Source: Desulfobacterales bacterium
GTDB lineage: Bacteria; Desulfobacterota; Desulfobacteria; Desulfobacterales; 4be13
Length of the DNA stretch: 39,334 nt
Direction of reading: 5' to 3'
Assembly: GCA_029934695.1 (NCBI GenBank)
Contig: JAOZLU010000003.1
Span: 1 to 39,334 of the forward strand
Shown: piece by piece, positions 1-39,334 of the stretch
Layout: every line of letters starts with the position of its first letter
Position numbering within the stretch: the stretch's first letter is position 1
Made by a program: the position numbers and the translations under genes
The notes under the pieces: generated by a model
Databases searched by the model: none
What the model was told of the DNA's origin: nothing
The model's input: the letters and a program-made list of their open reading frames with translations, nothing else

Positions 1-756
1 GATGTGGCGGCCAGGCACTATCAGGACTTCAAGGCAGGCGATCTGACGGAAGTTGAATTTTGCGAAGTTAAGAACAGGGGATGTCCGGGTACCGGCGCCT
101 GCCCTGTCATGGGCAACACAATGGCGGCCCTGGCCGAGGCCCTGAGTATGACCCCATATATGGGGTATGACCCTGCCGGGCAACGCATCGGTTCCCGGAG
201 CGGATTCCCGGTTGCAGCGGATGGCATTCCAGGCCGGACAGCAGGTATCTGTTGCAACATGGGTTCAGGCCCAGCCGGATACTGACATCGGCGGCTTTTG
301 ACAACGCCATCCGGGTGCTGATGGCCATTGGCGGTTCGACCAATGGAGTGTTGCATCTTCAGGCCATTGCCGCGGAACTTGATCTGGAGATCAGACCCGA
401 ACGATTCAATGAATTAAGCCGGTCAACGCCGTTTATCTGTGATGTCTGTCCTTCAGGATCGGGCGGTCATTTCATGGCCGACCTGGACGAAGCCGGTGGC
501 ATTGCGGGAGTGATGAAAGTGCTGCAGCCACTTCTGGACTCAGATGTGTTCACTGTCACGGGACATGCGGCTGTTGCAGCGATTTTTATGGCAACTGTCC
601 GCCAAGGGCTTGCAGGACAGGATCGCTTTAATCACCGATGGCCGTTTTTCAGGTACCGACAAGGGCTGTGCGCCTCGCCGGTTCCCAGAAGCGCAGCGTT
701 TTGCCGGCCGTCTGAGAGGCCATTGCGGCCCGGTATCGCCCTGTGAGCTTCAATGA
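1..756 (+). pseudogene. IlvD/Edd-family dehydratase (dihydroxy-acid / 6-phosphogluconate dehydratase family). 5'-truncated by the window edge, multiply frameshifted and internally deleted.
   Basis: Family motifs are spread over three frames. Frame 1 has 'CPGTGACPVMGNTMAALAEAL'. Frame 2 has 'RLQRMAFQAGQQV'. Frame 3 has 'ILTSAAFDNAIRVLMAIGGSTNGVLHLQAIA...TVTGH'. Frame 1 then resumes with 'ALITDGRFSGTDKG...PEAQR'. About 100 residues expected between 'TVTGH' and 'LITDGRFSG' are missing. Confidence 0.75.
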
Positions 757-837
757 CCCTACACTGTCAGACACCCTACAAGCTAATTGATAATTGATAA
801 TCTCCGTCAAGACAGATTCCGTATGGTTTCAGATTTT

Positions 838-910
838 TGGCGGAGAGTCCGGGAGTTGCACCCGGCTGCATGGATTTAGAGTCCATGTGATCCCATCCGA
901 TCCACCCTCC
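838..910 (-). tRNA. pylT: tRNA-Pyl (amber suppressor, anticodon CUA), with encoded CCA end
   Basis: The minus-strand sequence is GGAGGGTGGATCGGATGGGATCACATGGACTCTAAATCCATGCAGCCGGGTGCAACTCCCGGACTCTCCGCCA. It folds as follows: acceptor GGAGGGT/ACTCTCC (7 bp, one G-U), a single linker G, D-stem GATC/GATC, a 6-bp anticodon stem CATGGA/TCCATG, loop CUCUAAA (anticodon CUA), a 3-nt variable loop CAG, T-stem CCGGG/CCCGG with the non-canonical T-loop TGCAACT, discriminator G, then CCA. The 6-bp anticodon stem, 3-nt variable loop, single base between acceptor and D stems and missing T-psi-C consensus are the known tRNA-Pyl hallmarks. From memory, the anticodon arm, variable loop and T-stem closely resemble Methanosarcina tRNA-Pyl. 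Confidence 0.9.
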
Positions 911-1051
911 ACAATACTGTTTTTTTCGCTTTGATAAATTTTAAGAATACCCCCTGAAAATCAGAGGTATTCTTATTGTTGGATAACATTTGATTGTAGT
1001 TTATGATTTTCTGTCCGGCACCTACCGGAAAGAGTTGTCAAAAACAGATAA

Positions 1052-2539
1052 TCAACTGCTTTTTTTATTCATCTCTTCATTTTCTGCTGTAGCATCTTCA
1101 ACAATGCTTCTCATAGCAGATTTTGCTTCTTTGGACAATGGCATTGGTGTATGGTTTGCAAGAATATCAGCTGCTTTTTCAGCAGCACGTTCTGCCATAT
1201 TTTTACCACCCTTACCAAGCCAGCGGTCATAATTTGAACGTTCGATAATGTGGGGTGCAGAAGGCAGTGTTCGCATGTATTTCATGGTATGAGCCTGCAT
1301 TAGATGATCACCACCGGGTCCTACCGCTTTGATCGTATCTATTGCAAGATTCTCATCATTGACAACTATTCCCTGCATCACTTTTCTAACCATTTTAAAA
1401 ATATCATTATCAATTACCAACTGGGCATAACTGAAAATCAGTCCTGAATCCAACATTCCAGCACCGTAAATCAGATTTGAACCCGCACTTGCCGCACATA
1501 AGGCGGTCAGTGTTTTTTCATGACCAGCCTGTGCATCAGGCACTTTTGAATCAGCCTATCCACCGGCAGAAAAACTCGGCAGCATATATTTTTGAGCAAG
1601 TACCGGTGCTGCTGCATTCAACAGACCGCATTCAGGAGATCCCACAGGTGTTGTTGTGAGCTTCAAGTCAAAGCTCAGGGATGAACACCCATAAATTACC
1701 GGTGCACCTTTGCATGTCAGCTGATGCAATACAATGGCACCCAGAATCTCACAATTATGAGTTACCAGAGAGCCTGCAAGGGTTATTGGGCCGGATGCTC
1801 CTGCCATTACCATTGAGATCAGGTTACATGGAACTCCGGCTCTGGCACAGGTCATCACTCCGGTACAGCAGTTCACATCCAAGGTCAGAGGGCTTGTGGG
1901 AGAACAGTTGACAGTTAGAACAGGTCGTTCTCTTAACTCATCTTCTCCTCCAACAATAGCTTGGGCCATTTTGATAATCTTGTCAGCCCGCCATCCATTT
2001 CCCGGTCCATAAACAGTATGTTTTGATGTGTTGGCAAATACCACTTCAGCCTCATAAACAGGAGCAACATTATCTGGTGCATCTCCTGCAGTCAGAGAAC
2101 GTTCACACACATCAACCTCGTCCATAGCATCTGTTAAAAGGGCAGCCTTACCCACATCTTCATTTACTGATGGTCTGACTGTTCCATCAGTTTCCATAAT
2201 ATTGACACCCTGACCAAAAGTACAAAAATTAACCCGTTTGCCTTCCAGAAACACATCATGCTCAGAATCACGTCCGTATTGTACAATTTTCGGCGGTGCT
2301 GAACGGATGCACTCTTCCACAAGATAAGCAGGAAATTTTGCAATCTTTGTTTTACGGTCAATTATTGCACCTCCCCCTTCAAGAATATCTAAGGCTTCGT
2401 CACTTCCGACATAAAGCCCTGTTGTTCTCATAACTTCGAGGGTGGCAAGGTGAATTTTTTCAATCTCATCATCCGCAAAGACATTAAAACCGAAACCACC
2501 GGTTGCGATCATGTCTGAGGCGAGACTTCTTGTCACCAT
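1052..2539 (-). CDS. mttB: Trimethylamine:corrinoid methyltransferase MttB with an in-frame UAG (pyrrolysine) codon. One 495-codon gene, not two ORFs.
   Basis: ORFs 1556..2539 and 1052..1543 are in the same frame (2539 and 1543 are both 1 mod 3). They are separated only by TAG (plus strand 'cta' at 1556-1558) and 4 sense codons. The joined protein reads '...[31 protein letters not shown]...GAGMLDSG...QLVIDNDIF'. This matches the region around Pyl334 of Methanosarcina MttB as I recall it ('AGSOSDAKVPDDQAGHEKT'). There is an AAGGAG RBS before the ATG at 2539, and the true stop is TGA at 1052-1054. Confidence 0.9.
1556..1558 (-). other. UAG recoding site (predicted pyrrolysine, residue 328 of MttB)
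   Basis: The plus strand has 'cta' at 1556-1558, which is TAG on the coding strand. MttB-family sequence continues in frame on both sides. Confidence 0.85.
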
Positions 2540-2684
2540 ATCATTCTCCTTTTAATCATTGTTCATTTTTAATTTTTTTAACTCTTGTTTCATACTCTGT
2601 TTTAATTCCTGTTATGGTATTAAATTGCGGCGTTAGGCAGATGCCTTAAATTATGGGACTGTAACTTTCATTAATTTTAATCCT

Positions 2685-2925
2685 TCCTTCCGGAGCAACC
2701 GCTGGGGTTCTGAAGAATCTCTGGGATTCAAAAAATCCTTTCTATGCAGATGACGGGATTTGGCAATCCCTCTGGAGCAACCGCTGGGGATCTGAAGAAT
2801 CCCTGAGATTCAAAAAATTCTTTCTCACACATAATCCATGCAGATGACGGGATTTGGCAATCCCTCCAGAGCAACCCTTGGGGATTCAAAAAATCCTTTC
2901 TTACACATAATCCATGTAGATGAAC
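2685..2925. repeat. Tandem repeat with a ~94-bp unit in about 2.7 copies. The third copy carries an 18-bp deletion. It lies between the two mttB-family genes.
   Basis: The unit 'cagatgacgggatttggcaatccct..gagcaacc..tgggga(tctgaagaatccctgag)attcaaaaaat.ctttct.acacataatccatg' starts at 2747 and again at 2841 (period 94). A partial copy precedes it from about 2685. Each unit carries two small palindromes, 'gggatttggcaatccc' and 'ggattcaaaaaatcc'. Confidence 0.85.
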
Positions 2926-3156
2926 AAGCCGATCAGAATACCATCTGCCGTAAATGGTACCGTTCGGCACCATCCCCGCTCCTCTGTAAATCAAAATATA
3001 TTCGTTTATGACTTTCGGGGAGCAAAAATTCAGCTATAGTAATCATGTCCTTAGTAAATCCATTTTTGCACTCCATTCGACTCTCTGGGATGTCATCGGC
3101 GATGCCGATGTTATATGCCGCTCCTTTAGTTAAAATGTTTTAAATTGTAATTTAAT

Positions 3157-4605
3157 TTATTTTTGCAGTTTTTGCTTATTTATAAAATTCTCAAGCTCTG
3201 ATTCTATATCAGGATCAAGTATAGATTCAGGAGAGGCTGCAAGAATTTGTTCAACTTTTTGAGCTGCCACCTGTCCAACATCTTTTGATCCTGATTCTAT
3301 CCATTTATCATAATTATCCCATGAAGACACATTGGGTCTCCACGTATTTCGGCAGCCTGCCATGGTTGTCGGGTGGTATAAAAAACTTCCTTTTGGACCA
3401 ATATCTTTAATTACTTCCAATCCTAAATCTTCCCCCAATTTTTCAGTGGACTGGTTCATACCTTCCATAAATCTTAATACCCTTGAAATCATCTCCTCAT
3501 CCAGAATAAATTTTTCAAAAGAGTTGGTCATAATAGAATCCATAACTCCCAGGCACTCATTTATAATACTGACACCTCCTGCAATACATTCAAACAAATT
3601 CTGCATGGTCTCAAATCCTGCCTGGGCATCCAGAGTTTTTGCATCAGTAAGACCTGCCATTGTTCTTGTGGGAAGATGGTAGAGTTCCCTTGCAAGCTGA
3701 ATGTTTGCAACATTGATGATATTACTTTCTGGAGAACCGGTTACATATTGACCATTCTGCATATTAGGTACAGCAGATGCAGGACAATAGATAAATGATG
3801 CACCTGGTTGTACAAGCTGGCAAAGAACCAACCCTGCCAGAATCTCGGCATTTTGCAGGACACAGACACCCAAAGGGTTCATTGGAGCAGAAATACCAGC
3901 CAGGGCACAGGACAAAACTGCAGATGGCTGATTAAACCTTGCATAACTGATAATGGTTTCAATGGGAATCGAATCATACACCAGAGGACTTAATGGATTA
4001 ATGGAAGCATATATAGAAGGATGATCCATCAAAAAATCTTTTTTTCCTATTGTGATCTCAAACATATCAAATATGTTCGCTATCTCTCTATGGGTATTTA
4101 CATTTCGTTTTAAAGGTTTATCTGTATGTTTGAGCATTTGAAAGAAAATATCAAGGTATCCATTCTCAGGATCGATACCAGCGGGTTCCACAGGAAAGGC
4201 TCCGCCAATATCACACACTGAACTTGCCTGGGCCAGTTTGTAAAAAACTATCAGGTCCTGCATTGTAGCCGGTCTTCTGCCCTGTTTCAGATCCTGTGCA
4301 AAAACAGCACCATTGGAAGGTTCTACATGGGTATGCTTTTGACCTTCACCCACAAGAATTGATTTTTCTGAATCTATTGCCCATAATTTAAAAGAGGCAG
4401 GAGAAGATTCAATGGCATTTTCCACAAGTTTTCCAGGAATCATCACCCGGCTGCCATCAATTTTTGCTCCATGAGTTTTAAAAATATTCAAAGCCTCGTC
4501 ATGTAAAAACTCAACACCGACCTGCTCAAGAACTTCCAGGCTTGCTTTATGTATTTTGTTTAAATCCTGATTTGTCAGCATGCAGATGAAACTTTCCAGA
4601 GCCAT
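3157..4605 (-). CDS. Non-pyrrolysine MttB-superfamily methyltransferase. Likely a quaternary-amine/betaine:corrinoid methyltransferase of unknown substrate.
   Basis: The 482-aa protein is colinear with the neighbouring MttB ('LNKIHKASLEVLEQVGVEF', 'GSPESN', 'LDAQAGFETM'). Where the paralogue has '[18 protein letters not shown]', this protein has 'TMAG-L-TDAKTLDAQAGFE'. The Pyl position is therefore a Leu codon (ctt, plus strand 3649-3651). Confidence 0.8.
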   Translation of the reverse strand: MALESFICMLTNQDLNKIHKASLEVLEQVGVEFLHDEALNIFKTHGAKIDGSRVMIPGKLVENAIESSPASFKLWAIDSEKSILVGEGQKHTHVEPSNGAVFAQDLKQGRRPATMQDLIVFYKLAQASSVCDIGGAFPVEPAGIDPENGYLDIFFQMLKHTDKPLKRNVNTHREIANIFDMFEITIGKKDFLMDHPSIYASINPLSPLVYDSIPIETIISYARFNQPSAVLSCALAGISAPMNPLGVCVLQNAEILAGLVLCQLVQPGASFIYCPASAVPNMQNGQYVTGSPESNIINVANIQLARELYHLPTRTMAGLTDAKTLDAQAGFETMQNLFECIAGGVSIINECLGVMDSIMTNSFEKFILDEEMISRVLRFMEGMNQSTEKLGEDLGLEVIKDIGPKGSFLYHPTTMAGCRNTWRPNVSSWDNYDKWIESGSKDVGQVAAQKVEQILAASPESILDPDIESELENFINKQKLQK

Positions 4606-4624
4606 ATTTTAATTTCCTTTATAT

Positions 4625-6232
4625 TCAAGAAACTTTTTCCCGTTTTAATAAAAGATTATCCAACCAGTCAGGATCCATCTCTGGTACAGAGGAGAGCAGA
4701 AGTTCTGTATAATCGTGATCTGGTGAATCAAACATATCTTTTTTATTGCCCTGTTCAACAATATTGCCTTTATACATAACAATAACTTCATCAGCGATTG
4801 CCTTTACCGTGGCAAGATCGTGGGTGATAAAAAGATAAGACATGCCAAGCTCAGTCTGAAGCTTTTGCAGCAGTTTTAAAATTTCTTCTGCAACAAGCTG
4901 GTCAAGCGCACTGGTAATTTCATCACATATAATAAGATCAGGTTCTGCTGCCAGGGCTCTGGCAATACAGATCCTCTGTTTTTGACCTCCGGAGAGTTCT
5001 GAAGGATATCTGTCATAATAATGAGAAGGAAGCTCAATCATATCTAACAGTTTATGCACTTTTTTCTTTTTGGCTTTGCCACTGAGACCTGAATAAAATT
5101 CCAAAGGTCTCCCAATAATCCGCCTTATTTTCTGCCTTGGATTCAAGGCAACATCAGGCATCTGATAAATCATCTGTAATCGTCTTAAAGTGTTAAGGCT
5201 TCGCTGTCTGACATCAGGTGAAACTGACTTGCTGTCAAATAAAACCTTGCCTTTGTTTGGAGGTAAAAGACCTGTGATAACCCGGGCAAGGGTTGTTTTT
5301 CCAGAACCCGATTCCCCCACTACAGCCACATTCTGTCCACGGAAAATTTTAAAATCAATATCTTCCACAATATTCTGACCCGGATAATAGCCAGCATCAA
5401 CTCCTTGAATTTCTAATACAACTTCTTTATGAGATTTGGTGTTATCACATTTCTGCCGCCTTACATTTAAAAGATCCTTGGTGTACTGCTCTTTTGGATT
5501 TTCCAGCATCTCTCTTGTTTCCCCATCTTCCACAAGCCTGCCATGGCGCAAGACCATAACCCTGTCAGCCACCTGGGACACCACTGCCAGGTCATGAGTA
5601 ATATAGAGGGCAGCAGTGTTGTTTATTTTGATAGCATCCCGGATGGCGGCAAGCACTTCAATCTGGGTAGTCACATCAAGTGCTGTTGTTGGTTCATCAA
5701 AGACCACAATATCCGGGTCACACCCGAGTGCCATTGCAATCATTGCACGCTGGAGCTGTCCTCCTGACACCTGGTGTGGGTAGCGATAGCCAATTGAATC
5801 AGGAAATGGAAGATTCAGACGTTTGTATAATTTTTCTGCCTTCTGTTTTGCCTGTTTGAATGTCATGTGCCCATGGCGAACAGGTGTTTCAGCAAATTGC
5901 TGAACCAGACGGTGGGCAGGGTTGAAAGATGCAGCAGCACTCTGGGCAACATAAGCGATATTGGAACCTCTCAGCTGTGTCAGCTCCTTTTTTGTTGCAT
6001 CAACAAGCTCTTTGCCATCAAACATAACCGAACCTTCGGTAATATCACATCCATCACGGGTATATCCCATTGCTGCAAGACCAAGTGTACTTTTCCCTGC
6101 TCCAGACTCTCCAATAATGCCGAGCACTTCGCCCCTGTTTAACTGAAGATCTATATCCTCCAATAAAACAGTTGTGTTGCCATCCCAATATCCTTTAATT
6201 GTCAGGTTGTCTATCTTGAGTATATTGTCCAT
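4625..6232 (-). CDS. ABC transporter ATP-binding protein with two fused ATPase domains (DppD/DppF-like)
   Basis: There are two Walker A motifs ([18 protein letters not shown]), two ABC signatures ([16 protein letters not shown]) and two Walker B motifs (VVFDEPT, IICDEIT). Confidence 0.9.
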
Positions 6233-6250
6233 TCTCTTTTCCCTTTTTAA

Positions 6251-7078
6251 TTATTGAGCCCGAATCTGAGCACTGCGCTGAAGGAACCAGTCTACAACAA
6301 GGTTAATACCAATGGTCAGAAATGCTATGGCAGCAGCAGGATAAATTGGAATTGTAATTCCAAAGGCAATTGCTCCTGCATTCTCTCTGACCATACTGCC
6401 CCAGTCAGCCGTGGGTGGTTGAAGTCCAAGCCCCAAGAAGCTTAATGCACTGATAAAAAGAAAAACAAAGGAAAATCTCAAACCAAATTCAGCAATAAGC
6501 GCAGGGGCGGCATTGGGCAAAATTTCACGCCGAATTATCCATAAAAGCCCTTCACCTCGAAGCCTTGCAACTTCAACAAATTCCAGGGCACGGATATCCA
6601 TGGCAAGAGCACGGGCCAGCCTGTAAACCTTGGTAGAATCTATAAGGGCAATGACAAAAATAAGAATGGGAATGGAAGTCCCAAAAATTGAGAGAACCAT
6701 CAGTGCAAGGATTAAAGGAGGAAATGCCATAATAATATCCACAAGACGGCTGAGCATGGAATCCAGATATCCTTCTACTGTTGCAGCAAGAAGTCCTAAT
6801 CCGGAACCAATAGCAAAGGCAATACAGGTAATGATAAAAGCAATGGAAATTGTATTTCTTGCACCATACAGCATCCTGGTAAAGAGATCTCTGCCAACCT
6901 GATCAGTCCCCATAAGGTGATCCTGACCGGGAGTTAACCACACGCTGCCTACTTTCTGAGCTTCTTCATAGGGGGCAATTACTGGTGCAAGCAGAGCTGC
7001 TGCAACATTGATCAAAATAATGACCATACCAATTTTGGCGCTCAAAGGTGCCTGTTTTAACAGTTTTATGAAAGTCAT
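6251..7078 (-). CDS. ABC transporter permease (DppC/OppC-like)
   Basis: The 275-aa protein is polytopic. It has the BPD-transport EAA-loop region 'FVEVARLRGEGLLWIIRREILPNA'. Confidence 0.85.
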   Translation of the reverse strand: MTFIKLLKQAPLSAKIGMVIILINVAAALLAPVIAPYEEAQKVGSVWLTPGQDHLMGTDQVGRDLFTRMLYGARNTISIAFIITCIAFAIGSGLGLLAATVEGYLDSMLSRLVDIIMAFPPLILALMVLSIFGTSIPILIFVIALIDSTKVYRLARALAMDIRALEFVEVARLRGEGLLWIIRREILPNAAPALIAEFGLRFSFVFLFISALSFLGLGLQPPTADWGSMVRENAGAIAFGITIPIYPAAAIAFLTIGINLVVDWFLQRSAQIRAQ

Positions 7079-7094
7079 GATGTAATCACCTCAT

Positions 7095-8051
7095 CTATTC
7101 AGAAATGTGTCGTAATTTTGGGTTAGTAATAATTGCAAGGATATCTGCTGTTAAATTAAGCAGAATATATGTTGCAGCAAAGATAAGACCGCTTGCCTGA
7201 ACAACCGGCAGATCCCTTTTTGCAACAGAATCCACGAGAAGCTGTCCAAGTCCGGGATATACAAAGACAACTTCGACAACGACCACTCCGACAATGAGCC
7301 ATGCAAGATCCATAACTACAACATTAATAATGGGGGATAAAACATTGGGAATGGCATGCTTTATAATAATAGGCCATTCGCTTACCCCTTTAAGTTTTGC
7401 CATCTCAATATATGGACTGGTAAGCACCCCTATAATGGCTGCTCTTGTCATCCTCATCATGTGTGCCATTACTACGAGAAGGAGAGTAAAACAGGGCAGT
7501 ATAATGATATTGATTTTGGTCCAAAATGGCATGCTCGCCTGAATTGTTGCAACACTTGGCAAAAGACCAAGTTTGATTGAAAAAATATAGATAAGAATAT
7601 ACCCCACAAAGAATTCAGGAAACGAAATAGCTGCAAGACTTCCCATGGATAAAATTCTGTCCGGCCATCGTTCACGAAAAAGAGCTGCTATCATGCCGAA
7701 AATTATTGCCAGAGGTACTGCAACCAATGCAGCAGAAAAAGCAAGAAAAAGAGTATTGGAAAACCGCCATCCTATGACTTCATTGACAGGACGTTTATTG
7801 GATAGTGAAGTGCCAAGGTCTCCCTGGACAAAATTACCAAGCCATGACAGATATCGGGTATGCGGTGGAAGATCAAGTTTCAGCTCTTTTCTAAGTGCTG
7901 CCAGATTTTCCGGTGTAGCCTGCTGTCCGAGAATTGCTGTTGCAGGATCTCCCGGCAAAGCCTCGATGCTCAAAAAAATCAGGATGGATACCAGAAAAAC
8001 TGTGACTATTCCTGCTGCGAGTCGCTTTAAAACCATTCCTTTTATAGACAT
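7095..8051 (-). CDS. ABC transporter permease (DppB/OppB-like)
   Basis: The 318-aa protein is polytopic. It has 'YIEMAKLKGVSEWPIIIKHAIPNVLSPII', typical of DppB/OppB. The stop codon is TAG (plus strand 'cta' at 7095-7097). Confidence 0.85.
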   Translation of the reverse strand: MSIKGMVLKRLAAGIVTVFLVSILIFLSIEALPGDPATAILGQQATPENLAALRKELKLDLPPHTRYLSWLGNFVQGDLGTSLSNKRPVNEVIGWRFSNTLFLAFSAALVAVPLAIIFGMIAALFRERWPDRILSMGSLAAISFPEFFVGYILIYIFSIKLGLLPSVATIQASMPFWTKINIIILPCFTLLLVVMAHMMRMTRAAIIGVLTSPYIEMAKLKGVSEWPIIIKHAIPNVLSPIINVVVMDLAWLIVGVVVVEVVFVYPGLGQLLVDSVAKRDLPVVQASGLIFAATYILLNLTADILAIITNPKLRHISE

Positions 8052-8087
8052 AGTTTATTCTCCTCTGTAAATACAAATATGTTTAAT

Positions 8088-8174
8088 AGAGTTGTTCCTA
8101 AATAAGCTTTTTTGGGCTTTAAGACTTTTAACCATTTGTTTTTATTGAGTCAGTATTTATTTAGGAACAACTCT
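8088..8174. repeat. Perfect 18-bp inverted repeat (long hairpin) between the binding-protein and permease genes
   Basis: 'agagttgttcctaaataa' at 8088-8105 is the exact reverse complement of 'ttatttaggaacaactct' at 8157-8174. The spacer is 51 nt. Confidence 0.85.
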
Positions 8175-8280
8175 GATGATTTCGTTTATGTGTTTATCAA
8201 GGTGGGTTGCGGGTTTCGTTTTTTACTTCGTAAAAAATCGAAATCCTCCACCCACCCTGCAACCCGGGATTTTTATCTGT

Positions 8281-8323
8281 GGCGGAAGCCCTCGCAACGA
8301 GCGTGAGCATCCGTTATAATCAG
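8281..8323. mobile_element. Partial copy (right end) of the MITE-like 'ATCCGTTATAATCAG' element
   Basis: 'ggcggaagccctcgcaacgagcgtgagcatccgttataatcag' matches the right half of the element at 11751-11887. Confidence 0.6.
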
Positions 8324-8362
8324 AACAATTAATCAGAATAATTAATCGTTAATGAACTGCCT

Positions 8363-9946
8363 CTAAGAATCGAACCACCAGCGTTCACAGAACCTTAACC
8401 CGTCAAGTTCAAGGTTGCCGGACGGATTTTCAAACATCACTTTCTTTGTTGTGGCATCAACCATGTTGGCAATTGCCGGAATGACGACTCCACCTTCATC
8501 CCTGACAATTTTCTGCATTTCAAAATATAATTCACCGCGTTTTTTCTGATTTAATTCTGCACGGGCTTCCACAAGAAGCTTATTGAACCGTTCATGTTGC
8601 CAGTGCATATCATTGGAGGGAGTAGTTCCTGAATAGGTCTGGGTAAATATCCAGTCAGCTGTTGCCCTTGCAAACCAGTATGCCGCGCTGAATGGTTTTT
8701 TATTCCACACGTTGTCCCAATAGCCATCTTTTGGCTCTTTTACAACCTGCATTTTTAATCCGGCTTTTTTAGCATCTTCCTGCCATAGCTGAGCCGCATC
8801 GAGCGCACCTGAGAAAACAGCATCAGATGTGTGAAGCTTGAACTCGTAGCCTTCCATACCTGCTTTTTTCAAATAAAACTTTGCCTTATCCGGGTCATAC
8901 TGTCTCTGGGGAAGATCTGAGGCAGTATATTTTACTATTGGTGCAATGGGATGGTCATTACCCAGTGTGCCATATCTCTGGAGAATCGTATCAAGCATCT
9001 GTTGACGATCAACGGAATACTTCACTGCCATTCTGAGATTATTATCTGTATATGGTTTTGTGTCACAAAGCATTGGGAATGTATACAAAAGTCCGCCAGG
9101 CACATCAACCAGCTTTAGTTTAGGATTTCTTTTCAGCAGATGTGCTGTTTTTCGATCCGGTTTATTGATCACATCGACCTGTCCGGTCATTAATGCAGTT
9201 GTCCTTGCTGTGACATCTGACATAAAAGTAATATCAATTTCATTGAAATGGGCACGGTTTTCTTTCCAGTAATTTGGAAATCGTTTTGCAAGCACCCTTA
9301 CACCGGGTTCATATTCCACCAGCTGATACCCGCCTGTACCAAGGCCATCCTGAAAATTTGCTGTACCATTTGGAACAATGGGCATTCGCTGAGAAGCAAG
9401 AATATAGGGAAAATCTGCACTGGCACCCTTAAGTTCTATGATAATCTGGTTCGGACCATCTTTTTTGATGCTTTTTATCGTATCCACAAGAGTTTTTATC
9501 TGGGATGCCCTTGCAGGATCACGATGATAATTGATGGAATAAACTACATCATCAGCATCCATGGTTTTACCATTATGAAATTCAACGCCTTTCCGCAGAT
9601 TAATGATCCATCTTGATGCATTCGGAGTTGCCTCCCAGCTTTGTGCCAGCTCTGGTACTGCATTGCCCTTGTGATCAATTTCAACAAGCGGGTTTCTTAA
9701 AAAGCCAAGACTTGTCATCTGAACAAAAACATCATCAAATGTTGCCGGATCAAGGGATTCTGTGGTTGATCCGCCTGCCATACCAACTTTTAAAGTACCT
9801 CCTTGCATAGGAGTGGACGCAAAAACTGATTTTGTTAAAAAACTGCCGGGCAATGCTGCACTGGCACCAAGAGCTGCACCCATTGCCAAAAATTTACGGC
9901 GGGAAATACCATTGAGATCAGGATTAACACTTGTTTTCTGGGACAT
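8363..9946 (-). CDS. ABC transporter substrate-binding protein, family 5 (DppA/OppA-like), with a twin-arginine signal
   Basis: The Tat-like N-terminus is 'ISRRKFLAMGAALGASAA'. SBP_bac_5-type motifs include 'LAQSWEATPNASRWIINLRKGVEFHNGKTMDADDVVYS'. The stop codon is TAG. Confidence 0.85.
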   Translation of the reverse strand: MSQKTSVNPDLNGISRRKFLAMGAALGASAALPGSFLTKSVFASTPMQGGTLKVGMAGGSTTESLDPATFDDVFVQMTSLGFLRNPLVEIDHKGNAVPELAQSWEATPNASRWIINLRKGVEFHNGKTMDADDVVYSINYHRDPARASQIKTLVDTIKSIKKDGPNQIIIELKGASADFPYILASQRMPIVPNGTANFQDGLGTGGYQLVEYEPGVRVLAKRFPNYWKENRAHFNEIDITFMSDVTARTTALMTGQVDVINKPDRKTAHLLKRNPKLKLVDVPGGLLYTFPMLCDTKPYTDNNLRMAVKYSVDRQQMLDTILQRYGTLGNDHPIAPIVKYTASDLPQRQYDPDKAKFYLKKAGMEGYEFKLHTSDAVFSGALDAAQLWQEDAKKAGLKMQVVKEPKDGYWDNVWNKKPFSAAYWFARATADWIFTQTYSGTTPSNDMHWQHERFNKLLVEARAELNQKKRGELYFEMQKIVRDEGGVVIPAIANMVDATTKKVMFENPSGNLELDGLRFCERWWFDS

Positions 9947-10017
9947 GTTTTATCTCCTCTTTAAATGTCAGAAAAAATCAGCTTTACACTTTTTGGAAAA
10001 TTCTTCAAATCTTATCT

Positions 10018-10033
10018 TGCAAAACATATGCCA
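10018..10033 (-). promoter_or_regulatory. Sigma-54 (-24/-12) promoter driving the ABC-transporter/mttB operon
   Basis: The minus strand reads TGGCATatgttTTGCA, with GG and GC spaced exactly as in the consensus TGGCAC-N5-TTGCA. It lies about 70 nt upstream of the ATG at 9946. An NtrC-type activator is encoded immediately upstream. Confidence 0.7.
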
Positions 10034-10145
10034 TTTCAATCTGTTGTATGTAAAAAAGAAGATGAAGAATGATAGACAAAGGTTATGAAAAAAAATACTG
10101 AAAAAGAAATTGTGCAAAATAGCAGTGTTTTTTTTGTAAAAATTC

Positions 10146-10182
10146 TGAGAATTTTACAAAAAAATAATAATTCTTCAATTTT
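10146..10182. promoter_or_regulatory. Candidate enhancer (UAS) motif shared with 14641-14677
   Basis: 'tgagaattttacaaaaaaataataattcttcaattt' aligns without gaps to 14641-14677 with 29/37 identities. The conserved half-sites are GAGAATTTTnCAA and AATAATTnTTCAAnTTT. It overlaps the imperfect palindrome ttgtaaaaattc/gaattttacaa (10134-10159). It lies 110-165 bp upstream of the sigma-54 promoter. Confidence 0.45.
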
Positions 10183-10229
10183 TTCAAGATAATGCCAAAT
10201 TCTGAAAAACATCTTATGTTTTCCTGGCA

Positions 10230-10279
10230 GGCGGAAGCCCTGCGACTGTGCGGAGCCTCACAACGAGTGGGAGCATTCA
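10230..10279. mobile_element. Degenerate internal fragment of the MITE-like element
   Basis: 'ggcggaagccctgcgactgtgcggagcctcacaacgagtgggagcattca' shares 'ggcggaagccct', 'gcgactgtgcg' and 'caacgagtgg' with 11751-11887. Confidence 0.5.
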
Positions 10280-10336
10280 TTTTTGCAGTTGCTGTCCAAG
10301 AGCTTTCATTCAGACTAAAAACAATTGCCACTCCAA

Positions 10337-11719
10337 TTATCCGCACTCCATCATTTTTTTGAACTGATATCGAAATGTGTGATGTTTAAGATTCAACAGT
10401 TTTGCAGCCCGGGTTTCATTTCCTTTTGCAAGTTTCATTGCCTGGGAAAAATAAAATTTATCCATGTAATTTCTAACCTGGTTAAGATCTATTCCAGTGG
10501 GAGGCAGTGGTGTAAATGTAGTTGAATCTTCCATGATCTTTCCATGTTGAATTTTATTAAGTCCCAAATCATCAGGCGTTAATAATTCACCTGAGGCTAT
10601 CAGCACAGCTCTCTCCATCATGTTTTTCAACTCTCTGACATTTCCACTCCAAGTGTACAGTTTTAGCAGGTTCAATGCTTCATCACTGATACCTGTTAAA
10701 GATCTGCCAAATTTTTCATTAAACGTATGCAAAAAATATTTTGCAAGAAGTATGGTGTCCTCATGTCTGTCATTTAAAGATGGAACATTTATTTTAATGA
10801 CACTCAGGCGATAAAAAAGATCTTTTCTGAATGATCCTTTAAAAATCATTTTCTCAAGTTCCTTGTTTGTTGCTGATACTATTCGGGTTTTTATTTTATG
10901 TCGTATCGTACTGCCAACTTTATAAAATTCTCCCTCCTCAATGAACCTGAGAAGCTTTGCCTGAGCATCCAGATTCAGGTCTCCAACTTCATCTAAGAAA
11001 AGCGTACCTTTGTCAGCCATTTCAATGAGTCCTTTTTTTCCGGATTGACTTGCCCCGCTGAAAGCCCCTTTTTCATATCCGAAAAGCTCACTTTCAAGCA
11101 GTTCTGTTGGAATGGCAGCACAGTTTATAGTGACAAAGGGCCCTGCAAAATTTGGACTCCTATGATGAATTGTGCTTGCAATCAACTCTTTTCCCGTTCC
11201 TGTATCACCAAGGATAAGTATAGGTGTATCAGGGCTTTTAGCTACCATTTCCAAGTATTCCATAATATCGTGGATTGCCTTGCTTTCACCGATAAAACAC
11301 GGCAGATTTTCCCTGATCTGCTTTTCCTGAAGTTTTTTTATCTCTTTTCTAAGCCGTATGGTCTCAAGTGCATTGGCAATGGTTACCTCCAGTCCTTCCA
11401 TGTGAATGGGCTTGATGATATAATCAAAAGCACCATTTTTCATACACTCAATGACAGAGCCTATATCTTCATATGCTGTAATCATGATGACAAGAAGATT
11501 ATCACTGATTTGTTTAAACTTTTTCAATGCCTCAATTCCATTCATACCCGGCAGTCCTATATCCAGGAGAACAAGATCCGGCTGCTGAACCTTTATCTTT
11601 TCAAGTGCCTTTTCTGCTGATTCAAATGTATATAGAGAGTAATCATCTTCAAGGTCAGAAGAGATACCTTCCCGGATGGTTTTTTCATCATCTACTATAA
11701 AAAGGGTGTATTCCACCAT
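10337..11719 (-). CDS. Sigma-54-dependent response regulator (NtrC family: REC + AAA+ + Fis-type HTH)
   Basis: The REC domain has 'FIVDDEKT...DLVLLDIGLPGMNG'. The AAA+ domain has Walker A 'GDTGTGKE', the GAFTGA-type loop 'EKGAFSGA' and 'ESELFGYEKGAF'. A C-terminal HTH is present. I place the start at the ATG at 11717-11719 (MVEYTLFIV), preceded by GAGGAG. The longer ORF reaching 11872 reads through the MITE. Confidence 0.85.
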   Translation of the reverse strand: MVEYTLFIVDDEKTIREGISSDLEDDYSLYTFESAEKALEKIKVQQPDLVLLDIGLPGMNGIEALKKFKQISDNLLVIMITAYEDIGSVIECMKNGAFDYIIKPIHMEGLEVTIANALETIRLRKEIKKLQEKQIRENLPCFIGESKAIHDIMEYLEMVAKSPDTPILILGDTGTGKELIASTIHHRSPNFAGPFVTINCAAIPTELLESELFGYEKGAFSGASQSGKKGLIEMADKGTLFLDEVGDLNLDAQAKLLRFIEEGEFYKVGSTIRHKIKTRIVSATNKELEKMIFKGSFRKDLFYRLSVIKINVPSLNDRHEDTILLAKYFLHTFNEKFGRSLTGISDEALNLLKLYTWSGNVRELKNMMERAVLIASGELLTPDDLGLNKIQHGKIMEDSTTFTPLPPTGIDLNQVRNYMDKFYFSQAMKLAKGNETRAAKLLNLKHHTFRYQFKKMMECG

Positions 11720-11750
11720 TATCTTACTCCTCTCTTTGCATCTGTATTTT

Positions 11751-11887
11751 CTGATTATAACGAATGCGGGAGCATGATTCGGGACATTCCCGCTCGTTGC
11801 GGGGCGGGATCCCTGCGACTGTGCGTTGCGAGGCGGAAGCCCTCGCAACGAGTGGACTTGAAGGCTCCCCACATCCGTTATAATCAG
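11751..11887. mobile_element. Complete MITE-like element (~137 bp) with terminal inverted repeats, between the kinase and regulator genes
   Basis: The left end 'ctgattataacgaatgc' (11751-11767) and the right end 'acatccgttataatcag' (11870-11887) are inverted repeats. The interior carries 'ccctgcgactgtgcg' and 'ggcggaagccctcgcaacgagtgg'. Confidence 0.7.
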
Positions 11888-11898
11888 TATATTTAATT

Positions 11899-14433
11899 CT
11901 AAGATTGTATAAAAACAGGCATCTCAATTATAAATTTTGTACCGCCAAGTTCTGATGAAACTACTTTAAGTGTTCCTTTATGATCAGTAATAATTCTATG
12001 GCAAAGGCTCAACCCTATACCTGTACTGTTTTCTTTGGTTGTAAAAAAAGGTTCAAAAATTTTCTGCCTTAAATCTCTTGGAATACCTGGTCCATTATCA
12101 TCAATACTAAGAACAAGTTTATCATGCATGGCATTTGACGAAACCTCAATAACTCTGTTTCCTTTTTTGACCAAAAGAGCATCTGCTGCATTATTAATAA
12201 GATTTAAGATAACCTCCTCAATAAGATTTGGTTCTGCATGACAGTGAGGCAGATTTTTATCCAGTTTCTGCCTGATGGAAATCTTCTTTTTGTGAAGGGT
12301 GGTATTTGACAGATCAACTGCTTCGAGTATTGGAACATTTATATCAATTAAATCAAATTTTGGTTCTGCCGGTTTCGCAAAATTCATCACTCTTTTAATG
12401 ACAGATTCCATTTTTTGTGAAGCAGATCGTATGGCATCAATAGATGGTTTGATTTTATGAATTTTTTCCGGGTTTTCAAAACTTTTTTCTATTGTTCTGA
12501 TATAAATATTAATGCCAGACAGAGGATTTCTGATTTCATGGGCTATCCCGGCTGATACATGCCCTAAAGATGCCATTTTATCCTGAACTGCCAGCAGACG
12601 TTCCAACTCTTTTGCCCTTGTCATATCTATGGTAATCAGCAAAAGAGCTTTTTTATCCTGATGGTCAATGGGTCTGGTAATACAGTTTACCCATTTCATA
12701 GTTACCGGCTCATTTTGATCAGATGATTTAAAAAACCTGAAATCCATTTCCGACTGCACCAAAGCTCCTTTTACAATCTGCTCATACAGTTGTTTTGCCT
12801 TTTTCAAATCATCCTGATGGATATGTTTATAGGCTGGAGAGTCAAACAACCCCAAATTCCCCATGAGTTCAGACTGTCGTGAATTTTTATAGACAACCGT
12901 ACCATCCTGGATAATCGCAATACCGTTGGGGGAATTTTCCACAAGGTCCCTGAATCTTTTTTCACTTTTTTGTATGGCACGCTCATTTTTTTTTCTTTGA
13001 ATCAATCTCCACATGCCCTGAGTCAGCAGACTCAGCTGTCTTAAATCTGAAGAGTCATAATCGCTTTTTTTATTCCCCATGCCTGCAACAGCCACAATTT
13101 TATCTCCACTGAAAACAGGAACACTTATGTATCTAAAATTTTTTTTATGTTCTGTTGGAGCACCCTTTTTATATAAATTCAAGTATTCATACTTGTTTGA
13201 AATTGAGGGTTTACCTTTACGGATAGCATCTCCCCAAAATCCTTCGGTATCAGCGCCGAATCCAGTAGCAAGATTATGTTCAATCTTTTTCTTTATCGAA
13301 AAAGTGCTGCCTGGATTAACCTCATACATGATTCCTTTTTGATCTTCAAAAGCCAGATATCCAAAGTTGCTTTTTGTCAGACGAATCATCTGCTGAAAGG
13401 CAAAATCAATGGTTTCCCGGATAGAGGCATGGGTACGTTCGTTCAATTCCAGTAATGCCTCAAGGCGTATCTCATTAAATCTGAGTTCCTCGGTTCTCTG
13501 CATCACCTGATTTTTCAACATTCTGTTCCAGATCAGAATTGAACTGGTGATAAAAAGAACAGTCAGGGCAATTGCTGAAACAATATACCAGAATATTTGG
13601 GTTTGGTAGAATCTTATGGTTTCAAGCCGAATCCATTTGGCATGTATCTCTTTGTGCTCTTTTTCACTGATATTTGCCAGGGCTTTTTCAATAATTTCAG
13701 CCAAAACAGGCCAGTCTTTTCTTATCCCCAAACCAAGATTGAGTTCAAAACCAGTATCACCAGCCAGTCGAAGATTTGTAATTTTTTCAGTTTCAATGAC
13801 ATACAGGGCATTGGGCACTTCAATGATCATGGCATCAAGTTCACCAAAAGAGACTTTATGCATACCCTCATTGCCGTTTAACACATCTGTGAGGGTAAGT
13901 TCAGGATAATTATCTCTTATAAATTTACCCACTGCATACTCCTTTGGCACACCTATTTTCATCCCCTGCATCTGATCGAGGGTAAAGGTTTTTGTTCTGG
14001 ATTTTTCTACAATTATTGTTGTTTTAATATCCAGATAAGGGGTTGACCAGTTCATAAACAGTTTTCTTGCAGGGGTAGCCTGAGCTGCGCTAATGATGTC
14101 AATTTTCCTCTCTTTAGCAAGAGAAAGTATTTTTTCCCAGCTTTTAATCCTGACAATTTTAAATTTAAACTCAAATTTTTTTTCTATCAAACGAATATAA
14201 TCAGCAACCATACCCTGATACACTCCGTTTTTATCAAAAAACTCCATGGGTTCCCAGTCAGGAGCAGGTGCCAACCTGATTTTTCCGTCATGAACATTCA
14301 ACCATTTCCGTTCATCCCTGGTTAAGATATCGTTTCCGGCAAAACCAGTAGTTGAATAAAAAAGAATAGCTAACCAAAAAAGAACATCATGAATAACAGC
14401 TCGTAAAATTAAATTTATCCTTTGGTTGTCCAT
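11899..14433 (-). CDS. Sensor histidine kinase: periplasmic family-3 solute-binding domain, TM, GAF-like, PAS, HisKA, HATPase
   Basis: An N-terminal TM helix precedes an SBP_bac_3-like region ('IRLAPAPDWEPMEFFDKNGVYQGMVADY'). A second TM helix is 'IFWYIVSAIALTVLFITSSILIW'. Kinase motifs are the H-box 'GIAHEIRNPL', N-box 'LINNAADAL', G1 'DDNGPGIP' and G2 'GIGLSLC'. The stop codon is TAG. Confidence 0.85.
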   Translation of the reverse strand: MDNQRINLILRAVIHDVLFWLAILFYSTTGFAGNDILTRDERKWLNVHDGKIRLAPAPDWEPMEFFDKNGVYQGMVADYIRLIEKKFEFKFKIVRIKSWEKILSLAKERKIDIISAAQATPARKLFMNWSTPYLDIKTTIIVEKSRTKTFTLDQMQGMKIGVPKEYAVGKFIRDNYPELTLTDVLNGNEGMHKVSFGELDAMIIEVPNALYVIETEKITNLRLAGDTGFELNLGLGIRKDWPVLAEIIEKALANISEKEHKEIHAKWIRLETIRFYQTQIFWYIVSAIALTVLFITSSILIWNRMLKNQVMQRTEELRFNEIRLEALLELNERTHASIRETIDFAFQQMIRLTKSNFGYLAFEDQKGIMYEVNPGSTFSIKKKIEHNLATGFGADTEGFWGDAIRKGKPSISNKYEYLNLYKKGAPTEHKKNFRYISVPVFSGDKIVAVAGMGNKKSDYDSSDLRQLSLLTQGMWRLIQRKKNERAIQKSEKRFRDLVENSPNGIAIIQDGTVVYKNSRQSELMGNLGLFDSPAYKHIHQDDLKKAKQLYEQIVKGALVQSEMDFRFFKSSDQNEPVTMKWVNCITRPIDHQDKKALLLITIDMTRAKELERLLAVQDKMASLGHVSAGIAHEIRNPLSGINIYIRTIEKSFENPEKIHKIKPSIDAIRSASQKMESVIKRVMNFAKPAEPKFDLIDINVPILEAVDLSNTTLHKKKISIRQKLDKNLPHCHAEPNLIEEVILNLINNAADALLVKKGNRVIEVSSNAMHDKLVLSIDDNGPGIPRDLRQKIFEPFFTTKENSTGIGLSLCHRIITDHKGTLKVVSSELGGTKFIIEMPVFIQS

Positions 14434-14640
14434 ATCTGCTATTTTAACCTATTAAAATTGTTTTGTACCACTTTATTTATGATTTACTGATTGTAACACA
14501 TATTAAAATCAGTATTCAAGATATATACCATAACCACTCTTTCATACGGTCACCGGACCTAATGCCTTATAGTTGCAGTTTAAATCCGGTTTACAGTTTT
14601 TAATAAAATTCTGATTTATATTCTTATCTGAAAAATAATA

Positions 14641-14677
14641 TGAGAATTTTTCAACTTTTTAATAATTTTTCAACTTT
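14641..14677. promoter_or_regulatory. Candidate enhancer (UAS) motif, the second copy of the one at 10146-10182
   Basis: 'tgagaatttttcaactttttaataatttttcaacttt' contains the direct repeat 'aatttttcaacttt' at 14645-14658 and 14664-14677. It lies about 175-210 bp upstream of the sigma-54 promoter at 14851. Confidence 0.45.
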
Positions 14678-14850
14678 ATTTTTATCTGCAACCAGAGTTG
14701 ATAAAAATTGTATTCTTTTAGAAATTTGCAATTTTGAATACTTTAAAAAAGATAACATTGAAAAATTTCATTTAAAATAAATTCATTTTTATATAATAAA
14801 AACAATAAGATATTTTAATTTCAAAAAGATATTTATTTATAATTAAGTTG

Positions 14851-14866
14851 TGGCATACATCATGCA
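14851..14866 (+). promoter_or_regulatory. Sigma-54 (-24/-12) promoter driving the corrinoid-protein operon
   Basis: TGGCATacatcATGCA has GG at 14852-14853 and GC at 14864-14865, which is consensus spacing. It lies 86 nt upstream of the ATG at 14952. Confidence 0.65.
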
Positions 14867-14951
14867 AAGTTTCTAAATTTGTTGTTAAGTGAGATTTAGA
14901 ATAAAAAATAAGTTGCAATTTTTAACATAAAAATAAAAAGGGAGATAACAA

Positions 14952-15584
14952 ATGGCGGATTTTAATGCAATGCAGGAGTCTTTAGTTAGCTGTGACAAGG
15001 ATAAACTTGTGGGTCTGGTAAATGCAGCATTGGCAGAAGACATAAGTGCATCAGATATTTTAAACCAGGGATTGATCGCTGGTATGGATATTGTTGGTGA
15101 AAAAATGGAAAACGGTGACATGTTTATTCCCGAAGTACTTATGGCAGCCAAAGCAATGGGTGAATGTGTGATTATTTTAAAGCCACTGCTCGGTGAGGAT
15201 GAGTCTTCAAAAGGTGGTAATGTAGTTATTGGAACTGTCAAAGGTGATCTTCATGACATAGGTAAAAACCTTGTTGCAATGATGATGGAGAGTGCCGGTA
15301 TGACAGTTCATAATGTGGGAGTTGATATTGCACCTGAAGATTTTGTTACTCAGATAAAAGAAAAAAATGCCCGGATTGTCTGCCTGTCAGCTCTTTTGAC
15401 CACTACAATGCCCATGATGAAACAGACTGTTGATGCCATAGTTGAAGCAGGTTTGAGAGATCAGGTTAAAGTTATGGTGGGTGGTGCGCCTGTAACCCAG
15501 GCATTTGCCGATGAGATCGGAGCTGACGGCTTTGCAGCGGATGCAGGTTCTGCTGCCAGATTTGCTAAAACTCTTTTAGCATAA
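14952..15584 (+). CDS. Methyltransferase cognate corrinoid (cobalamin-binding) protein, MttC/MtbC-like
   Basis: The 210-aa protein has an N-terminal helical cap (B12-binding_2) and a B12-binding domain. The latter has the DxHxxG motif 'GDLHDIGKNLV' and the 'SALLTTTM' and 'VMVGGAP' motifs. A GGGAG RBS is present. Confidence 0.85.
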   Translation: MADFNAMQESLVSCDKDKLVGLVNAALAEDISASDILNQGLIAGMDIVGEKMENGDMFIPEVLMAAKAMGECVIILKPLLGEDESSKGGNVVIGTVKGDLHDIGKNLVAMMMESAGMTVHNVGVDIAPEDFVTQIKEKNARIVCLSALLTTTMPMMKQTVDAIVEAGLRDQVKVMVGGAPVTQAFADEIGADGFAADAGSAARFAKTLLA

Positions 15585-15739
15585 CATTGTAAGACCGAAA
15601 ATCAGCCAAGTTGCCGGTTTTCCAAACAAATTCAGCTAATTTTCCTGAAAAATCCCATTGAACGGAACCAGTGCCAAAAATTGAGCGAAGCGGCTTTTTG
15701 CACCACACACCTCCGAGATGACAAAGATTTTATTTAAAG

Positions 15740-15839
15740 CTCTATAACGGATTCAGGGACCCCTTAAACTTAAACTTAAACTTGGACTTGGACCAAGTCC
15801 AAGTTTACGGGCATGTTCATAGGCATCCGTTATAATCAG
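15740..15839. mobile_element. MITE-like element copy (~100 bp) with a degenerate left TIR
   Basis: The left end is 'ctataacggattc' (15742-) and the right end is 'gcatccgttataatcag' (15823-15839). The interior 'aagtccaagtttacgggcatgttcatagg' is the reverse complement of the interior of the copy at 17169-17255. It also contains the palindrome cttggacttgg/ccaagtccaag. Confidence 0.7.
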
Positions 15840-15857
15840 AAAAACAGGAGAACATAA

Positions 15858-17168
15858 ATGAAGTTTATAAAAAAAGCTGCAAAAACAGCAGGGTCAAATT
15901 CAGATAAAACCCGTAGTATAGTACAGAGTATCCTTTCGGATATTGAGGCTAATGGTGAAAAGGAAATTTATGCCCTTGCCAAAAAGTTTGATAAGTGGGA
16001 AGGCGATTTTATTTTAAGCCATGAAAAAAAGAAGCGTTTAATTGATAAAGTACCTGAAGATATAAAAAAAGATATCAGGTTTGCCCATGAACAGATATAT
16101 GGATTTGCAAAAGCTCAAAAAGGGAGCTTAAAAGAGTTTGAAAAAGAAACCATTCCAGGTGTTCGTCTTGGGCAAAAAATTGTTCCCATGGAGGTTGCCG
16201 GATGTTATATTCCTGGTGGGCGCTTTGCCCATGCCTGTTCCGCTCTCATGAGCGTTGCAACAGCAAAGGCTGCAGGTGTAAAAACTGTTATTGCCTGCTC
16301 TCCTCCTCGTGGAGACAGTATTGCTCCTGCTGTTGTGTATGCTTTGGAAGTCGCAGGTGCAGATATTATTCTTGAGATGGGAGGTGTTCAGGCAATTGCC
16401 ACCATGGCATTTGGTCTTTTCACAGGAAAACCAGCCAATATCCTTGCAGGTCCCGGCAACTCCTATGTTGCTGAAGCAAAAAGTATTCTCTCTTCTGCAG
16501 GACAATGCACAATTGATGTGTTTGCAGGGCCAACGGAATCTGCCATTATCGCAGATAAAACTGCTGATTATATGACTATTGCGATTGATCTTGTTTCCCA
16601 GGCAGAGCACGGGATTGATTCGCCTGTATGGCTGTTCACAGATTCAAAAGAAGTGGGAGAAAAAGTCCTTGAAGTGATACCAAAAATTATTGCTGATATG
16701 CCTGATCCTGATGTTCCTGCATCCTCATGGCGTGATTATGGAGAAATAATTCTTTGTAAGGATAGAGAAGAGATTTGTAAAGTAAATGACCAGTATGCTG
16801 CTGAACATGTGCAGGTGATGGCACGGGATATTGAGTGGTGGAAAGAAAACCTCACCTCCTATGGTTCCCTGTTTCTTGGTGAAGGAAGTACAGTTCCCCA
16901 CGGCGACAAGTGTTCCGGCACTAATCATATTCTTCCTACCAAAAAAGCAGGGTATTATTCAGGTGGGCTAAATGTCTTTAAGTTCCTCAAAATTTATACA
17001 TATCAAGAGATCAGCAAAGAAGCCAACATGGTCATCAGCGGGGCTGCATCTCGATTATCACGGGTTGAAGGAATGGAAGGTCATGCAAGAGCCTGTGATT
17101 TCAGATTAAGAAAATATTTCCCGAATCAGGCGTGGAAATTCAATGTCTATGAACAGACTGAATATTAA
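15858..17168 (+). CDS. Histidinol-dehydrogenase-family NAD-dependent 4-electron dehydrogenase (HisD/HpsN-like), substrate unknown
   Basis: HisD catalytic and Zn motifs are conserved: 'SQAEHG', 'YAAEHVQV', 'GDKCSGTNHILPT' and 'EGMEGHARA'. The protein is 436 aa. An AGGAG RBS is present. Confidence 0.8.
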   Translation: MKFIKKAAKTAGSNSDKTRSIVQSILSDIEANGEKEIYALAKKFDKWEGDFILSHEKKKRLIDKVPEDIKKDIRFAHEQIYGFAKAQKGSLKEFEKETIPGVRLGQKIVPMEVAGCYIPGGRFAHACSALMSVATAKAAGVKTVIACSPPRGDSIAPAVVYALEVAGADIILEMGGVQAIATMAFGLFTGKPANILAGPGNSYVAEAKSILSSAGQCTIDVFAGPTESAIIADKTADYMTIAIDLVSQAEHGIDSPVWLFTDSKEVGEKVLEVIPKIIADMPDPDVPASSWRDYGEIILCKDREEICKVNDQYAAEHVQVMARDIEWWKENLTSYGSLFLGEGSTVPHGDKCSGTNHILPTKKAGYYSGGLNVFKFLKIYTYQEISKEANMVISGAASRLSRVEGMEGHARACDFRLRKYFPNQAWKFNVYEQTEY

Positions 17169-17255
17169 CTGATTATAACGGATGCGGGGAGCCCTATGAA
17201 CATGCCCGTAAACTTGGACTTTAAGTTCAAGGGATCCCGTATCCGTTATAATCAG
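17169..17255. mobile_element. MITE-like element copy (87 bp) with intact TIRs, in opposite orientation to the 15740-15839 copy
   Basis: The ends are 'ctgattataacggatgc' (17169-17185) and 'atccgttataatcag' (17241-17255). The interior is 'ccctatgaacatgcccgtaaacttggactt'. The element starts immediately after the HisD-like stop codon. Confidence 0.75.
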
Positions 17256-17300
17256 AATATTTGATTCTGGAGTATTAAACATGAATCAGGAGTGAATCTC

Positions 17301-18512
17301 ATGACCGATATAGATCAAAAAAAATTCACAAAAAATTTTACTTTACAGGAACCTATTGGAAAACAGGGGATTGAAAAAGCCCTCTCAATATTGAATTCCG
17401 GTAAGATTCACAGATATAATGTGGATGAGGGAGAAAAAGGCGAGACTGCTCTGCTCGAAGAGGAATTTGCAGCATATATGGGTAAAAAATATTGCCTTGC
17501 CTGTGCATCATGTGGAAGTGCTATGTATCTCGCACTTAAAAGTGCCGGCGTAAAATCTGGAGATAAGGTTTTGTGTAATGCCTATACTCTTGCTCCTGTT
17601 CCTGGAGCAATTGAAAATTCAGGAGCTGACATTGAACTTGTTGATATAGTAGATGATTACACCATTGATCTGGATGACCTTGAAAGAAAAGCCAAAAAAG
17701 AGAAGAATGCTAAATGGCTTATGCTGTCCCACATGCGCGGGCATATCACCAATATGGAAAGAGTTGTTGAAATATGCAATGCTGATAATCTGGTCCTGAT
17801 AGAAGATTGTGCCCACACAATGGGGGCATCATGGGATGGCAAAAGATCAGGTTCGTTTGGAAAAGTCAGCTGTTTCAGCACCCAGACATATAAACATATG
17901 AATTCAGGAGAAGGAGGACTTCTTGTTACAGATGATCCTGATCTCATTGCGCGTGCAATTATCTATTCAGGATCATATATGCTCTATGAACGGCATACTG
18001 CACGACCTCCAATGGATGTTTTTGAAAATATTAACACAATGGTGCCTAACTATTCCTGCCGAATGGATAATCTTAGAGCAGCCATATTAAGACCTCAGTT
18101 GGAAAATCTGAATACCCAGTGTGAATGTTGGAACAGACGTTACAGATTTTTGGAGCAGGGTTTAATTCAAATCAAGGGTATTACCTGTCCGAAAAGAGAT
18201 CCTCGGGAAAACTATGTCGGCAGCTCCATCCAATTTTCCCTAATTGATCAAGATGAAACAACCATCAAAAAATTTCTTATCAAATGCATGGATCAGGGTG
18301 TTGAACTCAAATGGTTTGGCAGCGAAAAACCTGTTGGCTTTACAAGTGTTTATTCAAGCTGGGAGTATTTTAATAATCTGCCTTATCTTGCCAATACCAA
18401 GCGCATTCTTGCCACAATGTGCGATATGCGCATCCCTCTGACATTTGACATAAAGGACTGCAAACTGATTTTACAAATCATCAAAGATGTTGCTCAAACC
18501 ATATTGAAATAA
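17301..18512 (+). CDS. PLP-dependent aminotransferase of the DegT/DnrJ/EryC1/StrS family
   Basis: 'LIEDCAHTMGA' and 'SCFSTQTYKHMNSGEGGLLVTDD' (putative PLP lysine) are typical of the family. I place the start at the ATG at 17301, 9 nt after AGGAG. The track's 17292 start is a GTG inside the RBS spacer. Confidence 0.7.
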   Translation: MTDIDQKKFTKNFTLQEPIGKQGIEKALSILNSGKIHRYNVDEGEKGETALLEEEFAAYMGKKYCLACASCGSAMYLALKSAGVKSGDKVLCNAYTLAPVPGAIENSGADIELVDIVDDYTIDLDDLERKAKKEKNAKWLMLSHMRGHITNMERVVEICNADNLVLIEDCAHTMGASWDGKRSGSFGKVSCFSTQTYKHMNSGEGGLLVTDDPDLIARAIIYSGSYMLYERHTARPPMDVFENINTMVPNYSCRMDNLRAAILRPQLENLNTQCECWNRRYRFLEQGLIQIKGITCPKRDPRENYVGSSIQFSLIDQDETTIKKFLIKCMDQGVELKWFGSEKPVGFTSVYSSWEYFNNLPYLANTKRILATMCDMRIPLTFDIKDCKLILQIIKDVAQTILK

Positions 18513-18521
18513 GGAAATATT

Positions 18522-18681
18522 ATGTCTGAAACAGTAATCACAACCGATAGGGCCCCTTCTGCCAGAGTCAATAAAATTTACGCTCAATATTTTAAAAAAC
18601 CGTTTCCTGCCAAGTGCCTTTCAGGTGGCTGCATTGCCATTAGGTGCTGATGTGGAAGTGAAAGCTGTTTTTCAATTATAA
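18522..18681 (+). pseudogene. RidA/YjgF (enamine/imine deaminase) remnant with a ~70-codon internal deletion and a frameshift
   Basis: The N-terminus 'MSETVITTDRAPSA' (compare E. coli RidA 'MSKTIATENAPAA') is joined directly to 'RVNKIYAQYFKKPFPAKC' (compare 'TVNATYEAFF..FPARSC'). The +2 frame then gives 'AALPLGADVEVKAVFQL*' (compare 'ARLPKDVKIEIEAIA'). The total is 160 nt, against about 385 nt for an intact gene. Confidence 0.7.
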
Positions 18682-18707
18682 CCATATATATAGAAAGGAT
18701 AATCCTA

Positions 18708-19724
18708 ATGAATTTCACAAAATTTCCAAGAAGAAAATATCTTCAGGGCTCAACCCCTGTTGAATCTATGCCTGCATTGAGCAAAGTGCTTGGTACAGAT
18801 GTTAATTTGTATGTCAAACGAGATGACCTGCTGCCTGGATCTGCCGGTGGTAATAAAACCCGCAAACTTGAGTTCTGTATTGCTGATGCACTGGAAAAAG
18901 GTGCTGACACCATAATTACCTGTGGTGCTGTTCAGTCAAATCATGCAAGATTAACAGCTTCATGGTCTGCTAAAGAAGGTCTTGAGTGTCATCTGCTCCT
19001 TGAAGAACGTGTTAAGGGGTCTTATAAAAAGAAAGCCAGCGGCAACAATTTCCTTTTTGAGCTTCTTGGTGTAAAAAGTATAGAAGTTGTTAAAGGCGGC
19101 TCTGACATGATGGCTCAAATGGAGAAAAAAGCTGATGATCTGACAGCAGCAGGAAAAACACCTTATATAATCCCAGGTGGCGCCTCCAACCCGATTGGTG
19201 CCACAGGATATGCTGTATGTGCAGAAGAGACCATGAATCAGCTAAATGAAATGCGGCTTGATATAGACCATATTATTGTTCCATCAGGCTCTGCTGGTAC
19301 CCATGCAGGGATGGTGGCAGGTATGACAGGTGTCAGTGGTAATATTCCCATCAGCGGTGTAAATGTGTCAAGGCCCAAAGAAGAGCAGGAAGAGATTGTT
19401 TACAAGCTGGCTGAAGAAACTGCCCAAAGGCTTGAAGTAAAAATGGGTATCAATCGTGAAGATATTGTCTGCTTTGATCAGTATGTAGGACCAGGTTACT
19501 CTCTTCCAACAGATTCCATGGTTGAAGCTGTAAAACTTTTTGCCGGGACTGAGGCTATTCTTCTAGACCCTGTATATTCAGGCAAAGCTGCTGCTGGTCT
19601 TATTGATCTTGTTCGGAAAGGACACTTTCCAAAAGGTTCCAACGTGTTATTTCTCCATACTGGCGGTTCTCCTGCACTGTATGCTTATATGGATACTTTC
19701 AGACTGGATATTAATGAGCACTGA
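18708..19724 (+). CDS. PLP-dependent lyase of the D-cysteine desulfhydrase / ACC deaminase / cysteate sulfo-lyase (DcyD/CuyA) family
   Basis: The family motif is 'KRDDLLPGSAGGNKTRKLEF' (PLP lysine). 'CGAVQSNHARLTA' and 'LHTGGSPAL' are also present. The protein is 338 aa. Confidence 0.8.
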   Translation: MNFTKFPRRKYLQGSTPVESMPALSKVLGTDVNLYVKRDDLLPGSAGGNKTRKLEFCIADALEKGADTIITCGAVQSNHARLTASWSAKEGLECHLLLEERVKGSYKKKASGNNFLFELLGVKSIEVVKGGSDMMAQMEKKADDLTAAGKTPYIIPGGASNPIGATGYAVCAEETMNQLNEMRLDIDHIIVPSGSAGTHAGMVAGMTGVSGNIPISGVNVSRPKEEQEEIVYKLAEETAQRLEVKMGINREDIVCFDQYVGPGYSLPTDSMVEAVKLFAGTEAILLDPVYSGKAAAGLIDLVRKGHFPKGSNVLFLHTGGSPALYAYMDTFRLDINEH

Positions 19725-19844
19725 CACAGGGAGCTGTTTTTCAGCAGTTCCCTGCTTACCAGCAATATAACGAATTGAAATACAGGGAACTACACACTGA
19801 TAATGATCTTGAAATTAAATGTTTTAATCAGGAATTAAAAAAAT

Positions 19845-20552
19845 ATGAGCAAAAATAAAGAAAAAACAGTTGGAATCATTGGAGGAATGGGACCGGAAGC
19901 TACTATTGATCTGATGCAGCGTATTATTCTCCTGACACCAGTATTGGATGATATTGATCATATCAGATGCATTGTGGATAATAATCCCAAGGTTCCATCA
20001 AGAATAAGGGCTATTATTGATGGGGATGGAGAGAATCCAGGTCCTTGCATGGCAGGTATGGGTAAAAAGCTTGAAACCCATGGAGCAGACTTTCTTGTGA
20101 TTGCCTGCAATACTGCTCATTATTATTATGATGTGGTGCAAAAAGCTGTAAATATTCCTGTCATTAATATGATATATCTTGTATCCAAACATGCAAAAAT
20201 AAATTTTCCTGAGCAGAACACAATTGGCATGTTAGCCTCCCCTGCAGTTGCGATGACTGAGCTTTATGCTAAAAAGCTCAATAAACTTGGTATTAGAGAT
20301 ATCTGGCCGGATTCTGATTATCAGGACACTCTTTTTAATGTAATCAAAGAGGTCAAAAAAGGAAACACCAGTTTAACTGTTCATAATGATTTTAAAAAAG
20401 TATGTGAACATCTTTCAGATAAAGGTGTAAAAGCAGCCATTATTGCCTGCACCGAACTTGGTATCCTTAATAGGCCATCTTATTTAAATTTCCTTGATGC
20501 TGCCCAAATCCTAGCTGCTGAAATAGTGCAGATTGCTAAGAGTGAAAATTGA
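19845..20552 (+). CDS. Asp/Glu/hydantoin-family amino-acid racemase (aspartate-racemase-like)
   Basis: 'GIIGGMGPEAT' is present, along with both catalytic-cysteine motifs, 'VIACNTAH' and 'IIACTELG'. The protein is 235 aa. Confidence 0.8.
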   Translation: MSKNKEKTVGIIGGMGPEATIDLMQRIILLTPVLDDIDHIRCIVDNNPKVPSRIRAIIDGDGENPGPCMAGMGKKLETHGADFLVIACNTAHYYYDVVQKAVNIPVINMIYLVSKHAKINFPEQNTIGMLASPAVAMTELYAKKLNKLGIRDIWPDSDYQDTLFNVIKEVKKGNTSLTVHNDFKKVCEHLSDKGVKAAIIACTELGILNRPSYLNFLDAAQILAAEIVQIAKSEN

Positions 20553-20636
20553 ATTAATGAAAAACAGTGATCATTTTTATCTTGAAAAATCAATAAATAT
20601 CCTGCCTTGATGATACTCTGATTTGATTGCCGGGAC

Positions 20637-20669
20637 AGACCTGCGAGGTTTCCAAAACCTCGCAGGTCT
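20637..20669 (+). terminator. 14-bp stem hairpin after the racemase gene. A possible intrinsic terminator, and also a member of a repeat family.
   Basis: The stem is agacctgcgaggtt / aacctcgcaggtct with loop 'tccaa', followed by 'cttctgttctg'. The left arm plus flank 'gacagacctgcgaggtttccaaaa' recurs at 25832-25855. Confidence 0.45.
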
Positions 20670-20704
20670 CTTCTGTTCTGAACTGACAAACTCTGTTTTA
20701 CAAT

Positions 20705-21274
20705 TTACAGCTTACCCGGAGAAAATCCGTCCTCTCCGCTCGGATCCGCATGATATTCCGAAGAATTATAGAGTTGGATCAGTCGCAACAGCTCGCTCAG
20801 ACCAATGCGCCAGTCCCGGGGACTGTAGTCCAGATCGTGAGCAGCGCAGGTTTTGTCGCCCTGGCCGAGTCCATATCTGTCCTCTCCGCCTGTGTCGCAA
20901 TGATAGCTGCCGTTGTTGTAAAACTGGATGACCCTGAGCAGCTCTGACAAACTGATTTTATGGTCCTTAGGGGCATAATCAGCACTGTGATACCCGGAAC
21001 TCGGATCGGACGAGGAAGGAGTTATAGTGCCCGAGTGGCCAGCATCTTTGTTGACCGTCTGCGGATTTCCAAAATAGGTTATCGTTCCCACACCTGAAAT
21101 CACCGCGTCCAACTGCCGGGTCACATTGACCTCGCACTCGCCCGTTCCGGAAATCGTGGCCGAGCATGTTTCCGAGACAAGTCCGGAATTGCGGATGTTG
21201 CCGGCCCCTGTGATCTCAGCCGTCTGTCTCACGGCCGTTCCGGACAGCGTGATGTCTCCTGCGCCCGAAATCAG
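20705..21274 (-). pseudogene. 5'-truncated gene: the C-terminal part of a DUF2807-like ('GIN head') domain plus two 'LSELLR.IQ.YN' repeats
   Basis: The frame is open only from the TGA at 21275-21277. It begins mid-repeat ('LISGAGDITLSGTAVRQTAEITGAGNIRNSG...ISGVGTITYFGNPQ'), with no signal peptide or plausible start. Two ~50-aa repeats follow: 'ISLSELLRVIQFYNNGSYHCDTGGED' and 'IGLSELLRLIQLYNSSEYHADPSGED'. Confidence 0.55.
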
Positions 21275-21398
21275 TCAGCAATGCTTCCTTGCTCATTTTC
21301 TGGGAGAGCATTCGCTGCTTTCCAGCCAGATTGATGACAGTAGCCATTTCCTCGTTCGTGGCACCCGTCGAAGCCGGGGCCAGTTCCTCTCCGAAAAA
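21220..21398 (-). pseudogene. Short remnant of a PilJ/NarX-type N-terminal sensor domain
   Basis: The translation is 'FFGEELAPASTGATNEEMATVINLAGKQRMLSQKMSKEALL...'. The motif 'INLAGKQRMLSQKMSKE' matches the INxAGRQRMLSQR box of PilJ/NarX/NIT-type sensor N-termini. The frame then runs out of frame into the DUF2807 fragment and stops. Confidence 0.45.
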
Positions 21399-21411
21399 TC
21401 ATGCTTCGGCC

Positions 21412-22401
21412 CTATTTCAGCACCTTGTCAACATCCTGAAGATTCTCCTCACTGATGTTGAACTGGTGTCCTGCCTGCCTGAAATTGATAATTTTGTAAA
21501 CCGAACGGGGAGATGCAACCATCCCGGTTTCCACCTGCCAGTTGTTGTCCATTGCGTCCAAAATCATTTCAGCTGCCTGTATGCCCAAGGAAATATTGTC
21601 AGGGATCACGGCAAATGTCCCGAAATCCAGCTTGGGATTGACCAGGATTTCAACACCGACAATTACCGGCTTTTTATATTTTCTGGTAAAAGGTATCCAC
21701 ACAGATCCCAGCAATCTGTTATTGACGATATTGCTGTCATTCGGCACCCATATTGCGCCAACCCCGTTCTTTTTCAGAAATTTCAGTCCTTTGTTCAAAT
21801 TTGATTTTATACGCCCTTTGTCAGGGATTGCATACGATACCAGGTCAATGTTTTCGTTTGCACAATACGCGGCATTTCTGCTGACAAATTCCCTGAAAAA
21901 TTCCCTGTGCACAATACCGACTTTGTCTGTCGGCATGTCCAGGATGGCCCGAAGATTGACAATGCTGGTGACTATCGGCACCTCATAAGAAATGCCGGCT
22001 GCATTCTTCATTCCCCTGATAACCAGTTCAGTGAATGCCGCCATAAGGGAGACAGAGGGAATGACGGGCGCGGATGCAGGCAATTCCTTCTGGTATTTCC
22101 TGTAGAGGATAATTGCGCTGTTATCCATTAAAACAACGATCCGGGGCGAGACATCTCTCATTTTCCGGGCGATATCGCCTTTTGTGGTCTTTTTCCCGAT
22201 AACAAATTCTGTCACAGAGATATCTTCTTCAAGCTCATTTGTCAGTCCTGCAGTTGTTTGTTCATAATCCCTTCCGTGGGCCCGAATGACAAGAAGGGAG
22301 TCTTTTGCATGCGCCGGCATTGAAAGCGCAACAACAAGAAAACAGAAAATGCCGATGCCCAGGCATCTGCAATGAACAAAATTTTTCATTTTTATTCCCA
22401 T
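21412..22401 (-). CDS. Periplasmic binding protein resembling the 'ABC_sub_bind' (COG2984/PF04392) family
   Basis: The signal peptide is 'FCFLVVALSMPAHA'. The two-lobe layout matches my recollection of the family: 'RIVVLMDNSA', 'VIPSVS', 'AGISYEVP', 'KVGIVH', 'VGAIWVPNDSNIV', 'KKPVIVGVE' and 'LGIQAAEMILD'. The stop codon is TAG. It overlaps the upstream gene by 10 nt. Confidence 0.5.
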   Translation of the reverse strand: MGIKMKNFVHCRCLGIGIFCFLVVALSMPAHAKDSLLVIRAHGRDYEQTTAGLTNELEEDISVTEFVIGKKTTKGDIARKMRDVSPRIVVLMDNSAIILYRKYQKELPASAPVIPSVSLMAAFTELVIRGMKNAAGISYEVPIVTSIVNLRAILDMPTDKVGIVHREFFREFVSRNAAYCANENIDLVSYAIPDKGRIKSNLNKGLKFLKKNGVGAIWVPNDSNIVNNRLLGSVWIPFTRKYKKPVIVGVEILVNPKLDFGTFAVIPDNISLGIQAAEMILDAMDNNWQVETGMVASPRSVYKIINFRQAGHQFNISEENLQDVDKVLK

Positions 22402-23102
22402 TTGTCAATCTCCAGCAATAACATAACTTTGTTGTCCATCCCCTTGACAGCCTTCACGACCAATGACGCATCACCCTCCTTTTTCAAAGCCAGGGCAATA
22501 ATTCCTGTCCGCATCTTAGGTATCGGGGTGACGACAAAGTTTAATCTGGATCTTTTCTTAAAGTAGCTGACATAGTGGTCCTGTATGATAACTGCTTTGA
22601 CCATTTTAAAAACCAGTAATTCCAGCAGGTCTTCTATTTTTAACACGCGCCTGAGTTTGGGGGCCGGCCTGAAATAGCTTCCGACAAATTTCTTCATCCC
22701 TTTTCTGCCAAGGATGCCTACTACGCCCACTGCTTCGCCGGCAAGATTGCCGGGATCAACTTTCTCATCCACGGAAAGAAGCATATAAGGCTCATCAGCT
22801 GATCCGTCACGGATGCCCCTGAGTTTTATTGAATATCCCGCCACCTGTCTGACGACAGGACCTTTGGCAAGAATCGCATCAGGAGGAGCGGTTCCGATTT
22901 TTTTCTCGAAATCCCGGTAACGACCGAAAACTGTGATTTCAATACCCGGCAACACCTCAGTCATTTTCTTGTTTATGACACGGGGGCGTTGGGTTGTCGG
23001 ATAAAATACATAAAGGCTTTCAGCATAACCTGCCCGGCTGCAGAATATTAAGAGAAAAACCAGCAAAATGCTTTGCCATAAATATTTATTGAATTTGCTC
23101 AT
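22392..23102 (-). CDS. Secreted hypothetical protein, possibly a small periplasmic-binding-like protein
   Basis: I place the start at the ATG at 23100-23102 (MSKFNKYLWQSILLVFLLIFCSRAGYA, a signal peptide). I recognise no motif with confidence. Confidence 0.5.
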   Translation of the reverse strand: MSKFNKYLWQSILLVFLLIFCSRAGYAESLYVFYPTTQRPRVINKKMTEVLPGIEITVFGRYRDFEKKIGTAPPDAILAKGPVVRQVAGYSIKLRGIRDGSADEPYMLLSVDEKVDPGNLAGEAVGVVGILGRKGMKKFVGSYFRPAPKLRRVLKIEDLLELLVFKMVKAVIIQDHYVSYFKKRSRLNFVVTPIPKMRTGIIALALKKEGDASLVVKAVKGMDNKVMLLLEIDKWE

Positions 23103-23211
23103 AATTTTCAACTGTGCTCCGGAGTGCCAAACTTGCCGTTTGGCATACCTGAAACCGGGGTCTCTGCCAAACTGCAACTCTGATTAAGATTACCTTGGTC
23201 ATCAAATTTTT

Positions 23212-23291
23212 TCCTGTCATTCCAACGAAAGTGGTAATCCACTGCCCTCCTGTCGGCAAAAGTGGCTTCCTGCTTACGCAGGAATGACAGG
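23212..23291. repeat. REP/MITE-like inverted repeat
   Basis: 'cctgtcattcc' (23212-23222) and 'ggaatgacagg' (23281-23291) are exact inverted repeats. There is an inner hairpin ttcctgc/gcaggaa (23268-23285). Confidence 0.6.
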
Positions 23292-23379
23292 ATTCTTGCC
23301 GGAATCAGGTCAGAAAACTTGATCATCGTGGGATTAAGAGTGGGGAACTTGTTTCATTTTTGTCCTCATTCCCAAGAAT

Positions 23380-25329
23380 CTAAAATCGCCACACTAACTG
23401 TGCATAGAAATCCCGTATTGTTTCGGTATTGCGTTTTGGCAGCCTCAGACTGCCTCTCGACATATACACATCCTCATACTCCGGATGATGGCCGTCGAAA
23501 AGGTTGTGCGCTCCGATAACCAGTTCAATATGTTCATTCGGGCACCAGCCCAGGCGCAGGTCACAGCGGACATACTTATCAGCATTGGTGCGGTCGCCCC
23601 TGAGCCTGTCCACATAATATACGGATGCATCCAGTTCAATGTTATGCCGCAGGTTCAGCATGGAGCGCAGGCTGAACTGATTGTGCGGAGATTCGTCCTC
23701 ATCTGCCAGGGAGTCGGCATCTTCGCTCGGATCATCAAGAAAGAGAAGCATGTCCATGTAACTGTATGCGGCAGTGAGTCTCCAGTTTTCTGTCACGTTC
23801 CAGGTCCCAGCCATCTCAAAGCCGTAAGACTCCCCATGCATGAGATTGTCATACATTTTGTTTTTGGGCGCCAGTGGTTCACGGGTTTTCAGCTTGTCGT
23901 AATCATTGTAAAACATGGTTGAGTCCAGAAAGAAGTTTTTTCCCAGTCTGATACGGTGCCCGAGTTCGTAAGCAATCAATGTTTCTGATTCAAAGTCAGG
24001 ATTGCCATGATAGGTTGTGGTCCCTGCTTTTATATGAATCCCGCGTTCGGCCCGGGAAGGGGTTTTGACCGCCCGTGACACCGCACCCCACAGCACATGG
24101 TCTTCACCGAGCATCCAGAGCAGACGGGCACTTGGCTGGATTTCAGTTCCTGTGTATTCAAAATATTCAAACTTTGTTCCCAGCGTGAACCGCAGTCTGT
24201 CCGGTATCAGACTGATGGTATCCTGAACAAAGGCAGTGTAAAGTTCCTGTTGTTCCTCATCCGGAGTGTAATACACTGTGGCACTGTCTTCCGGTGGTTT
24301 CAGTTTGTCATCTTTGTAGCGGAATCCGAACCCATAGAGGATATTGTGGCTCTGGCCCAACTGAAACCTGTGGACAAAATCAAGGTCAAAAGTGTCCTGG
24401 CTTTTCAGAAGCGCATCATCCTCACGTTCAAGCTTGTCATAATAGAACTGCAATGACATGTTCCCGCCATTATCCAGCTCGCGTTCCCAGCGGGTCAGAA
24501 GATTCATGCCGGAGGTCTCTTCCTTCACATCTTTGTTGATCTGGCCGATGGTGCCGTCCTGCACATCACCCTGAAAGGTCAGGGTATCTTTTTGGGAAAT
24601 ATCCCACTCTGTGCGAAAACCGGCCCGCCCTGTTCGCCATGCCCCGGTTGTTTCCTCGTCATAATAATTGTCATAAGCGCCGTATTCGGAGAACTTGGCA
24701 TAAACGCGGTAATGAAAATCATCTCCCAACTGCCCGCCATGCCTGGCCCCTGCCAGAGCGCGTTCATAATTGCCGGCCCGCAGGCTTACCAGGTTGCCAT
24801 GTGTCTGCTTTGCCGATTTGGTGATAATGTTGATGATCCCGTTCACTGCATTGACGCCCCAGAGGGTGGCTCCCGGGCCGCGAATGATCTCAATGCGGTC
24901 CACATCTTCCATGAGCAGATTATGCTCATCCCATATAACGCCTGCATACAAAGGAGTGTAGAGATTCCGGCCATCCATGAGCACCAGGAGCTTACCAGAA
25001 GGATAGCTGTTGAATCCCCTGGAAGTTATGGCCCATGTGTTGCTGTTCACCCGCGCCACATGAAGCCCCGGAACCATACGCAGGGCCTCGGGGATGTTGC
25101 TGATACCCGCACGGCGGATGTCTTCCTGAGTGACAACAAACACGGCTGCTGTTGTATGAACTTGGGTTTGTTCCTTTTCCCGGGTGATGGTTATTTCCAT
25201 ATTCATCAAATCAGCCAACGAAAATGTATCAAGAGGATCATAAGCCTCCTCAGCCGACACGGGCCGGGGAATCAGGGAAATCAGAGAAAAAATATATATG
25301 ATAATGATACAGAATTTTCTTTGTGGCAT
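23380..25329 (-). CDS. TonB-dependent outer-membrane receptor
   Basis: It has a signal peptide and plug-domain motifs ('VVTQEDIRRAGISNIPEALRMVPGLHV', 'IEIIRGPGATLWGVNAVNGIINIITK'). A long beta-barrel ends in an aromatic residue ('QLVWRF'). An AAGGAGG RBS is present. The stop codon is TAG. Confidence 0.9.
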   Translation of the reverse strand: MPQRKFCIIIIYIFSLISLIPRPVSAEEAYDPLDTFSLADLMNMEITITREKEQTQVHTTAAVFVVTQEDIRRAGISNIPEALRMVPGLHVARVNSNTWAITSRGFNSYPSGKLLVLMDGRNLYTPLYAGVIWDEHNLLMEDVDRIEIIRGPGATLWGVNAVNGIINIITKSAKQTHGNLVSLRAGNYERALAGARHGGQLGDDFHYRVYAKFSEYGAYDNYYDEETTGAWRTGRAGFRTEWDISQKDTLTFQGDVQDGTIGQINKDVKEETSGMNLLTRWERELDNGGNMSLQFYYDKLEREDDALLKSQDTFDLDFVHRFQLGQSHNILYGFGFRYKDDKLKPPEDSATVYYTPDEEQQELYTAFVQDTISLIPDRLRFTLGTKFEYFEYTGTEIQPSARLLWMLGEDHVLWGAVSRAVKTPSRAERGIHIKAGTTTYHGNPDFESETLIAYELGHRIRLGKNFFLDSTMFYNDYDKLKTREPLAPKNKMYDNLMHGESYGFEMAGTWNVTENWRLTAAYSYMDMLLFLDDPSEDADSLADEDESPHNQFSLRSMLNLRHNIELDASVYYVDRLRGDRTNADKYVRCDLRLGWCPNEHIELVIGAHNLFDGHHPEYEDVYMSRGSLRLPKRNTETIRDFYAQLVWRF

Positions 25330-25831
25330 TGTCGTATCCTCCTTTGTGGAAAATTATCTGAAATGCCAAATTCACTCCACCACGAACCCGCATCCGTTAT
25401 TCAACACACCCAGCGGAATTTTGGTTCCCTACAAATCAGCGCACCCGTTCTTTTTGCCCAAAGGTGTGGTGGGCAGTCTTTCACTGGGCTGATGAAAATG
25501 TCACAAACAGAGTTGCCAATTGTGATCCCGTTTTTTTGTTCCACCTAATTTTTTTAACTTAAAAATCAGTCGGTTACAAAATAGCCGGAACAAAAACGGG
25601 ATCAGCTTTTTGAGAGCATCAACAACAGATTCATCACCCCAGTCTTTCACCGTAATATCGAATCGGGAAACGAGCGTTGCTTAAACCACTCAGGTCAGCC
25701 TCCTTGTGCTATATATAATGTCTGTCCCGGAATCAGGGCGGTCAGAATATTTTCGATGTATATCACAAAGTCTGTCATCTGTCAAGAGAAATTTTAAATC
25801 TGACTGCATGACTATAAACAATCTGTTCTGT

Positions 25832-25933
25832 GACAGACCTGCGAGGTTTCCAAAAGTTCGTAGTTCCGCCTTCAGGCGGCAAAAATTCGTAGCCTTTAGG
25901 CAGCCAGTACAAACCGCCTGAAGGCGGAACTAC
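25832..25933. repeat. Composite repeat: a half-copy of the 20637 hairpin plus a 20-bp-stem long hairpin
   Basis: 'gacagacctgcgaggtttccaaaa' (25832-25855) comes first. It is followed by 'gtagttccgccttcaggcgg' (25860-25879) pairing with 'ccgcctgaaggcggaactac' (25914-25933). Confidence 0.7.
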
Positions 25934-25977
25934 TCATTCCTGTGACCTCTGTGGTTTCATAAAAACCCAGATTCCTT

Positions 25978-28900
25978 TCATCCGCCTTCACCCGCCTCTG
26001 CAACCTGAATCCACTCTCCCGGAATCCGGCCATTAATCGTGGCATCATACATTGTTTCAGCCGTGATCATGGGCAGGTAGAACTTGCCCAGATAACTCGC
26101 GTTCAGCAGAATCCGAAAGATTTTTGACTCGCCCTGTCTGATGTCAAAGTAAGTATAAACCCTGTCATCGCGAATATCCTGATAATCATAGTCCGATTCA
26201 GGGCCGAGATCAGGAGCATCAGAATCAGACATATCCATCCGCGTATTGCGGATTTCCCAGCCCGAGGGGAAAACATGAGACAGCGCAACTTCCTCGTAAT
26301 CTCCGCTATGACCGCTGTTCGTCACAGTTACCCGGACCACAAAATCTGTTCCCTGATCCAAGTTCGTGTGATTCAAAGGTTTTCCTTTAAGCGTAAAATA
26401 ATCCGCACTGAGTTTTAAGCCATTTTTCGCCGCGGTTTCAGTTCCCACAGCGGGAATCCCTTCCAGAATGACCCGGGGATAAAGCATTGTATCGCCGGTA
26501 TTCCTGACAACGATGATGCCAGAACTGCTGTCTCCCGCATCCAACTGCATTTGCACAAGAGGATGCTTGGAAGAGACCGCTACTTCCTCGCCGTTATTCC
26601 AGGAAAAAGCAAATTTCATCTCATCCGAGTTTCCTGAGATACCCGCATGGCGGGCCATGGCAACAAGGGCATAAGCCGTAGTCTGGGTACTCAGGGACTT
26701 GGTGCTGCCCAGCTCCGAGGAGATGGCCTTTGCAATGGGCATGGCATCTTCCGGCCGCCCCATGAGGCATAAGGATTCCAGGATCATGGCCTTATCCCGC
26801 AGATCAGAGCCATAAGTGTTTGAAAGCTCACGGTACGCGGATATGGAAATTTTCCTGTCCTGAATCAGGTCTTCAGCCGCTTCCGGCTGTCCAGCCAGAT
26901 GATAGGCCGAGGCAAGTCGCCATCGGGCCGCGGTGGGCAGATTCCGTTCTTCTCTCAGCCGGTTCATGGCCCCGAGTTCCGCGGCCCCGGAAAGTGCCAG
27001 CGTATAGAGACGATATGCCTGAATCAGTTCTGAACGCGTCCGATCCGGGCCCCATGAAATCGCCTTTTTGCGCTGATACGTCTTCCACGCGCTGATCACC
27101 CGCAGGGGGAGCAGATAGCCGGCTTTTTCAGCTTCGAGAAGGAAATGCCCCGCATAATTCGAGACCCAGTCTTGGGCCCTGGTCTCTCCGGGCCAGTAGG
27201 CAAATCCGCCGTCTGTTGTCTGAAATGTCCGCAACCGTCCGATTCCCGCTTTGACATTCTGCTGAATTTTATCCTGCTTATCTGGAGAAAGTTCAAGCAG
27301 TTTGTCCAGATAAAGTTGCGGAAACACGGCCGACGTGGTCTGTTCAACACAGCCATGGGGGTAGCGGATCAGAAAACTGAGCCGTTTCCCCAGATTGAGC
27401 GGCGGAATCCGCGCTGTCTCAAGGGTAATGGCGTTGCTTCCCGTCACACCAGGAAATTTTATCGCCTGCTTCCACATCTCACCTTTGGAAATCGCCGCTT
27501 CCACGACATCCGTAACCAGCCCGCCCGGCATTCTCACGTCGAGTTCAATATGCTGGCCGGCGTTCACATCTCCCGCTGCGGCCTTCACAGAAACCGACGC
27601 TATGCCGATATTCGAGCCTGCTTTAAGTCTGAAGGTGATGACATCATCTCCGGGTTCTGAAAAGGCAATGCTTTTGTGGGAAGAATCTGTGACAGAAACA
27701 GGGCCTTGAGTCTCTATGGTTATTGAGACCTCCTTCACCGTTTCATCCATGGCAAATACAGAAATCGGCATTTCCACTTCCTCATCCGGTCCGAGTACCC
27801 GGGGGAGCGTTGCCAGCACCATGAGCGGTTTACGGACAAACACCGCCTTTCTCTGGGAACCGAATGCTCGGTCCTGTCCCGCGACCACCATGACCCTGAC
27901 CGATCCCACATACTGGGGAATGTCAATGACATGGGTATTCTCCTCATCTTTCCCGAGTTTAAAAGGCCCGATAAATCGCACCATTGGCGGAAAGCGGTGG
28001 GCTTTTTTCTTTCCTTTGTTGATAAGGGCATCATCCCCTCCGATGGCCAGGAGTTGTTCAAGCGCGCCGCTGTAAGCCCCCGCGACCATATCGAAGATAT
28101 CCCATGTTCTCACGCCAAGTGCCTCTTTTTTATAAAAATGGGATCGAGGATCAGGTGTCTTAAAGCGCGTAAGTCCCAAAAGCCCCTCATCCACCACTGC
28201 GACAGTATAGGTCATGGGTTTCCCGTCTGCCTCGCTGATGATAATCTCGGCTTTCTCCTCCGGTATAAACGATTCCGGCACCCCGATCAAGGGCCTCAGG
28301 AGGGTTTCGGGATCATCAATCCTGATCGGAATCACCCCGTACATCCGAATAGGGAGATCGTTTTCTGTCTGCTGGTGGGGCTGGAGAAACGTGACATGCG
28401 CGTACACATTGGGCGACATCGCACTGGTGGCAGGGAATTCATAACGGGTATGTTCCTCGCCGGACGATTCTATCCATGCGGTCTGGATCACCCGTGTCCC
28501 GGACTCAATACTGACCAGCCCCCGGCCCTTTTTCCCGGTCGGAATACTCAGGCTCACTTTTTCGCCGACCTTATACGCGTCCTTGTCCGCGGAAAAACTC
28601 AGCACAGTCGCGCCGTCCGGAGAATCTTTCTGGGCCCGCCCTGCCCATCCGGGCCAGTCAATATAGAAGGCTTTGCCGGTGCAATGATCGCCGTTGGTAT
28701 CACACGCCCGGATCAGATACCGCCCCCATGATGGATATTTGATCTCAAACTGCCATTCACCTTTGCCGTTTATGATCGGAACCTTATCTGTCCGGATAGG
28801 CGTGTGGGAAGATGAACCCACATACTCGGCAAGGGATTCTTTTTCTTTCTCCCACCACCATCGCCATTTGATCTTGTACAATTTTATTTCGGCTTCGCCA

Positions 28901-31548
28901 TTTGTCACAGGTTCTCCGTGATTATCCAGCATCGCAATACTGACTGTGTGAGGTGTATCCGTGAGGAGCATCCCCCGCGCCTTGTCTCCTTTTGGGGTGC
29001 GAATGCCAAGATAGCGTTCATAAGGATAACAGGGTATGCTGAACCGATCCGAACTGAACGCGCCCCCCGGTTCAAACACGCGGGTTTTGAAATTTGCCGT
29101 CAGCATTCCCGGGGACACATTTTGGGGCCAGGCTTCTGATACGACCGTTGCCTTGCCTTTTCCATCCAAATTCCCCTCGAAGATGGTCTGCGTCTCCGGC
29201 TGATATGTCCTGACCGGATCATCAAATATGTATGCCTCATACTTGGGGAAATGGGTCCGGGCTGAGGTGAAGAGCAGCTCGACATCTGATTTCAGCCCTT
29301 TTGCGACAGCTCCGTGGAGCCACGTCGAGGAAAGTTCACCGGTGAGTTTCCCTTCGTACCAGGCATCACTTTCAAAATCAAGACCGATTTTCAGACGGTT
29401 CGGCATGATGGTTTCGATTTTCAGGATTTTCTCAAAGGTCGCACCGCCTGCCCTTACCCGCGCAGTCCAGTTTCCGGTGGGCGCGTCCGGGTCTGTTCCG
29501 GTTTTAAAACTGTAGAATCCGTTAAGCGATTCGTTCTTCTTTATGGTTTTGACAATCTGGTCCCTGGGATTCCGCAGTTCAAACAGAATCGGATGATTTT
29601 TCGGCAGTCTGTTCTCGTTGTCCAGCAGGATAAAGGTGAGATAAATCGGATCACCTGGCCGCCATACCCCGCGTTCACCATAGAGAAATCCCTTCAGCCC
29701 CTTGTCCACAGTATCTCCTGAAACATCAAAGTGACTGACGGACAGTGCTGAGCCGTCATCCAACTTCAGATATCCTGTCTGACCGCCATGTTGTGCCACG
29801 AGCAGAAAGGGCTTTCGCCTGGAGCGGAGAAGAGCCATTCCGCTGCTGTCAGTCGTTCCTGTGTTGAGTAACTGGCGCTGGTAGTCCATGAGGGTGATCA
29901 CCGTGTCCGGCAGGGGTTGAGCCGTTTTTATATCGGTGGCGACAACAGTGACTGAATCATCGCCTCCCTGTTTGGCAATGAGACCGATATCGGAAACGAG
30001 CACATTCCGTGAGACTGAGATGTTATGATCCTCATAAGCCCTGTAGTATCCGGGATGACATGGATTCTCACGCTCATCATAGTATTCCCACCAGTTGTGA
30101 TCTTCGTCCCCATCGTAGGTGTTCCAGTTGCTGTCCTGGGTCTCCTCATCCCAGTTGTTCTCCGCCAAGATTTCCTGTGCGTCCGGTTCTGATCCGTTTT
30201 CAGCATCCGGGCAGGGGTAAACAATATGACGTTGAACAAATGAGAGCTGAAGCCTGAAAAATCCCCCGGGATTATTCTGAACCAGCGGGGAGACATCAAG
30301 TCCGTATCGTGTCCACTGATTTTTCTTCTCCGGCGTGAACCCGAGGGAAACCGTCTTTTTCCAGATCACCCGGCCCACGCGTTTTATTTCATTGTCCTCT
30401 TCAAGGGTGCTGACCTGGAAAAACTGGGGGATGTTTTCCTCATAAACATGCATGGCCTCAACAATGATTTCCCGAAGGTTCACTGTTTCTATGGGAAGGG
30501 TCAGGCCGCGGGTGAAGGGAATAATGACGCGCTCACCCACAAAACGGGCCTGAGGTTTTATGTCTTCAAAACTGACTGTCATGCTTTTTGGTGTGCCAAG
30601 ACGCTGGCCCAGGATATTCCGGATGCCAAGTTCCGCGGTGACTGTCACTTCCTCTGCCCACGGTGACGAGCTGTAAACCCGCACGATACTGCCGTCAATG
30701 GTGAATCTGAGAGGGCGTTCCTCATCACTGACCCGGATCAGACCGTTCAAATCCTGATCTTTCTCCAGAGGATCAGTAAATCGGATTTCAATATACTGCT
30801 GTTCTCCGTGCATGGCCCTGACATCTGTGACTTGGAAGGGGCCGATGGGAGGCACTGCGATATTTCTCTTTCCCTGCTTATTCGCACCAATGGCGGTTCC
30901 GTCCCATCGGAGAATGACTTCGGACGGCTCATCAAGGCGCAGAATATTGCTGATAATGTATGAATGGTTTCGTCTGTCCTTTGAGTGGGACCAGCGGATA
31001 TTCAGCCCTTTCCCATTCTGCCCGGCTCTGAGCAGTTTCATGATCTTCGAGCTGTCCTCCGCGTCTGCAGTGACGAGTTTTCCGGTCAGCTGAACCTCTT
31101 TCAGATTGATCCGGCTGGCTGCCTGAAGTCCGTCAACTGTGATTTCAAAGGATTGCCTGATAACGCCGAATCTGAACTCAAAGGTTTCTGATGCTTGGGG
31201 AAGACTGGTGATTTCTGACCAGTTCAGGAAGGCAAGGTAGTTCTGACCTGCCGGCAGTTTGTCTTTGGGCCAGAACTCAAGCGTTCTTTGGTTCGCCCAT
31301 GCGGCCGCGCCCTTTATCTCCGGCCTGAATGTCAGCGGAGAGTCCTTCAACGGTGCATTGAGCCTGTCCGAGCCGATCATGTTCTCTGCAAACCGGACCT
31401 GAATCATGCTCTCCCGTGAAATCAGGCCCGATGTGTGAGCAGAGATGACGGAAGGCTGTTTTTCAATGTCAAGCGACTCCGCTTTTGAAGCGAAAAGCCC
31501 AAGCATCAGAACGCACATCATTATGACGATAACGGTTTTACTTTTCAT
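25978..31548 (-). CDS. Bacterial alpha-2-macroglobulin family protein (YfhM-like) with an intact thioester motif
   Basis: The protein is 1856 aa with the signal peptide 'VLMLGLFASKAES'. It has repeated macroglobulin-type beta-domains. The thioester site is 'RYPHGCVEQTTSAVFPQ', with the CVEQ codons at plus-strand 27340-27351. An AAGGAG RBS is present. Confidence 0.85.
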   Translation of the reverse strand: MKSKTVIVIMMCVLMLGLFASKAESLDIEKQPSVISAHTSGLISRESMIQVRFAENMIGSDRLNAPLKDSPLTFRPEIKGAAAWANQRTLEFWPKDKLPAGQNYLAFLNWSEITSLPQASETFEFRFGVIRQSFEITVDGLQAASRINLKEVQLTGKLVTADAEDSSKIMKLLRAGQNGKGLNIRWSHSKDRRNHSYIISNILRLDEPSEVILRWDGTAIGANKQGKRNIAVPPIGPFQVTDVRAMHGEQQYIEIRFTDPLEKDQDLNGLIRVSDEERPLRFTIDGSIVRVYSSSPWAEEVTVTAELGIRNILGQRLGTPKSMTVSFEDIKPQARFVGERVIIPFTRGLTLPIETVNLREIIVEAMHVYEENIPQFFQVSTLEEDNEIKRVGRVIWKKTVSLGFTPEKKNQWTRYGLDVSPLVQNNPGGFFRLQLSFVQRHIVYPCPDAENGSEPDAQEILAENNWDEETQDSNWNTYDGDEDHNWWEYYDERENPCHPGYYRAYEDHNISVSRNVLVSDIGLIAKQGGDDSVTVVATDIKTAQPLPDTVITLMDYQRQLLNTGTTDSSGMALLRSRRKPFLLVAQHGGQTGYLKLDDGSALSVSHFDVSGDTVDKGLKGFLYGERGVWRPGDPIYLTFILLDNENRLPKNHPILFELRNPRDQIVKTIKKNESLNGFYSFKTGTDPDAPTGNWTARVRAGGATFEKILKIETIMPNRLKIGLDFESDAWYEGKLTGELSSTWLHGAVAKGLKSDVELLFTSARTHFPKYEAYIFDDPVRTYQPETQTIFEGNLDGKGKATVVSEAWPQNVSPGMLTANFKTRVFEPGGAFSSDRFSIPCYPYERYLGIRTPKGDKARGMLLTDTPHTVSIAMLDNHGEPVTNGEAEIKLYKIKWRWWWEKEKESLAEYVGSSSHTPIRTDKVPIINGKGEWQFEIKYPSWGRYLIRACDTNGDHCTGKAFYIDWPGWAGRAQKDSPDGATVLSFSADKDAYKVGEKVSLSIPTGKKGRGLVSIESGTRVIQTAWIESSGEEHTRYEFPATSAMSPNVYAHVTFLQPHQQTENDLPIRMYGVIPIRIDDPETLLRPLIGVPESFIPEEKAEIIISEADGKPMTYTVAVVDEGLLGLTRFKTPDPRSHFYKKEALGVRTWDIFDMVAGAYSGALEQLLAIGGDDALINKGKKKAHRFPPMVRFIGPFKLGKDEENTHVIDIPQYVGSVRVMVVAGQDRAFGSQRKAVFVRKPLMVLATLPRVLGPDEEVEMPISVFAMDETVKEVSITIETQGPVSVTDSSHKSIAFSEPGDDVITFRLKAGSNIGIASVSVKAAAGDVNAGQHIELDVRMPGGLVTDVVEAAISKGEMWKQAIKFPGVTGSNAITLETARIPPLNLGKRLSFLIRYPHGCVEQTTSAVFPQLYLDKLLELSPDKQDKIQQNVKAGIGRLRTFQTTDGGFAYWPGETRAQDWVSNYAGHFLLEAEKAGYLLPLRVISAWKTYQRKKAISWGPDRTRSELIQAYRLYTLALSGAAELGAMNRLREERNLPTAARWRLASAYHLAGQPEAAEDLIQDRKISISAYRELSNTYGSDLRDKAMILESLCLMGRPEDAMPIAKAISSELGSTKSLSTQTTAYALVAMARHAGISGNSDEMKFAFSWNNGEEVAVSSKHPLVQMQLDAGDSSSGIIVVRNTGDTMLYPRVILEGIPAVGTETAAKNGLKLSADYFTLKGKPLNHTNLDQGTDFVVRVTVTNSGHSGDYEEVALSHVFPSGWEIRNTRMDMSDSDAPDLGPESDYDYQDIRDDRVYTYFDIRQGESKIFRILLNASYLGKFYLPMITAETMYDATINGRIPGEWIQVAEAGEGG

Positions 31549-31620
31549 AATTCTTTACTCCTTTCTGTTGTGATGGTTTATTTGATGGCTCATTACCGGA
31601 ATGACTGTTTGCAGGAATCT

Positions 31621-31645
31621 CGTGACGAGGCTCTGCCTCGTCACG
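31621..31645. repeat. GC-rich hairpin between the channel gene and the A2M gene
   Basis: 'cgtgacgaggc tct gcctcgtcacg' forms an 11-bp perfect stem. No U-tract follows on the coding strand. Confidence 0.6.
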
Positions 31646-31654
31646 GCGGGTGAG

Positions 31655-33856
31655 CTAACTTATGTAAATATATACAAATATCATGCTTGCTAAAACAATG
31701 CAGGGATGAATAATTATCCCTGCACGATTAAAAAACCTTTCTTTTTTTCCAGCCCCTTTTCTGTAAAAAATATAAACAGATATGGATATTGAAGCAGCAA
31801 GGATGGCCAGTATATATATTGTAAAAAAAGCATATTCAATGACGCATAAATATTTCGTCGGGAATTCTGACAAAAACATCATACGATAAGACACAGTTGA
31901 GATGAGTACCGCCATAAAGATCATTGCACGAAAGCCGAAACGGTCCGGCGGAATAAAGTATATGACATACAAAGTGATTATCATTATGATGACAGGCAAA
32001 AAATTTTTGAAAACAAAACTCAGCCCTTTCCTCTCAATCCGGACGGCAGCATTGATCCGGGAATAACTTATAGCGTCTTGTGAATCAGAAAGGAGCGGAT
32101 CTCCGAGACTGGTATCAAGGATAATATCCTGATAAAGCGAGGCATCTCTGACAGACCAGCCAGTAGCGGCATCAAGCCGTATTTTTTTTGCAACCCCAAC
32201 ACCCGACACCTCTGTAACCAAAATCAGTTTGTCTCTGGTCAGCCTGGAATGACGAAGTTCAATTTTCAGGACATGCTGATCAAACGGATACATCCGGAGA
32301 TCAGGATCATTTCTGAAGTCAGCAGTGACATGATATACACGGGCGGTGATATTGCCTCTTTTTGTATCCGAGATGGGCTGACCCAGTGTTACCGGCTTCA
32401 CAGCATTCAGAAACGTAATCTCCCTGTCATCAAAATCCCCTTCATAAAAGAACCAGAGATAAAAATCCAAGGTGCAGACTGAGTTTCTCACATTTAAATT
32501 TCTTATTTCATTAATACGTATCCCCACATAAATCACACGGGTTTTACGCATCGCCTGTCCGTCAATCTCTATGAGTTCACCGGACAGCAACTCCTTCAGG
32601 GGATTGTCAATGGTGCTGATGTTTGTCAGATGGTATTGCGAAAATAAGGGACGGAGGTTCTCATTTTCATAAATTCCTATGGCGGGCGGTCTGGGGGCAT
32701 CTCCGTTTTTATCGAAATAAATGGCTCCGGTCACGCCTCTGACAGCACTTTCATAGTCATAAAAAGTTGTCAGGGCTTCCCGGACTTTTCTCCGAGCCTC
32801 CCGTATGTTTTCTCTCCCCTCAGTTTCAGCATTTTTGATGGCTTCAACCGCAACATAGGCAGCATCATAAGCGCATGCGGCAGTCAATGAGGGTTCTTCT
32901 CCATATTCCTTTAAAAATTTCTGTCTGAATGTGTAGGCTTTTTCATTACCGATATCCGCAAGAAACGGAGAAGCCGCATAAATGCCGTCTGAAAGATAAC
33001 TGACATATCCCCCTTCTGGAGAATATTCTCTGAGATTGTTCAAAAATGATCCGCCTGAGAGTGAAGTGGCTCCAATGACAGAATAAGCTTTATTCCGATA
33101 TTTTATTGATATGATAATTTTTGCAGCTTCAGGGCTGTATGTTGATGTTGCAAAAAAGAGTATTCCCGGATCTTCCGTGGCTTTCAGTTCTTCTGCAATT
33201 CGTGCGAGCTGCTCTTCCGAATCTCTGCCCCCTGCTGCGTCAATACTCCATTTCTTTATAATTCTGATACCCAGCTTCCGGGCGGCCTTTTCAAAAGCTC
33301 CGGCAAGGGAAAGACCATAGGCGTTATTGACGAATATGATGCTTGCCGAGGTCTTTTTTAAAATTTTGCTGATATAATTTGCGACAAAATCCGCATAAAG
33401 GGCGTTATTGGGAACCGTTCTGAAATACCACTCATTCCCTGATGTGACAGGTCCGGTCGTGGCATACGGGGTAATGGCAGGTATGCCGGTCCTTTTATAA
33501 ACCTTTCCCGCATCAATGGAGACAGTGCTTCTGTAATGCCCAATGACAAGCAGAATCTTCTCCTCTTCCGCAACTTGGTACGCCACTTCCATAGCGGTGC
33601 GTTTGTCATTTTTATCGTCGTAAGTCAGCAGTTTTATTTTCCTGCCCCTGATACCGCCCTCTTTATTTATTTCATCAAGGCACATAAGAATCCCTTTCAC
33701 ACCGTCTTCTCCGCTTATCTTGTCAGTGCCGCTCATCGGTCCCATCAGGGCGATATGGATCGTATCTTTGTCAGAAAAAGATATCGAAAAGAACAGGAGA
33801 ATAAGAATCAGACCTGTCGCAAGGATTGCCAGAGATGTCAACAAGATTTTTTTCAT
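31655..33856 (-). CDS. Fusion protein: N-terminal anchor/signal, LIVBP-type (type I) periplasmic binding domain, and pentameric ligand-gated ion channel (pLGIC/Cys-loop family) with extracellular and 4-TM pore domains. Paralogue B.
   Basis: The PBP1 part has 'IHIALMGPMSGTDKISGEDGVKG...INKEGGIRGRKIKLLTYDDKNDKRTA...LLVIGHYRSTVS...GIPAITPYAT...WYFRTVPNN'. The pLGIC part is colinear with GLIC as I recall it. 'VIYVGIRINEIRNLNVRNSVCTLDFYLWFFY' corresponds to beta1-beta2. The Pro-loop 'LRMYPFDQHVLKIELRHS' compares with GLIC 'FRRYPFDSQTLHIYL'. Pre-M1/M1 is 'RIERKGLSFVFKNFLPVIIMIITLYVIYFIPP', M2 is 'RAMIFMAVLISTVSYRMMFLSEFP', M3 is 'YLCVIEYAFFTIYILAILAAS' and M4 is 'IIIHPCIVLASMIFVYIYI'. The stop codon is TAG. 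Confidence 0.8.
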   Translation of the reverse strand: MKKILLTSLAILATGLILILLFFSISFSDKDTIHIALMGPMSGTDKISGEDGVKGILMCLDEINKEGGIRGRKIKLLTYDDKNDKRTAMEVAYQVAEEEKILLVIGHYRSTVSIDAGKVYKRTGIPAITPYATTGPVTSGNEWYFRTVPNNALYADFVANYISKILKKTSASIIFVNNAYGLSLAGAFEKAARKLGIRIIKKWSIDAAGGRDSEEQLARIAEELKATEDPGILFFATSTYSPEAAKIIISIKYRNKAYSVIGATSLSGGSFLNNLREYSPEGGYVSYLSDGIYAASPFLADIGNEKAYTFRQKFLKEYGEEPSLTAACAYDAAYVAVEAIKNAETEGRENIREARRKVREALTTFYDYESAVRGVTGAIYFDKNGDAPRPPAIGIYENENLRPLFSQYHLTNISTIDNPLKELLSGELIEIDGQAMRKTRVIYVGIRINEIRNLNVRNSVCTLDFYLWFFYEGDFDDREITFLNAVKPVTLGQPISDTKRGNITARVYHVTADFRNDPDLRMYPFDQHVLKIELRHSRLTRDKLILVTEVSGVGVAKKIRLDAATGWSVRDASLYQDIILDTSLGDPLLSDSQDAISYSRINAAVRIERKGLSFVFKNFLPVIIMIITLYVIYFIPPDRFGFRAMIFMAVLISTVSYRMMFLSEFPTKYLCVIEYAFFTIYILAILAASISISVYIFYRKGAGKKERFFNRAGIIIHPCIVLASMIFVYIYIS

Positions 33857-33877
33857 AATGACGAATTAATGATGAAT

Positions 33878-33947
33878 TGATTATAACGGATTTAGAGGAG
33901 GCCACGGTCCCTGAGCTTGCCGGTCCCTGAGCTTGTCGAAGGGGGTG
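33878..33947. repeat. Intergenic repeat patch: one MITE-type end plus a tandem 'ggtccctgagcttg' motif
   Basis: 'ttgattataacggattt' (33878-33894) resembles the MITE TIR. It is followed by 'ggtccctgagcttgccggtccctgagcttgtcgaaggg'. Confidence 0.5.
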
Positions 33948-36143
33948 CTATGACATGCAGAGATACATAATTCCCAAGCCTCCTCCTGAAACAACAAAAG
34001 GATAGACAATCCTCGCTGACCACTCAATAAGCCTTACTTTTTTAAAGTCGCCCTTCCTGTAAAGAAGATAGCCTGATACGGATGTAAACAGTGCTATGAC
34101 AGCCAGTATATAGACAGCAAAAAAGGCATATTCGATGACGCATAAATATTCCAGAGGCAATTTTGATGCAAACATTATATGACAATATGCATTTGCGATG
34201 AATACCGCCATAAAGATCGTTACACGAAAGCCGAACCGGTCCGGCCGGATAAAATATATGGCATACAGAACAATTATCATTATGATGACAGGCAAAAAAT
34301 TTCTGAAAGCAAAATTCAGCCCTTTTCTCTCAATCCGGATGGCAGCATTGATCCGGGAATAACTCATCGTATCTTGTAAACCAGAAACCCCGAGCCCCGT
34401 ATTGCTGATGATATCCTGATAAAATGAGGTATCTGTGACAATCCATCCTGTAGCGGCATCAGGCTGTATTGTTACGAGGCTTTTCTTTTCAGCAAGCTCA
34501 GGCGTATTCGACACATCCGTAACAAGAATCAGTTTCTCTCTTGTCAGCCTGGAGTGGCGAAGCTTCACTTTCAGGGTATGCTGCTCAAAGGGATACATCC
34601 GAAAATCAGAATCACTTTTAAAATCAGCGGTAACCCGATATACACGGGTGACAACATTATTTCTCTTTATATCCGAGATGGGCTGACCCAGTGTTATCGG
34701 TTTCACAGCATTTACAAAAATAATCTCCCTACCATCAAAATCTCCTTTGTAGCGGAACCAGAGATAAAAGTCCAAGGTGGCTACAGAATTTTTCACATTT
34801 AAATTTTTTATTTCATTAATATCCATCCCCACATTTATCACACGGGTTTTACGCATTGCCTGTCCGTCAATCTCTATGAGTTCTCCAGCCAGCGATTCCT
34901 CCAGGAGATTATCAATACCTCTGATGTCCGTCAGATGATATTGTGAGAATAGCGGATGGAGTGTCTGATTTTCATAGATTCCCATGGCGGGCGGTCTGAT
35001 GACATCTCCATTTGCATTAAAATAAATGGAGCCAGTCACACCTTTGACAGCATTTTCATAGTCATAAAAACTTGTCAGGGCTCTCCTGACTTTTCTCCTA
35101 TCCTCCCGTATATGCCCTCTTCCCTCAGTTCCAGCTTTTTTAATGGCTTCAACCGCAACATAAGCGGCATCATAAGCGCAGACAGCAGTTACTGAAGGTT
35201 CTTCTCCATATTTTTCTAAAAATTTCTGCCTGAATTTATATGTTTTTTCATTACCGATATCCGCGAGAAAGGGAGAAGCTGCATAAATGGGGACTGAAAG
35301 ATTTTCTTCCAGTGAATATTTTTTGAGATTTTCTGAAAACGCTGTGCCTGAGAGCGAATTTCCGATGACAGGATAATTTATATCCCAATGTTCCAATGTT
35401 GCAATAATTTCTGCAGATTCATAGCTGTACGTTGCCAAAAAGAGTATTCCGACATCTTCCGTTTCTTTCAGTTCTTGTACAATTCGTATGATCTGCTCTT
35501 CCGAATCCCTATCCTTTATTGTTGCGTCAACACCCCATTTCTTTATAATTCTTACACCCAGTTTCCGGGAGGTCTTTTCAAAATTCCCGGCAAGGGGAAT
35601 CCCGTAGTCGTCATTGACGAATATGATGCCTGCCGAGGTCTTTTTTAAAACTTCGCTGCTATAGTTTGCGATAAAATGTGCATAAAGGGCATTATTGGGA
35701 ACGGTTCTGAAATACCACTCATTCCCTGATGTGACGGATTCTGCCGTGGCAAGTGAAGTAATGGCAGGTATGCCGGCCTTCTTATAAATTTTTCCCGCAT
35801 CAATGGATATAGTGCTGTAATAATGCCCGATGACAAGCAACATCTTGCCCTCTTCCGCAACTTGGTGCGCCGCTTTCACGGCGGCGCGTTTGTCGCTCTT
35901 ATCGTCGTAAGTCAGCAGTTTTATTTTCCTGCCCCTGATACCGCCCGCCTTATTTATTTCATCAAGGCACATAAGAATCCCTTCCACACATTCCTCTCCG
36001 CTTAACTTGTTAGGGCCGCTCATCGGGCCCATCATGGCGATATGGATCGCATCTTTGTCAGACGAGGATATCGGGAAGAACAGGAAAATAAAAATCAGAC
36101 CTGTTGCAAGGATTCCCACGGATATTAACAATATTTTTTTCAT
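33948..36143 (-). CDS. PBP1 (LIVBP-type) - pLGIC fusion protein, paralogue A
   Basis: The architecture and motifs match 31655-33856: 'IHIAMMGPMSGPNKLSGEECVEG', 'FRMYPFEQHTLKVKLRHS' and 'RIERKGLNFAFRNFLPVIIMIIVLYAIYFIRP'. M2 has diverged ('RVTIFMAVFIANAYCHIMFASKLP'). I place the start at the ATG at 36141-36143 (MKKILLISVG), by analogy with the paralogue. The ORF extends to 36179. The stop codon is TAG. Confidence 0.8.
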   Translation of the reverse strand: MKKILLISVGILATGLIFIFLFFPISSSDKDAIHIAMMGPMSGPNKLSGEECVEGILMCLDEINKAGGIRGRKIKLLTYDDKSDKRAAVKAAHQVAEEGKMLLVIGHYYSTISIDAGKIYKKAGIPAITSLATAESVTSGNEWYFRTVPNNALYAHFIANYSSEVLKKTSAGIIFVNDDYGIPLAGNFEKTSRKLGVRIIKKWGVDATIKDRDSEEQIIRIVQELKETEDVGILFLATYSYESAEIIATLEHWDINYPVIGNSLSGTAFSENLKKYSLEENLSVPIYAASPFLADIGNEKTYKFRQKFLEKYGEEPSVTAVCAYDAAYVAVEAIKKAGTEGRGHIREDRRKVRRALTSFYDYENAVKGVTGSIYFNANGDVIRPPAMGIYENQTLHPLFSQYHLTDIRGIDNLLEESLAGELIEIDGQAMRKTRVINVGMDINEIKNLNVKNSVATLDFYLWFRYKGDFDGREIIFVNAVKPITLGQPISDIKRNNVVTRVYRVTADFKSDSDFRMYPFEQHTLKVKLRHSRLTREKLILVTDVSNTPELAEKKSLVTIQPDAATGWIVTDTSFYQDIISNTGLGVSGLQDTMSYSRINAAIRIERKGLNFAFRNFLPVIIMIIVLYAIYFIRPDRFGFRVTIFMAVFIANAYCHIMFASKLPLEYLCVIEYAFFAVYILAVIALFTSVSGYLLYRKGDFKKVRLIEWSARIVYPFVVSGGGLGIMYLCMS

Positions 36144-36208
36144 AATGATGAATGATACCCGATTCAGGAAAATGTACATTCCGGGTATTTTATTTTTTTT
36201 GAAATCCC

Positions 36209-39058
36209 TTATTCTGCAAGCCGCCAGTTATGAATATGCTGGCCTCCCATCGCCATGTCGTACCATTCTTTTACCCGGGGCTTTACCAGGCAAGGGGAAG
36301 TTTCAAAATAAATCGGCACAACCACGGCCTCTTCTTCGATCAGAATCTTTTCCGCACGTTTATAGAGTTTCTTCCGTTCCCCTGGGTCCGTGATTTCCCG
36401 AGCCCTGTCTGTCAACTGGGCAAAAATCACATTTTTCCACCCACTTCTGTTGGGAGAAAAATAAGGATGAAAAAGTTTGTAAAGCCAGTTGTCTGCGTCA
36501 GGATAGTCACCGCACTGTTCATATTGGAATATATGAGACATATTCCCCTGGGCAATAAATTTCTCATAGTCAGTTTTTTCTTTTCCATCAAGTTTGACGG
36601 AGATATTCAAATAATGTTTTAAAAAGGTCTGAAACGCTTGGGCAATTTCTGAACGGGCTTCGGATATCTCATACATGAAGGTAATCTCCGGGAATTTCTC
36701 ACCATCAGGATAGCCAGCTTCTGCCAGCCATTTTTTCGCCTGATCAGGATCAAAATTTATGCCCATACCTTCACGGGGAGCGACTGAACCGAAAGCAGGA
36801 GGAGGCGTAAACGTTGTCGCAGGTCTGCCGTATCCTTTCAGTGCTGTTCTGACGAGAAGTTCACGATCAATGGCCGCTGAAATGGCTTTCCGGACAAGCA
36901 GATTATCAACAGGCGGATGCCCGGTATCAAAGGCATAAGCATAAGTGCAGAGTTTCGGAGTGTCTGAATATTCCCTGCTTAACATTGGTTCTGTTTTGAC
37001 ACGGGGAAGTTCTGCCGACGGAAGCGGGAGATAAGCACCTCCCATTATATCCAGTTCGTTATCCTCATACATTGCCAGCCCCACAGAACTTTTCTGTATG
37101 ATATGATAGCGCACCTCTCGGACAGAGATTTTTTCAGCGTCGAAATAACTTGGATTTCTCCGTAGGATCATCCGTCTGTTCTTATCCCAGACAACCAGCA
37201 CATAAGGGCCGTTGGTCTGAATATATTCGGGGTCGGTCCATTTTTCTCCGTATTTTTTGACGAGCTTTTGCGGCAGAGGATAATAAACTGGCAAACCGGC
37301 CATGACAGGAAAATAGGCGACAGGATGTTCAAGCGTAAATTCCACAGTAAAATCATCAGTCGCATGCACACCGAGCAGTTCCAAGGCATCCTCTGTTTGA
37401 AAGGTTTTCATTGTTTTCTCAGCAGTCGGTTCTTTGACAGCATCAATCGTTTCTTCAGTTTCAGCTATCACTTGGGCAATATCTTCGGGTGCCAGTGTTT
37501 CGGTTTGTAAAATTTCTTTTATTTTACCAGTATGTATTGCCTCGGCATTCTTCAGAATGTACAACAGGTCGGCGCGGGGAGATTTTGTCTCCGGGCTGAT
37601 ATTGCGCCGGATGGCCCATACAACATCGTGGGCAGTTACTGGCGAACCATCCGTCCAAACCACATCTTTCCGCAGTTGAAACTGGTAAATCCTGCCGTCT
37701 TCATCAACAGTCCATTTTTCTGCCAGTTCGGGCACCGCTTCATACGTTTTGGGATCAAGATTGGTCAGCCCCAGAAAAAGCTGGCCGACGACCTCAACAG
37801 CATTCCTGTCCAGAGCCAAACCAGGATCAATTGCAGGGATATCTTTCACAGGAAGCCTTAACGTAACGCTTTCTATGAGATCAAACCGGTCTTCCTCCTT
37901 TTTCAAGTGAGCTTCCAGAAATTCAAAGTCTCCGCCTTGCATCTCTTTAAAATGAATTGATTGCCCGATAACATCGCCGTTGGTGTCAAACGAGTAATGT
38001 CCGGGAATCCCGTGCCAGTTCTCAAGGGAGCGCAATACAGTGCTTACGTTGATCGGCACAGAGGAGCCGCTTTTCTCTATGGCATGAGCCAACACCCGGA
38101 TAGCGTCATAAGCCAAGGCTGACGATGCATCAGCAGAAACTCCGAATTCTGCTTTAAAATTTCTGATAAACTTCTGGGTGCGGCCGCTGGATCTTCTCGG
38201 ATCAAAAACAGTGGAAACGATGGTTCCGTCAGCAGCTTTTCCTGCAATAACAGAAAGTTGCGGTGAATCAAGACTGTCGCCTCCCAATATCGGACTGGTT
38301 ACGCCCATGGCTCGCAGTTGTCTGACAATATCACCGGCAGAGGGAAGCTTTCCCCCTAAAAATACAGCATCAAAATCATATTTTTTGACCACATCCGACA
38401 GGAGGAGCGGGATATCATCCTGCCAATCAAAATATGACTTCACGGCAACAATCTCAAGCCCCAGATCATCAGCGCTTTTTGCAAAGATTTCCGCCAGTCG
38501 TCTGCCCGGGGAGTCCCTGTCATAAAGGACCAGTATTTTGTGATATTCTTTGTGATATGCAAACTTGGCCAGTTCCCGTCCGCTTTTCTCACTGGAGGAA
38601 ATATTTCTGAAGGTGAAGATGCCGCCGTACTGCGTCAACGCGGGGTCCATGGCACCCGGGGAAATAAAAATTATCCCATTTCTCTCATAAGTGATGGATG
38701 CGGGAATTGCAGTCTTCCCGTGAAGATGACCCACCACAGCAACCACATCAGGATTTTTAGCCAACTTTTCTGATATCTCCAGCGCTTTTGCAGGTAATCC
38801 TTCGTCATCGTAAAAAATGGGGCTGAGTTTTCTTCCCTGAACACCTCTCTCCTGATTCAATTCTTGTATCGCCATCCTCACGCCTTCAAAAAAAAGGCCC
38901 GGCAAATCAGAGGAGGCAACGATTCCGATAACAATATCTCCTTTTGATTCATCCGAGTCTGCGGCCATTTTCGCCCGTTCAGATACCGGATCGGATTCGC
39001 AGGACAAAACAAACAATACGGAGATGAACAGGATAAAATATTTCTTCAGGGTTTGCAT
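36209..39058 (-). CDS. Lipoprotein fusing a LIVBP-type (type I) binding domain to a family-5 (OppA/DppA-like) solute-binding domain
   Basis: The lipobox is 'ISVLFVLS-C-ESD'. The PBP1 part has 'IVIGIVASSD...INQERGVQGRKLSPIFYDDEG...VVAVVGHLHGKTAIPAS...GIIFISPGA...FTFRN'. The SBP5 part has 'DPGLALDRNAVEVVGQLFLGLTNLD...LAEKWTVDEDGRIYQFQLRKDVVWTDGSPVTAHDVVWA'. I place the start at the ATG at 39056-39058 (MQTLKKYF). A GTG at 39091 is the alternative. Confidence 0.75.
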   Translation of the reverse strand: MQTLKKYFILFISVLFVLSCESDPVSERAKMAADSDESKGDIVIGIVASSDLPGLFFEGVRMAIQELNQERGVQGRKLSPIFYDDEGLPAKALEISEKLAKNPDVVAVVGHLHGKTAIPASITYERNGIIFISPGAMDPALTQYGGIFTFRNISSSEKSGRELAKFAYHKEYHKILVLYDRDSPGRRLAEIFAKSADDLGLEIVAVKSYFDWQDDIPLLLSDVVKKYDFDAVFLGGKLPSAGDIVRQLRAMGVTSPILGGDSLDSPQLSVIAGKAADGTIVSTVFDPRRSSGRTQKFIRNFKAEFGVSADASSALAYDAIRVLAHAIEKSGSSVPINVSTVLRSLENWHGIPGHYSFDTNGDVIGQSIHFKEMQGGDFEFLEAHLKKEEDRFDLIESVTLRLPVKDIPAIDPGLALDRNAVEVVGQLFLGLTNLDPKTYEAVPELAEKWTVDEDGRIYQFQLRKDVVWTDGSPVTAHDVVWAIRRNISPETKSPRADLLYILKNAEAIHTGKIKEILQTETLAPEDIAQVIAETEETIDAVKEPTAEKTMKTFQTEDALELLGVHATDDFTVEFTLEHPVAYFPVMAGLPVYYPLPQKLVKKYGEKWTDPEYIQTNGPYVLVVWDKNRRMILRRNPSYFDAEKISVREVRYHIIQKSSVGLAMYEDNELDIMGGAYLPLPSAELPRVKTEPMLSREYSDTPKLCTYAYAFDTGHPPVDNLLVRKAISAAIDRELLVRTALKGYGRPATTFTPPPAFGSVAPREGMGINFDPDQAKKWLAEAGYPDGEKFPEITFMYEISEARSEIAQAFQTFLKHYLNISVKLDGKEKTDYEKFIAQGNMSHIFQYEQCGDYPDADNWLYKLFHPYFSPNRSGWKNVIFAQLTDRAREITDPGERKKLYKRAEKILIEEEAVVVPIYFETSPCLVKPRVKEWYDMAMGGQHIHNWRLAE

Positions 39059-39152
39059 AATTTTGGGGTTGTCAGAGTATTGAATAAGCACGTTATTTTT
39101 TCTCCGGACTCTCCGGATTCTGTCGGACGGAGTTTGCCCTGCCGGACCCTGC

Positions 39153-39334
39153 CGGACGGGGTTTGCAACCCCGTCCGCAATGTTTTGTCAATCCCGGCAA
39201 CAAATGTTTCGGACGGGTTGCAAACCCCGTCCGGCAAAGCCGACAAGTGCCCCGTCCGGCAAGTGAAAAATGTTTCGGACGGGGTTGCAAACCCCGTCTG
39301 GCAAGTGAAAAATGTTTCGGACGGGGTTGCAAAC
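39153..39334. repeat. Array of palindromic repeats. The last copies form an exact 42-bp tandem repeat that runs off the window.
   Basis: There are four stem-loops of the form cggacgggg-ttgcaaa-ccccgtccg, at 39153-39177, 39210-39233, 39276-39300 and 39318 onward. The unit 'ggcaagtgaaaaatgtttcggacggggttgcaaaccccgtct' runs from 39258 to 39299 and repeats from 39300. Confidence 0.85.

Follow-up and report, generated by a model that had tools for sequence, protein, structure and literature searches.

A pyrrolysine tRNA gene directly downstream of a UAG-containing trimethylamine methyltransferase gene in a Desulfobacterales bacterium

A gene for an ordinary bacterial tRNA-Pyl (pylT) is present on the minus strand at positions 838-910 of the window, i.e., the whole stretch of 39,334 nucleotides that was analysed here, from a Desulfobacterales bacterium of the sediment sulfate-reducer type. 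It is placed behind the gene for a trimethylamine:corrinoid methyltransferase (mttB) bearing an in-frame TAG, and a public contig by which the window is continued carries the genes for a split pyrrolysyl-tRNA synthetase (PylRS) and for pyrrolysine (Pyl) biosynthesis. The best explanation, which is considered very probable from the sequences compared, is that this tRNA is functional, is charged with Pyl and reads the UAG of mttB. The features at this end of the window were as follows:

838-910, minus strand: pylT, tRNA-Pyl gene with anticodon CUA, 73 nt, CCA encoded (ARAGORN, covariance model, cloverleaf as minimum-free-energy (MFE) fold, 10 assemblies)
942-975, minus strand: 13-bp hairpin in the mttB-pylT spacer (fold of 911-1055 on the minus strand, z -4.5)
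1052-2539, minus strand: mttB, Pyl-type trimethylamine:corrinoid methyltransferase (TIGR02369), with an in-frame TAG at 1556-1558 (residue 328)
1459-1558, minus strand: PYLIS-type element beginning at the mttB UAG (Rfam RF02510, PYLIS_3)

The pylT gene (sequence, GGAGGGUGGAUCGGAUGGGAUCACAUGGACUCUAAAUCCAUGCAGCCGGGUGCAACUCCCGGACUCUCCGCCA) was detected by ARAGORN as the sole tRNA of the 39 kb window (tRNA-Pyl, anticodon cta). Forty-four pylT genes of other genomes, the source organism being excluded, supplied a covariance model (R1) that gave a single match against the window, at 838-910 on the minus strand (92.6 bits, E 1.6e-21). The coordinates at which a tRNA-Pyl had been placed in the initial annotation were returned both by ARAGORN and by this independent model. 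In the alignment of the 44 sequences, 99.3% of the cells were paired (35-58% in slid-partner controls), and 10 of the 22 pairs were changed on both sides. The MFE and centroid folds of the gene were both the cloverleaf (-30 kcal/mol, z -2.0). The identical 73-mer was contained in 10 independent public assemblies (10/10 retrieved contigs), and the homology of pylT genes from other genomes to the window began and ended exactly at the tRNA borders. No match to the exact 73-mer was obtained in the metagenome contig set; JGI contigs do carry it. With Rfam at the gathering threshold, no tRNA family was assigned at 838-910, and among the matches listed for 600-1200 at E <= 10 the general tRNA family was absent, only sub-threshold noise being found there. 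This absence fits the earlier remark that tRNA finders often miss the gene, as regards general tRNA models; ARAGORN, a standard tool, detects it.

All 22 stem pairs were intact, and each idiosyncratic structural feature that had been ascribed to the gene was recognized in its sequence and fold. The acceptor stem (GGAGGGU/ACUCUCC; 7 bp, one G-U) was separated by a single base (G8) from the D stem (GAUC/GAUC; 4 bp, 6-nt loop), which was joined by one nucleotide to an anticodon stem of 6 bp (CAUGGA/UCCAUG) with the 7-nt anticodon loop CUCUAAA. A variable loop of 3 nt (CAG) and a T stem of 5 bp (CCGGG/CCCGG) followed, and the T loop, UGCAACU, had G in place of the usual psi-55 and was without T-psi-C. 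The discriminator was G, succeeded by an encoded CCA. In Herring et al. 2007 (PMC1851642), G73, G1:C72, U54-A58 and purine 57 are given as the recognition elements of bacterial PylRS, and all of them could be read in this pylT, with G1-C72, G73 and the T-loop bases U54 G55 C56 A57 A58.

The mttB gene is encoded on the same strand and its stop codon occupies 1052-1054, which places a spacer of 141 nt between the two genes; the position directly downstream of mttB first assigned to pylT was thereby upheld. When read through its TAG, mttB encoded 495 aa and scored 645 bits against NCBIfam TIGR02369 (cut-off 525). Residue 334 of M. barkeri MttB was taken by us to be the pyrrolysine position. The TAG at 1556-1558 aligned with this residue of the M. 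barkeri MttB chain (PDB 7XCM), so that an in-frame UAG at the conserved Pyl position was combined with a full-length match above cut-off. It was also the sole TAG in the window flanked on both sides by long reading frames, and the PYLIS_3 match beginning at it reached 82.4 bits (gathering score, 38; E 1.6e-15). In 10/10 public contigs examined, the gene was called as two pieces of 327 and 163 aa, and the N-terminal product was found on at least 21 public contigs. Of the 21 confident genes in the whole window, 7 end in TAG; there is no avoidance of this codon in the organism, though it would be decoded as Pyl in mttB.

The hairpin at 942-975 was located 31 nt upstream of the tRNA 5' end, and its core (967-951) was flagged by a terminator scan. 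In the nearest relative, metagenome contig L091, both arms have changes and the hairpin is retained; it appears to be a terminator-like or processing structure. No promoter was indicated by a sigma-70 scan of the minus strand from mttB to pylT.

Upstream of mttB, an MttB-superfamily gene without UAG (here mttB2), an Opp/Dpp-type ABC transporter, a sigma-54 two-component pair and a divergent corrinoid protein gene were encountered in this order. Two further features were assigned in this region:

10019-10033, minus strand: sigma-54-like promoter TGGCAT-N5-TTGC (pattern match, 1 mismatch)
14952-15584, plus strand: methyltransferase-cognate corrinoid protein, MtbC/MttC-like (NCBIfam MtbC/MtgC/pyl_corrinoid matches)

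The corrinoid protein is likely to be the methyl acceptor for MttB. The mttB2 gene (3157-4605, minus strand) directly follows the Opp/Dpp-type ABC transporter, had no in-frame UAG and scored 312 bits, below the cut-off of the trimethylamine type; the methyltransferase it encodes probably acts on a quaternary amine distinct from trimethylamine. The sigma-54-like site was 73 nt upstream of the transporter/mttB gene string. Over the whole window, matches to the sigma-54 pattern were not above chance in number, and the site is made plausible solely by its position beside the sigma-54 activator gene (10337-11872), which is weak evidence.

Several other elements of the window were recorded. The spacer between mttB2 and mttB (617 nt) contained dispersed repeats of 41-62 nt, 85-93% identical, at 2685-2923, with many short hairpins (e.g., GGATTTTTTGAATCC and GGGATTGCCAAATCCC); no tandem array was reported for this spacer by TRF. 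An ORF of 88 aa at 2728-2994 lay on these repeats and had no family match; although public contigs list it as a gene, it probably is not one. At 15858-20552 on the plus strand, genes for a histidinol-dehydrogenase-family enzyme, a DegT-type aminotransferase, a CuyA D-cysteate sulfo-lyase (526 bits) and a CuyB cysteate racemase (256 bits) formed a row that looks, by these family assignments, like a sulfonate (cysteate) degradation cluster adjoining the methylamine genes. The minus strand at 25978-39091 encoded a bacterial alpha-2-macroglobulin of 1,856 aa, two paralogues (733 and 743 aa) in which a periplasmic-binding domain is combined with C-terminal stretches that are hydrophobic and membrane-like, and a Peripla_BP_6 + SBP_bac_5 fusion of 960 aa.

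None of pylS, pylB, pylC and pylD was found within the 39 kb window, because its border lies about 1 kb away from them. Ten public contigs were retrieved, of which the longest (GCA_029935795.1, contig JAPOGT010000030.1, 62 kb; hereafter L001) showed no mismatch to the window except one 5-base indel near position 100. L001 runs beyond window position 1, through the rest of an ilvD remnant, into a pylSc-pylB-pylC-pylD-pylSn set starting 1,096 nt downstream of pylT. All five Pyl protein genes are linked to pylT in L001, each scoring above its NCBIfam cut-off:

pylSc, 297 bits (cut-off 178)
pylB, 465 bits (cut-off 348)
pylC, 404 bits (cut-off 248)
pylD, 274 bits (cut-off 150)
pylSn, 123 bits (cut-off 51)

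These proteins already bear the names of Pyl enzymes at NCBI, under "Desulfobacterales bacterium" or "Deltaproteobacteria bacterium". The junction from pylT to pylSc in L001 was also contained in contigs L003 and L010, and no further pylT was found near the cassette. The initial annotation had taken the tRNA to imply the use of Pyl, had advised a search for pylS and pylBCD, and had regarded their absence as a sign of a relic; the genes were found, and with the Pyl-type mttB and its in-frame TAG they bear the implication out. pylT was not immediately upstream of the first synthetase gene, an opposite-strand pseudogene fragment of the ilvD family being interposed:

1-746, plus strand: decayed ilvD/edd-family dehydratase fragment between pylT and pylSc (three-frame translation, NCBIfam ilvD, composition)

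Its NCBIfam ilvD match was limited to profile positions 230-342, and its GC content was 58% (adjacent DNA, about 41%); at least two frameshifts were present and both ends were missing. In L001 the fragment continues (11794-12560) up to pylSc. Among the public assemblies it varied by the 5-nt indel near position 100 and by larger deletions or rearrangements in L004 and L008, and the adjacent tRNA was invariant. The assemblies fork exactly at the first base of the window (L001:12539). L001, L003 and L010 lead from there to pylSc; in L002 a further 40 or so codons of ilvD give way to AT-rich DNA of unrelated sequence, with no pylSc; L005 ends at window position 1, and L006 and L007 end within about 30 bases of it. 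The fork represents either strain variation or a second copy, and the cassette may not be adjacent to pylT in some strains or in such a second copy.

Repeats were shared between the window and L001. Intergenic elements of 48-74 nt, 88-90% identical, were found at 15635-15743 of the window (the spacer between the corrinoid protein gene and hisD) and, after pylSn, at L001:17260-17307 and 17499-17571. A direct repeat of 318 bp (99.7% identical), corresponding to the 3' end of a substrate-binding-protein gene, was present at 21383-21700 of the window and at L001:17918-18235. Its two copies flank about 27 kb comprising the cysteate genes, the corrinoid protein gene, the two-component system, the transporter, both mttB genes, pylT and the pyl cassette, and L001 terminates 300 nt past the second copy.

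Relatives of PylSc were searched for in species-representative genomes. At least 210 such genomes contained them (best match, 66% identical), mostly from Desulfobacterales, with some from Aminicenantes, Omnitrophota, Sedimentisphaerales and others. Reports of Pyl use by marine Deltaproteobacteria have appeared since 2007 (PMC1976440; PMC8318568), and the initial description of Pyl use as rare outside methanogens and a few Firmicutes and Deltaproteobacteria could not be maintained. Two cluster layouts were distinguished among the relatives, pylT-pylSc-B-C-D-Sn (first) and pylT-pylSn-(corrinoid)-B-C-D-pylSc (second). The closest sequences and identities for the individual components were as follows:

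PylSc: closest in the first-layout loci L011, L012, L013, L015 and L030, 61-66%
PylSn: closest in the same five loci, up to 81%
PylB, PylC and PylD: closest in the same five loci; second-layout proteins, 37-52%
pylT: second-layout clusters, 93-99%; the five first-layout loci with the closest PylSc, 75-89%
Corrinoid protein (14952-15584): corrinoid proteins inside second-layout clusters, 76-85%
MttB: second-layout loci L026, L101 and L091, 84%, 86% and 89%, respectively (amino acids)

The bacterial pylT of Desulfitobacterium hafniense (Herring et al. 2007, PMC1851642) resembles the present one in its CUA anticodon, compact cloverleaf, G73, G1:C72, U54-A58 and purine 57. A split PylSc and PylSn, the order pylSc-B-C-D-Sn and a UAG target in mttB are likewise common to both systems. 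In clusters of the D. hafniense type, and in most of the relatives examined in which pylT is found by ARAGORN, pylT lies 40-300 nt upstream of pylSc or the first synthetase gene, whereas here 1,096 nt with the ilvD pseudogene fragment intervene between pylT and pylSc and pylT directly follows mttB. Clusters of the second layout occur in Desulfobacteraceae, namely Desulfotignum, Desulfobacula and metagenome-assembled genomes (MAGs) (L020, L027, L061, L063, L071, L087, L089 and L090), and in the metagenome contigs L091 and L101. The tRNA and corrinoid protein identities tabulated above for this layout refer to these clusters, and the 93-99% identity of pylT extends to genes of other genera. The arrangement mttB-hairpin-pylT is shared by L091 and L101, where MttB is 86-89% identical. 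In the second-layout clusters, however, pylT is followed by pylSn, in place of the ilvD remnant and pylSc-first cassette seen here, and their cassette proteins are only 37-67% identical to the present ones. The delta-1 symbiont of Olavius algarvensis (Zhang & Gladyshev 2007, PMC1976440) likewise has a deltaproteobacterial pylT, pylSn, pylSc, pylBCD and a Pyl-containing mttB. "Olavius sp. associated proteobacterium Delta 1" (L074) is a different organism from the present one, with a PylSc 53% identical and a tRNA (74 nt) 81% identical.

L091 and L101 have the order mttB-pylT-pylSn, with pylT differing at 1 and 4 positions, respectively, and their nucleotide homology to the window extended through mttB and the spacer and ended at the 3' terminus of the tRNA (window position 838). 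The locus looks like a mosaic, because mttB-pylT on the one hand and the synthetase and biosynthesis cassette on the other are closest to different layouts and the homology stops at the tRNA 3' end. The mttB-pylT block would have descended from a cluster of the order mttB-pylT-pylSn-...-pylSc, and a pylSc-B-C-D-Sn cassette from a different lineage would then have taken the place of everything 3' of pylT, the dead ilvD fragment being debris at the junction. Integrase-type insertion at the tRNA was considered by seeking an att-like repeat of the tRNA 3' end in L001 and the window, and received no support, only chance matches of up to 12 nt being obtained.

The discriminator base bears on whether such a cassette could serve this tRNA. 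Among the 44 bacterial pylT genes the base was G in 37, A in 6 and U in 1 (L011), and several genes were without an encoded CCA. The tRNAs of the first-layout lineage differ from the present pylT at 8-18 positions, and 4 of the 5 loci with the closest PylSc have discriminator A or U in their own tRNA. The fifth, L015, uses G73, and cross-lineage compatibility is plausible for this reason; on these comparisons the present PylSc and PylSn are likely to be compatible with this G73 tRNA across lineages. A more specific proposal, advanced tentatively and rated slightly below an even chance, is that the locus is a natural cross-lineage hybrid, in which a tRNA-Pyl that came, together with mttB and its corrinoid protein, from a cluster of the second layout would be served by the cassette of another lineage, with the ilvD fragment as scar and with substrate-dependent suppression of UAG.

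Some related loci were noted for their tRNA content. When pylT was compared by BLAST with related loci in which ARAGORN had reported no tRNA, only a fragment of 27 nt from the 3' end was obtained, at the edge of L065, and L026 had no pylT between mttB and pylSn. L027, a Desulfobacteraceae MAG, carried two pylT copies with 3 differences, 2.8 kb apart (4609-4681 and 7435-7507), one ahead of corrinoid and pylB genes and the other ahead of pylSn.

A break of synteny that coincides exactly with the 3' end of the tRNA, beside the decayed ilvD remnant, also suits a different account, in which pylT is a relic or orphan suppressor that has lost its original pylSn-...-pylSc partners and is charged poorly or not at all by the present cassette. 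This account, which also draws on the different discriminator base carried by the tRNAs of most of the nearest PylSc relatives and on the L002 continuation without pylSc, is judged very unlikely. The tRNA was identical in 10 assemblies, whereas the ilvD remnant beside it has strain-specific indels and deletions, and pylT is for this reason regarded as being under constraint. None of the 22 stem pairs is disrupted, and the tRNA keeps G73 and G1:C72; mttB retains its in-frame TAG with intact flanking frames, a codon that would abolish the enzyme if no working suppressor existed; and the cassette has no other pylT nearby. Because pylSc-B-C-D-Sn are present beside it and mttB is of the Pyl type with TAG, pylT is not taken for a relic. 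A general amber suppressor, carrying a standard amino acid from another synthetase and unrelated to pyrrolysine, would be compatible with the CUA anticodon taken by itself. The architecture of the tRNA (anticodon stem of 6 bp, variable loop of 3 nt, single base between acceptor and D stems, no T-psi-C), its 92.6 bits against a model made of pylT only, and the presence of mttB and pyl genes on its flanks make that possibility highly improbable. That the cloverleaf arose by chance in an intergenic region, as the modest folding z-score (-2.0) might allow, has a negligible probability and is refuted by the covariance match (E 1.6e-21, the sole one in 39 kb), by the 93-99% identity to pylT of other genera and by homology that ends at the gene borders.

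For the favoured reading, that of a functional pylT serving mttB, the following sequence of events is proposed. By analogy with the known Pyl pathway, two lysines would be converted to pyrrolysine by PylB, PylC and PylD, and the tRNA would be charged with it by the split synthetase, composed of PylSc (catalytic) and PylSn (tRNA-binding). In the neighbouring mttB, the one in-frame UAG would be decoded by the charged tRNA, giving a full-length MttB with Pyl at residue 328, which would work with the corrinoid protein encoded at 14952-15584. pylT is situated at the end of a same-strand string consisting of the ABC transporter, the mttB paralogue and mttB, behind a conserved hairpin; on account of this position, the supply of the tRNA may be at least partly coupled to expression of the transporter/mttB string, and, as a conjecture, read-through from mttB followed by processing of the transcript would provide at least part of the tRNA. 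Such coupling would limit read-through of UAG elsewhere, and unrestrained suppression would be costly because TAG terminates 7 of the 21 genes of the window.

The assignment of pylT is correct and helps annotation; it is not novel in kind, the gene belonging to a known family, being detected by a standard tool and occurring in an order in which Pyl use is widespread and published. The mosaic origin and the unusual separation of pylT and pylSc by 1.1 kb are minor evolutionary curiosities. A mosaic junction at the tRNA 3' end would show that pyl cassettes are exchanged, which is of modest evolutionary value, and a cross-lineage combination of PylRS and tRNA-Pyl would be of some interest for the engineering of orthogonal pairs; if the pair is active, it would constitute a natural test of PylRS/tRNA-Pyl cross-compatibility between bacterial classes. 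For the organism itself, recognition of pylT and of the UAG restores a single MttB of 495 residues from two called fragments and marks the bacterium as a user of trimethylamine, in which, if the proposed coupling is true, the suppression of UAG would depend on substrate through the placing of pylT as the last gene of the mttB string.

Follow-up and report, generated by a model that had tools for sequence, protein, structure and literature searches.

An mttB gene with an in-frame TAG at the pyrrolysine position in a Desulfobacteraceae bacterium

Two adjacent open reading frames on the minus strand of the 39,334-nucleotide stretch of DNA analysed here (hereafter the window) resemble successive parts of a trimethylamine methyltransferase and are separated by a TAG codon. 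This arrangement raises the question whether the locus contains two genes, the remains of one gene broken by a nonsense mutation, or a single intact mttB gene in which UAG is decoded as pyrrolysine (Pyl). As judged from the sequence comparisons described below, it is highly probable that 1052..2539 (minus strand) is one gene, mttB, whose product of 495 residues is a pyrrolysine-dependent trimethylamine:corrinoid protein Co-methyltransferase, and that the host is a Desulfobacula-like member of the Desulfobacteraceae. The cluster that contains this protein at 90% identity includes an entry from 'Candidatus Desulfobacula maris'. The features discussed in the following are:

838..910, minus strand: pylT, tRNA-Pyl with a CUA anticodon and an encoded CCA end, called by ARAGORN
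1052..2539, minus strand: mttB, the proposed complete trimethylamine:corrinoid methyltransferase gene, 495 codons including one in-frame TAG
1052..1555, minus strand: C-terminal 167 codons of mttB, 3′ of the TAG, containing the ORF that had been called '1052..1543'
1556..1558, minus strand: predicted pyrrolysine codon, the in-frame TAG at codon 328, corresponding to Pyl334 of Methanosarcina barkeri MttB
1459..1558, minus strand: segment that begins with the TAG and is matched by the Rfam family RF02510 PYLIS_3 ('pyrrolysine insertion sequence mttB')
3157..4605: MtgB-like non-Pyl paralogue with CTT (Leu) at the Pyl column
14952..15584, plus strand: candidate cognate corrinoid (B12-binding) protein of 210 residues with the Pfam domains B12-binding and B12-binding_2

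One reading frame and its alignment with Methanosarcina barkeri MttB

Translation of the minus strand from 2539 to 1052 in one frame yields 327 residues, the TAG at 1556-1558, the four residues ADSK, the 163 residues of the shorter ORF with its GTG start and finally the terminal TGA at 1052-1054. The frame begins with an ATG at 2539 preceded by AAGGAG, and the TAG is its sole interruption, without any other stop or frameshift. This bears out the sequence-only reading, which had stated that the two ORFs share a frame split only by the TAG and ADSK and that the GTG at 1543-1541 is simply an internal Val codon. If the TAG is decoded, the protein comprises 495 residues. The same length had been given for Methanosarcina MttB, in agreement with the structure paper, which describes residues up to 495 (PMC9842639). 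Both halves match the Pfam family MTTB and do so consecutively, the upstream half at profile positions 31-338 (E 4e-49) and the downstream half at positions 341-497 (E 1.5e-37). The joined protein reaches 645.2 bits with the NCBIfam equivalog model of Pyl-type MttB (TIGR02369 trimeth_pyl), above the cutoff of 525. A TAG with at least 100 stop-free codons on either side occurs only here in the 39 kb window; a search by this measure found no other Pyl gene candidate within it.

When the joined protein was compared with all PDB sequences by phmmer, the trimethylamine methyltransferase of M. barkeri (7XCL/7XCN) was the best match (E 8e-115). The M. barkeri enzyme, characterised both biochemically and structurally (PDB 7XCL/7XCM/7XCN), also has 495 residues and aligns with the joined protein from end to end. 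Residue 334 of the 7XCL chain, printed as the non-standard letter X, falls exactly on the TAG column (codon 328) of the phmmer alignment, so that the proposed alignment check of the joined translation places the TAG in the Pyl column. This residue is named Pyl334 in the structure paper on the 495-residue M. barkeri chain, and it forms the catalytic centre of the solved structure (PMC9842639). UAG and Pyl thus occupy the same column in both genes. The flanking motif, AGS-O-SDAKVPDDQAGHEKT in M. barkeri MttB (with X in place of O in the PDB chain), is common to both proteins, and the junction reads as had been noted earlier, within the conserved block around Pyl334.

Further active-site residues of the M. 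barkeri enzyme have equivalents in the protein encoded here, namely Gly110 in Gly109, Met249 in Met243 and Tyr364 in Tyr358. Gly109 and Met243 are invariant in an alignment of 29 protein sequences, and the codon for Tyr358 does not vary among 87 sequences. Gln110 takes the place of M. barkeri Thr111; the role of Gly110-Thr111 was assigned to the peptide main chain in the structure paper (PMC9842639).

The two systems differ in several other respects. M. barkeri is a methanogen, whereas the host of the present gene is a bacterium of the Desulfobacteraceae. The methyl acceptor is presumably tetrahydrofolate instead of coenzyme M, PylS occurs as the two proteins PylSc and PylSn, and TAG commonly ends genes of the host.

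Conservation across the TAG and alternative readings

A scan of one genome per species yielded 80 related loci, which were then compared with the window protein by tblastn. These loci belong mostly to Desulfobacterales/Desulfobacteraceae, with some from Peptococcaceae, Desulfosporosinus and Syntrophomonadaceae. At every one of them the best match (47-93% identity) was a single alignment that runs across the stop and carries TAG at the aligned column. A second TAG-type copy was present at seven loci, and neither TAA nor TGA was ever found at the Pyl column in the 80 loci and the 7 extra copies. More distant paralogues in these loci (at most 43% identity) have sense codons at this position, for instance for Leu, Ala, Ile, Ser, Cys or Met. 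The strict retention of TAG without drift to a sense codon indicates that the encoded residue cannot be replaced by one mutation.

Mean identity to the window protein is nearly the same on both sides of the TAG, 0.599 upstream and 0.589 downstream. For the closest orthologues, whose synonymous sites are nearly saturated, Nei-Gojobori dN/dS ratios lie at 0.02-0.07 before and 0.04-0.14 after the TAG. From the low downstream ratios and the equal identity we conclude that the frame 3′ of the TAG is translated and constrained. In the 87 TAG-bearing sequences (the window and 86 homologues), Asp at position +2 and Lys at position +4 after the TAG are invariant. The codon corresponding to the GTG at 1543 is a possible start (GTG or TTG) in only 21 of these 87 sequences, in line with its interpretation as an internal Val codon, and in most of the remaining ones the first in-frame start lies 16-23 codons downstream.

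These data bear directly on the alternative readings. If a nonsense mutation had cut mttB at codon 328, the 167 downstream codons would be decaying. Such a pseudogene would fit the two fragments of 327 and 163 amino acids given by gene callers and public databases, the use of TAG as an ordinary terminator of other genes in the window, and the proximity of a real pseudogene, an ilvD remnant. Yet the presence of TAG in the best copy of each of the 80 loci, never exchanged for TAA or TGA and never found at another position, the equal conservation of both parts, the low downstream dN/dS and the lack of further stops or frameshifts refute this reading, which we regard as extremely unlikely. The earlier argument that homology continuing past the stop reflects Pyl decoding rather than a pseudogene is supported by the same observations, i.e. 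TAG kept in 80 of 80 loci and purifying selection 3′ of it. An error of sequencing or assembly in a normal sense codon has a practically vanishing probability, with nothing in its favour beyond what applies to metagenome assemblies in general. It is refuted by the occurrence of the same TAG in the 80 other genomes and, together with the exact 327-residue product, on contigs of six independent assemblies (NCBI, ENA, JGI) from different samples.

Two further explanations accept that the downstream part is translated but dispense with pyrrolysine. In one of them, the 327-residue and the 163-residue proteins are made separately, the latter from the GTG at 1543, and join into an active enzyme. Apart from this potential start only four codons past the TAG, the data speak against such a split gene: the rarity of a start at that codon and its position 16-23 codons further downstream in most other sequences are joined by the invariant Asp and Lys between TAG and GTG, which would stay untranslated. 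These two features rule it out; moreover, catalysis centres on the Pyl residue in the solved structure and a complete Pyl machinery is adjacent, leaving this possibility with next to no probability. In the other explanation, a near-cognate or other suppressor tRNA reads the UAG as a standard residue such as Trp, Gln, Tyr or Lys. Relatives with approximately 50-53% identity carry TGG (Trp) at exactly the Pyl column, showing that a standard residue is structurally tolerable at this position. Strict conservation of the TAG with no drift to a sense codon, a dedicated tRNA-Pyl(CUA) only 141 nt away and pyl genes that pass their equivalog cutoffs on a matching contig (see below) make read-through with a standard residue very unlikely. 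Decoding of the UAG as pyrrolysine in one continuous mttB gene is therefore the reading that we adopt in the following.

tRNA-Pyl, decoding machinery and ambiguity of UAG

A cognate suppressor tRNA had been reported about 140 nt away from mttB. ARAGORN confirmed it as a tRNA-Pyl (CUA) on the same strand, 141 nt past the mttB stop, and found no other tRNA in the 39 kb window. In its minimum free energy cloverleaf, the acceptor stem comprises 7 bp, with one base separating it from the D stem. The anticodon stem has 6 bp and carries the loop CUCUAAA, the variable loop is limited to 3 nt, and the T-loop reads UGCAACU. tRNA-Pyl is known to be distinguished by an elongated anticodon stem and by a variable loop that is almost lacking (PMC11363022), and pylT combines the typical features, i.e. 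the CUA anticodon, the 6-bp anticodon stem, the 3-nt variable loop and the single base between acceptor and D stem. Among 12 distinct pylT genes from related loci, compensatory changes were observed in 8 of 22 pairs. The general tRNA model of Rfam gave no match at 838-910 even at E ≤ 1; the pylT assignment rests on ARAGORN, the fold and covariation.

The window ends about 800 nt past pylT. A contig of another assembly (JAPOGT010000030.1 of GCA_029935795.1), however, is identical to the window base for base over approximately 12.4 kb, diverges only in the last 100 nt or so of the overlap, inside the ilvD remnant, and continues beyond the window into pylSc-pylB-pylC-pylD-pylSn, each of which scores above its NCBIfam equivalog cutoff. 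As this contig matches the window and bears all five genes, the organism has a full bacterial system with split PylS next to mttB. The ilvD remnant sits between pylT and pylSc-B-C-D-Sn, and the GC-richer block that holds it may have been acquired horizontally.

On the basis of what is known of these protein families, PylB, PylC and PylD would synthesise pyrrolysine from lysine, and PylSc together with PylSn would charge it onto tRNA-Pyl(CUA). At codon 328, the charged tRNA would then compete with release factor 1 for the UAG and read it without a dedicated mRNA structure; this competition is possibly under conditional expression as in Firmicutes. In the resulting TIM-barrel enzyme, the pyrroline imine of Pyl328 is expected to bind trimethylamine. 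Together with Gly109, Met243 and Tyr358, Pyl328 would position a methyl group so that it can pass to the Co(I) corrinoid protein, from which it would enter C1 metabolism. Transcription of mttB, Pyl incorporation and the enzyme activity of MttB are predictions from sequence.

The segment that starts at the TAG (1459..1558) scores 82.4 bits with Rfam RF02510, for which the gathering score is 38, and aligns with the whole model (positions 1-100). The structure proposed by RF02510 consists of only eight pairs, which we examined in 87 bacterial mttB segments aligned without gaps. These pairs were no better than shuffles, with 74.6% of cells paired compared to 75.5 ± 0.8%, and covariation at the same positions was below the shuffled mean (0.230 vs. 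0.247). RNAalifold returned 0 consensus pairs over the 87 sequences. Variation in the segment falls on third codon positions. A structured PYLIS recoding signal was rejected, as there is no conserved pairing in the 87 sequences despite the Rfam match, and the match reflects protein-coding conservation and not RNA structure. In earlier work, no common PYLIS was found in bacterial genes either (PMC1976440).

TAG also serves as an ordinary terminator. It ends 7 of the 21 other large ORFs in the window, and 29 of 76 orthologous mttB genes have it as their final stop. UAG is therefore ambiguous in these bacteria, and the truncated 327-residue product must also arise to some extent. Since TAG is the stop codon of a third of the genes nearby, read-through at codon 328 is probably partial and/or conditional. 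Conditional expression has been reported for Firmicutes (cited in PMC8318568).

How decoding capacity might be linked to demand is suggested by the position of pylT. We found no sigma-70-like promoter between mttB and pylT, and the gap contains only a weak terminator-like hairpin. Co-transcription of pylT with mttB, its main client, by which the supply of tRNA-Pyl would be tied to mttB, is a tentative and rather doubtful proposal. If it applied, suppression of UAG would be confined to trimethylamine-induced conditions, protecting a genome in which about one third of the genes end in TAG. Such an arrangement would parallel, in Deltaproteobacteria, the carbon-source-dependent expansion of the code in Firmicutes.

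Related systems and neighbouring genes

Pyl-dependent mttB in Desulfobacterales is already known and published, and curated models capture it. Zhang and Gladyshev described Pyl-encoding mttB genes, pylT and pylSn/Sc/BCD in the delta-1 symbiont of Olavius algarvensis in 2007 (PMC1976440). Kivenson et al. (2021) reported Pyl-MttB in marine Desulfobacterales MAGs (Deltaproteobacteria-bbl) and observed that a non-Pyl homologue, a 'glycine betaine methyltransferase', adjoins it and that a corrinoid protein is encoded close by (PMC8318568). The locus described here resembles these marine deltaproteobacterial systems in taxon range, in the in-frame TAG and the conserved residues that follow it, in having a non-Pyl MttB-family gene in the locus and a corrinoid protein nearby, and in the lack of a common PYLIS structure. 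The bbl MAG CORE_19_RING_Bin_00001 is itself among our 80 loci and has TAG at the column, but its copy shares only about 49% identity with the present mttB. The locus differs from the marine systems in that pylT directly follows mttB and that the ilvD remnant parts pylT from pylSc-B-C-D-Sn.

As Pyl-encoding mttB, pylT and split pylS have been described in Deltaproteobacteria since 2007, our analysis adds nothing new conceptually. Its practical value is the correction of annotation, as public collections present mttB as two fragments: one, of 327 residues, is labelled 'hypothetical protein' or 'trimethylamine methyltransferase family protein', and the other has 163 residues.

The glycine betaine methyltransferase MtgB of Desulfitobacterium hafniense (PDB 2QNE/9YCE) belongs to the same fold family (Pfam MTTB) and has the DSK..DAQAG block after the Pyl column in common with the present MttB. 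Non-Pyl enzymes of the MttB superfamily act on quaternary amines and have a sense codon at this column (Leu in MtgB), whereas mttB has TAG. The neighbouring gene at 3157..4605 is of the non-Pyl type; with 312 bits it fails the TIGR02369 cutoff of 525, and MtgB is its best PDB match (E 1.7e-80).

The candidate corrinoid protein (14952..15584) is encoded 12.4 kb from mttB on the opposite strand. It scores 194 bits with NCBIfam TIGR02370 pyl_corrinoid (cutoff 215) and is also below cutoff with the MtbC and MtgC models. This protein may be the partner of MttB or, instead, of the non-Pyl paralogue. Neither a methylcorrinoid:tetrahydrofolate methyltransferase nor a reductive activase was seen in the window.

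Directly upstream of mttB (2540-3156), no sigma-54 promoter was found. Matches to sigma-54 promoters were not above chance genome-wide, although two have a suitable position in other parts of the locus. For positions 2500-3200, Tandem Repeats Finder reported nothing, and another repeat search (find_repeats) detected imperfect direct repeats.

Ambiguity of UAG and the pyrrolysine column

In the Pyl-encoding bacteria compared here, UAG continues to serve as an ordinary stop signal. TAG terminates seven of the 21 other large ORFs of the window, and 29 of the 76 orthologous mttB genes (loci L007 to L086) likewise end in TAG. Therefore, UAG is ambiguous rather than reassigned in these organisms.

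The pyrrolysine column itself is occupied by Trp in a group of full-length homologues that are 44-53% identical to MttB of the window:

L087, 2521-3999, and L088, 1598-3100: Trp-type MttB homologues, proteins P0043 and P0050
Relatives with Trp at this column: proteins P0047, P0049, P0051, P0054 and P0056

In L087 and L088, the two loci in which the codon was inspected, Trp is encoded by TGG, which is separated from TAG by a single transition. On both loci the Trp-type gene adjoins a TAG-type mttB, and that of L087 additionally adjoins mtbB and pylS.

Surroundings of mttB and pylT and the pyl cassette

The tRNA-Pyl gene pylT (838-910, minus strand) is supported by ARAGORN, folding and covariation alike; the general tRNA model of Rfam did not match it in a 3.3-kb search, even at E ≤ 1. 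No sigma-70-like promoter was matched on the mttB/pylT strand between the mttB stop and pylT. The same spacer holds a weak terminator-like hairpin at 951-967 (minus strand), CCTCTGATTTTCAGGGG, followed by a T-poor tail. On the other side of mttB, the 617-nt 5′ intergenic region contains about three imperfect direct repeats (2685-2925; 85-93% identity, spacings of 76-94 nt), which Tandem Repeats Finder did not report.

The contig L001 (JAPOGT010000030.1) extends beyond the left end of the window and places two features beyond pylT:

1 to about 800 of the window, 11794-12741 of L001, plus strand: frameshifted remnant of an ilvD/Edd-family dihydroxy-acid dehydratase gene
12798-17247 of L001, just past the left end of the window: pyl cassette in the order pylSc-pylB-pylC-pylD-pylSn

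The ilvD remnant lies between pylT and pylSc on the strand opposite to mttB and pylT, with its fragments spread over several frames. Its GC content is 54-57% versus about 42% in the adjoining DNA; that of the L001 pyl cassette is 50-54%. The pattern of frameshifts and indels in the remnant is not alike among L001, L002 and L004, assemblies that match elsewhere.

A different arrangement was found in related loci. In L007, L011 and L029 (MttB 81-90% identical), and also in the more distant L048 and L082 (about 49%), pylSn lies directly 3′ of pylT or mttB and is followed by pylB-C-D-Sc wherever the contig extends far enough. The Pyl proteins of these five loci share just 41-64% identity with those of the L001 cassette, yet pylT of the window differs from that of L007 by 1 nt. 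This combination of divergent gene order and proteins with a nearly identical tRNA gene suggests that the pyl cassette was replaced horizontally.

Transporter, corrinoid-protein and regulatory genes

Further features of the window are as follows:

3157-4605, minus strand: MttB-superfamily gene of the non-Pyl type, CTT (Leu) at the pyrrolysine column
10018-10033, minus strand: sigma-54 promoter-like site, TGGCATATGTTTTGCA
14851-14866, plus strand: sigma-54 promoter-like site, TGGCATACATCATGCA
14952-20552, plus strand: corrinoid-protein gene and, 3′ of it, genes of the histidinol-dehydrogenase, DegT/DnrJ aminotransferase, PLP-dependent (PALP) and Asp/Glu racemase families
Within 25978-39091, minus strand: bacterial alpha-2-macroglobulin gene, 1856 residues

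The best PDB match of the non-Pyl paralogue is the glycine betaine methyltransferase MtgB (E = 1.7e-80). Directly 5′ of its gene lies an Opp/Dpp-type ABC transporter comprising a family-5 binding protein, two permeases and a double ATPase, and the entire locus (3157-9946, minus strand) is probably an operon for uptake and demethylation of quaternary amines.

The sigma-54-like sites are located about 70-90 nt 5′ of the binding-protein gene and the corrinoid-protein gene, respectively, and flank genes for a histidine kinase, whose sensor region combines SBP_bac_3 and GAF, and for a sigma-54 activator response regulator (10337-14433); the number of such matches across the window was not above chance. 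The gene set 3′ of the corrinoid-protein gene is unusual as a neighbour of a methyltransferase corrinoid protein.

GC content is about 39-44% over most of the first 20 kb, and the alpha-2-macroglobulin gene lies in a GC-richer block (about 51-54% over 26-31 kb). Close to it, three genes encode very large periplasmic binding proteins (733, 743 and 960 residues), the longest of which is a fusion of a Peripla_BP_6 and an SBP_bac_5 domain.

Follow-up and report, generated by a model that had tools for sequence, protein, structure and literature searches.

A probable D-cysteinolate dissimilation operon behind a methyltransferase-type corrinoid gene in a Desulfobacteraceae-like bacterium

The presence of genes resembling a histidinol dehydrogenase, a DegT-type aminotransferase, a PLP-dependent lyase and a racemase directly behind a corrinoid-protein gene raises the question of which compound their products degrade, and whether methyl transfer is part of the same pathway. 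ORF calling in the window, i.e. the whole 39-kb stretch of DNA that was analysed (39,334 nucleotides), gave four intact genes on the same strand, together with the remains of ridA, within positions 15858-20552, in the order hpsN-cuyC-(ridA pseudogene)-cuyA-cuyB; the ORF positions match exactly those reported in an earlier note made from the DNA letters alone. We propose with good confidence that this segment is an operon for D-cysteinolate dissimilation in a Desulfobacteraceae-like host, of which we infer the substrates, the co-transcription and the physiological role.

D-cysteinolate is an algal osmolyte that sulfate-reducing bacteria degrade to pyruvate, ammonia and sulfite (PMC12814064). 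Liu et al. (JBC Dec 2025, PMC12814064) characterised the corresponding gene cluster in Bilophila sp. 4_1_30 and in Desulfovibrio litoralis: biochemistry demonstrated that a set of PF00815, PF01041, PF00291 and PF01177 genes degrades the compound, with enzyme activities shown for the Bilophila strain, and growth evidence and cysteinolate-dependent H2S formation obtained in D. litoralis. Compared by families and models, the window has the same four Pfam families as hpsN-cuyC-cuyA-cuyB of these bacteria, co-directional and contiguous, and shares with their cluster an HpsN-type dehydrogenase, a CuyA and a CuyB that pass the curated equivalog models, the predicted end products and a host from a clade of bacteria that reduce sulfate or sulfite (Thermodesulfobacteriota). 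Genes for dsr, apr and sat are absent from the window, so that a sulfite-respiring lifestyle is assumed here from the names of its relatives.

The first gene, hpsN (15858-17168, + strand), encodes a 436-aa protein of the Histidinol_dh family (PF00815, E 4e-123). It scores 501.5 bits against HpsN of Cupriavidus pinatubonensis (PDB 8v35), with 52% of 425 aligned residues identical, and 216.3 bits against E. coli HisD, under half of the HpsN score. The HpsN-specific His126 is kept as H125 in the motif GRFAH, residues E318, H319, D352, K353, H359 and H411 of 8v35 correspond to E316, H317, D350, K351, H357 and H409, and the sulfonate-recognition, Zn and catalytic residues of HpsN, as defined in PMC11382572, are retained, while Ser226 of the C. 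pinatubonensis enzyme is replaced by a Thr. The scores and the His126 equivalent support the hypothesis, one of those in the earlier note, of a sulfonate alcohol dehydrogenase of the HpsN type. A biosynthetic HisD was considered and rejected, given an HpsN score more than twice the HisD score, the HpsN-only histidine and the lack of a his context, as profile searches of the window found no his genes near hpsN. The gene product is thus predicted to be a Zn- and NAD+-dependent four-electron dehydrogenase of the HisD fold that converts L-cysteinolate to L-cysteate and may likewise act on (R)-DHPS to give (R)-sulfolactate. The first function established for HpsN was that of an (R)-DHPS 3-dehydrogenase (PMC11382572), and the Bilophila enzyme prefers L-cysteinolate and oxidises (R)-DHPS at lower activity (PMC12814064), so the sequence by itself does not set the range of substrates.

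The next gene, cuyC (17292-18512, + strand), encodes a 406-aa protein of the DegT_DnrJ_EryC1 family (PF01041, E 1e-55), or one of 403 aa if translation starts at the ATG three codons downstream that is used in other assemblies. Its putative PLP lysine is K201, in TYKHMNSGEGG. The family is tight (71-94% identity, with 71% for the homologue of Vibrio hannami) and its members always lie between hpsN and ridA/cuyA/cuyB; no sugar-aminotransferase equivalog scored above its cut-off for this protein. CuyC orthologues have been defined operationally as PF01041 proteins encoded at most 5 ORFs away from PF00815, PF00291 and PF01177 genes, with a similarity cluster drawn around Bilophila CuyC G1V6E7 at E <= 1e-110, about 45% identity (PMC12814064); the PF01041 gene of the window is contiguous with genes of all three families, i.e. 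within that distance. CuyC exchanges the C2 proton of cysteinolate and lets HpsN use D-cysteinolate (PMC12814064). With its function taken from that study, we predict that this DegT/DnrJ/EryC1/StrS-family PLP enzyme is a D-/L-cysteinolate racemase and not an aminotransferase.

The two downstream genes encode enzymes of cysteate cleavage. The 338-aa product of cuyA (18708-19724, + strand; PALP, PF00291) reaches 525.6 bits against the NCBIfam model sulfolyase_CuyA (NF052482, cut-off 450) and falls below the cut-offs of the DcyD equivalogs (305.7 vs 429, 285.3 vs 469 and 284.1 vs 610) and of the ACC deaminase equivalog (257 vs 392). An identity as DcyD or ACC deaminase was accordingly rejected for the lyase. 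Its residues N49/K50, S77/N78, Y290 and T318 are those of the StDcyD active site named in PMC11193023, with the PLP-Lys and the Tyr287 equivalent kept. The 235-aa product of cuyB (19845-20552, + strand; Asp_Glu_race, PF01177) scores 255.5 bits against racemase_CuyB (NF052483, cut-off 190). The motifs quoted in the earlier note are present, ACNTAH at CuyB 87 (C88), ACTELG at 201 (C202) and GGNKTRKLEF at CuyA 47, and the passage of both curated cut-offs supports its assignment of the pair. CuyA is therefore predicted to be a PLP-dependent D-cysteate sulfo-lyase yielding pyruvate, NH4+ and sulfite, and CuyB a PLP-independent two-cysteine racemase converting L- to D-cysteate. The pairing of a cysteate racemase with a D-cysteate-specific CuyA, which the note mentions for Bilophila, is confirmed: cuyA-cuyB-ridA of Bilophila wadsworthia (Liu et al., J Biol Chem 2024, PMC11193023) likewise combines a D-cysteate sulfo-lyase with a two-thiol racemase. 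The B. wadsworthia system has an SDF-family transporter, which the window lacks, whereas in the window the pathway is extended to cysteinolate by hpsN and cuyC, which lie ahead of cuyA.

RidA is associated with CuyA-CuyB in the ancestral form, as in B. wadsworthia, whereas in the window it has decayed. The segment 18522-18690 (+ strand) aligns to both ends of the intact 127-aa RidA gene (TIGR00004, 169 bits) of the nearest relative, the locus L001, from which it differs by the loss of 219 bp inside the gene and by a 2-bp frameshift; the suspected remnant of this enamine/imine deaminase gene is thus real. By tblastn, 16 of the 19 other distinct loci covering the site carry an intact ridA at the same position, which in L037 is called as a PF01042 gene.

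By homology to the Bilophila and D. litoralis enzymes, the pathway would racemise, oxidise, racemise and cleave. Natural D-cysteinolate would be epimerised to L-cysteinolate by CuyC (PLP), whereupon HpsN (Zn2+, 2 NAD+) would take the primary alcohol via the aldehyde to L-cysteate; CuyB, the two-thiol racemase, would turn L- into D-cysteate, and CuyA, a PLP beta-eliminase, would free sulfite and 2-aminoacrylate, the latter hydrolysing to pyruvate and NH4+. This hydrolysis is normally sped up by RidA and, as ridA is decayed, would be spontaneous or depend on a paralogue elsewhere; the sulfite would serve as terminal electron acceptor. The cysteinolate route of the earlier note, with oxidation to cysteate, racemisation and cleavage to pyruvate, NH4+ and sulfite, agrees with PMC12814064, except for its transamination step, which is not borne out, the DegT enzyme corresponding to the CuyC racemase that acts before the dehydrogenase. 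Such a transamination would belong to a pathway whose main substrate is (R)-DHPS or another C3 sulfonate, oxidised by HpsN to sulfolactate and further to sulfopyruvate, then transaminated by the DegT-type enzyme to cysteate, racemised and cleaved. We regard this as improbable: the original characterisation of HpsN, the residual (R)-DHPS activity in Bilophila and the usual aminotransferase function of DegT-family proteins speak for it, but the window and the conserved cluster both lack genes for a sulfolactate dehydrogenase (SlcC/ComC) and for SuyAB, CuyC acts on cysteinolate at C2, and cysteinolate is what Bilophila HpsN prefers. In C. pinatubonensis, hpsN is part of hpsRNOUP-suyAB and sulfolactate goes to SuyAB, whereas its partners in the window are CuyC, CuyB and CuyA. 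Cysteinolate is thus the best-supported substrate, with pyruvate, NH4+ and sulfite as predicted products, although no cysteinolate transporter is identifiable within the window.

The synteny hpsN-cuyC-ridA-cuyA-cuyB was found in 17 genome loci and in further metagenome loci, with 62-96% protein identity, and is strictly kept across Desulfobacterales and SAR324. This conservation bears on a generic reading of the annotation, in which chance alone brought together a biosynthetic histidinol dehydrogenase, an aminotransferase for sugars, a D-cysteine desulfhydrase and a racemase for aspartate. Public annotation lends it some colour, the homologues of CuyC being named 'dTDP-4-amino-4,6-dideoxygalactose transaminase', and HpsN passes the TIGR00069 hisD cut-off (393.9 vs 243.8). 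However, the far stronger match to HpsN with its diagnostic histidine, the CuyA model passed where the DcyD models are not, the five-gene synteny and the lack of other his or sugar-nucleotide genes nearby make it most improbable.

Upstream of the cluster lies the gene of a B12-binding corrinoid protein of MtbC/MtgC type (14952-15584, + strand; PF02310, PF02607), which scores below the equivalog cut-offs. Its adjacency to hpsN had prompted the idea of a coupling between the two gene sets. This protein is a neighbour from a methylamine/quaternary-amine module and not a cysteinolate enzyme. The module would form a separate sigma-54-controlled unit comprising a histidine kinase, a sigma-54 response regulator, an ABC transporter, a non-Pyl MttB, a Pyl MttB and the corrinoid protein, with a methyl-THF methyltransferase as an ancestral member. 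In L001 (about 94% protein identity, 87-95% DNA), the corrinoid gene and hpsN are separated by genes for a methyl-THF:corrinoid methyltransferase and pylB and by pylC and pylS fragments, with gaps of at most 44 bp; in L039, too, the methyltransferase gene follows the corrinoid orthologue. In blastn of L001 against the window, positions 5924-8635 of L001 have no counterpart, so that the corrinoid-hpsN adjacency results from a 2.7-kb deletion relative to L001. The layout corrinoid-hpsN-cuyC-(no ridA)-cuyA-cuyB occurs on 20 contigs with an identical CuyA, and as the 8 examined stem from independent assemblies (NCBI, ENA and JGI), an assembly artefact can be dismissed. The window has further lost TRAP and GntR: unlike nearly all Desulfobacterales relatives, it has neither TRAP (DctPQM) nor a GntR/FCD regulator; canonical cuy loci have DctP in 14 loci and GntR/FCD in 21, and none has a corrinoid protein gene.

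Comparison of further loci indicates how far the two modules belong together. An MttB-family gene lies within 10 kb of the cuy genes in 2 of 21 other cuy lineages (L011 and L021 only), suggesting some recurrent association in a subclade that could exceed shared ancestry. Conversely, three contexts of orthologous MttB genes (L028, L038, L039) carry a two-component system, a corrinoid protein and a methyl-THF methyltransferase without cuy genes, and in one 6.06-Mb genome the cuy and MttB modules are about 450 kb apart. With the MtgB/MtgC/MtgA-type non-Pyl MttB systems of L039 and L028, which handle quaternary amines under a sigma-54 two-component regulator, the window shares orthologues of the corrinoid protein, the non-Pyl MttB, the histidine kinase (SBP_bac_3 + GAF) and the sigma-54 response regulator; these modules, however, stand elsewhere without hpsN-cuy, the methyl-THF:corrinoid methyltransferase is lost from the window, and the transporter is of Opp/Nik-type ABC in the window vs BCCT (betaine/choline/carnitine-type) in L038 and L039 and TRAP in L028. 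Characterised non-Pyl MttB enzymes take one methyl group from a quaternary amine, whereas CuyC would need a primary amine to form an aldimine.

These data make it unlikely, to a degree similar to that of the DHPS pathway, that an N-methylated amino-sulfonate, such as an N-methylated cysteinolate, is imported by the Opp-type ABC transporter, demethylated by MttB and the corrinoid protein and then passed as cysteinolate to HpsN, CuyC, CuyB and CuyA. Such an integrated pathway would fit the co-directional corrinoid and cuy genes behind one sigma-54-type promoter, the tight packing of the L001 array, the lack of the canonical TRAP and GntR genes, the presence of an ABC transporter in the sister operon, and L021, which independently has a Pyl-MttB 91-93% identical to that of the window, other MttBs and an MtaA/CmuA-like gene around hpsN-cuyC-cuyA. 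Against it stand the 19 of 21 lineages with no MttB within 10 kb, the BCCT and TRAP partners of the orthologous MttBs, the chemistry of demethylation and the loss of the methyl-THF methyltransferase, and no link between MttB and cysteinolate was found in the literature searched. Metabolic coupling of the cuy genes to the MttB methyltransferases is therefore not supported, since the modules are separate in other genomes, and the two proposals of the earlier note, an N-methylated substrate demethylated by MttB and a choline-type oxidation feeding the non-Pyl MttB, find no comparative backing. A remaining link that is regulatory or operonic only, via the sigma-54-type promoter, is plausible in this lineage.

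The strict sigma-54 motif TGGCA[CT]N5[AT]TGC[AT], for which about 0.14 matches are expected by a composition estimate, has two matches in the whole window, each just upstream of one of two divergent operons. One is the -24/-12 promoter-like element TGGCATACATCATGCA (14851-14866, + strand), which precedes the corrinoid gene by about 90 bp; the other (10018-10033, - strand) lies ahead of the ABC/MttB operon. Both are kept at the same positions in L001, and in L028 the same motif lies ahead of the MttB and TRAP operons. The -24/-12 element (GG-N10-GC) is correctly placed, and a bEBP gene is present at 10337-11872; TGGCATACATCATGCA is thus likely to be the promoter of the corrinoid-hpsN-cuyCAB array. 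The spacer at 15589-15839 (+ strand), which replaces the 2.7 kb of the nearest relative, showed neither a sigma-70-like promoter nor a + strand terminator in a simple scan. The full 273-bp interval between the corrinoid gene and hpsN (15585-15857) holds a strong hairpin: a REP/MITE-like palindromic element (15743-15841), in which the hairpin at 15777-15807 pairs without mismatch over 15 bp. A second such element lies between hpsN and cuyC (17169-17257, + strand; inverted repeats I1, I3 and I9), is absent from L001 and folds into an RNA hairpin of dG -53 kcal/mol (z = -7.4); its terminal 17-mer recurs in the intergenic spacers 8307-8325 and 11863-11887. A terminator-like hairpin (I18; 20637-20669, + strand; 15-bp stem with 8 GC pairs), 85 bp past the cuyB stop codon, likely ends the transcription unit, as judged by consensus match.

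The window therefore holds a cluster of a known kind in an unusual setting, beside an otherwise separate methylamine gene set via a deletion. It differs from the characterised D-cysteinolate cluster by its ridA pseudogene, by the REP/MITE-like hairpins flanking hpsN and by its place directly behind the corrinoid-protein gene and the sigma-54-type promoter of the MttB methyltransferase module. As TRAP and GntR are absent and the spacer has no promoter-like site, the cuy genes are probably read from the sigma-54 promoter that precedes the corrinoid gene. The position of this promoter suggests that in this lineage the methyltransferase regulon has taken in the cuy genes, a regulatory capture with no shared metabolic pathway.

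The four genes at 15858-20552 of the window, read in the earlier note as a HisD-like dehydrogenase, an aminotransferase, a lyase and a racemase, correspond to four intact co-directional ORFs, and the coordinates given there were borne out by ORF and Pfam checks. They are hpsN (15858-17168, + strand, 436 amino acids, PF00815 Histidinol_dh), cuyC (17292-18512, +, 406 amino acids, PF01041 DegT/DnrJ/EryC1/StrS), cuyA (18708-19724, +, 338 amino acids, PF00291 PALP) and cuyB (19845-20552, +, 235 amino acids, PF01177 Asp/Glu racemase). The racemase and lyase motifs quoted in the same reading were also found in the window proteins. Curated NCBIfam equivalog models exist for CuyA and CuyB: the lyase scored 525.6 bits against NF052482 ("D-cysteate sulfo-lyase CuyA", cut-off 450) and below the cut-off of every DcyD and ACC-deaminase equivalog, and the racemase 255.5 bits against NF052483 ("cysteate racemase CuyB", cut-off 190). 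In CuyA, the residues noted for the DcyD/CuyA active site (Asn, Ser/Asn, Tyr and Thr) are all kept, as is the PLP lysine. The HisD-like protein matched the crystallised HpsN of Cupriavidus pinatubonensis with 501.5 bits and 52% identity, versus 216 bits for E. coli HisD. In the HpsN structure, His126 binds the sulfonate and separates HpsN from HisD; Lys353, Glu318, His319, Asp352, His359 and His411* are the other residues named (PMC11382572). The window protein retains the equivalents of all seven, the sole difference being a Thr in place of Ser226. On account of the sulfonate-recognition His and the identity to HpsN, we rejected the alternative put forward earlier, in which a choline-type oxidation of an alcohol would supply the non-Pyl MttB. 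Since window HpsN also passes the broad cut-off of the TIGR00069 hisD equivalog-domain model (393.9 vs 243.8), pipelines label it histidinol dehydrogenase. No match to an HpsN- or CuyC-specific model was returned by NCBIfam for the window proteins, and this, with the TIGR00069 score, means that hpsN and cuyC are prone to be misnamed systematically, the one as histidinol dehydrogenase and the other as sugar aminotransferase. CuyC exceeded the cut-off of none of the NCBIfam sugar-aminotransferase equivalogs, and its family is very tight, with 71-94% identity among the top matches listed, including a Vibrio homologue at 71%.

A full-text literature search led to two papers from one laboratory, PMC11193023 and PMC12814064. 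The first covers L-cysteate dissimilation in Bilophila wadsworthia through a cysteate racemase (CuyB) and a CuyA specific for D-cysteate. The second (December 2025) describes a gene set matching that of the window, hpsN (PF00815), cuyC (PF01041), cuyA and cuyB. D-cysteinolate is racemised to the L form by CuyC and then oxidised to L-cysteate by HpsN, which is less active on R-DHPS and inactive on D-cysteinolate itself, and CuyB followed by CuyA yields pyruvate, ammonia and sulfite as end products; in D. litoralis, D-cysteinolate is a sulfite source for respiration (PMC12814064). The central pathway of the earlier note, in which an amino alcohol such as cysteinolate is oxidised to the acid, racemised and cleaved, was therefore essentially correct, with the exception of its transamination step, which we dropped for racemisation following the published CuyC biochemistry (PMC12814064). 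As judged from gene content and protein similarity, the window module can be assigned with high confidence to this pathway, as another predicted example of the D-cysteinolate dissimilation cluster already published. The locus thus does not reveal a new pathway, and the surprise is limited because the striking element of the first reading was already published and the coupling to methyltransferases is unsupported.

Scanning genomes with CuyC gave 17 loci, which belong to Desulfobacterales, Desulfosarcina, Desulfamplus, Desulfobacter and SAR324 MAGs; additional cuy loci came from protein look-ups, and gene content was mapped by tblastn. The core hpsN-cuyC-ridA-cuyA-cuyB is conserved across loci, HpsN being 74-94% (62% for one partial match, in L019) and CuyA 77-96% identical to the window proteins. 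Tblastn detected ridA in 16 of 19 distinct loci, the window aside, that span its position, and the cuy locus L037 also has a called PF01042 gene. Ahead of the core lies a TRAP transporter (DctP in 14 loci), and behind it a GntR/FCD regulator (21 loci), which in the metagenomic locus L021 lies before the core instead. The conserved Desulfobacterales gene set takes in ridA, the TRAP transporter and the GntR regulator. A RidA gene adjoining the cuy genes was noted in Bilophila in the cysteate paper (PMC11193023), and the cysteinolate paper (PMC12814064) mentions none of the three in its text.

The window differs from the published cluster in that ridA is a pseudogene, the TRAP transporter and GntR regulator are lost (no DctP or GntR homologue was found across the whole 39 kb), a corrinoid gene adjoins and REP/MITE-like hairpins flank hpsN. 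The short ORF at 18522-18650, suspected from the outset to be a RidA remnant, proved genuine when aligned to the intact ridA (127 amino acids) of L001, the nearest relative locus (~94% protein identity): it has lost 219 bp internally and carries a 2-bp frameshift; its ribosome-binding site and 3' end are kept. An identical CuyA protein occurs on 20 contigs, and all eight contigs inspected, from independent NCBI, ENA and JGI assemblies, show the order corrinoid-hpsN-cuyC-(no ridA)-cuyA-cuyB. This agreement confirms the layout and rules out an assembly artefact behind the missing ridA and methyl-THF methyltransferase. The window sequence lies on contig JAPOGT010000030.1 of the MAG GCA_029935795.1. 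The palindromic elements flanking hpsN (15743-15841 and 17169-17257) share the terminal 17-mer GCATCCGTTATAATCAG and have no counterpart in L001, a 94% relative; the 17169-17255 copy forms a hairpin (-53 kcal/mol, z = -7.4). Further occurrences of the 17-mer are at 8307-8325, 11863-11887 and 11751-11770, in or beside the intergenic spacers of the neighbouring operon.

Upstream, the opposite strand encodes a sensor kinase with SBP_bac_3 and GAF domains, a sigma-54 response regulator, an Opp/Nik-type ABC transporter and two MttBs, one non-Pyl (3157-4605) and one a pyrrolysine-type trimethylamine methyltransferase (1052-2539, - strand) with an in-frame TAG at 1556-1558 and a PYLIS_3 element at 1459-1558 (-; 82 bits, Rfam). 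A pylS-pylB-pylC-pylD cassette lies just past window position 1 on the same contig (L024, 14864-18954). Beside the Pyl-MttB gene, an ilvD (dihydroxy-acid dehydratase) fragment at 252-746 (+) and upstream, covering residues ~228-342 of 543, seems truncated or split and is probably a pseudogene. In L001, the corrinoid protein is followed by a methyl-THF:corrinoid methyltransferase (NF005719, 327 bits), PylB, fragments of PylC and PylS, and hpsN, with no gap above 44 bp, and the window lacks exactly the 2.7 kb separating the corrinoid gene from hpsN in this relative. The presence of non-methylamine genes behind the corrinoid protein, remarked on in the first reading, is thus accounted for by a deletion that joined two modules. 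The stretch of L001 between the methyl-THF:corrinoid methyltransferase and hpsN (5950-8610) is a second, diverged and decaying pyl cassette, whose intact PylB is only 50% identical to that of the window genome.

Orthologues of the methyltransferase module occur in three cuy-free loci: L039 (kinase, sigma-54 regulator, MttB, BCCT, corrinoid protein, methyl-THF methyltransferase, BCCT), L038 (D. autotrophicum HRM2 MttB4, with BCCT) and L028 (both MttBs, two-component system, TRAP system, URO-D-family gene). L028 is situated at 2.59 Mb of a 6.06-Mb genome whose cuy cluster, with ridA and GntR, is at 3.05 Mb; a possible shared specificity of the TRAP system of its MttB module and the cuy-linked one was considered, the two DctPs being only 52% identical. 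An MttB-family gene was found within 10 kb of cuy genes in just two of the 21 other cuy lineages (L011 and L021), and our literature search found no link of MttB or corrinoid proteins to cysteinolate or HpsN. In favour of a metabolic coupling of the cuy pathway to the methyltransferases, L021 (6292-13481 of metagenome ERZ23491197 scaffold_932) carries a Pyl-MttB 91-93% identical to that of the window beside GntR-hpsN-cuyC-cuyA, followed by a URO-D/MtaA-CmuA-like methyltransferase gene. An association of MttB and cuy genes is thus present at the subclade level and may be due to common ancestry or be truly functional; metabolic coupling as such is highly unlikely. The L021 cluster lacks cuyB and ridA and is surrounded by three further MttB paralogues, a DAO-FAO_M-GCV_T oxidase, an anaerobic sulfatase maturase and a choline-sulfatase-like gene; this variant looks like an osmolyte-catabolism island.

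The strict sigma-54 pattern has only two matches in the window, versus ~0.14 expected by our own composition estimate; the two divergent operons have one each, ~70-90 bp ahead of their first gene. L001 retains both, and in L028 this motif is likewise found upstream of the MttB and TRAP operons; a loose pattern (2 mismatches) was uninformative, with 32 matches versus 39.7 expected. A simple scan of the 273-bp corrinoid-hpsN spacer found neither a sigma-70-like promoter nor a + strand terminator; the spacer contains a strong hairpin, and a terminator-like hairpin lies downstream of cuyB. An Rfam search (E <= 1) of the spacers for riboswitches and other known RNAs gave nothing, the sole match being the mttB PYLIS element elsewhere in the window. 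The motif pair, the spacer scan and the loss of GntR suggest, from sequence, that the cuy genes of this lineage are transcribed from the promoter of the methyltransferase regulon, and we hold their regulatory capture by this sigma-54 regulon with moderate confidence. A fuller proposal is highly improbable, namely that the cuy genes, stripped of their own transporter, regulator and RidA, were fused into the corrinoid methyltransferase operon with either of two consequences. Sulfite from cysteinolate, an electron acceptor, would be deliberately co-induced with the oxidation of methyl groups from methylamines or quaternary amines as donor; or the true substrate would be an N-methylated cysteinolate not yet described, which the Opp-type ABC transporter would take up and the MttB paralogues would demethylate ahead of the Cuy pathway.

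The remainder of the window encodes a DUF2807 protein (20705-21232), two ORFs without family match (21412-23177) and a TonB-dependent receptor (23380-25329, -) scoring 643.2 bits against NF053590 (TOL_0244 family), just below the 645-bit cut-off. A bacterial alpha-2-macroglobulin of 1856 amino acids (25978-31548) adjoins three large tandem proteins (31655-39091, -; 733, 743 and 960 amino acids) with N-terminal Peripla_BP_6/ANF_receptor domains, the last of which is fused to SBP_bac_5, an unusual double solute-binding architecture.

The anaerobic D-cysteinolate pathway thus occurs in an environmentally widespread Desulfobacteraceae population (at least 20 contigs), in which automatic annotation misnames the cuy genes as "histidinol dehydrogenase", "dTDP-sugar transaminase" and "D-cysteine desulfhydrase". 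The window lineage represents operon remodelling by deletion and a testable case of sigma-54 two-component regulatory capture. If the cuy genes have been captured, sulfite generation would be co-induced with methylotrophic electron-donor use, a physiologically plausible prediction.

What the first reader, a model, noticed from the sequence alone, without database searches (positions are those of the whole stretch)
31655..36143. Two tandem genes fuse a LIVBP-type periplasmic binding domain to a pentameric ligand-gated ion channel
- Each ~735-aa protein has an N-terminal anchor and a complete type-I (Leu/Ile/Val-binding-protein-like) domain.
- A full pLGIC follows: a beta-sandwich extracellular domain with the Pro-loop signature 'YPFDQH/YPFEQH', then M1-M3, a very short M3-M4 loop and M4.
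- Computational surveys of prokaryotic Cys-loop channels have noted such N-terminal add-ons. To my knowledge no PBP-pLGIC has been characterised functionally or structurally.
- The design puts the domain used as the ligand or modulator module of eukaryotic iGluR, mGluR and GABA-B receptors on the other major ligand-gated channel scaffold.
- The two paralogues differ most in the pore-lining M2 helix (LISTVSYRMMF against FIANAYCHIMF). This suggests either a heteropentamer or channels with different conductance properties.
Basis: partly seen in the sequence, partly recalled or inferred. Interest (0 to 1): 0.8.

Follow-up and report, generated by a model that had tools for sequence, protein, structure and literature searches.

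The report
Binding-protein-fused pentameric channel gene pair
Two neighbouring genes of an uncultured sulfate-reducer-type bacterium each join a nutrient-sensing "Venus flytrap" domain to a complete bacterial relative of the nicotinic/GABA receptor channel; this design was predicted from genomes in 2005 but has never been tested, and here it sits in a conserved four-gene cassette.

Summary
On the minus strand, 33948..36143 (731 aa) and 31655..33856 (733 aa) each encode an N-terminal hydrophobic helix, a type-I (LIVBP-like) periplasmic binding domain and a complete but divergent Pro-loop pLGIC.

- **Binding domain:** Pfam Peripla_BP_6 E~1e-39.
- **Channel:** Pfam's channel models miss it. A family profile hits ELIC/GLIC at E 8e-18, and a domain model matches GLIC and GABA-A over its full length (Foldseek E 5e-17).
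- **Novelty:** The architecture is not new. Tasneem et al. (2005) described PBP-I–pLGIC fusions, and at least 150 50%-identity clusters share this layout. I found no report of one being characterised.

What I add:
- A conserved cassette: SPFH/Band_7, then a PBP-I+SBP5 lipoprotein, then one or two PBP-pLGIC genes.
- The same PBP+ECD module is fused to MscS/bCNG channels in other genomes. There the Pro-loop and pre-M1 Arg are no longer conserved.
- The family is seen mainly in large or filamentous bacteria.

M2 is more diverged than average, but M4 differs most. Heteromer formation, ligand and ion selectivity remain untested.

The parts
33948..36143 (-). geneA: PBP-I–pLGIC subunit, 731 aa. TM0 helix ~2-26, PBP ~31-404, ECD ~412-607, M1-M4 ~609-731.
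   Evidence: ORF. Start fixed by the invariant MKK of the family. Pfam Peripla_BP_6 at 1e-39. My pbp/ecd/tmd HMMs give 2e-179, 1e-76 and 8e-48. Its M2 keeps the family consensus A10' N11' H15'. Against an ortholog, its TMD shows 0 nonsynonymous and 4 synonymous changes.
31655..33856 (-). geneB: PBP-I–pLGIC subunit, 733 aa. TM0 helix 2-26, PBP 33-411, helix 419-425, beta-sandwich ECD 428-609, M1 612-634, M2 640-664, M3 672-699, M4 703-732.
   Evidence: ORF. AF2 full-length model with pLDDT 84.9 and pTM 0.79. PDB profile and fold matches.
32624..33763 (-). geneB type-I (LIVBP-like) periplasmic binding domain, residues ~32-411.
   Evidence: Pfam PF13458 at E 2.5e-39 and PF01094 at 1.2e-22. Closest solved structures are Leu/Ile/Val-, Leu- and GABA/Ala-binding proteins.
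32027..32602 (-). geneB pLGIC extracellular beta-sandwich domain, residues ~419-610.
   Evidence: Foldseek full-length alignment to GLIC and GABA-A. Collinear beta1-beta2 and Pro-loop-to-beta10 matches to ELIC.
32273..32290 (-). geneB Pro-loop YPFDQH, residues 523-528.
   Evidence: P524 is invariant in 25/25 and present in 99% of 72 pLGIC-type relatives. It is lost in the MscS-fused relatives.
34578..34595 (-). geneA Pro-loop YPFEQH, residues 517-522.
31859..31933 (-). geneB M2 with flanks (F-1' R0' ... P23'). Inferred pore positions: M2' A6' I9' S13' M16' S20'.
   Evidence: Prime numbering is anchored on R0' and P23' through the HMMER alignments to GLIC and GABA-A. Residue table.
34155..34229 (-). 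geneA M2 with flanks. Inferred pore positions: T2' A6' I9' Y13' I16' S20'.
36209..39091 (-). Upstream gene of the same cassette: 960-aa fusion of a PBP-I domain and a family-5 (OppA/DppA-like) solute-binding domain, with a lipobox-like FVLSC at residues 27-31.
   Evidence: Pfam SBP_bac_5 at 2e-82 plus Peripla_BP_6 at 1.6e-36. NCBIfam best match is OppA. The same gene sits directly upstream of PBP-pLGIC genes in 16 other loci, and a stand-alone SBP5 does so in 16 more.
31622..31644 (-). 10-bp GC-rich hairpin (GTGACGAGGC-aga-GCCTCGTCAC) 11 nt after the geneB stop. No T-run follows. Possible end of the transcription unit.
   Evidence: Read from the sequence. The simple terminator scan did not call it.

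Best explanation
Each gene encodes one subunit of a periplasm-facing ligand-gated ion channel.

Shown by sequence, profile and fold comparison:
- An N-terminal hydrophobic helix (signal-anchor or signal peptide).
- A LIVBP-type Venus-flytrap domain.
- After a short linker helix, a complete Pro-loop pLGIC: a beta-sandwich ECD, the Pro-loop Y-P-F-D/E, a pre-M1 Arg, an M1 Pro, an M2 with basic 0', Ile 9' and Pro 23', and a very short M3-M4 turn.
- The two genes are the distal part of a conserved cassette: SPFH/Band_7, then a PBP-I+SBP5 lipoprotein, then PBP-pLGIC, then PBP-pLGIC.

Inferred:
- The subunits form pentamers.
- A small periplasmic molecule is captured in the PBP cleft. The closest solved relatives bind amino acids.
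- Clamshell closure is passed to the attached ECD, so the fused PBP+ECD pair acts as one sensor module.
- The canonical ECD-to-TMD coupling elements then open a pore with a hydrophobic 9' gate and change membrane potential or ion content.
- The upstream OppA-like lipoprotein probably supplies or senses a second (peptide-like) ligand.
- The SPFH protein probably scaffolds or regulates the channel in the membrane.

Ion selectivity cannot be read from the sequence. There is no -1' Glu and no -2' Pro/-1' Ala motif. The -1' position is hydrophobic and 0' is Arg.
For: Identity:
- Pfam PBP hits.
- Family profile against the PDB at E 8.4e-18 to ELIC/GLIC, with 227 hits at E <= 0.01; all 60 listed are pLGICs.
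- Foldseek match of the domain model to GLIC, GABA-A and GluCl over its full length.
- Full-length model with pLDDT 84.9 and pTM 0.79 and the expected order of elements.
- Invariant P524 (Pro-loop) and P621 (M1).
- Family M2: R0' in 50/72, L/I/V at 9' in 58/72, L16' in 40/72, P23' in 49/72.

Functional coupling: among ECD columns, the four Pro-loop residues Y523-P524-F525-D526, the pre-M1 R609 and D447 are well conserved only where the ECD is joined to a pLGIC TMD (n=72). They are not conserved where the same PBP+ECD module is joined to an MscS channel (n=23). One other column (463) is conserved in both groups with a different residue.

Selection: orthologs from a second assembly give dN/dS 0.37 (geneA) and 0.43 (geneB), and both ORFs are intact in 10-13 assemblies.

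The PBP as sensor:
- PBP and ECD travel together onto two unrelated channel scaffolds.
- There are no ABC permease or ATPase genes in the cassette.
- The closest solved PBPs bind Leu/Ile/Val, Leu, or GABA/Ala.

Cassette:
- SPFH plus PBP-I+SBP5 stand upstream in 16 loci and a stand-alone SBP5 in 16 more, out of 57 pLGIC-type loci.
- In other lineages a type-II solute-binding domain (SBP_bac_1) is fused to the periplasmic C-terminus of the channel.
Against: - No experiment exists for any member. Pentamer formation, conduction and ligand are all inferred.
- Pfam's pLGIC models do not reach threshold on either protein.
- The ECD keeps conserved aromatic and His positions that align near ELIC loops B and C (H536, Y598). 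A classical inter-subunit agonist site is therefore not excluded.
- I did not rigorously map the PBP cleft residues for alpha-amino acids.
- The charge-selectivity motifs are absent.
- geneB departs from the family M2 consensus (T11', R15'), and its TMD shows 13 nonsynonymous against 4 synonymous changes versus its ortholog. This could mean relaxation rather than function.
Confidence: 0.7

Rival explanations
1. Classical orthosteric gating. The agonist binds at the inter-subunit pocket of the pLGIC ECD. The fused PBP, and the operon-encoded SBP5 protein, only concentrate, hand over or allosterically modulate. This is the model proposed by Tasneem et al. 2005.
For: The proposal is in PMC549065. 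ECD positions aligned near ELIC loops B and C are conserved (H536 81-87%, Y598 81-96%, W567). In DeCLIC the NTD modulates kinetics rather than acting as the agonist site (PMC12664993).
Against: The same PBP+ECD module is attached to MscS-type channels, which are heptameric in solved MscS structures. The pentameric inter-subunit pocket geometry would not be preserved there, yet those ECD residues stay conserved. This argues that they serve the PBP-ECD unit rather than a pentamer-specific pocket. This is inference only.
Confidence: 0.25
2. Obligate heteropentamer. geneA and geneB co-assemble, as eukaryotic alpha and beta subunits do, and the M2 and M4 differences set conductance or assembly order.
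For: - Tandem channel genes occur in 20 of 57 pLGIC-type loci and in nearly all complete Desulfobacterales cassettes.
- Most pairs are old (24-47% identity) yet retained side by side.
- The two window copies differ at 2', 13' and 16'.
- Their evolution is asymmetric: the geneA TMD is frozen and the geneB TMD is changing.
Against: - The window pair is a younger, lineage-specific duplication. It is 65-69% identical with dS 0.40, and both copies fall in one clade of my NJ tree.
- Beggiatoaceae and many other lineages carry a single gene, so homomers must be functional in the family.
- No multimer prediction was possible with the tools available.
Confidence: 0.3
3. Not a working channel. The pLGIC part is a degenerate membrane and oligomerisation scaffold that displays five binding domains, for example for an uptake system or a signalling partner. 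This would fit the database label 'ABC transporter substrate-binding protein'.
For: Public annotations call the relatives substrate-binding proteins. Pfam channel models fail at threshold. There is no recognisable charge-selectivity motif, and -1' is a bulky hydrophobic residue (Phe in both genes).
Against: - No permease or ATPase genes are in the cassette in any of the loci examined.
- The gating hardware is conserved specifically in TMD-bearing forms: Pro-loop P 99%, pre-M1 R 94%, M1 Pro invariant.
- Position 9' is hydrophobic (L/I/V) in 58/72.
- The geneA TMD is under strong constraint.
Confidence: 0.07

Closest known systems
PBP-I–pLGIC ('ART-LGIC') fusions predicted by Tasneem, Iyer, Jakobsson & Aravind 2005 in Magnetospirillum magnetotacticum and Bradyrhizobium japonicum (PMC549065)
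   Same: Same domain order: an N-terminal type-I periplasmic binding domain, then the pLGIC ECD, then a 4-TM channel. Both are known only from sequence. That paper also noted solute-binding-protein genes in operons with bacterial pLGICs.
   Different: - This locus is from a Desulfobacterota-type MAG and belongs to a divergent subfamily that Pfam's pLGIC models miss.
- The operon partner here is a family-5 (OppA-like) SBP fused to another PBP-I domain, plus an SPFH protein. It is not a PBP-II protein.
- The genes come in tandem pairs.
- I did not test orthology with the alphaproteobacterial proteins.
DeCLIC (Desulfofustis-related pLGIC with an N-terminal domain)
   Same: A bacterial Pro-loop pLGIC from a Desulfobacterota-type organism with a large extra periplasmic N-terminal domain that makes up about half the mass. 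It is the only NTD-bearing pLGIC studied so far (PMC12664993, PMC9897478).
   Different: [quoted passage not shown] It is not a Venus-flytrap PBP. DeCLIC is calcium- and pH-modulated, and no small-molecule clamshell is involved.
GLIC and ELIC (plain bacterial pLGICs)
   Same: Best sequence and fold matches for residues ~425-733: a beta-sandwich ECD, Pro-loop, M1-M4 and a short M3-M4 turn.
   Different: Sequence identity is about 14% in the Foldseek alignments to GLIC. GLIC and ELIC have no N-terminal PBP and no TM0 helix. The window proteins have no -2'/-1' acidic residue, which GLIC has at E-2' (my own knowledge). They instead have conserved N11' and H15' in the family M2.
Eukaryotic iGluR (NMDA/AMPA) amino-terminal domains and mGluR/GABA-B Venus-flytrap domains
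   Same: These work alike in principle: a LIVBP-type clamshell placed N-terminal to a membrane signalling module. Foldseek also retrieves mGluR ligand-binding domains with the full-length model.
   Different: The channel scaffold is unrelated (tetrameric pore-loop channel or 7-TM receptor against a pentameric 4-TM channel). Eukaryotic PBP-I domains act as dimers, which five-fold symmetry cannot satisfy internally.
[quoted passage not shown]
   Same: Relatives of the window proteins carry the same PBP+ECD module in front of an MscS core with or without a cNMP_binding domain.
   Different: The window genes themselves have a pLGIC TMD, not an MscS core. The 2026 MscS review I read does not mention PBP- or pLGIC-ECD-bearing MscS channels (PMC13591265).

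Membership tests
pLGIC (Cys-loop/Pro-loop receptor superfamily) | Beta-sandwich ECD of ~200 aa followed by a four-helix TMD, with the fold matching solved pLGICs over the full length | tested here: met
   The AF2 model of geneB 425-733 matches GLIC 4hfb at E 4.7e-17 and TM 0.63-0.69 over ~330 aligned columns. All top 50 hits are pLGICs.
pLGIC (Cys-loop/Pro-loop receptor superfamily) | Significant sequence similarity to known members | tested here: met
   Single sequence against the PDB: E 2.9e-5, with only pLGICs among the 60 hits listed. Family profile: E 8.4e-18. NCBIfam LGIC_1: E 4.6e-5.
pLGIC (Cys-loop/Pro-loop receptor superfamily) | Pfam PF02931 / PF02932 at gathering threshold | tested here: not met
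   geneA scores 15.3 bits on PF02931 (cut-off 26). geneB has no hit. A distant family member (L060) passes PF02932 at 30.0 against 28.1. This reflects model sensitivity, not an absent domain.
pLGIC (Cys-loop/Pro-loop receptor superfamily) | Pro-loop with conserved proline (F/Y-P-F-D) | tested here: met
   YPFDQH and YPFEQH. P524 is invariant in 25/25 and present in 99% of 72.
pLGIC (Cys-loop/Pro-loop receptor superfamily) | Pre-M1 Arg and M1 Pro | tested here: met
   R609 is present in 94% of pLGIC-type relatives. P621 is invariant.
pLGIC (Cys-loop/Pro-loop receptor superfamily) | M2 with basic 0', hydrophobic 9' gate and Pro 23' at canonical spacing | tested here: met
   Both genes have R0', I9' and P23'. 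Family frequencies: R0' 50/72; 9' L39, I12, V7.
pLGIC (Cys-loop/Pro-loop receptor superfamily) | Recognisable charge-selectivity motif (-1' Glu for cations, or -2' Pro/-1' Ala for anions) | tested here: not met
   Both genes have G-2' F-1' R0'. In the family, -1' is I/L/V/F/T. Selectivity is therefore unknown.
pLGIC (Cys-loop/Pro-loop receptor superfamily) | Pentameric assembly and ligand-gated ion conduction | not testable with these tools
Type-I periplasmic binding protein (LIVBP-like, Peripla_BP_6/ANF_receptor) | Pfam models above gathering threshold and a two-lobe alpha/beta fold | tested here: met
   PF13458 scores 136-138 bits (cut-off 31.7) and PF01094 scores 77-81 bits. TM to LivJ/LivK/4n0q is 0.87-0.90 per target.
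Type-I periplasmic binding protein (LIVBP-like, Peripla_BP_6/ANF_receptor) | Alpha-amino-acid-binding cleft residues | tested here: inconclusive
   The closest solved relatives bind Leu/Ile/Val, Leu, or GABA/Ala. The nearly invariant S113 in G-H-x-x-S and A132 in the A-T stretch resemble the LivJ lobe-I contacts as I recall them. I made no residue-level mapping to a ligand complex.
Type-I periplasmic binding protein (LIVBP-like, Peripla_BP_6/ANF_receptor) | Works as the soluble receptor of an ABC importer (adjacent permease and ATPase genes) | tested here: not met
   No permease or ATPase genes lie in the cassette, here or in related loci. The only ABC system in the window is ~22 kb away and has its own SBP5.
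PBP-I–pLGIC fusion class of Tasneem et al. 2005 | N-terminal PBP-I domain fused to the core ECD plus 4-TM module | tested here: met
   compared with the description in PMC549065.
DeCLIC-type multidomain pLGIC | NTD made of two lobes (NTD1 and NTD2) with Ca2+ sites | tested here: not met
   The NTD here is an alpha/beta PBP. The DeCLIC description comes from PMC12664993.

The most novel reading that the evidence does not exclude
The PBP+ECD pair may be a portable periplasmic sensor module that evolution has plugged into two structurally unrelated channels: a pentameric pLGIC pore and an MscS/bCNG pore (heptameric in solved MscS structures).

In the pLGIC version it would work as part of a dedicated multi-protein chemo-electrical signalling complex, made of an SPFH scaffold, a PBP-I+SBP5 lipoprotein and two channel paralogues forming heteromers. 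This complex appears characteristic of large, filamentous or multicellular bacteria: Desulfonema, cable bacteria, Beggiatoaceae, Thiomargarita, Ca. Magnetoglobus and filamentous cyanobacteria and Chloroflexota.
Probability: 0.25. Interest if true: 0.8.

Novelty: new member of a known kind. Interest (0 to 1): 0.55.

Why it matters
pLGICs are the scaffold of nicotinic, GABA-A, glycine and 5-HT3 receptors. How extra domains tune them is studied in a single bacterial model, DeCLIC.

A PBP-fused pLGIC would put a well-understood, engineerable ligand clamshell on that scaffold. That is the module used by iGluR, mGluR and GABA-B receptors and by most biosensors. It would give a direct test of how a Venus-flytrap movement can be coupled to a pentameric pore.

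This locus adds practical handles:
- A cultured relative with a complete genome carries the same cassette (Desulfonema magnum).
- Two conserved accessory partners are candidates for co-expression.
- There is a natural domain-swap control: the same sensor on an MscS channel, with the coupling loop degenerated.

The architecture itself has been known from genomes for twenty years and is widespread in metagenomes. The value lies in it being a well-defined experimental target, not a new kind of protein.

Tried and rejected
- **C-terminal-only homolog search:** The search for homologous proteins with the C-terminal 341 aa alone returned nothing, a limit of the word index. The full-length query worked.
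- **Pfam and NCBIfam:** on their own they would have left the channel assignment unproven.
- **Full-length Foldseek:** the top 50 hits for the full-length model were all PBPs or mGluRs. I needed a separate model of residues 425-733 to see the pLGIC match.
- **D447 as a coupling residue:** I considered that the pLGIC-specific D447 might be the beta1-beta2 loop Asp that I recall from the GLIC D32-R192-D122 coupling triad. The ELIC alignment places it mid-beta1 instead, and geneB has Arg there. I rejected the idea.
- **Downstream genes as cassette members:** I asked whether the alpha-2-macroglobulin and TonB-receptor genes belong to the cassette. In Desulfonema magnum (L008) the downstream neighbours are DUF481 and an HTH protein instead. 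Other loci were not scanned for these two genes.
- **ABC peptide transporter at 4625-9946:** I considered it as a partner. It lies ~22 kb away, next to the MttB, corrinoid and tRNA-Pyl genes, so I rejected it.
- **Positive selection on M2:** dN/dS is 1.85 but rests on only 25 codons. I do not consider it meaningful.
- **Ancient conserved gene order for the window pair:** my NJ tree puts both copies in one clade, so this pair is a younger duplication.
- **Hu et al. 2020 (DeCLIC):** the paper is not held in the library.
Full report
**What is in the sequence**

The stretch 31655-36143 holds two same-strand (minus) ORFs.
- geneA is 33948..36179. The family alignment has an invariant M-K-K start, which places the real start at 36143, giving 731 aa.
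- geneB is 31655..33856, 733 aa.
- They are 69% identical, separated by 91 nt, and share near-identical start contexts.
- Both are recovered intact in 10 and 13 near-identical cluster members from independent assemblies. One is named 'hypothetical protein DRI57_09100 [Deltaproteobacteria bacterium]'.
- The window is part of NCBI assembly GCA_029935875.1, contig JAPOGR010000043.1.

**N-terminal half**

Pfam gives Peripla_BP_6 at E 2.5e-39 and 1e-39, plus ANF_receptor, over residues ~32-388. The full-length AF2 model has pLDDT 84.9 and pTM 0.79. It shows a helix at 2-26 and a two-lobe alpha/beta domain at 33-411. That domain superposes on LivJ, LivK, a Desulfitobacterium Leu-binding protein and Atu2422, with TM 0.85-0.90 per target. 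mGluR ligand-binding domains appear further down the list. By sequence, the closest solved proteins are the same amino-acid binders.

**C-terminal half**

Pfam's channel models fail. Neur_chan_LBD scores 15.3 bits in geneA against a cut-off of 26, and geneB has no hit. NCBIfam LGIC_1 is weak, at E 4.6e-5. Other evidence is clear:
- phmmer of the last 331 residues against the PDB listed only pLGICs among the 60 hits shown (best 2.9e-5).
- A profile of 20 family members reaches E 8.4e-18 on ELIC and GLIC. It aligns from the Pro-loop to the end of M4, with a collinear weak beta1-beta2 match.
- An AF2 model of residues 425-733 (pLDDT 81.8) aligns over ~330 columns to GLIC, GABA-A beta3 and GluCl, at E 4.7e-17 and TM 0.63-0.69. 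All top 50 hits are pLGICs.
- The hallmarks are present: Y-P-F-D/E Pro-loop, pre-M1 Arg, M1 Pro, four helices (612-634, 640-664, 672-699, 703-732) and an M3-M4 turn of only about 3 residues.

**The pore**

I anchored prime numbering on R0' and P23', using the HMMER alignments to GLIC and a GABA-A chimera.

| Position | geneB | geneA |
|---|---|---|
| -2' | G | G |
| -1' | F | F |
| 0' | R | R |
| 2' | M | T |
| 6' | A | A |
| 9' | I | I |
| 13' | S | Y |
| 16' | M | I |
| 20' | S | S |

Across 72 pLGIC-type relatives, 0' is R in 50, 9' is L/I/V in 58, 16' is L in 40 and 15' is H in 52. Position -1' is hydrophobic, and neither the cation (-1' Glu) nor the anion (-2' Pro/-1' Ala) motif is present. 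Selectivity is therefore open.

geneA keeps the family consensus A10'-N11'-H15'. geneB has S10'-T11'-R15'.

**Paralogue divergence**

| Region | Identity between geneA and geneB |
|---|---|
| PBP | 71% |
| ECD | 70% |
| M1 | 79% |
| M2 | 52% |
| M3 | 61% |
| M4 | 21% |

M2 is more diverged than average, but M4 is the most diverged. Between the paralogues dS is 0.40 and dN/dS is 0.45.

I also compared each gene with its ortholog in a second assembly (L081, same cassette).
- geneA: dN/dS 0.37, with 0 nonsynonymous and 4 synonymous changes in the TMD.
- geneB: dN/dS 0.43, with 13 nonsynonymous and 4 synonymous changes in the TMD.

Counts are small. They suggest geneA is the constrained copy and geneB is the one changing.

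**Relatives and context**

The full-length search found ~730-aa proteins with the same layout at 32-53% identity. They come from Desulfobacteraceae and Desulfobacterales MAGs, Ca. Magnetoglobus and others. They are annotated as substrate-binding proteins, and none carries a precomputed Pfam pLGIC domain.

A profile search of 1.84 billion 50%-identity representatives gave 680 hits at E <= 1e-30. Most of the best 150 are 700-800 aa, and in most of them the match begins near residue 420-440. This is a sizeable family with this architecture.

A scan of one genome per species returned 79 loci. I annotated their ORFs with HMMs cut from the family alignment. Of 57 pLGIC-type loci:
- 16 have SPFH/Band_7, then a PBP-I+SBP5 fusion (~910-960 aa), directly upstream. 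These are Desulfobacterales including the complete Desulfonema magnum genome, one Bacteroidota MAG, and Ca. Electrothrix, where the pair is divergently oriented.
- 16 have a stand-alone SBP5 gene upstream, mostly Beggiatoaceae and other Thiotrichales.
- 20 have two adjacent channel genes.

In the window, the 960-aa fusion is 36209..39091 (Pfam SBP_bac_5 2e-82, Peripla_BP_6 1.6e-36). It has a lipobox-like FVLSC motif. The SPFH gene lies just beyond the window end. In other lineages an SBP_bac_1 domain is fused to the periplasmic C-terminus of the channel. Three independent kinds of linkage therefore tie a second solute-binding module to these channels. The downstream alpha-2-macroglobulin and TonB-receptor genes have no counterpart in the Desulfonema magnum locus L008, the only other locus whose downstream genes I examined.

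**A natural domain swap**

Proteins of ~930-1170 aa align with geneB from residue 3 to 609 (37% identity). The alignment ends exactly at the pre-M1 boundary. They then continue as an MscS-type channel, often with a cNMP-binding domain, that is, a bCNG-type channel.

I compared 72 TMD-bearing and 23 MscS-bearing ECDs. Six columns are well conserved only in the pLGIC-type forms: Y523, P524 (99% against 22% for the commonest residue), F525 and D526, R609 (94% against 39%), and D447. One further column (463) is conserved in both groups with a different residue. The Pro-loop and pre-M1 positions are the elements known to couple the ECD to the TMD in pLGICs (established knowledge of the family). This is comparative evidence that the pLGIC-type proteins are working, gated channels. 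It also indicates that PBP+ECD behaves as one sensor unit.

**Mechanism**

Shown: the domain composition, topology-compatible order, conserved coupling and gate residues, purifying selection, and the conserved cassette.

Inferred:
- The subunits assemble as pentamers.
- Ligand capture in the PBP cleft drives or modulates gating through the ECD. An amino-acid-like ligand is the best guess from the nearest structures.
- The OppA-like lipoprotein contributes a second input.
- The SPFH protein scaffolds the channel.

If the N-terminal helix is not cleaved, only ~6 residues tether PBP lobe I to the membrane, while the PBP C-terminus enters the apex of the ECD. The clamshell would then stand beside the ECD rather than on top of it. 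This is inference; I had no access to model coordinates.

Rivals are classical orthosteric gating with the PBP as an accessory (the Tasneem model), an obligate A/B heteropentamer, and a non-conducting scaffold.

**Comparison with what is known**

Tasneem et al. 2005 already described PBP-I–pLGIC fusions and SBP genes in operons with bacterial pLGICs. A 2025 paper states that DeCLIC is the only pLGIC whose NTD has been characterised, and its NTD is not a PBP. My searches found no functional or structural study of a PBP-pLGIC. A 2026 review of MscS-like channels does not mention PBP- or ECD-bearing members.

The finding is a real, correctly interpreted example of a known but uncharacterised class. 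I found no report of the cassette or of the MscS swap in the searches listed above.

**Verdict**

Observation confirmed and interpretation supported. Novelty: new member of a known kind. Interest is moderate (0.55). It is a good experimental target with useful new context, but not a new type of protein.

Noticed in passing
Related loci L044, L048-L051, L053-L059, L062, L066, L067, L070, L073-L075; proteins P0026-P0055: The same PBP-I plus pLGIC-type ECD module is fused to an MscS-type channel, often with a C-terminal cNMP-binding domain (bCNG-like). The alignment with geneB ends exactly at pre-M1. In these proteins the Pro-loop proline and the pre-M1 Arg are not conserved, and no SBP5 gene is adjacent. 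I found no mention of this in the MscS review I read.
   Followed up: partly
L027:6564-10280, L060:6702-10316 (also L024, L029, L078): Long family members (~1205-1241 aa) carry an SBP_bac_1/SBP_bac_8 solute-binding domain after M4, on the periplasmic C-terminus of the channel. The L060 protein passes Pfam's threshold for Neur_chan_memb.
   Followed up: partly
Just outside the window (would be ~39500-40423); L001:3434-4357, L008:2720-3592, L017:3073-3945 and 14 more loci: An SPFH/Band_7 (stomatin-like) gene always precedes the PBP-I+SBP5 fusion gene. This makes a conserved four-gene cassette with the channel genes.
   Followed up: yes
Record titles of L002-L080: The family is found mostly in large, filamentous or multicellular bacteria: Desulfonema magnum, Ca. 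Electrothrix, Para- and Halobeggiatoa, Thiomargarita, Thioploca, Marithrix, Pseudanabaena and Oscillatoriales, Chloroflexota and Ca. Magnetoglobus. The pattern resembles that reported for the actin-like Bbp protein (PMC10580974). I did not test it statistically, and shared habitat or gene transfer could explain it.
   Followed up: partly
window 1052..2539 (-) and 838..910 (-): A trimethylamine-methyltransferase (MttB) homolog has an in-frame TAG at 1558..1556. It is followed by a tRNA-Pyl gene (anticodon CTA). This is a pyrrolysine-decoding system. A second MttB homolog without a stop codon (3157..4605) and a corrinoid protein (14952..15584) lie nearby.
   Followed up: partly
window 25978..31548 (-) and 23380..25329 (-): An 1856-aa bacterial alpha-2-macroglobulin with an intact CVEQ thioester motif lies directly downstream of geneB. 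The next gene is a TonB-dependent receptor. Neither has a counterpart in the one related locus whose downstream genes I examined (L008).
   Followed up: partly
window 33905..33935 (-): A 15-nt direct repeat, CAAGCTCAGGGACCG, occurs twice, separated by one base, in the spacer between geneA and geneB.
   Followed up: no
window 10337..14433 (-): A sensor kinase with a periplasmic SBP_bac_3 domain plus GAF, together with a sigma-54-dependent response regulator. This is another example in the window of a solute-binding domain used as a signalling input.
   Followed up: no
L010:2845-6750 (Desulfonema magnum): In a second D. magnum locus, two PBP-pLGIC genes flank a 1302-aa MscS-family protein (MS_channel_1st and MS_channel_2nd domains).
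   Followed up: no

Follow-up and report, generated by a model that had tools for sequence, protein, structure and literature searches.

What does a lipoprotein that joins two different solute-binding folds do beside two ion-channel genes? The question arises at one end of the window, by which we mean the whole 39,334-nt stretch of Desulfobacterales DNA analysed here. From the letters alone, the first-pass annotation had suggested that such a lipoprotein heads a channel operon and forms a three-component sensing system with its products. The gene and its parts are as follows.

36209..39091, minus strand: PBP1f-SBP5 fusion lipoprotein, whole ORF (960 aa from the GTG at 39091; 949 aa from the ATG at 39058)
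38999..39058, minus strand: lipoprotein signal peptide MQTLKKYFILFISVLFVLS-C, read off the sequence, with the lipobox Cys codon at 38999-39001
37907..38941, minus strand: type-I LivK-like binding domain (PBP1f), aa 51-395; Pfam Peripla_BP_6 and ANF_receptor, pLDDT about 90
37868..37906, minus strand: flexible inter-domain linker LKKEEDRFDLIES; AF2 pLDDT <50 at model residues 385-393
36212..37867, minus strand: family-5 (cluster C) OppA/MppA-like domain, aa 409-960; Pfam SBP_bac_5, 3tcf, 4toz
37370..37519, minus strand: acidic disordered insert, aa 525-574, lineage-specific; core ETEETIDAVKEPTAEK, aa 544-559, at 37415-37462

Translation from the ATG at 39058 yields MQTLKKYFILFISVLFVLSC, the lipoprotein signal peptide of the fusion protein, in which a K-rich n-region and a hydrophobic core are followed by an FVLS-C lipobox. 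The lipobox Cys is kept in at least 33 of the 38 fusion family members examined, and the +2 residue after it, Glu in the window protein, is D/E in roughly half the family members. The two-lobe type-I fold of PBP1f is complete: Peripla_BP_6 (PF13458) matches aa 69-375 (E 1.6e-36, 127 bits versus a cut-off of 31.7), and PDB matches include 4mlc (E 2.5e-60) and LivK 1usg (E 3e-35). The three-lobed cluster-C fold of the other half is likewise complete. SBP_bac_5 (PF00496) matches aa 452-877 (E 2e-82, 277.7 bits versus 32.4), E. coli OppA (3tcf) matches at E 2.3e-62, and Foldseek places the AF2 model of this half on open MppA (4toz) with a TM score of 0.90-0.91 and an rmsd of 2.4-2.6 A. The AlphaFold2 model has a mean pLDDT of 87, with both halves confident (the C-terminal one over aa 400-950), and a pTM of 0.66, the relative placement of the two domains being without confidence. 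The acidic insert is disordered (pLDDT <50 at model residues 516-552) and, in alignment A1, only the window protein and its closest relatives carry one. The earlier description of the protein therefore holds throughout, the lipobox and complete LIVBP-like domain being borne out by sequence, Pfam and the AF2 model, and the linker and complete SBP_bac_5 domain with its acidic insert by Pfam, AF2 and Foldseek.

Two trivial origins were considered and rejected. An assembly chimera or frameshift artefact is ruled out by the same protein in several samples and by homologues in a closed genome. Specifically, an identical fusion protein lies on five contigs, at least four of them from separate samples, and the closed Desulfonema magnum chromosome carries two homologues (P0017 and P0021, with gene context taken from a scan of genome contigs); among the loci examined, the fusion gene is split at L032 only. 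Nor is PBP1f a recent duplicate of the channel N-terminal domain: the two PBP1 domains are just 25% identical, and PBP1f has the strong match to stand-alone 4mlc given above.

Downstream of the fusion gene lie two channel genes.

33948..36179, minus strand: PBP1-pLGIC channel gene 1, probable start Met13 at 36143
31655..33856, minus strand: PBP1-pLGIC channel gene 2, product 69% identical to that of gene 1

As the first reading of the locus had it, they follow closely on the same strand, with a gap of 29 nt from the fusion gene to channel gene 1 (65 nt from the Met13 start) and of 91 nt between the channel genes. Both proteins combine a Peripla_BP_6 domain with a pLGIC-type C-terminal half. 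Neither has a Pfam match to Neur_chan, and the NCBIfam LGIC_1 match is weak (E 1e-4). A profile of 31 channel C-terminal halves matches GLIC at E 7e-17 from the Pro-loop to M4, and these halves contain a YPFDxQ Pro-loop, a DFYLWFR motif and M1-M4. Judged by sequence, the two downstream products are genuine pLGIC homologues. Among such channels, two ancient paralogue clades hold a fixed gene order.

We surveyed the neighbourhoods of 38 homologous fusion genes at 37 loci in other genomes, sampled from the lipoprotein side only. The fusion family comprises 54 clusters at 39-60% identity, with about 30 full-length fusion representatives in an exhaustive 50% identity library. Most members come from Desulfobacterales, with sporadic occurrences in Spirochaetota, Bacteroidota, Moduliflexus and Electrothrix, and a genome can hold up to three paralogous clusters. 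A PBP1-pLGIC gene lies directly downstream of the fusion gene in 29 of 35 cases, and an SPFH/Band_7 gene directly upstream in 33 of 35, where stop and start often overlap. OppB/C-like (Opp-type) permeases are found within 10 kb at none of the 37 loci; non-exporter ABC ATPases, used as a proxy for LivHMGF-type importers, occur in the flanks of only 4/37, none of them adjacent. Recurrent nearby are DUF697 genes (21/37 loci), a gene for a 64-aa membrane protein and cyclic-peptide-export ABC genes (the TIGR01194 exporter at 16/37). A lack of neighbourhood conservation had been set beforehand as the refuting outcome, and both the channel and the permease counts show the neighbourhood to be conserved. 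In the window, too, no ABC permease or ATPase adjoins the fusion gene, as had been claimed. The alpha-2-macroglobulin gene downstream of the channels (25978-31548) is not conserved at other loci.

The claim that the fusion gene heads the operon did not survive. In the source genome, same-strand SPFH, DUF697 and other genes precede it just past the window end (three DUF697 genes lie upstream, outside the window), so it is not the head of the cluster. Two features mark this junction within the window.

39093..39119, minus strand: 27-nt copy of the SPFH gene 3′ end including the stop (AATCCGGAGAGTCCGGAGAAAAAATAA), marking a former tight SPFH-lipoprotein junction
39120..39334, no strand assigned: palindromic repeat array (CGGACGGGGTTTGCAACCCCGTCCG), the window part of about 380 nt, running on past the window end

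The 27-nt SPFH 3′ end is a perfect direct duplication (L080, 9566-9592 and 9973-9999), and the palindromic array is an insertion that, in the source genome, parts the SPFH gene from the lipoprotein gene; the transcription unit there is uncertain. A promoter and terminator scan of 31400-39334 gave counts near shuffle expectation, with no terminator between the three genes, a result uninformative as to co-transcription. Band_7 (PF01145) is matched by two orthologues of the upstream SPFH protein (E 5e-25 and 1e-24), and the window genome's own SPFH gene has a precomputed PF01145 match. The upstream SPFH proteins carry 4.4 K/R before versus 0.8 after their single TM (34/36 cases). From this positive-inside bias we predict an N-in topology with a periplasmic, HflK/C-like SPFH domain, which would share its compartment with the lipoprotein and the channel heads. 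Of the three-component sensing system, then, the partnership of binding protein and channel is supported by synteny; the component count is not, because SPFH, often translationally coupled, is an even more constant neighbour than the channel.

The two halves of the fusion also occur apart. At 21 loci, mostly in Thiotrichales, a stand-alone OppA-like SBP5 gene immediately precedes a PBP1-pLGIC gene, and 19 of these 21 loci are without SPFH. At L060 and L068 the gene order is SBP5, channel, SPFH and stand-alone PBP1f, the L060 channel also bearing an N-terminal DUF697 domain; at L084, SBP5 is fused to an MscS channel and adjoins a PBP1-pLGIC gene. Stand-alone channel-linked SBP5 proteins are usually lipoproteins. 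This form marks the channel-linked SBP5, whereas the next-closest relatives (43-50% identity) are transporter-linked, soluble OppA proteins with ordinary signal peptides, encoded in oppABCDF operons. The SBP5 tree is an unrooted NJ tree that leaves out the window's own OppA-like protein, which did not pass the coverage filter; we infer the direction from Opp to channel linkage by parsimony only. Since the partnership with channels is kept when SBP5 stands alone or is fused to MscS, and SPFH adjacency is kept when PBP1f stands alone, we infer that the OppA-like half is the module working with the channel and the LivK-like half the module linked to the SPFH protein. Taken together, the comparative evidence of synteny across several phyla, module fusion and fission, and the absence of Opp-type permease genes nearby strongly supports a predicted functional partnership of the double binding-protein lipoprotein with PBP-pLGIC channels, not with an ABC importer.

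We think it probable, if far from certain, that the fusion is a periplasmic, lipid-anchored non-transport protein, serving as an accessory sensor/adaptor subunit of a PBP1-pLGIC receptor-channel complex. Going by the half-by-half partnerships, the fused lipoprotein would bridge a periplasmic SPFH scaffold and the channel. It could modulate channel gating, whether by docking or by closing around a ligand that resembles a peptide or an amino acid; the actions of DppA on Tap and of LuxP on LuxQ are precedents. Type-I domains pair in class-C GPCRs and NMDA receptors, and the LivK-like half may similarly pair with the channel's own PBP1 domain.

How far ligand binding enters into this is a question for the pocket residues. 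The amino-acid backbone-binding residues of LivK are both replaced in the window protein (Ser79 by Gly, Thr102 by Met), as are OppA Arg413 and Trp416 (both by Gln); the OppA Asp419 equivalent is kept (CGDYPDA). The fusion clade keeps OppA R413 in 20/38, W416 in 16/38 and D419 in 28/38 members, compared with 13/13 for the Opp-operon relatives, and equivalents of LivK Tyr202 and Glu226 are not conserved in the fusion family. Because several canonical pocket residues are replaced, the proposal that this lipoprotein captures or presents a ligand is weakened for the window protein, which may be without canonical ligand binding. These four losses, and the relaxed pocket of the fusion clade, would suit a ligand-independent adaptor or scaffold in which both folds are protein-protein modules that tether the pLGIC in an SPFH microdomain or cage. 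The rank of SPFH as most constant neighbour and its predicted periplasmic, HflK/C-like domain point the same way. We nonetheless regard such an adaptor as unlikely, given that the family consensus retains LivK Ser79 (25/28) and Thr/Ser102 (24/28), that the Asp419 equivalent persists in most fusions, the window protein included, and that stand-alone channel-linked SBP5 proteins retain Arg in 22/23 and Trp in 23/23. The several paralogous clusters of some genomes also resemble diversified sensors.

It is very unlikely that the lipoprotein is primarily part of an SPFH-DUF697/EcsC membrane system, to which channels would be frequent but dispensable neighbours. Four loci (L019, L021, L025 and L042) do have DUF697/EcsC neighbours, with SPFH in three of the four, and no adjacent channel, and the frequency of DUF697, including the three genes upstream in the window's genome, fits such a system. 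Against it stand the channel gene directly after most fusion genes and the pairing of SBP5 alone with channels, mostly without SPFH. In L019, moreover, a PBP1c-type ORF begins 9.4 kb downstream of the fusion gene, and the L060 channel carries a fused DUF697 domain of its own, a link between DUF697 and the channel and not a separation of the two. An ordinary binding protein for an ABC importer of peptides and/or branched-chain amino acids, with the transporter encoded elsewhere, is extremely unlikely: the two domains are plainly homologous to OppA and LivK, E. coli MppA, an orphan binding protein, works through OppBCDF, and an Opp-type operon does lie 26 kb away in the window (4625-9946), but that operon is unrelated and owns a binding protein that is only distantly related (E 1e-8), Opp-type permeases are absent from the surveyed loci while the channel and SPFH context is kept across phyla, the transporter-linked relatives are not lipoproteins, and the fusion scores far under the NCBIfam equivalog cut-offs for OppA (231 versus 947 bits, so that orthology to OppA is not supported) and the LivK family (143 versus 477). 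A defence system was also considered and rejected; PADLOC gave no matches for the lipoprotein, channel, SPFH, DUF697 or 234-aa proteins, and generic ATPase matches only for the cyclic-peptide ABC exporter.

An accessory subunit of this kind can be compared with several known systems. Like OppA and MppA of E. coli and Salmonella, and LivK and 4mlc, the fusion has the same folds with clear sequence homology, including the kept Asp419 equivalent. It differs in that the two are fused in one lipoprotein without Opp-type permease genes nearby, in its sub-cut-off equivalog scores and, in the window protein, in the replaced ligand contacts. Eukaryotic ionotropic glutamate receptors also place a type-I LIVBP-like domain before a type-II domain in one polypeptide that serves a ligand-gated channel. 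This likeness is an analogy, not a shown homology of assembly: here the two domains sit on a separate lipoprotein, the PBP-II domain is cluster C (OppA-like) rather than LAOBP-like, and the channel is of the pentameric Cys/Pro-loop type, whereas glutamate receptors are tetrameric. SPFH proteins organise or regulate membrane complexes, as HflK/C does with FtsH and stomatin/MEC-2 with ASIC and DEG/ENaC channels. In common with these organisers, the SPFH gene here is encoded with a membrane channel, and its product resembles HflK/C in having Band_7, one TM at the N terminus and a domain predicted to be periplasmic. However, it matches HflK weakly (E 2.5e-5, 24 bits versus a cut-off of 159), and the cluster holds no FtsH or NfeD partner. 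We know of no accessory lipoprotein for DeCLIC, the only prokaryotic pLGIC bearing an N-terminal domain to have a solved structure (PMC9897478). DeCLIC is likewise a pLGIC of deltaproteobacterial origin in which an additional N-terminal module in the periplasm modulates gating, but that module consists of beta-sandwich lobes and not a PBP fold.

Binding-protein-dependent receptors offer a further parallel. In DppA-Tap, MBP-Tar, AibA-TlpB, CBP-ChiS and LuxP-LuxQ, a binding protein of the periplasm, belonging to SBP_bac_5 in several of these pairs, works on a signalling protein in the membrane, either in place of a transporter or in addition to one (reviewed in PMC8050422). LuxPQ and CBP-ChiS are also syntenic, as are the fusion and channel genes. 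Among the genes studied here, 29/35 fusions and the 21 stand-alone SBP5 genes are genetically linked to a membrane signalling protein, not to a transporter. Unlike in those systems, the fusion is predicted to be lipid-anchored, has two domains and is without a nearby transporter partner, and its proposed target is an ion channel; the targets in the review are chemoreceptors, kinases, GGDEF/EAL proteins and Ser/Thr kinases, and ion channels are never mentioned (PMC8050422).

The general idea of cooperation between PBPs and bacterial pLGICs is not new: it was predicted, PBP-II/pLGIC operons included, by Tasneem, Iyer, Jakobsson and Aravind in 2004 (PMC549065). Their ART-LGIC/pLGIC systems share with ours channels with an N-terminal PBP-I, a PBP-II-superfamily protein in the neighbourhood and a proposed cooperation in small-solute sensing. 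What differs is that the partner is a lipoprotein joining PBP-I to a cluster-C PBP-II, that it adjoins channels already bearing a PBP-I domain, and that SPFH, DUF697, the 64-aa membrane protein and the cyclic-peptide-export ABC are present; that paper mentions neither the lipoprotein fusion nor an association with any of these. Literature searches on pLGIC and solute-binding-protein operons, on ligand-gated channels in Desulfonema, on SPFH proteins together with such channels, and on DUF697 returned nothing relevant, nor did they yield a case of SPFH associated with both a pLGIC and a binding-protein lipoprotein. Neither the fusion nor its link to SPFH appears to have been described before.

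Many of the hosts are large gliding or filamentous multicellular organisms (Desulfonema, Beggiatoaceae, Thiomargarita, Electrothrix, Moduliflexus). It is conceivable, though quite unlikely, that the cluster is an 'ionotropic' sensor of cell-cell or environmental peptides. In this picture, an SPFH cage or raft in the periplasm would keep the two-headed lipoprotein up against PBP1-pLGIC channels, perhaps heteromeric ones, and peptide binding would be turned directly into ion flux. The sensed peptide may be the product of the co-encoded TIGR01194 exporter. Given the lifestyle of these hosts, the cluster could serve rapid electrical signals or behavioural responses that run along filaments. If so, bacteria would have their own counterpart of transmitter release and of a receptor channel with an auxiliary subunit.

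Prokaryotic pLGICs are the ancestors of nicotinic, GABA-A and glycine receptors. To our knowledge, their physiological signals and partners are essentially unknown, and no channel bearing a PBP-type N-terminal domain has yet been characterised. The gene set described here names candidate partners, namely a putatively lipid-anchored double binding protein, a predicted periplasmic SPFH scaffold and DUF697 proteins, and the natural split, fused and MscS-fused variants make the question of partnership testable. If the partnership is confirmed, ion channels would be added to the kinds of signalling protein that solute-binding proteins are known to drive, and there would be a bacterial precedent for auxiliary subunits and for SPFH regulation of ligand-gated channels.

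Gene neighbourhoods across the family suggest that the predicted lipoprotein of the window, in which a LivK-like type-I domain (PBP1f) is joined to an OppA/MppA-like SBP_bac_5 domain (SBP5), is likely to be tied in function to the adjoining PBP1-pLGIC channel genes and to a gene for a Band_7 (SPFH) protein. The features concerned are listed below; L080 is a source-genome contig that carries the identical lipoprotein and extends beyond the window end.

31655–33856, minus strand: second PBP1-pLGIC channel gene
33948–36179, minus strand: first PBP1-pLGIC channel gene
36209–39091, minus strand: ORF of the fusion lipoprotein, 960 aa counted from GTG
38999–39001, minus strand: lipobox Cys codon, from reading of the sequence
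39093–39119: one copy of a perfect 27-nt direct duplication that flanks a repeat array
Up to 39334, continuing outside the window: the repeat array, ~380 nt between the SPFH and fusion genes, built of CGGACGGGGTTTGCAACCCCGTCCG palindromes
L080 9566–9999: array plus duplication
L080 5408–9592, same strand as the fusion gene and upstream of it, beyond the window end: three DUF697 genes, a 64-aa two-TM ORF, a 234-aa protein and a 307-aa Band_7/SPFH gene

Read from an in-frame ATG at 39058, the protein begins with a signal peptide typical of lipoproteins, MQTLKKYFILFISVLFVLS-C, and lipidation is predicted. Residues 69–375 match Peripla_BP_6/ANF_receptor (E 1.6e-36) and residues 452–877 match SBP_bac_5 (E 2e-82), both far over the Pfam gathering scores; the nearest NCBIfam entries, the LivK family for the N-terminal half and OppA and MppA for the C-terminal half, score far under their curated cut-offs. 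An AlphaFold2 model, based on an alignment of 28 family members, has a mean pLDDT of 87 and comprises two globular halves, both confident, with a disordered linker (model residues 385–393) and acidic insert (516–552). The pTM of 0.66 leaves the mutual orientation of the halves undefined. In Foldseek searches with this model, the C-terminal half superposes with unliganded MppA (4toz; TM 0.90–0.91), and no PDB chain spans both halves. In the family alignment, the acidic insert is confined to the window protein and the three or four sequences nearest to it. The first-pass annotation was thus right about the lipobox, the type-I domain and the family-5 domain with its acidic insert.

The same protein is found, identical, on five contigs, four of which (L080–L083) represent four separate samples. 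A word-indexed search returned 54 clusters, almost all from Desulfobacterales, that match across both domains at 39–60% identity; an exhaustive 50%-identity library holds ~30 full-length representatives; and the closed chromosome of Desulfonema magnum encodes two paralogues, whose sole annotation is 'Leucine binding and solute-binding domains-containing protein'. The identical copies and the closed chromosome rule out an artefact, and together with the clusters they indicate that the fusion is a modest, well-established family. To survey its neighbourhoods, we searched a single genome of each GTDB species with the family alignment as query, which gave 79 loci with flanks of up to 10 kb, and labelled ORFs by phmmer, using as queries domains excised from the window and its source contig. 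Counts for the fusion refer to 38 genes at 37 loci, all in genomes other than that of the window and all sampled from the lipoprotein's side. Hosts are mostly Desulfobacterales, joined by a Spirochaetota MAG (L034), a Roseivirgaceae MAG (L036), Moduliflexus (L028) and Electrothrix (L025, L042), and some genomes contain two or three paralogous clusters.

The neighbourhood is conserved, contrary to the outcome that the first-pass annotation named as refuting its idea: a PBP1-pLGIC gene lies directly 3′ of 29 of the 35 fusion genes whose downstream sequence extends for at least 400 nt, and 18 of the 37 loci have a tandem pair. In the window, two same-strand genes come after the fusion gene, as originally annotated, at gaps of 29 and 91 nt; the first gap becomes 65 nt if channel 1 begins at Met13, the start suggested by its 69%-identical paralogue. 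Each product consists of Peripla_BP_6 and a C-terminal half that has no match to the Pfam Neur_chan models. A profile built from 31 such halves matches GLIC (E 7e-17) from the YPFDxQ Pro-loop through M1–M4, which identifies them as genuine pLGICs though Pfam Neur_chan misses them. PBP1f and the PBP1 domain of the channel share just 25% identity, and PBP1f matches the stand-alone binding protein 4mlc with E 2.5e-60, which rules out a recent origin of PBP1f by copying of the channel NTD. In unrooted NJ trees, first and second channel genes (L004–L007, L013, L015, L017, L023, L027, L030, L032, L040, L046) form two separate clades, which suggests an old duplication whose gene order became fixed, and channels that may be heteromeric; the two copies of the window lineage, 69% identical to each other, both fall in the 'second' clade. 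The M2 region of the window channels reads …PDRFGFRVTIF…. By eye, in the GLIC alignment, its cytoplasmic mouth has Gly and a hydrophobic residue before the conserved Arg, and Glu is absent. Glu at this position is typical of cation-selective pLGICs, and the ion selectivity of the window channels may not be cationic.

Upstream, an SPFH gene directly precedes the fusion gene at 33 of 35 loci, and the stop codon of the former often overlaps the start codon of the latter. In the genome of the window the two genes are separated by the repeat array. Since the flanking 27-nt duplication holds the last codons and stop of the SPFH gene, the array is an insertion into a once-tight SPFH-lipoprotein junction; it looks like a REP/MITE-like element with target duplication. 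Gene callers place spurious 135-aa ORFs inside it. The SPFH proteins have a single N-terminal TM helix; the 15 residues that precede it contain 4.4 Lys/Arg on average, against 0.8 behind it (bias in 34 of 36 proteins), which predicts an N-in topology with the domain periplasmic, as in HflK/C. Near the fusion we also find DUF697 (21/37 loci), the 64-aa ORF (18/37) and ~540-aa ABC half-transporters over the cut-off of TIGR01194, 'cyclic peptide export ABC transporter' (16/37, including L005, L007, L008, L020, L023, L024, L029, L032 and L046). These half-transporters number one to three per locus and adjoin the SPFH-lipoprotein-channel genes, often directly 5′. The 234-aa protein of the source contig has a weak secretin-like match, and at L011 an NRPS gene lies 3′ of the fusion gene. 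The first-pass annotation had the lipoprotein heading the operon of a three-component system. The partnership with the channels stands; the lipoprotein does not head the operon, as SPFH, DUF697 and other genes precede it on the same strand past the window end, and the list of components is larger, with SPFH, DUF697, the 64-aa ORF and the exporter.

Split versions of the fusion are also found. At 21 loci, mostly from Beggiatoaceae or Thiotrichales with a few deltaproteobacterial MAGs, a stand-alone SBP5 of ~550 aa, 43–49% identical to the C-terminal half of the window protein, is encoded immediately 5′ of PBP1-pLGIC. Two Thiotrichales loci (L060, L068) have the order SBP5, channel, SPFH, stand-alone PBP1f, the L060 channel having an extra N-terminal DUF697 domain. 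At L084 (425–5553), one protein combines an MscS-type channel with an SBP5 52% identical to that of the window, and the gap to the next gene, a PBP1-pLGIC, is 33 nt. In these fission and fusion variants, SBP5 goes with the channel and PBP1f with SPFH. The next-closest SBP5 proteins (43–50% identity) are members of classical oppABCDF operons and have ordinary cleavable signal peptides; a lipobox is present in nearly all fusions and most channel-linked stand-alone SBP5 proteins. Two chimeras, L001 9876–13274 and L020 2–2140, each consist of PBP1, a pLGIC-like extracellular domain that lacks the YPFD loop, and an MscS-type channel module, the former with a C-terminal cNMP-binding domain too; a pLGIC sensor head appears to have been grafted onto another channel family. 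Searches with the window protein also returned two giant proteins with eight matching stretches each (P0103, 2843 aa; P0116, 2704 aa) and a Ser/Thr kinase-STAND protein with a terminal SBP5 domain (P0065, 1287 aa). The window-type SBP5 lineage is repeatedly incorporated into signalling proteins.

On balance, we favour a model in which the lipoprotein would be an accessory sensor subunit of the channel. Its OppA-like head would work on the channel, by analogy with DppA on Tap or LuxP on LuxQ; the LivK-like head would connect to the SPFH scaffold or pair with the channel's PBP1 domain; and gating would be altered by ligand-induced closure or by docking. We compared the ligand pockets of the two halves with those of E. 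coli OppA and LivK.

Pocket positions: residue in the window protein, then counts in the fusion clade and in comparison sets
OppA Asp419: Asp (CGDYPDA); fusion clade 28/38; stand-alone channel-linked SBP5 17/23; Opp-operon SBP5 13/13
OppA Arg413: Gln; fusion clade 20/38; stand-alone channel-linked 22/23; Opp-operon 13/13
OppA Trp416: Gln; fusion clade 16/38; stand-alone channel-linked 23/23; Opp-operon 13/13
LivK Ser79: Gly; fusion clade 25/28; channel PBP1 domains, Ser 59/66
LivK Thr102: Met; fusion clade, Thr or Ser 24/28; channel PBP1 domains, Thr or Ser 52/66

At the family level, the lobes look like peptide-type and amino-acid-type binders; the D. magnum proteins are examples of orthologues with consensus pockets. 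By these alignments, pocket constraint is relaxed across the fusion clade, and the window protein is an outlier with atypical pockets, which keeps in play an unlikely alternative, that the lipoprotein acts as a ligand-independent adaptor. At four loci (L019, L021, L025, L042) the fusion has no adjoining channel, yet has DUF697/EcsC neighbours and, in three of the four, SPFH. These loci favour the idea that the lipoprotein belongs to an SPFH-DUF697 system that can do without channels, an idea we consider quite improbable. That it is an ordinary importer binding protein is hardly tenable, given that OppB/C-like permeases were labelled within the flanks of up to 10 kb at none of the 37 fusion loci.

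No ABC importer gene adjoins the window fusion gene either, as had been noted at first. The Opp-type operon of the window sits apart (4625–9946, minus strand) and consists of two permeases, a fused double ATPase and its own binding protein, which is only distantly related to the lipoprotein and has a weak, sub-threshold TAT-signal match. It adjoins MttB genes, as well as a sigma-54 response regulator and an SBP_bac_3-GAF histidine kinase (10337–14433, minus strand). One MttB-family methyltransferase gene (1052–2539, minus strand) is broken by a single in-frame TAG at 1556–1558, with Pfam MTTB positions 31–338 before it and 345–497 after, approximately at the pyrrolysine site of MttB. A second paralogue (3157–4605) is uninterrupted, a corrinoid (B12-binding) protein is encoded at 14952–15584, and the window contains no pyl genes. 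The interrupted gene, in a Desulfobacterales-like genome, is a candidate for UAG=Pyl, and the region may be an island for methylated-amine uptake and regulation that has no relation to the lipoprotein.

Fusions of bacterial pLGICs with PBP-I domains were described by Tasneem et al. (2004; PMC549065), who also reported conserved operons with stand-alone PBP-II proteins and proposed cooperation in chemoreception. The fusion system fits this frame; new are the lipoprotein that fuses PBP-I to a cluster-C domain, an SPFH partner that is highly constant, the neighbouring DUF697, 64-aa and ABC-exporter genes, and the variants with MscS. A review from 2021 on the signalling roles of binding proteins covers chemoreceptors, kinases, c-di-GMP enzymes and Ser/Thr kinases, with ion channels absent (PMC8050422), and DeCLIC is the sole NTD-bearing prokaryotic pLGIC with a structure (PMC9897478). 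Our literature searches found no published work on the fusion lipoprotein/SPFH/channel system. The extracellular region of iGluRs has a similar order of PBP-I then PBP-II, as an analogy only. The fusion system is a further form of a known type that is itself purely predicted, and its gene cluster has more components than first seen and offers clear experimental handles.
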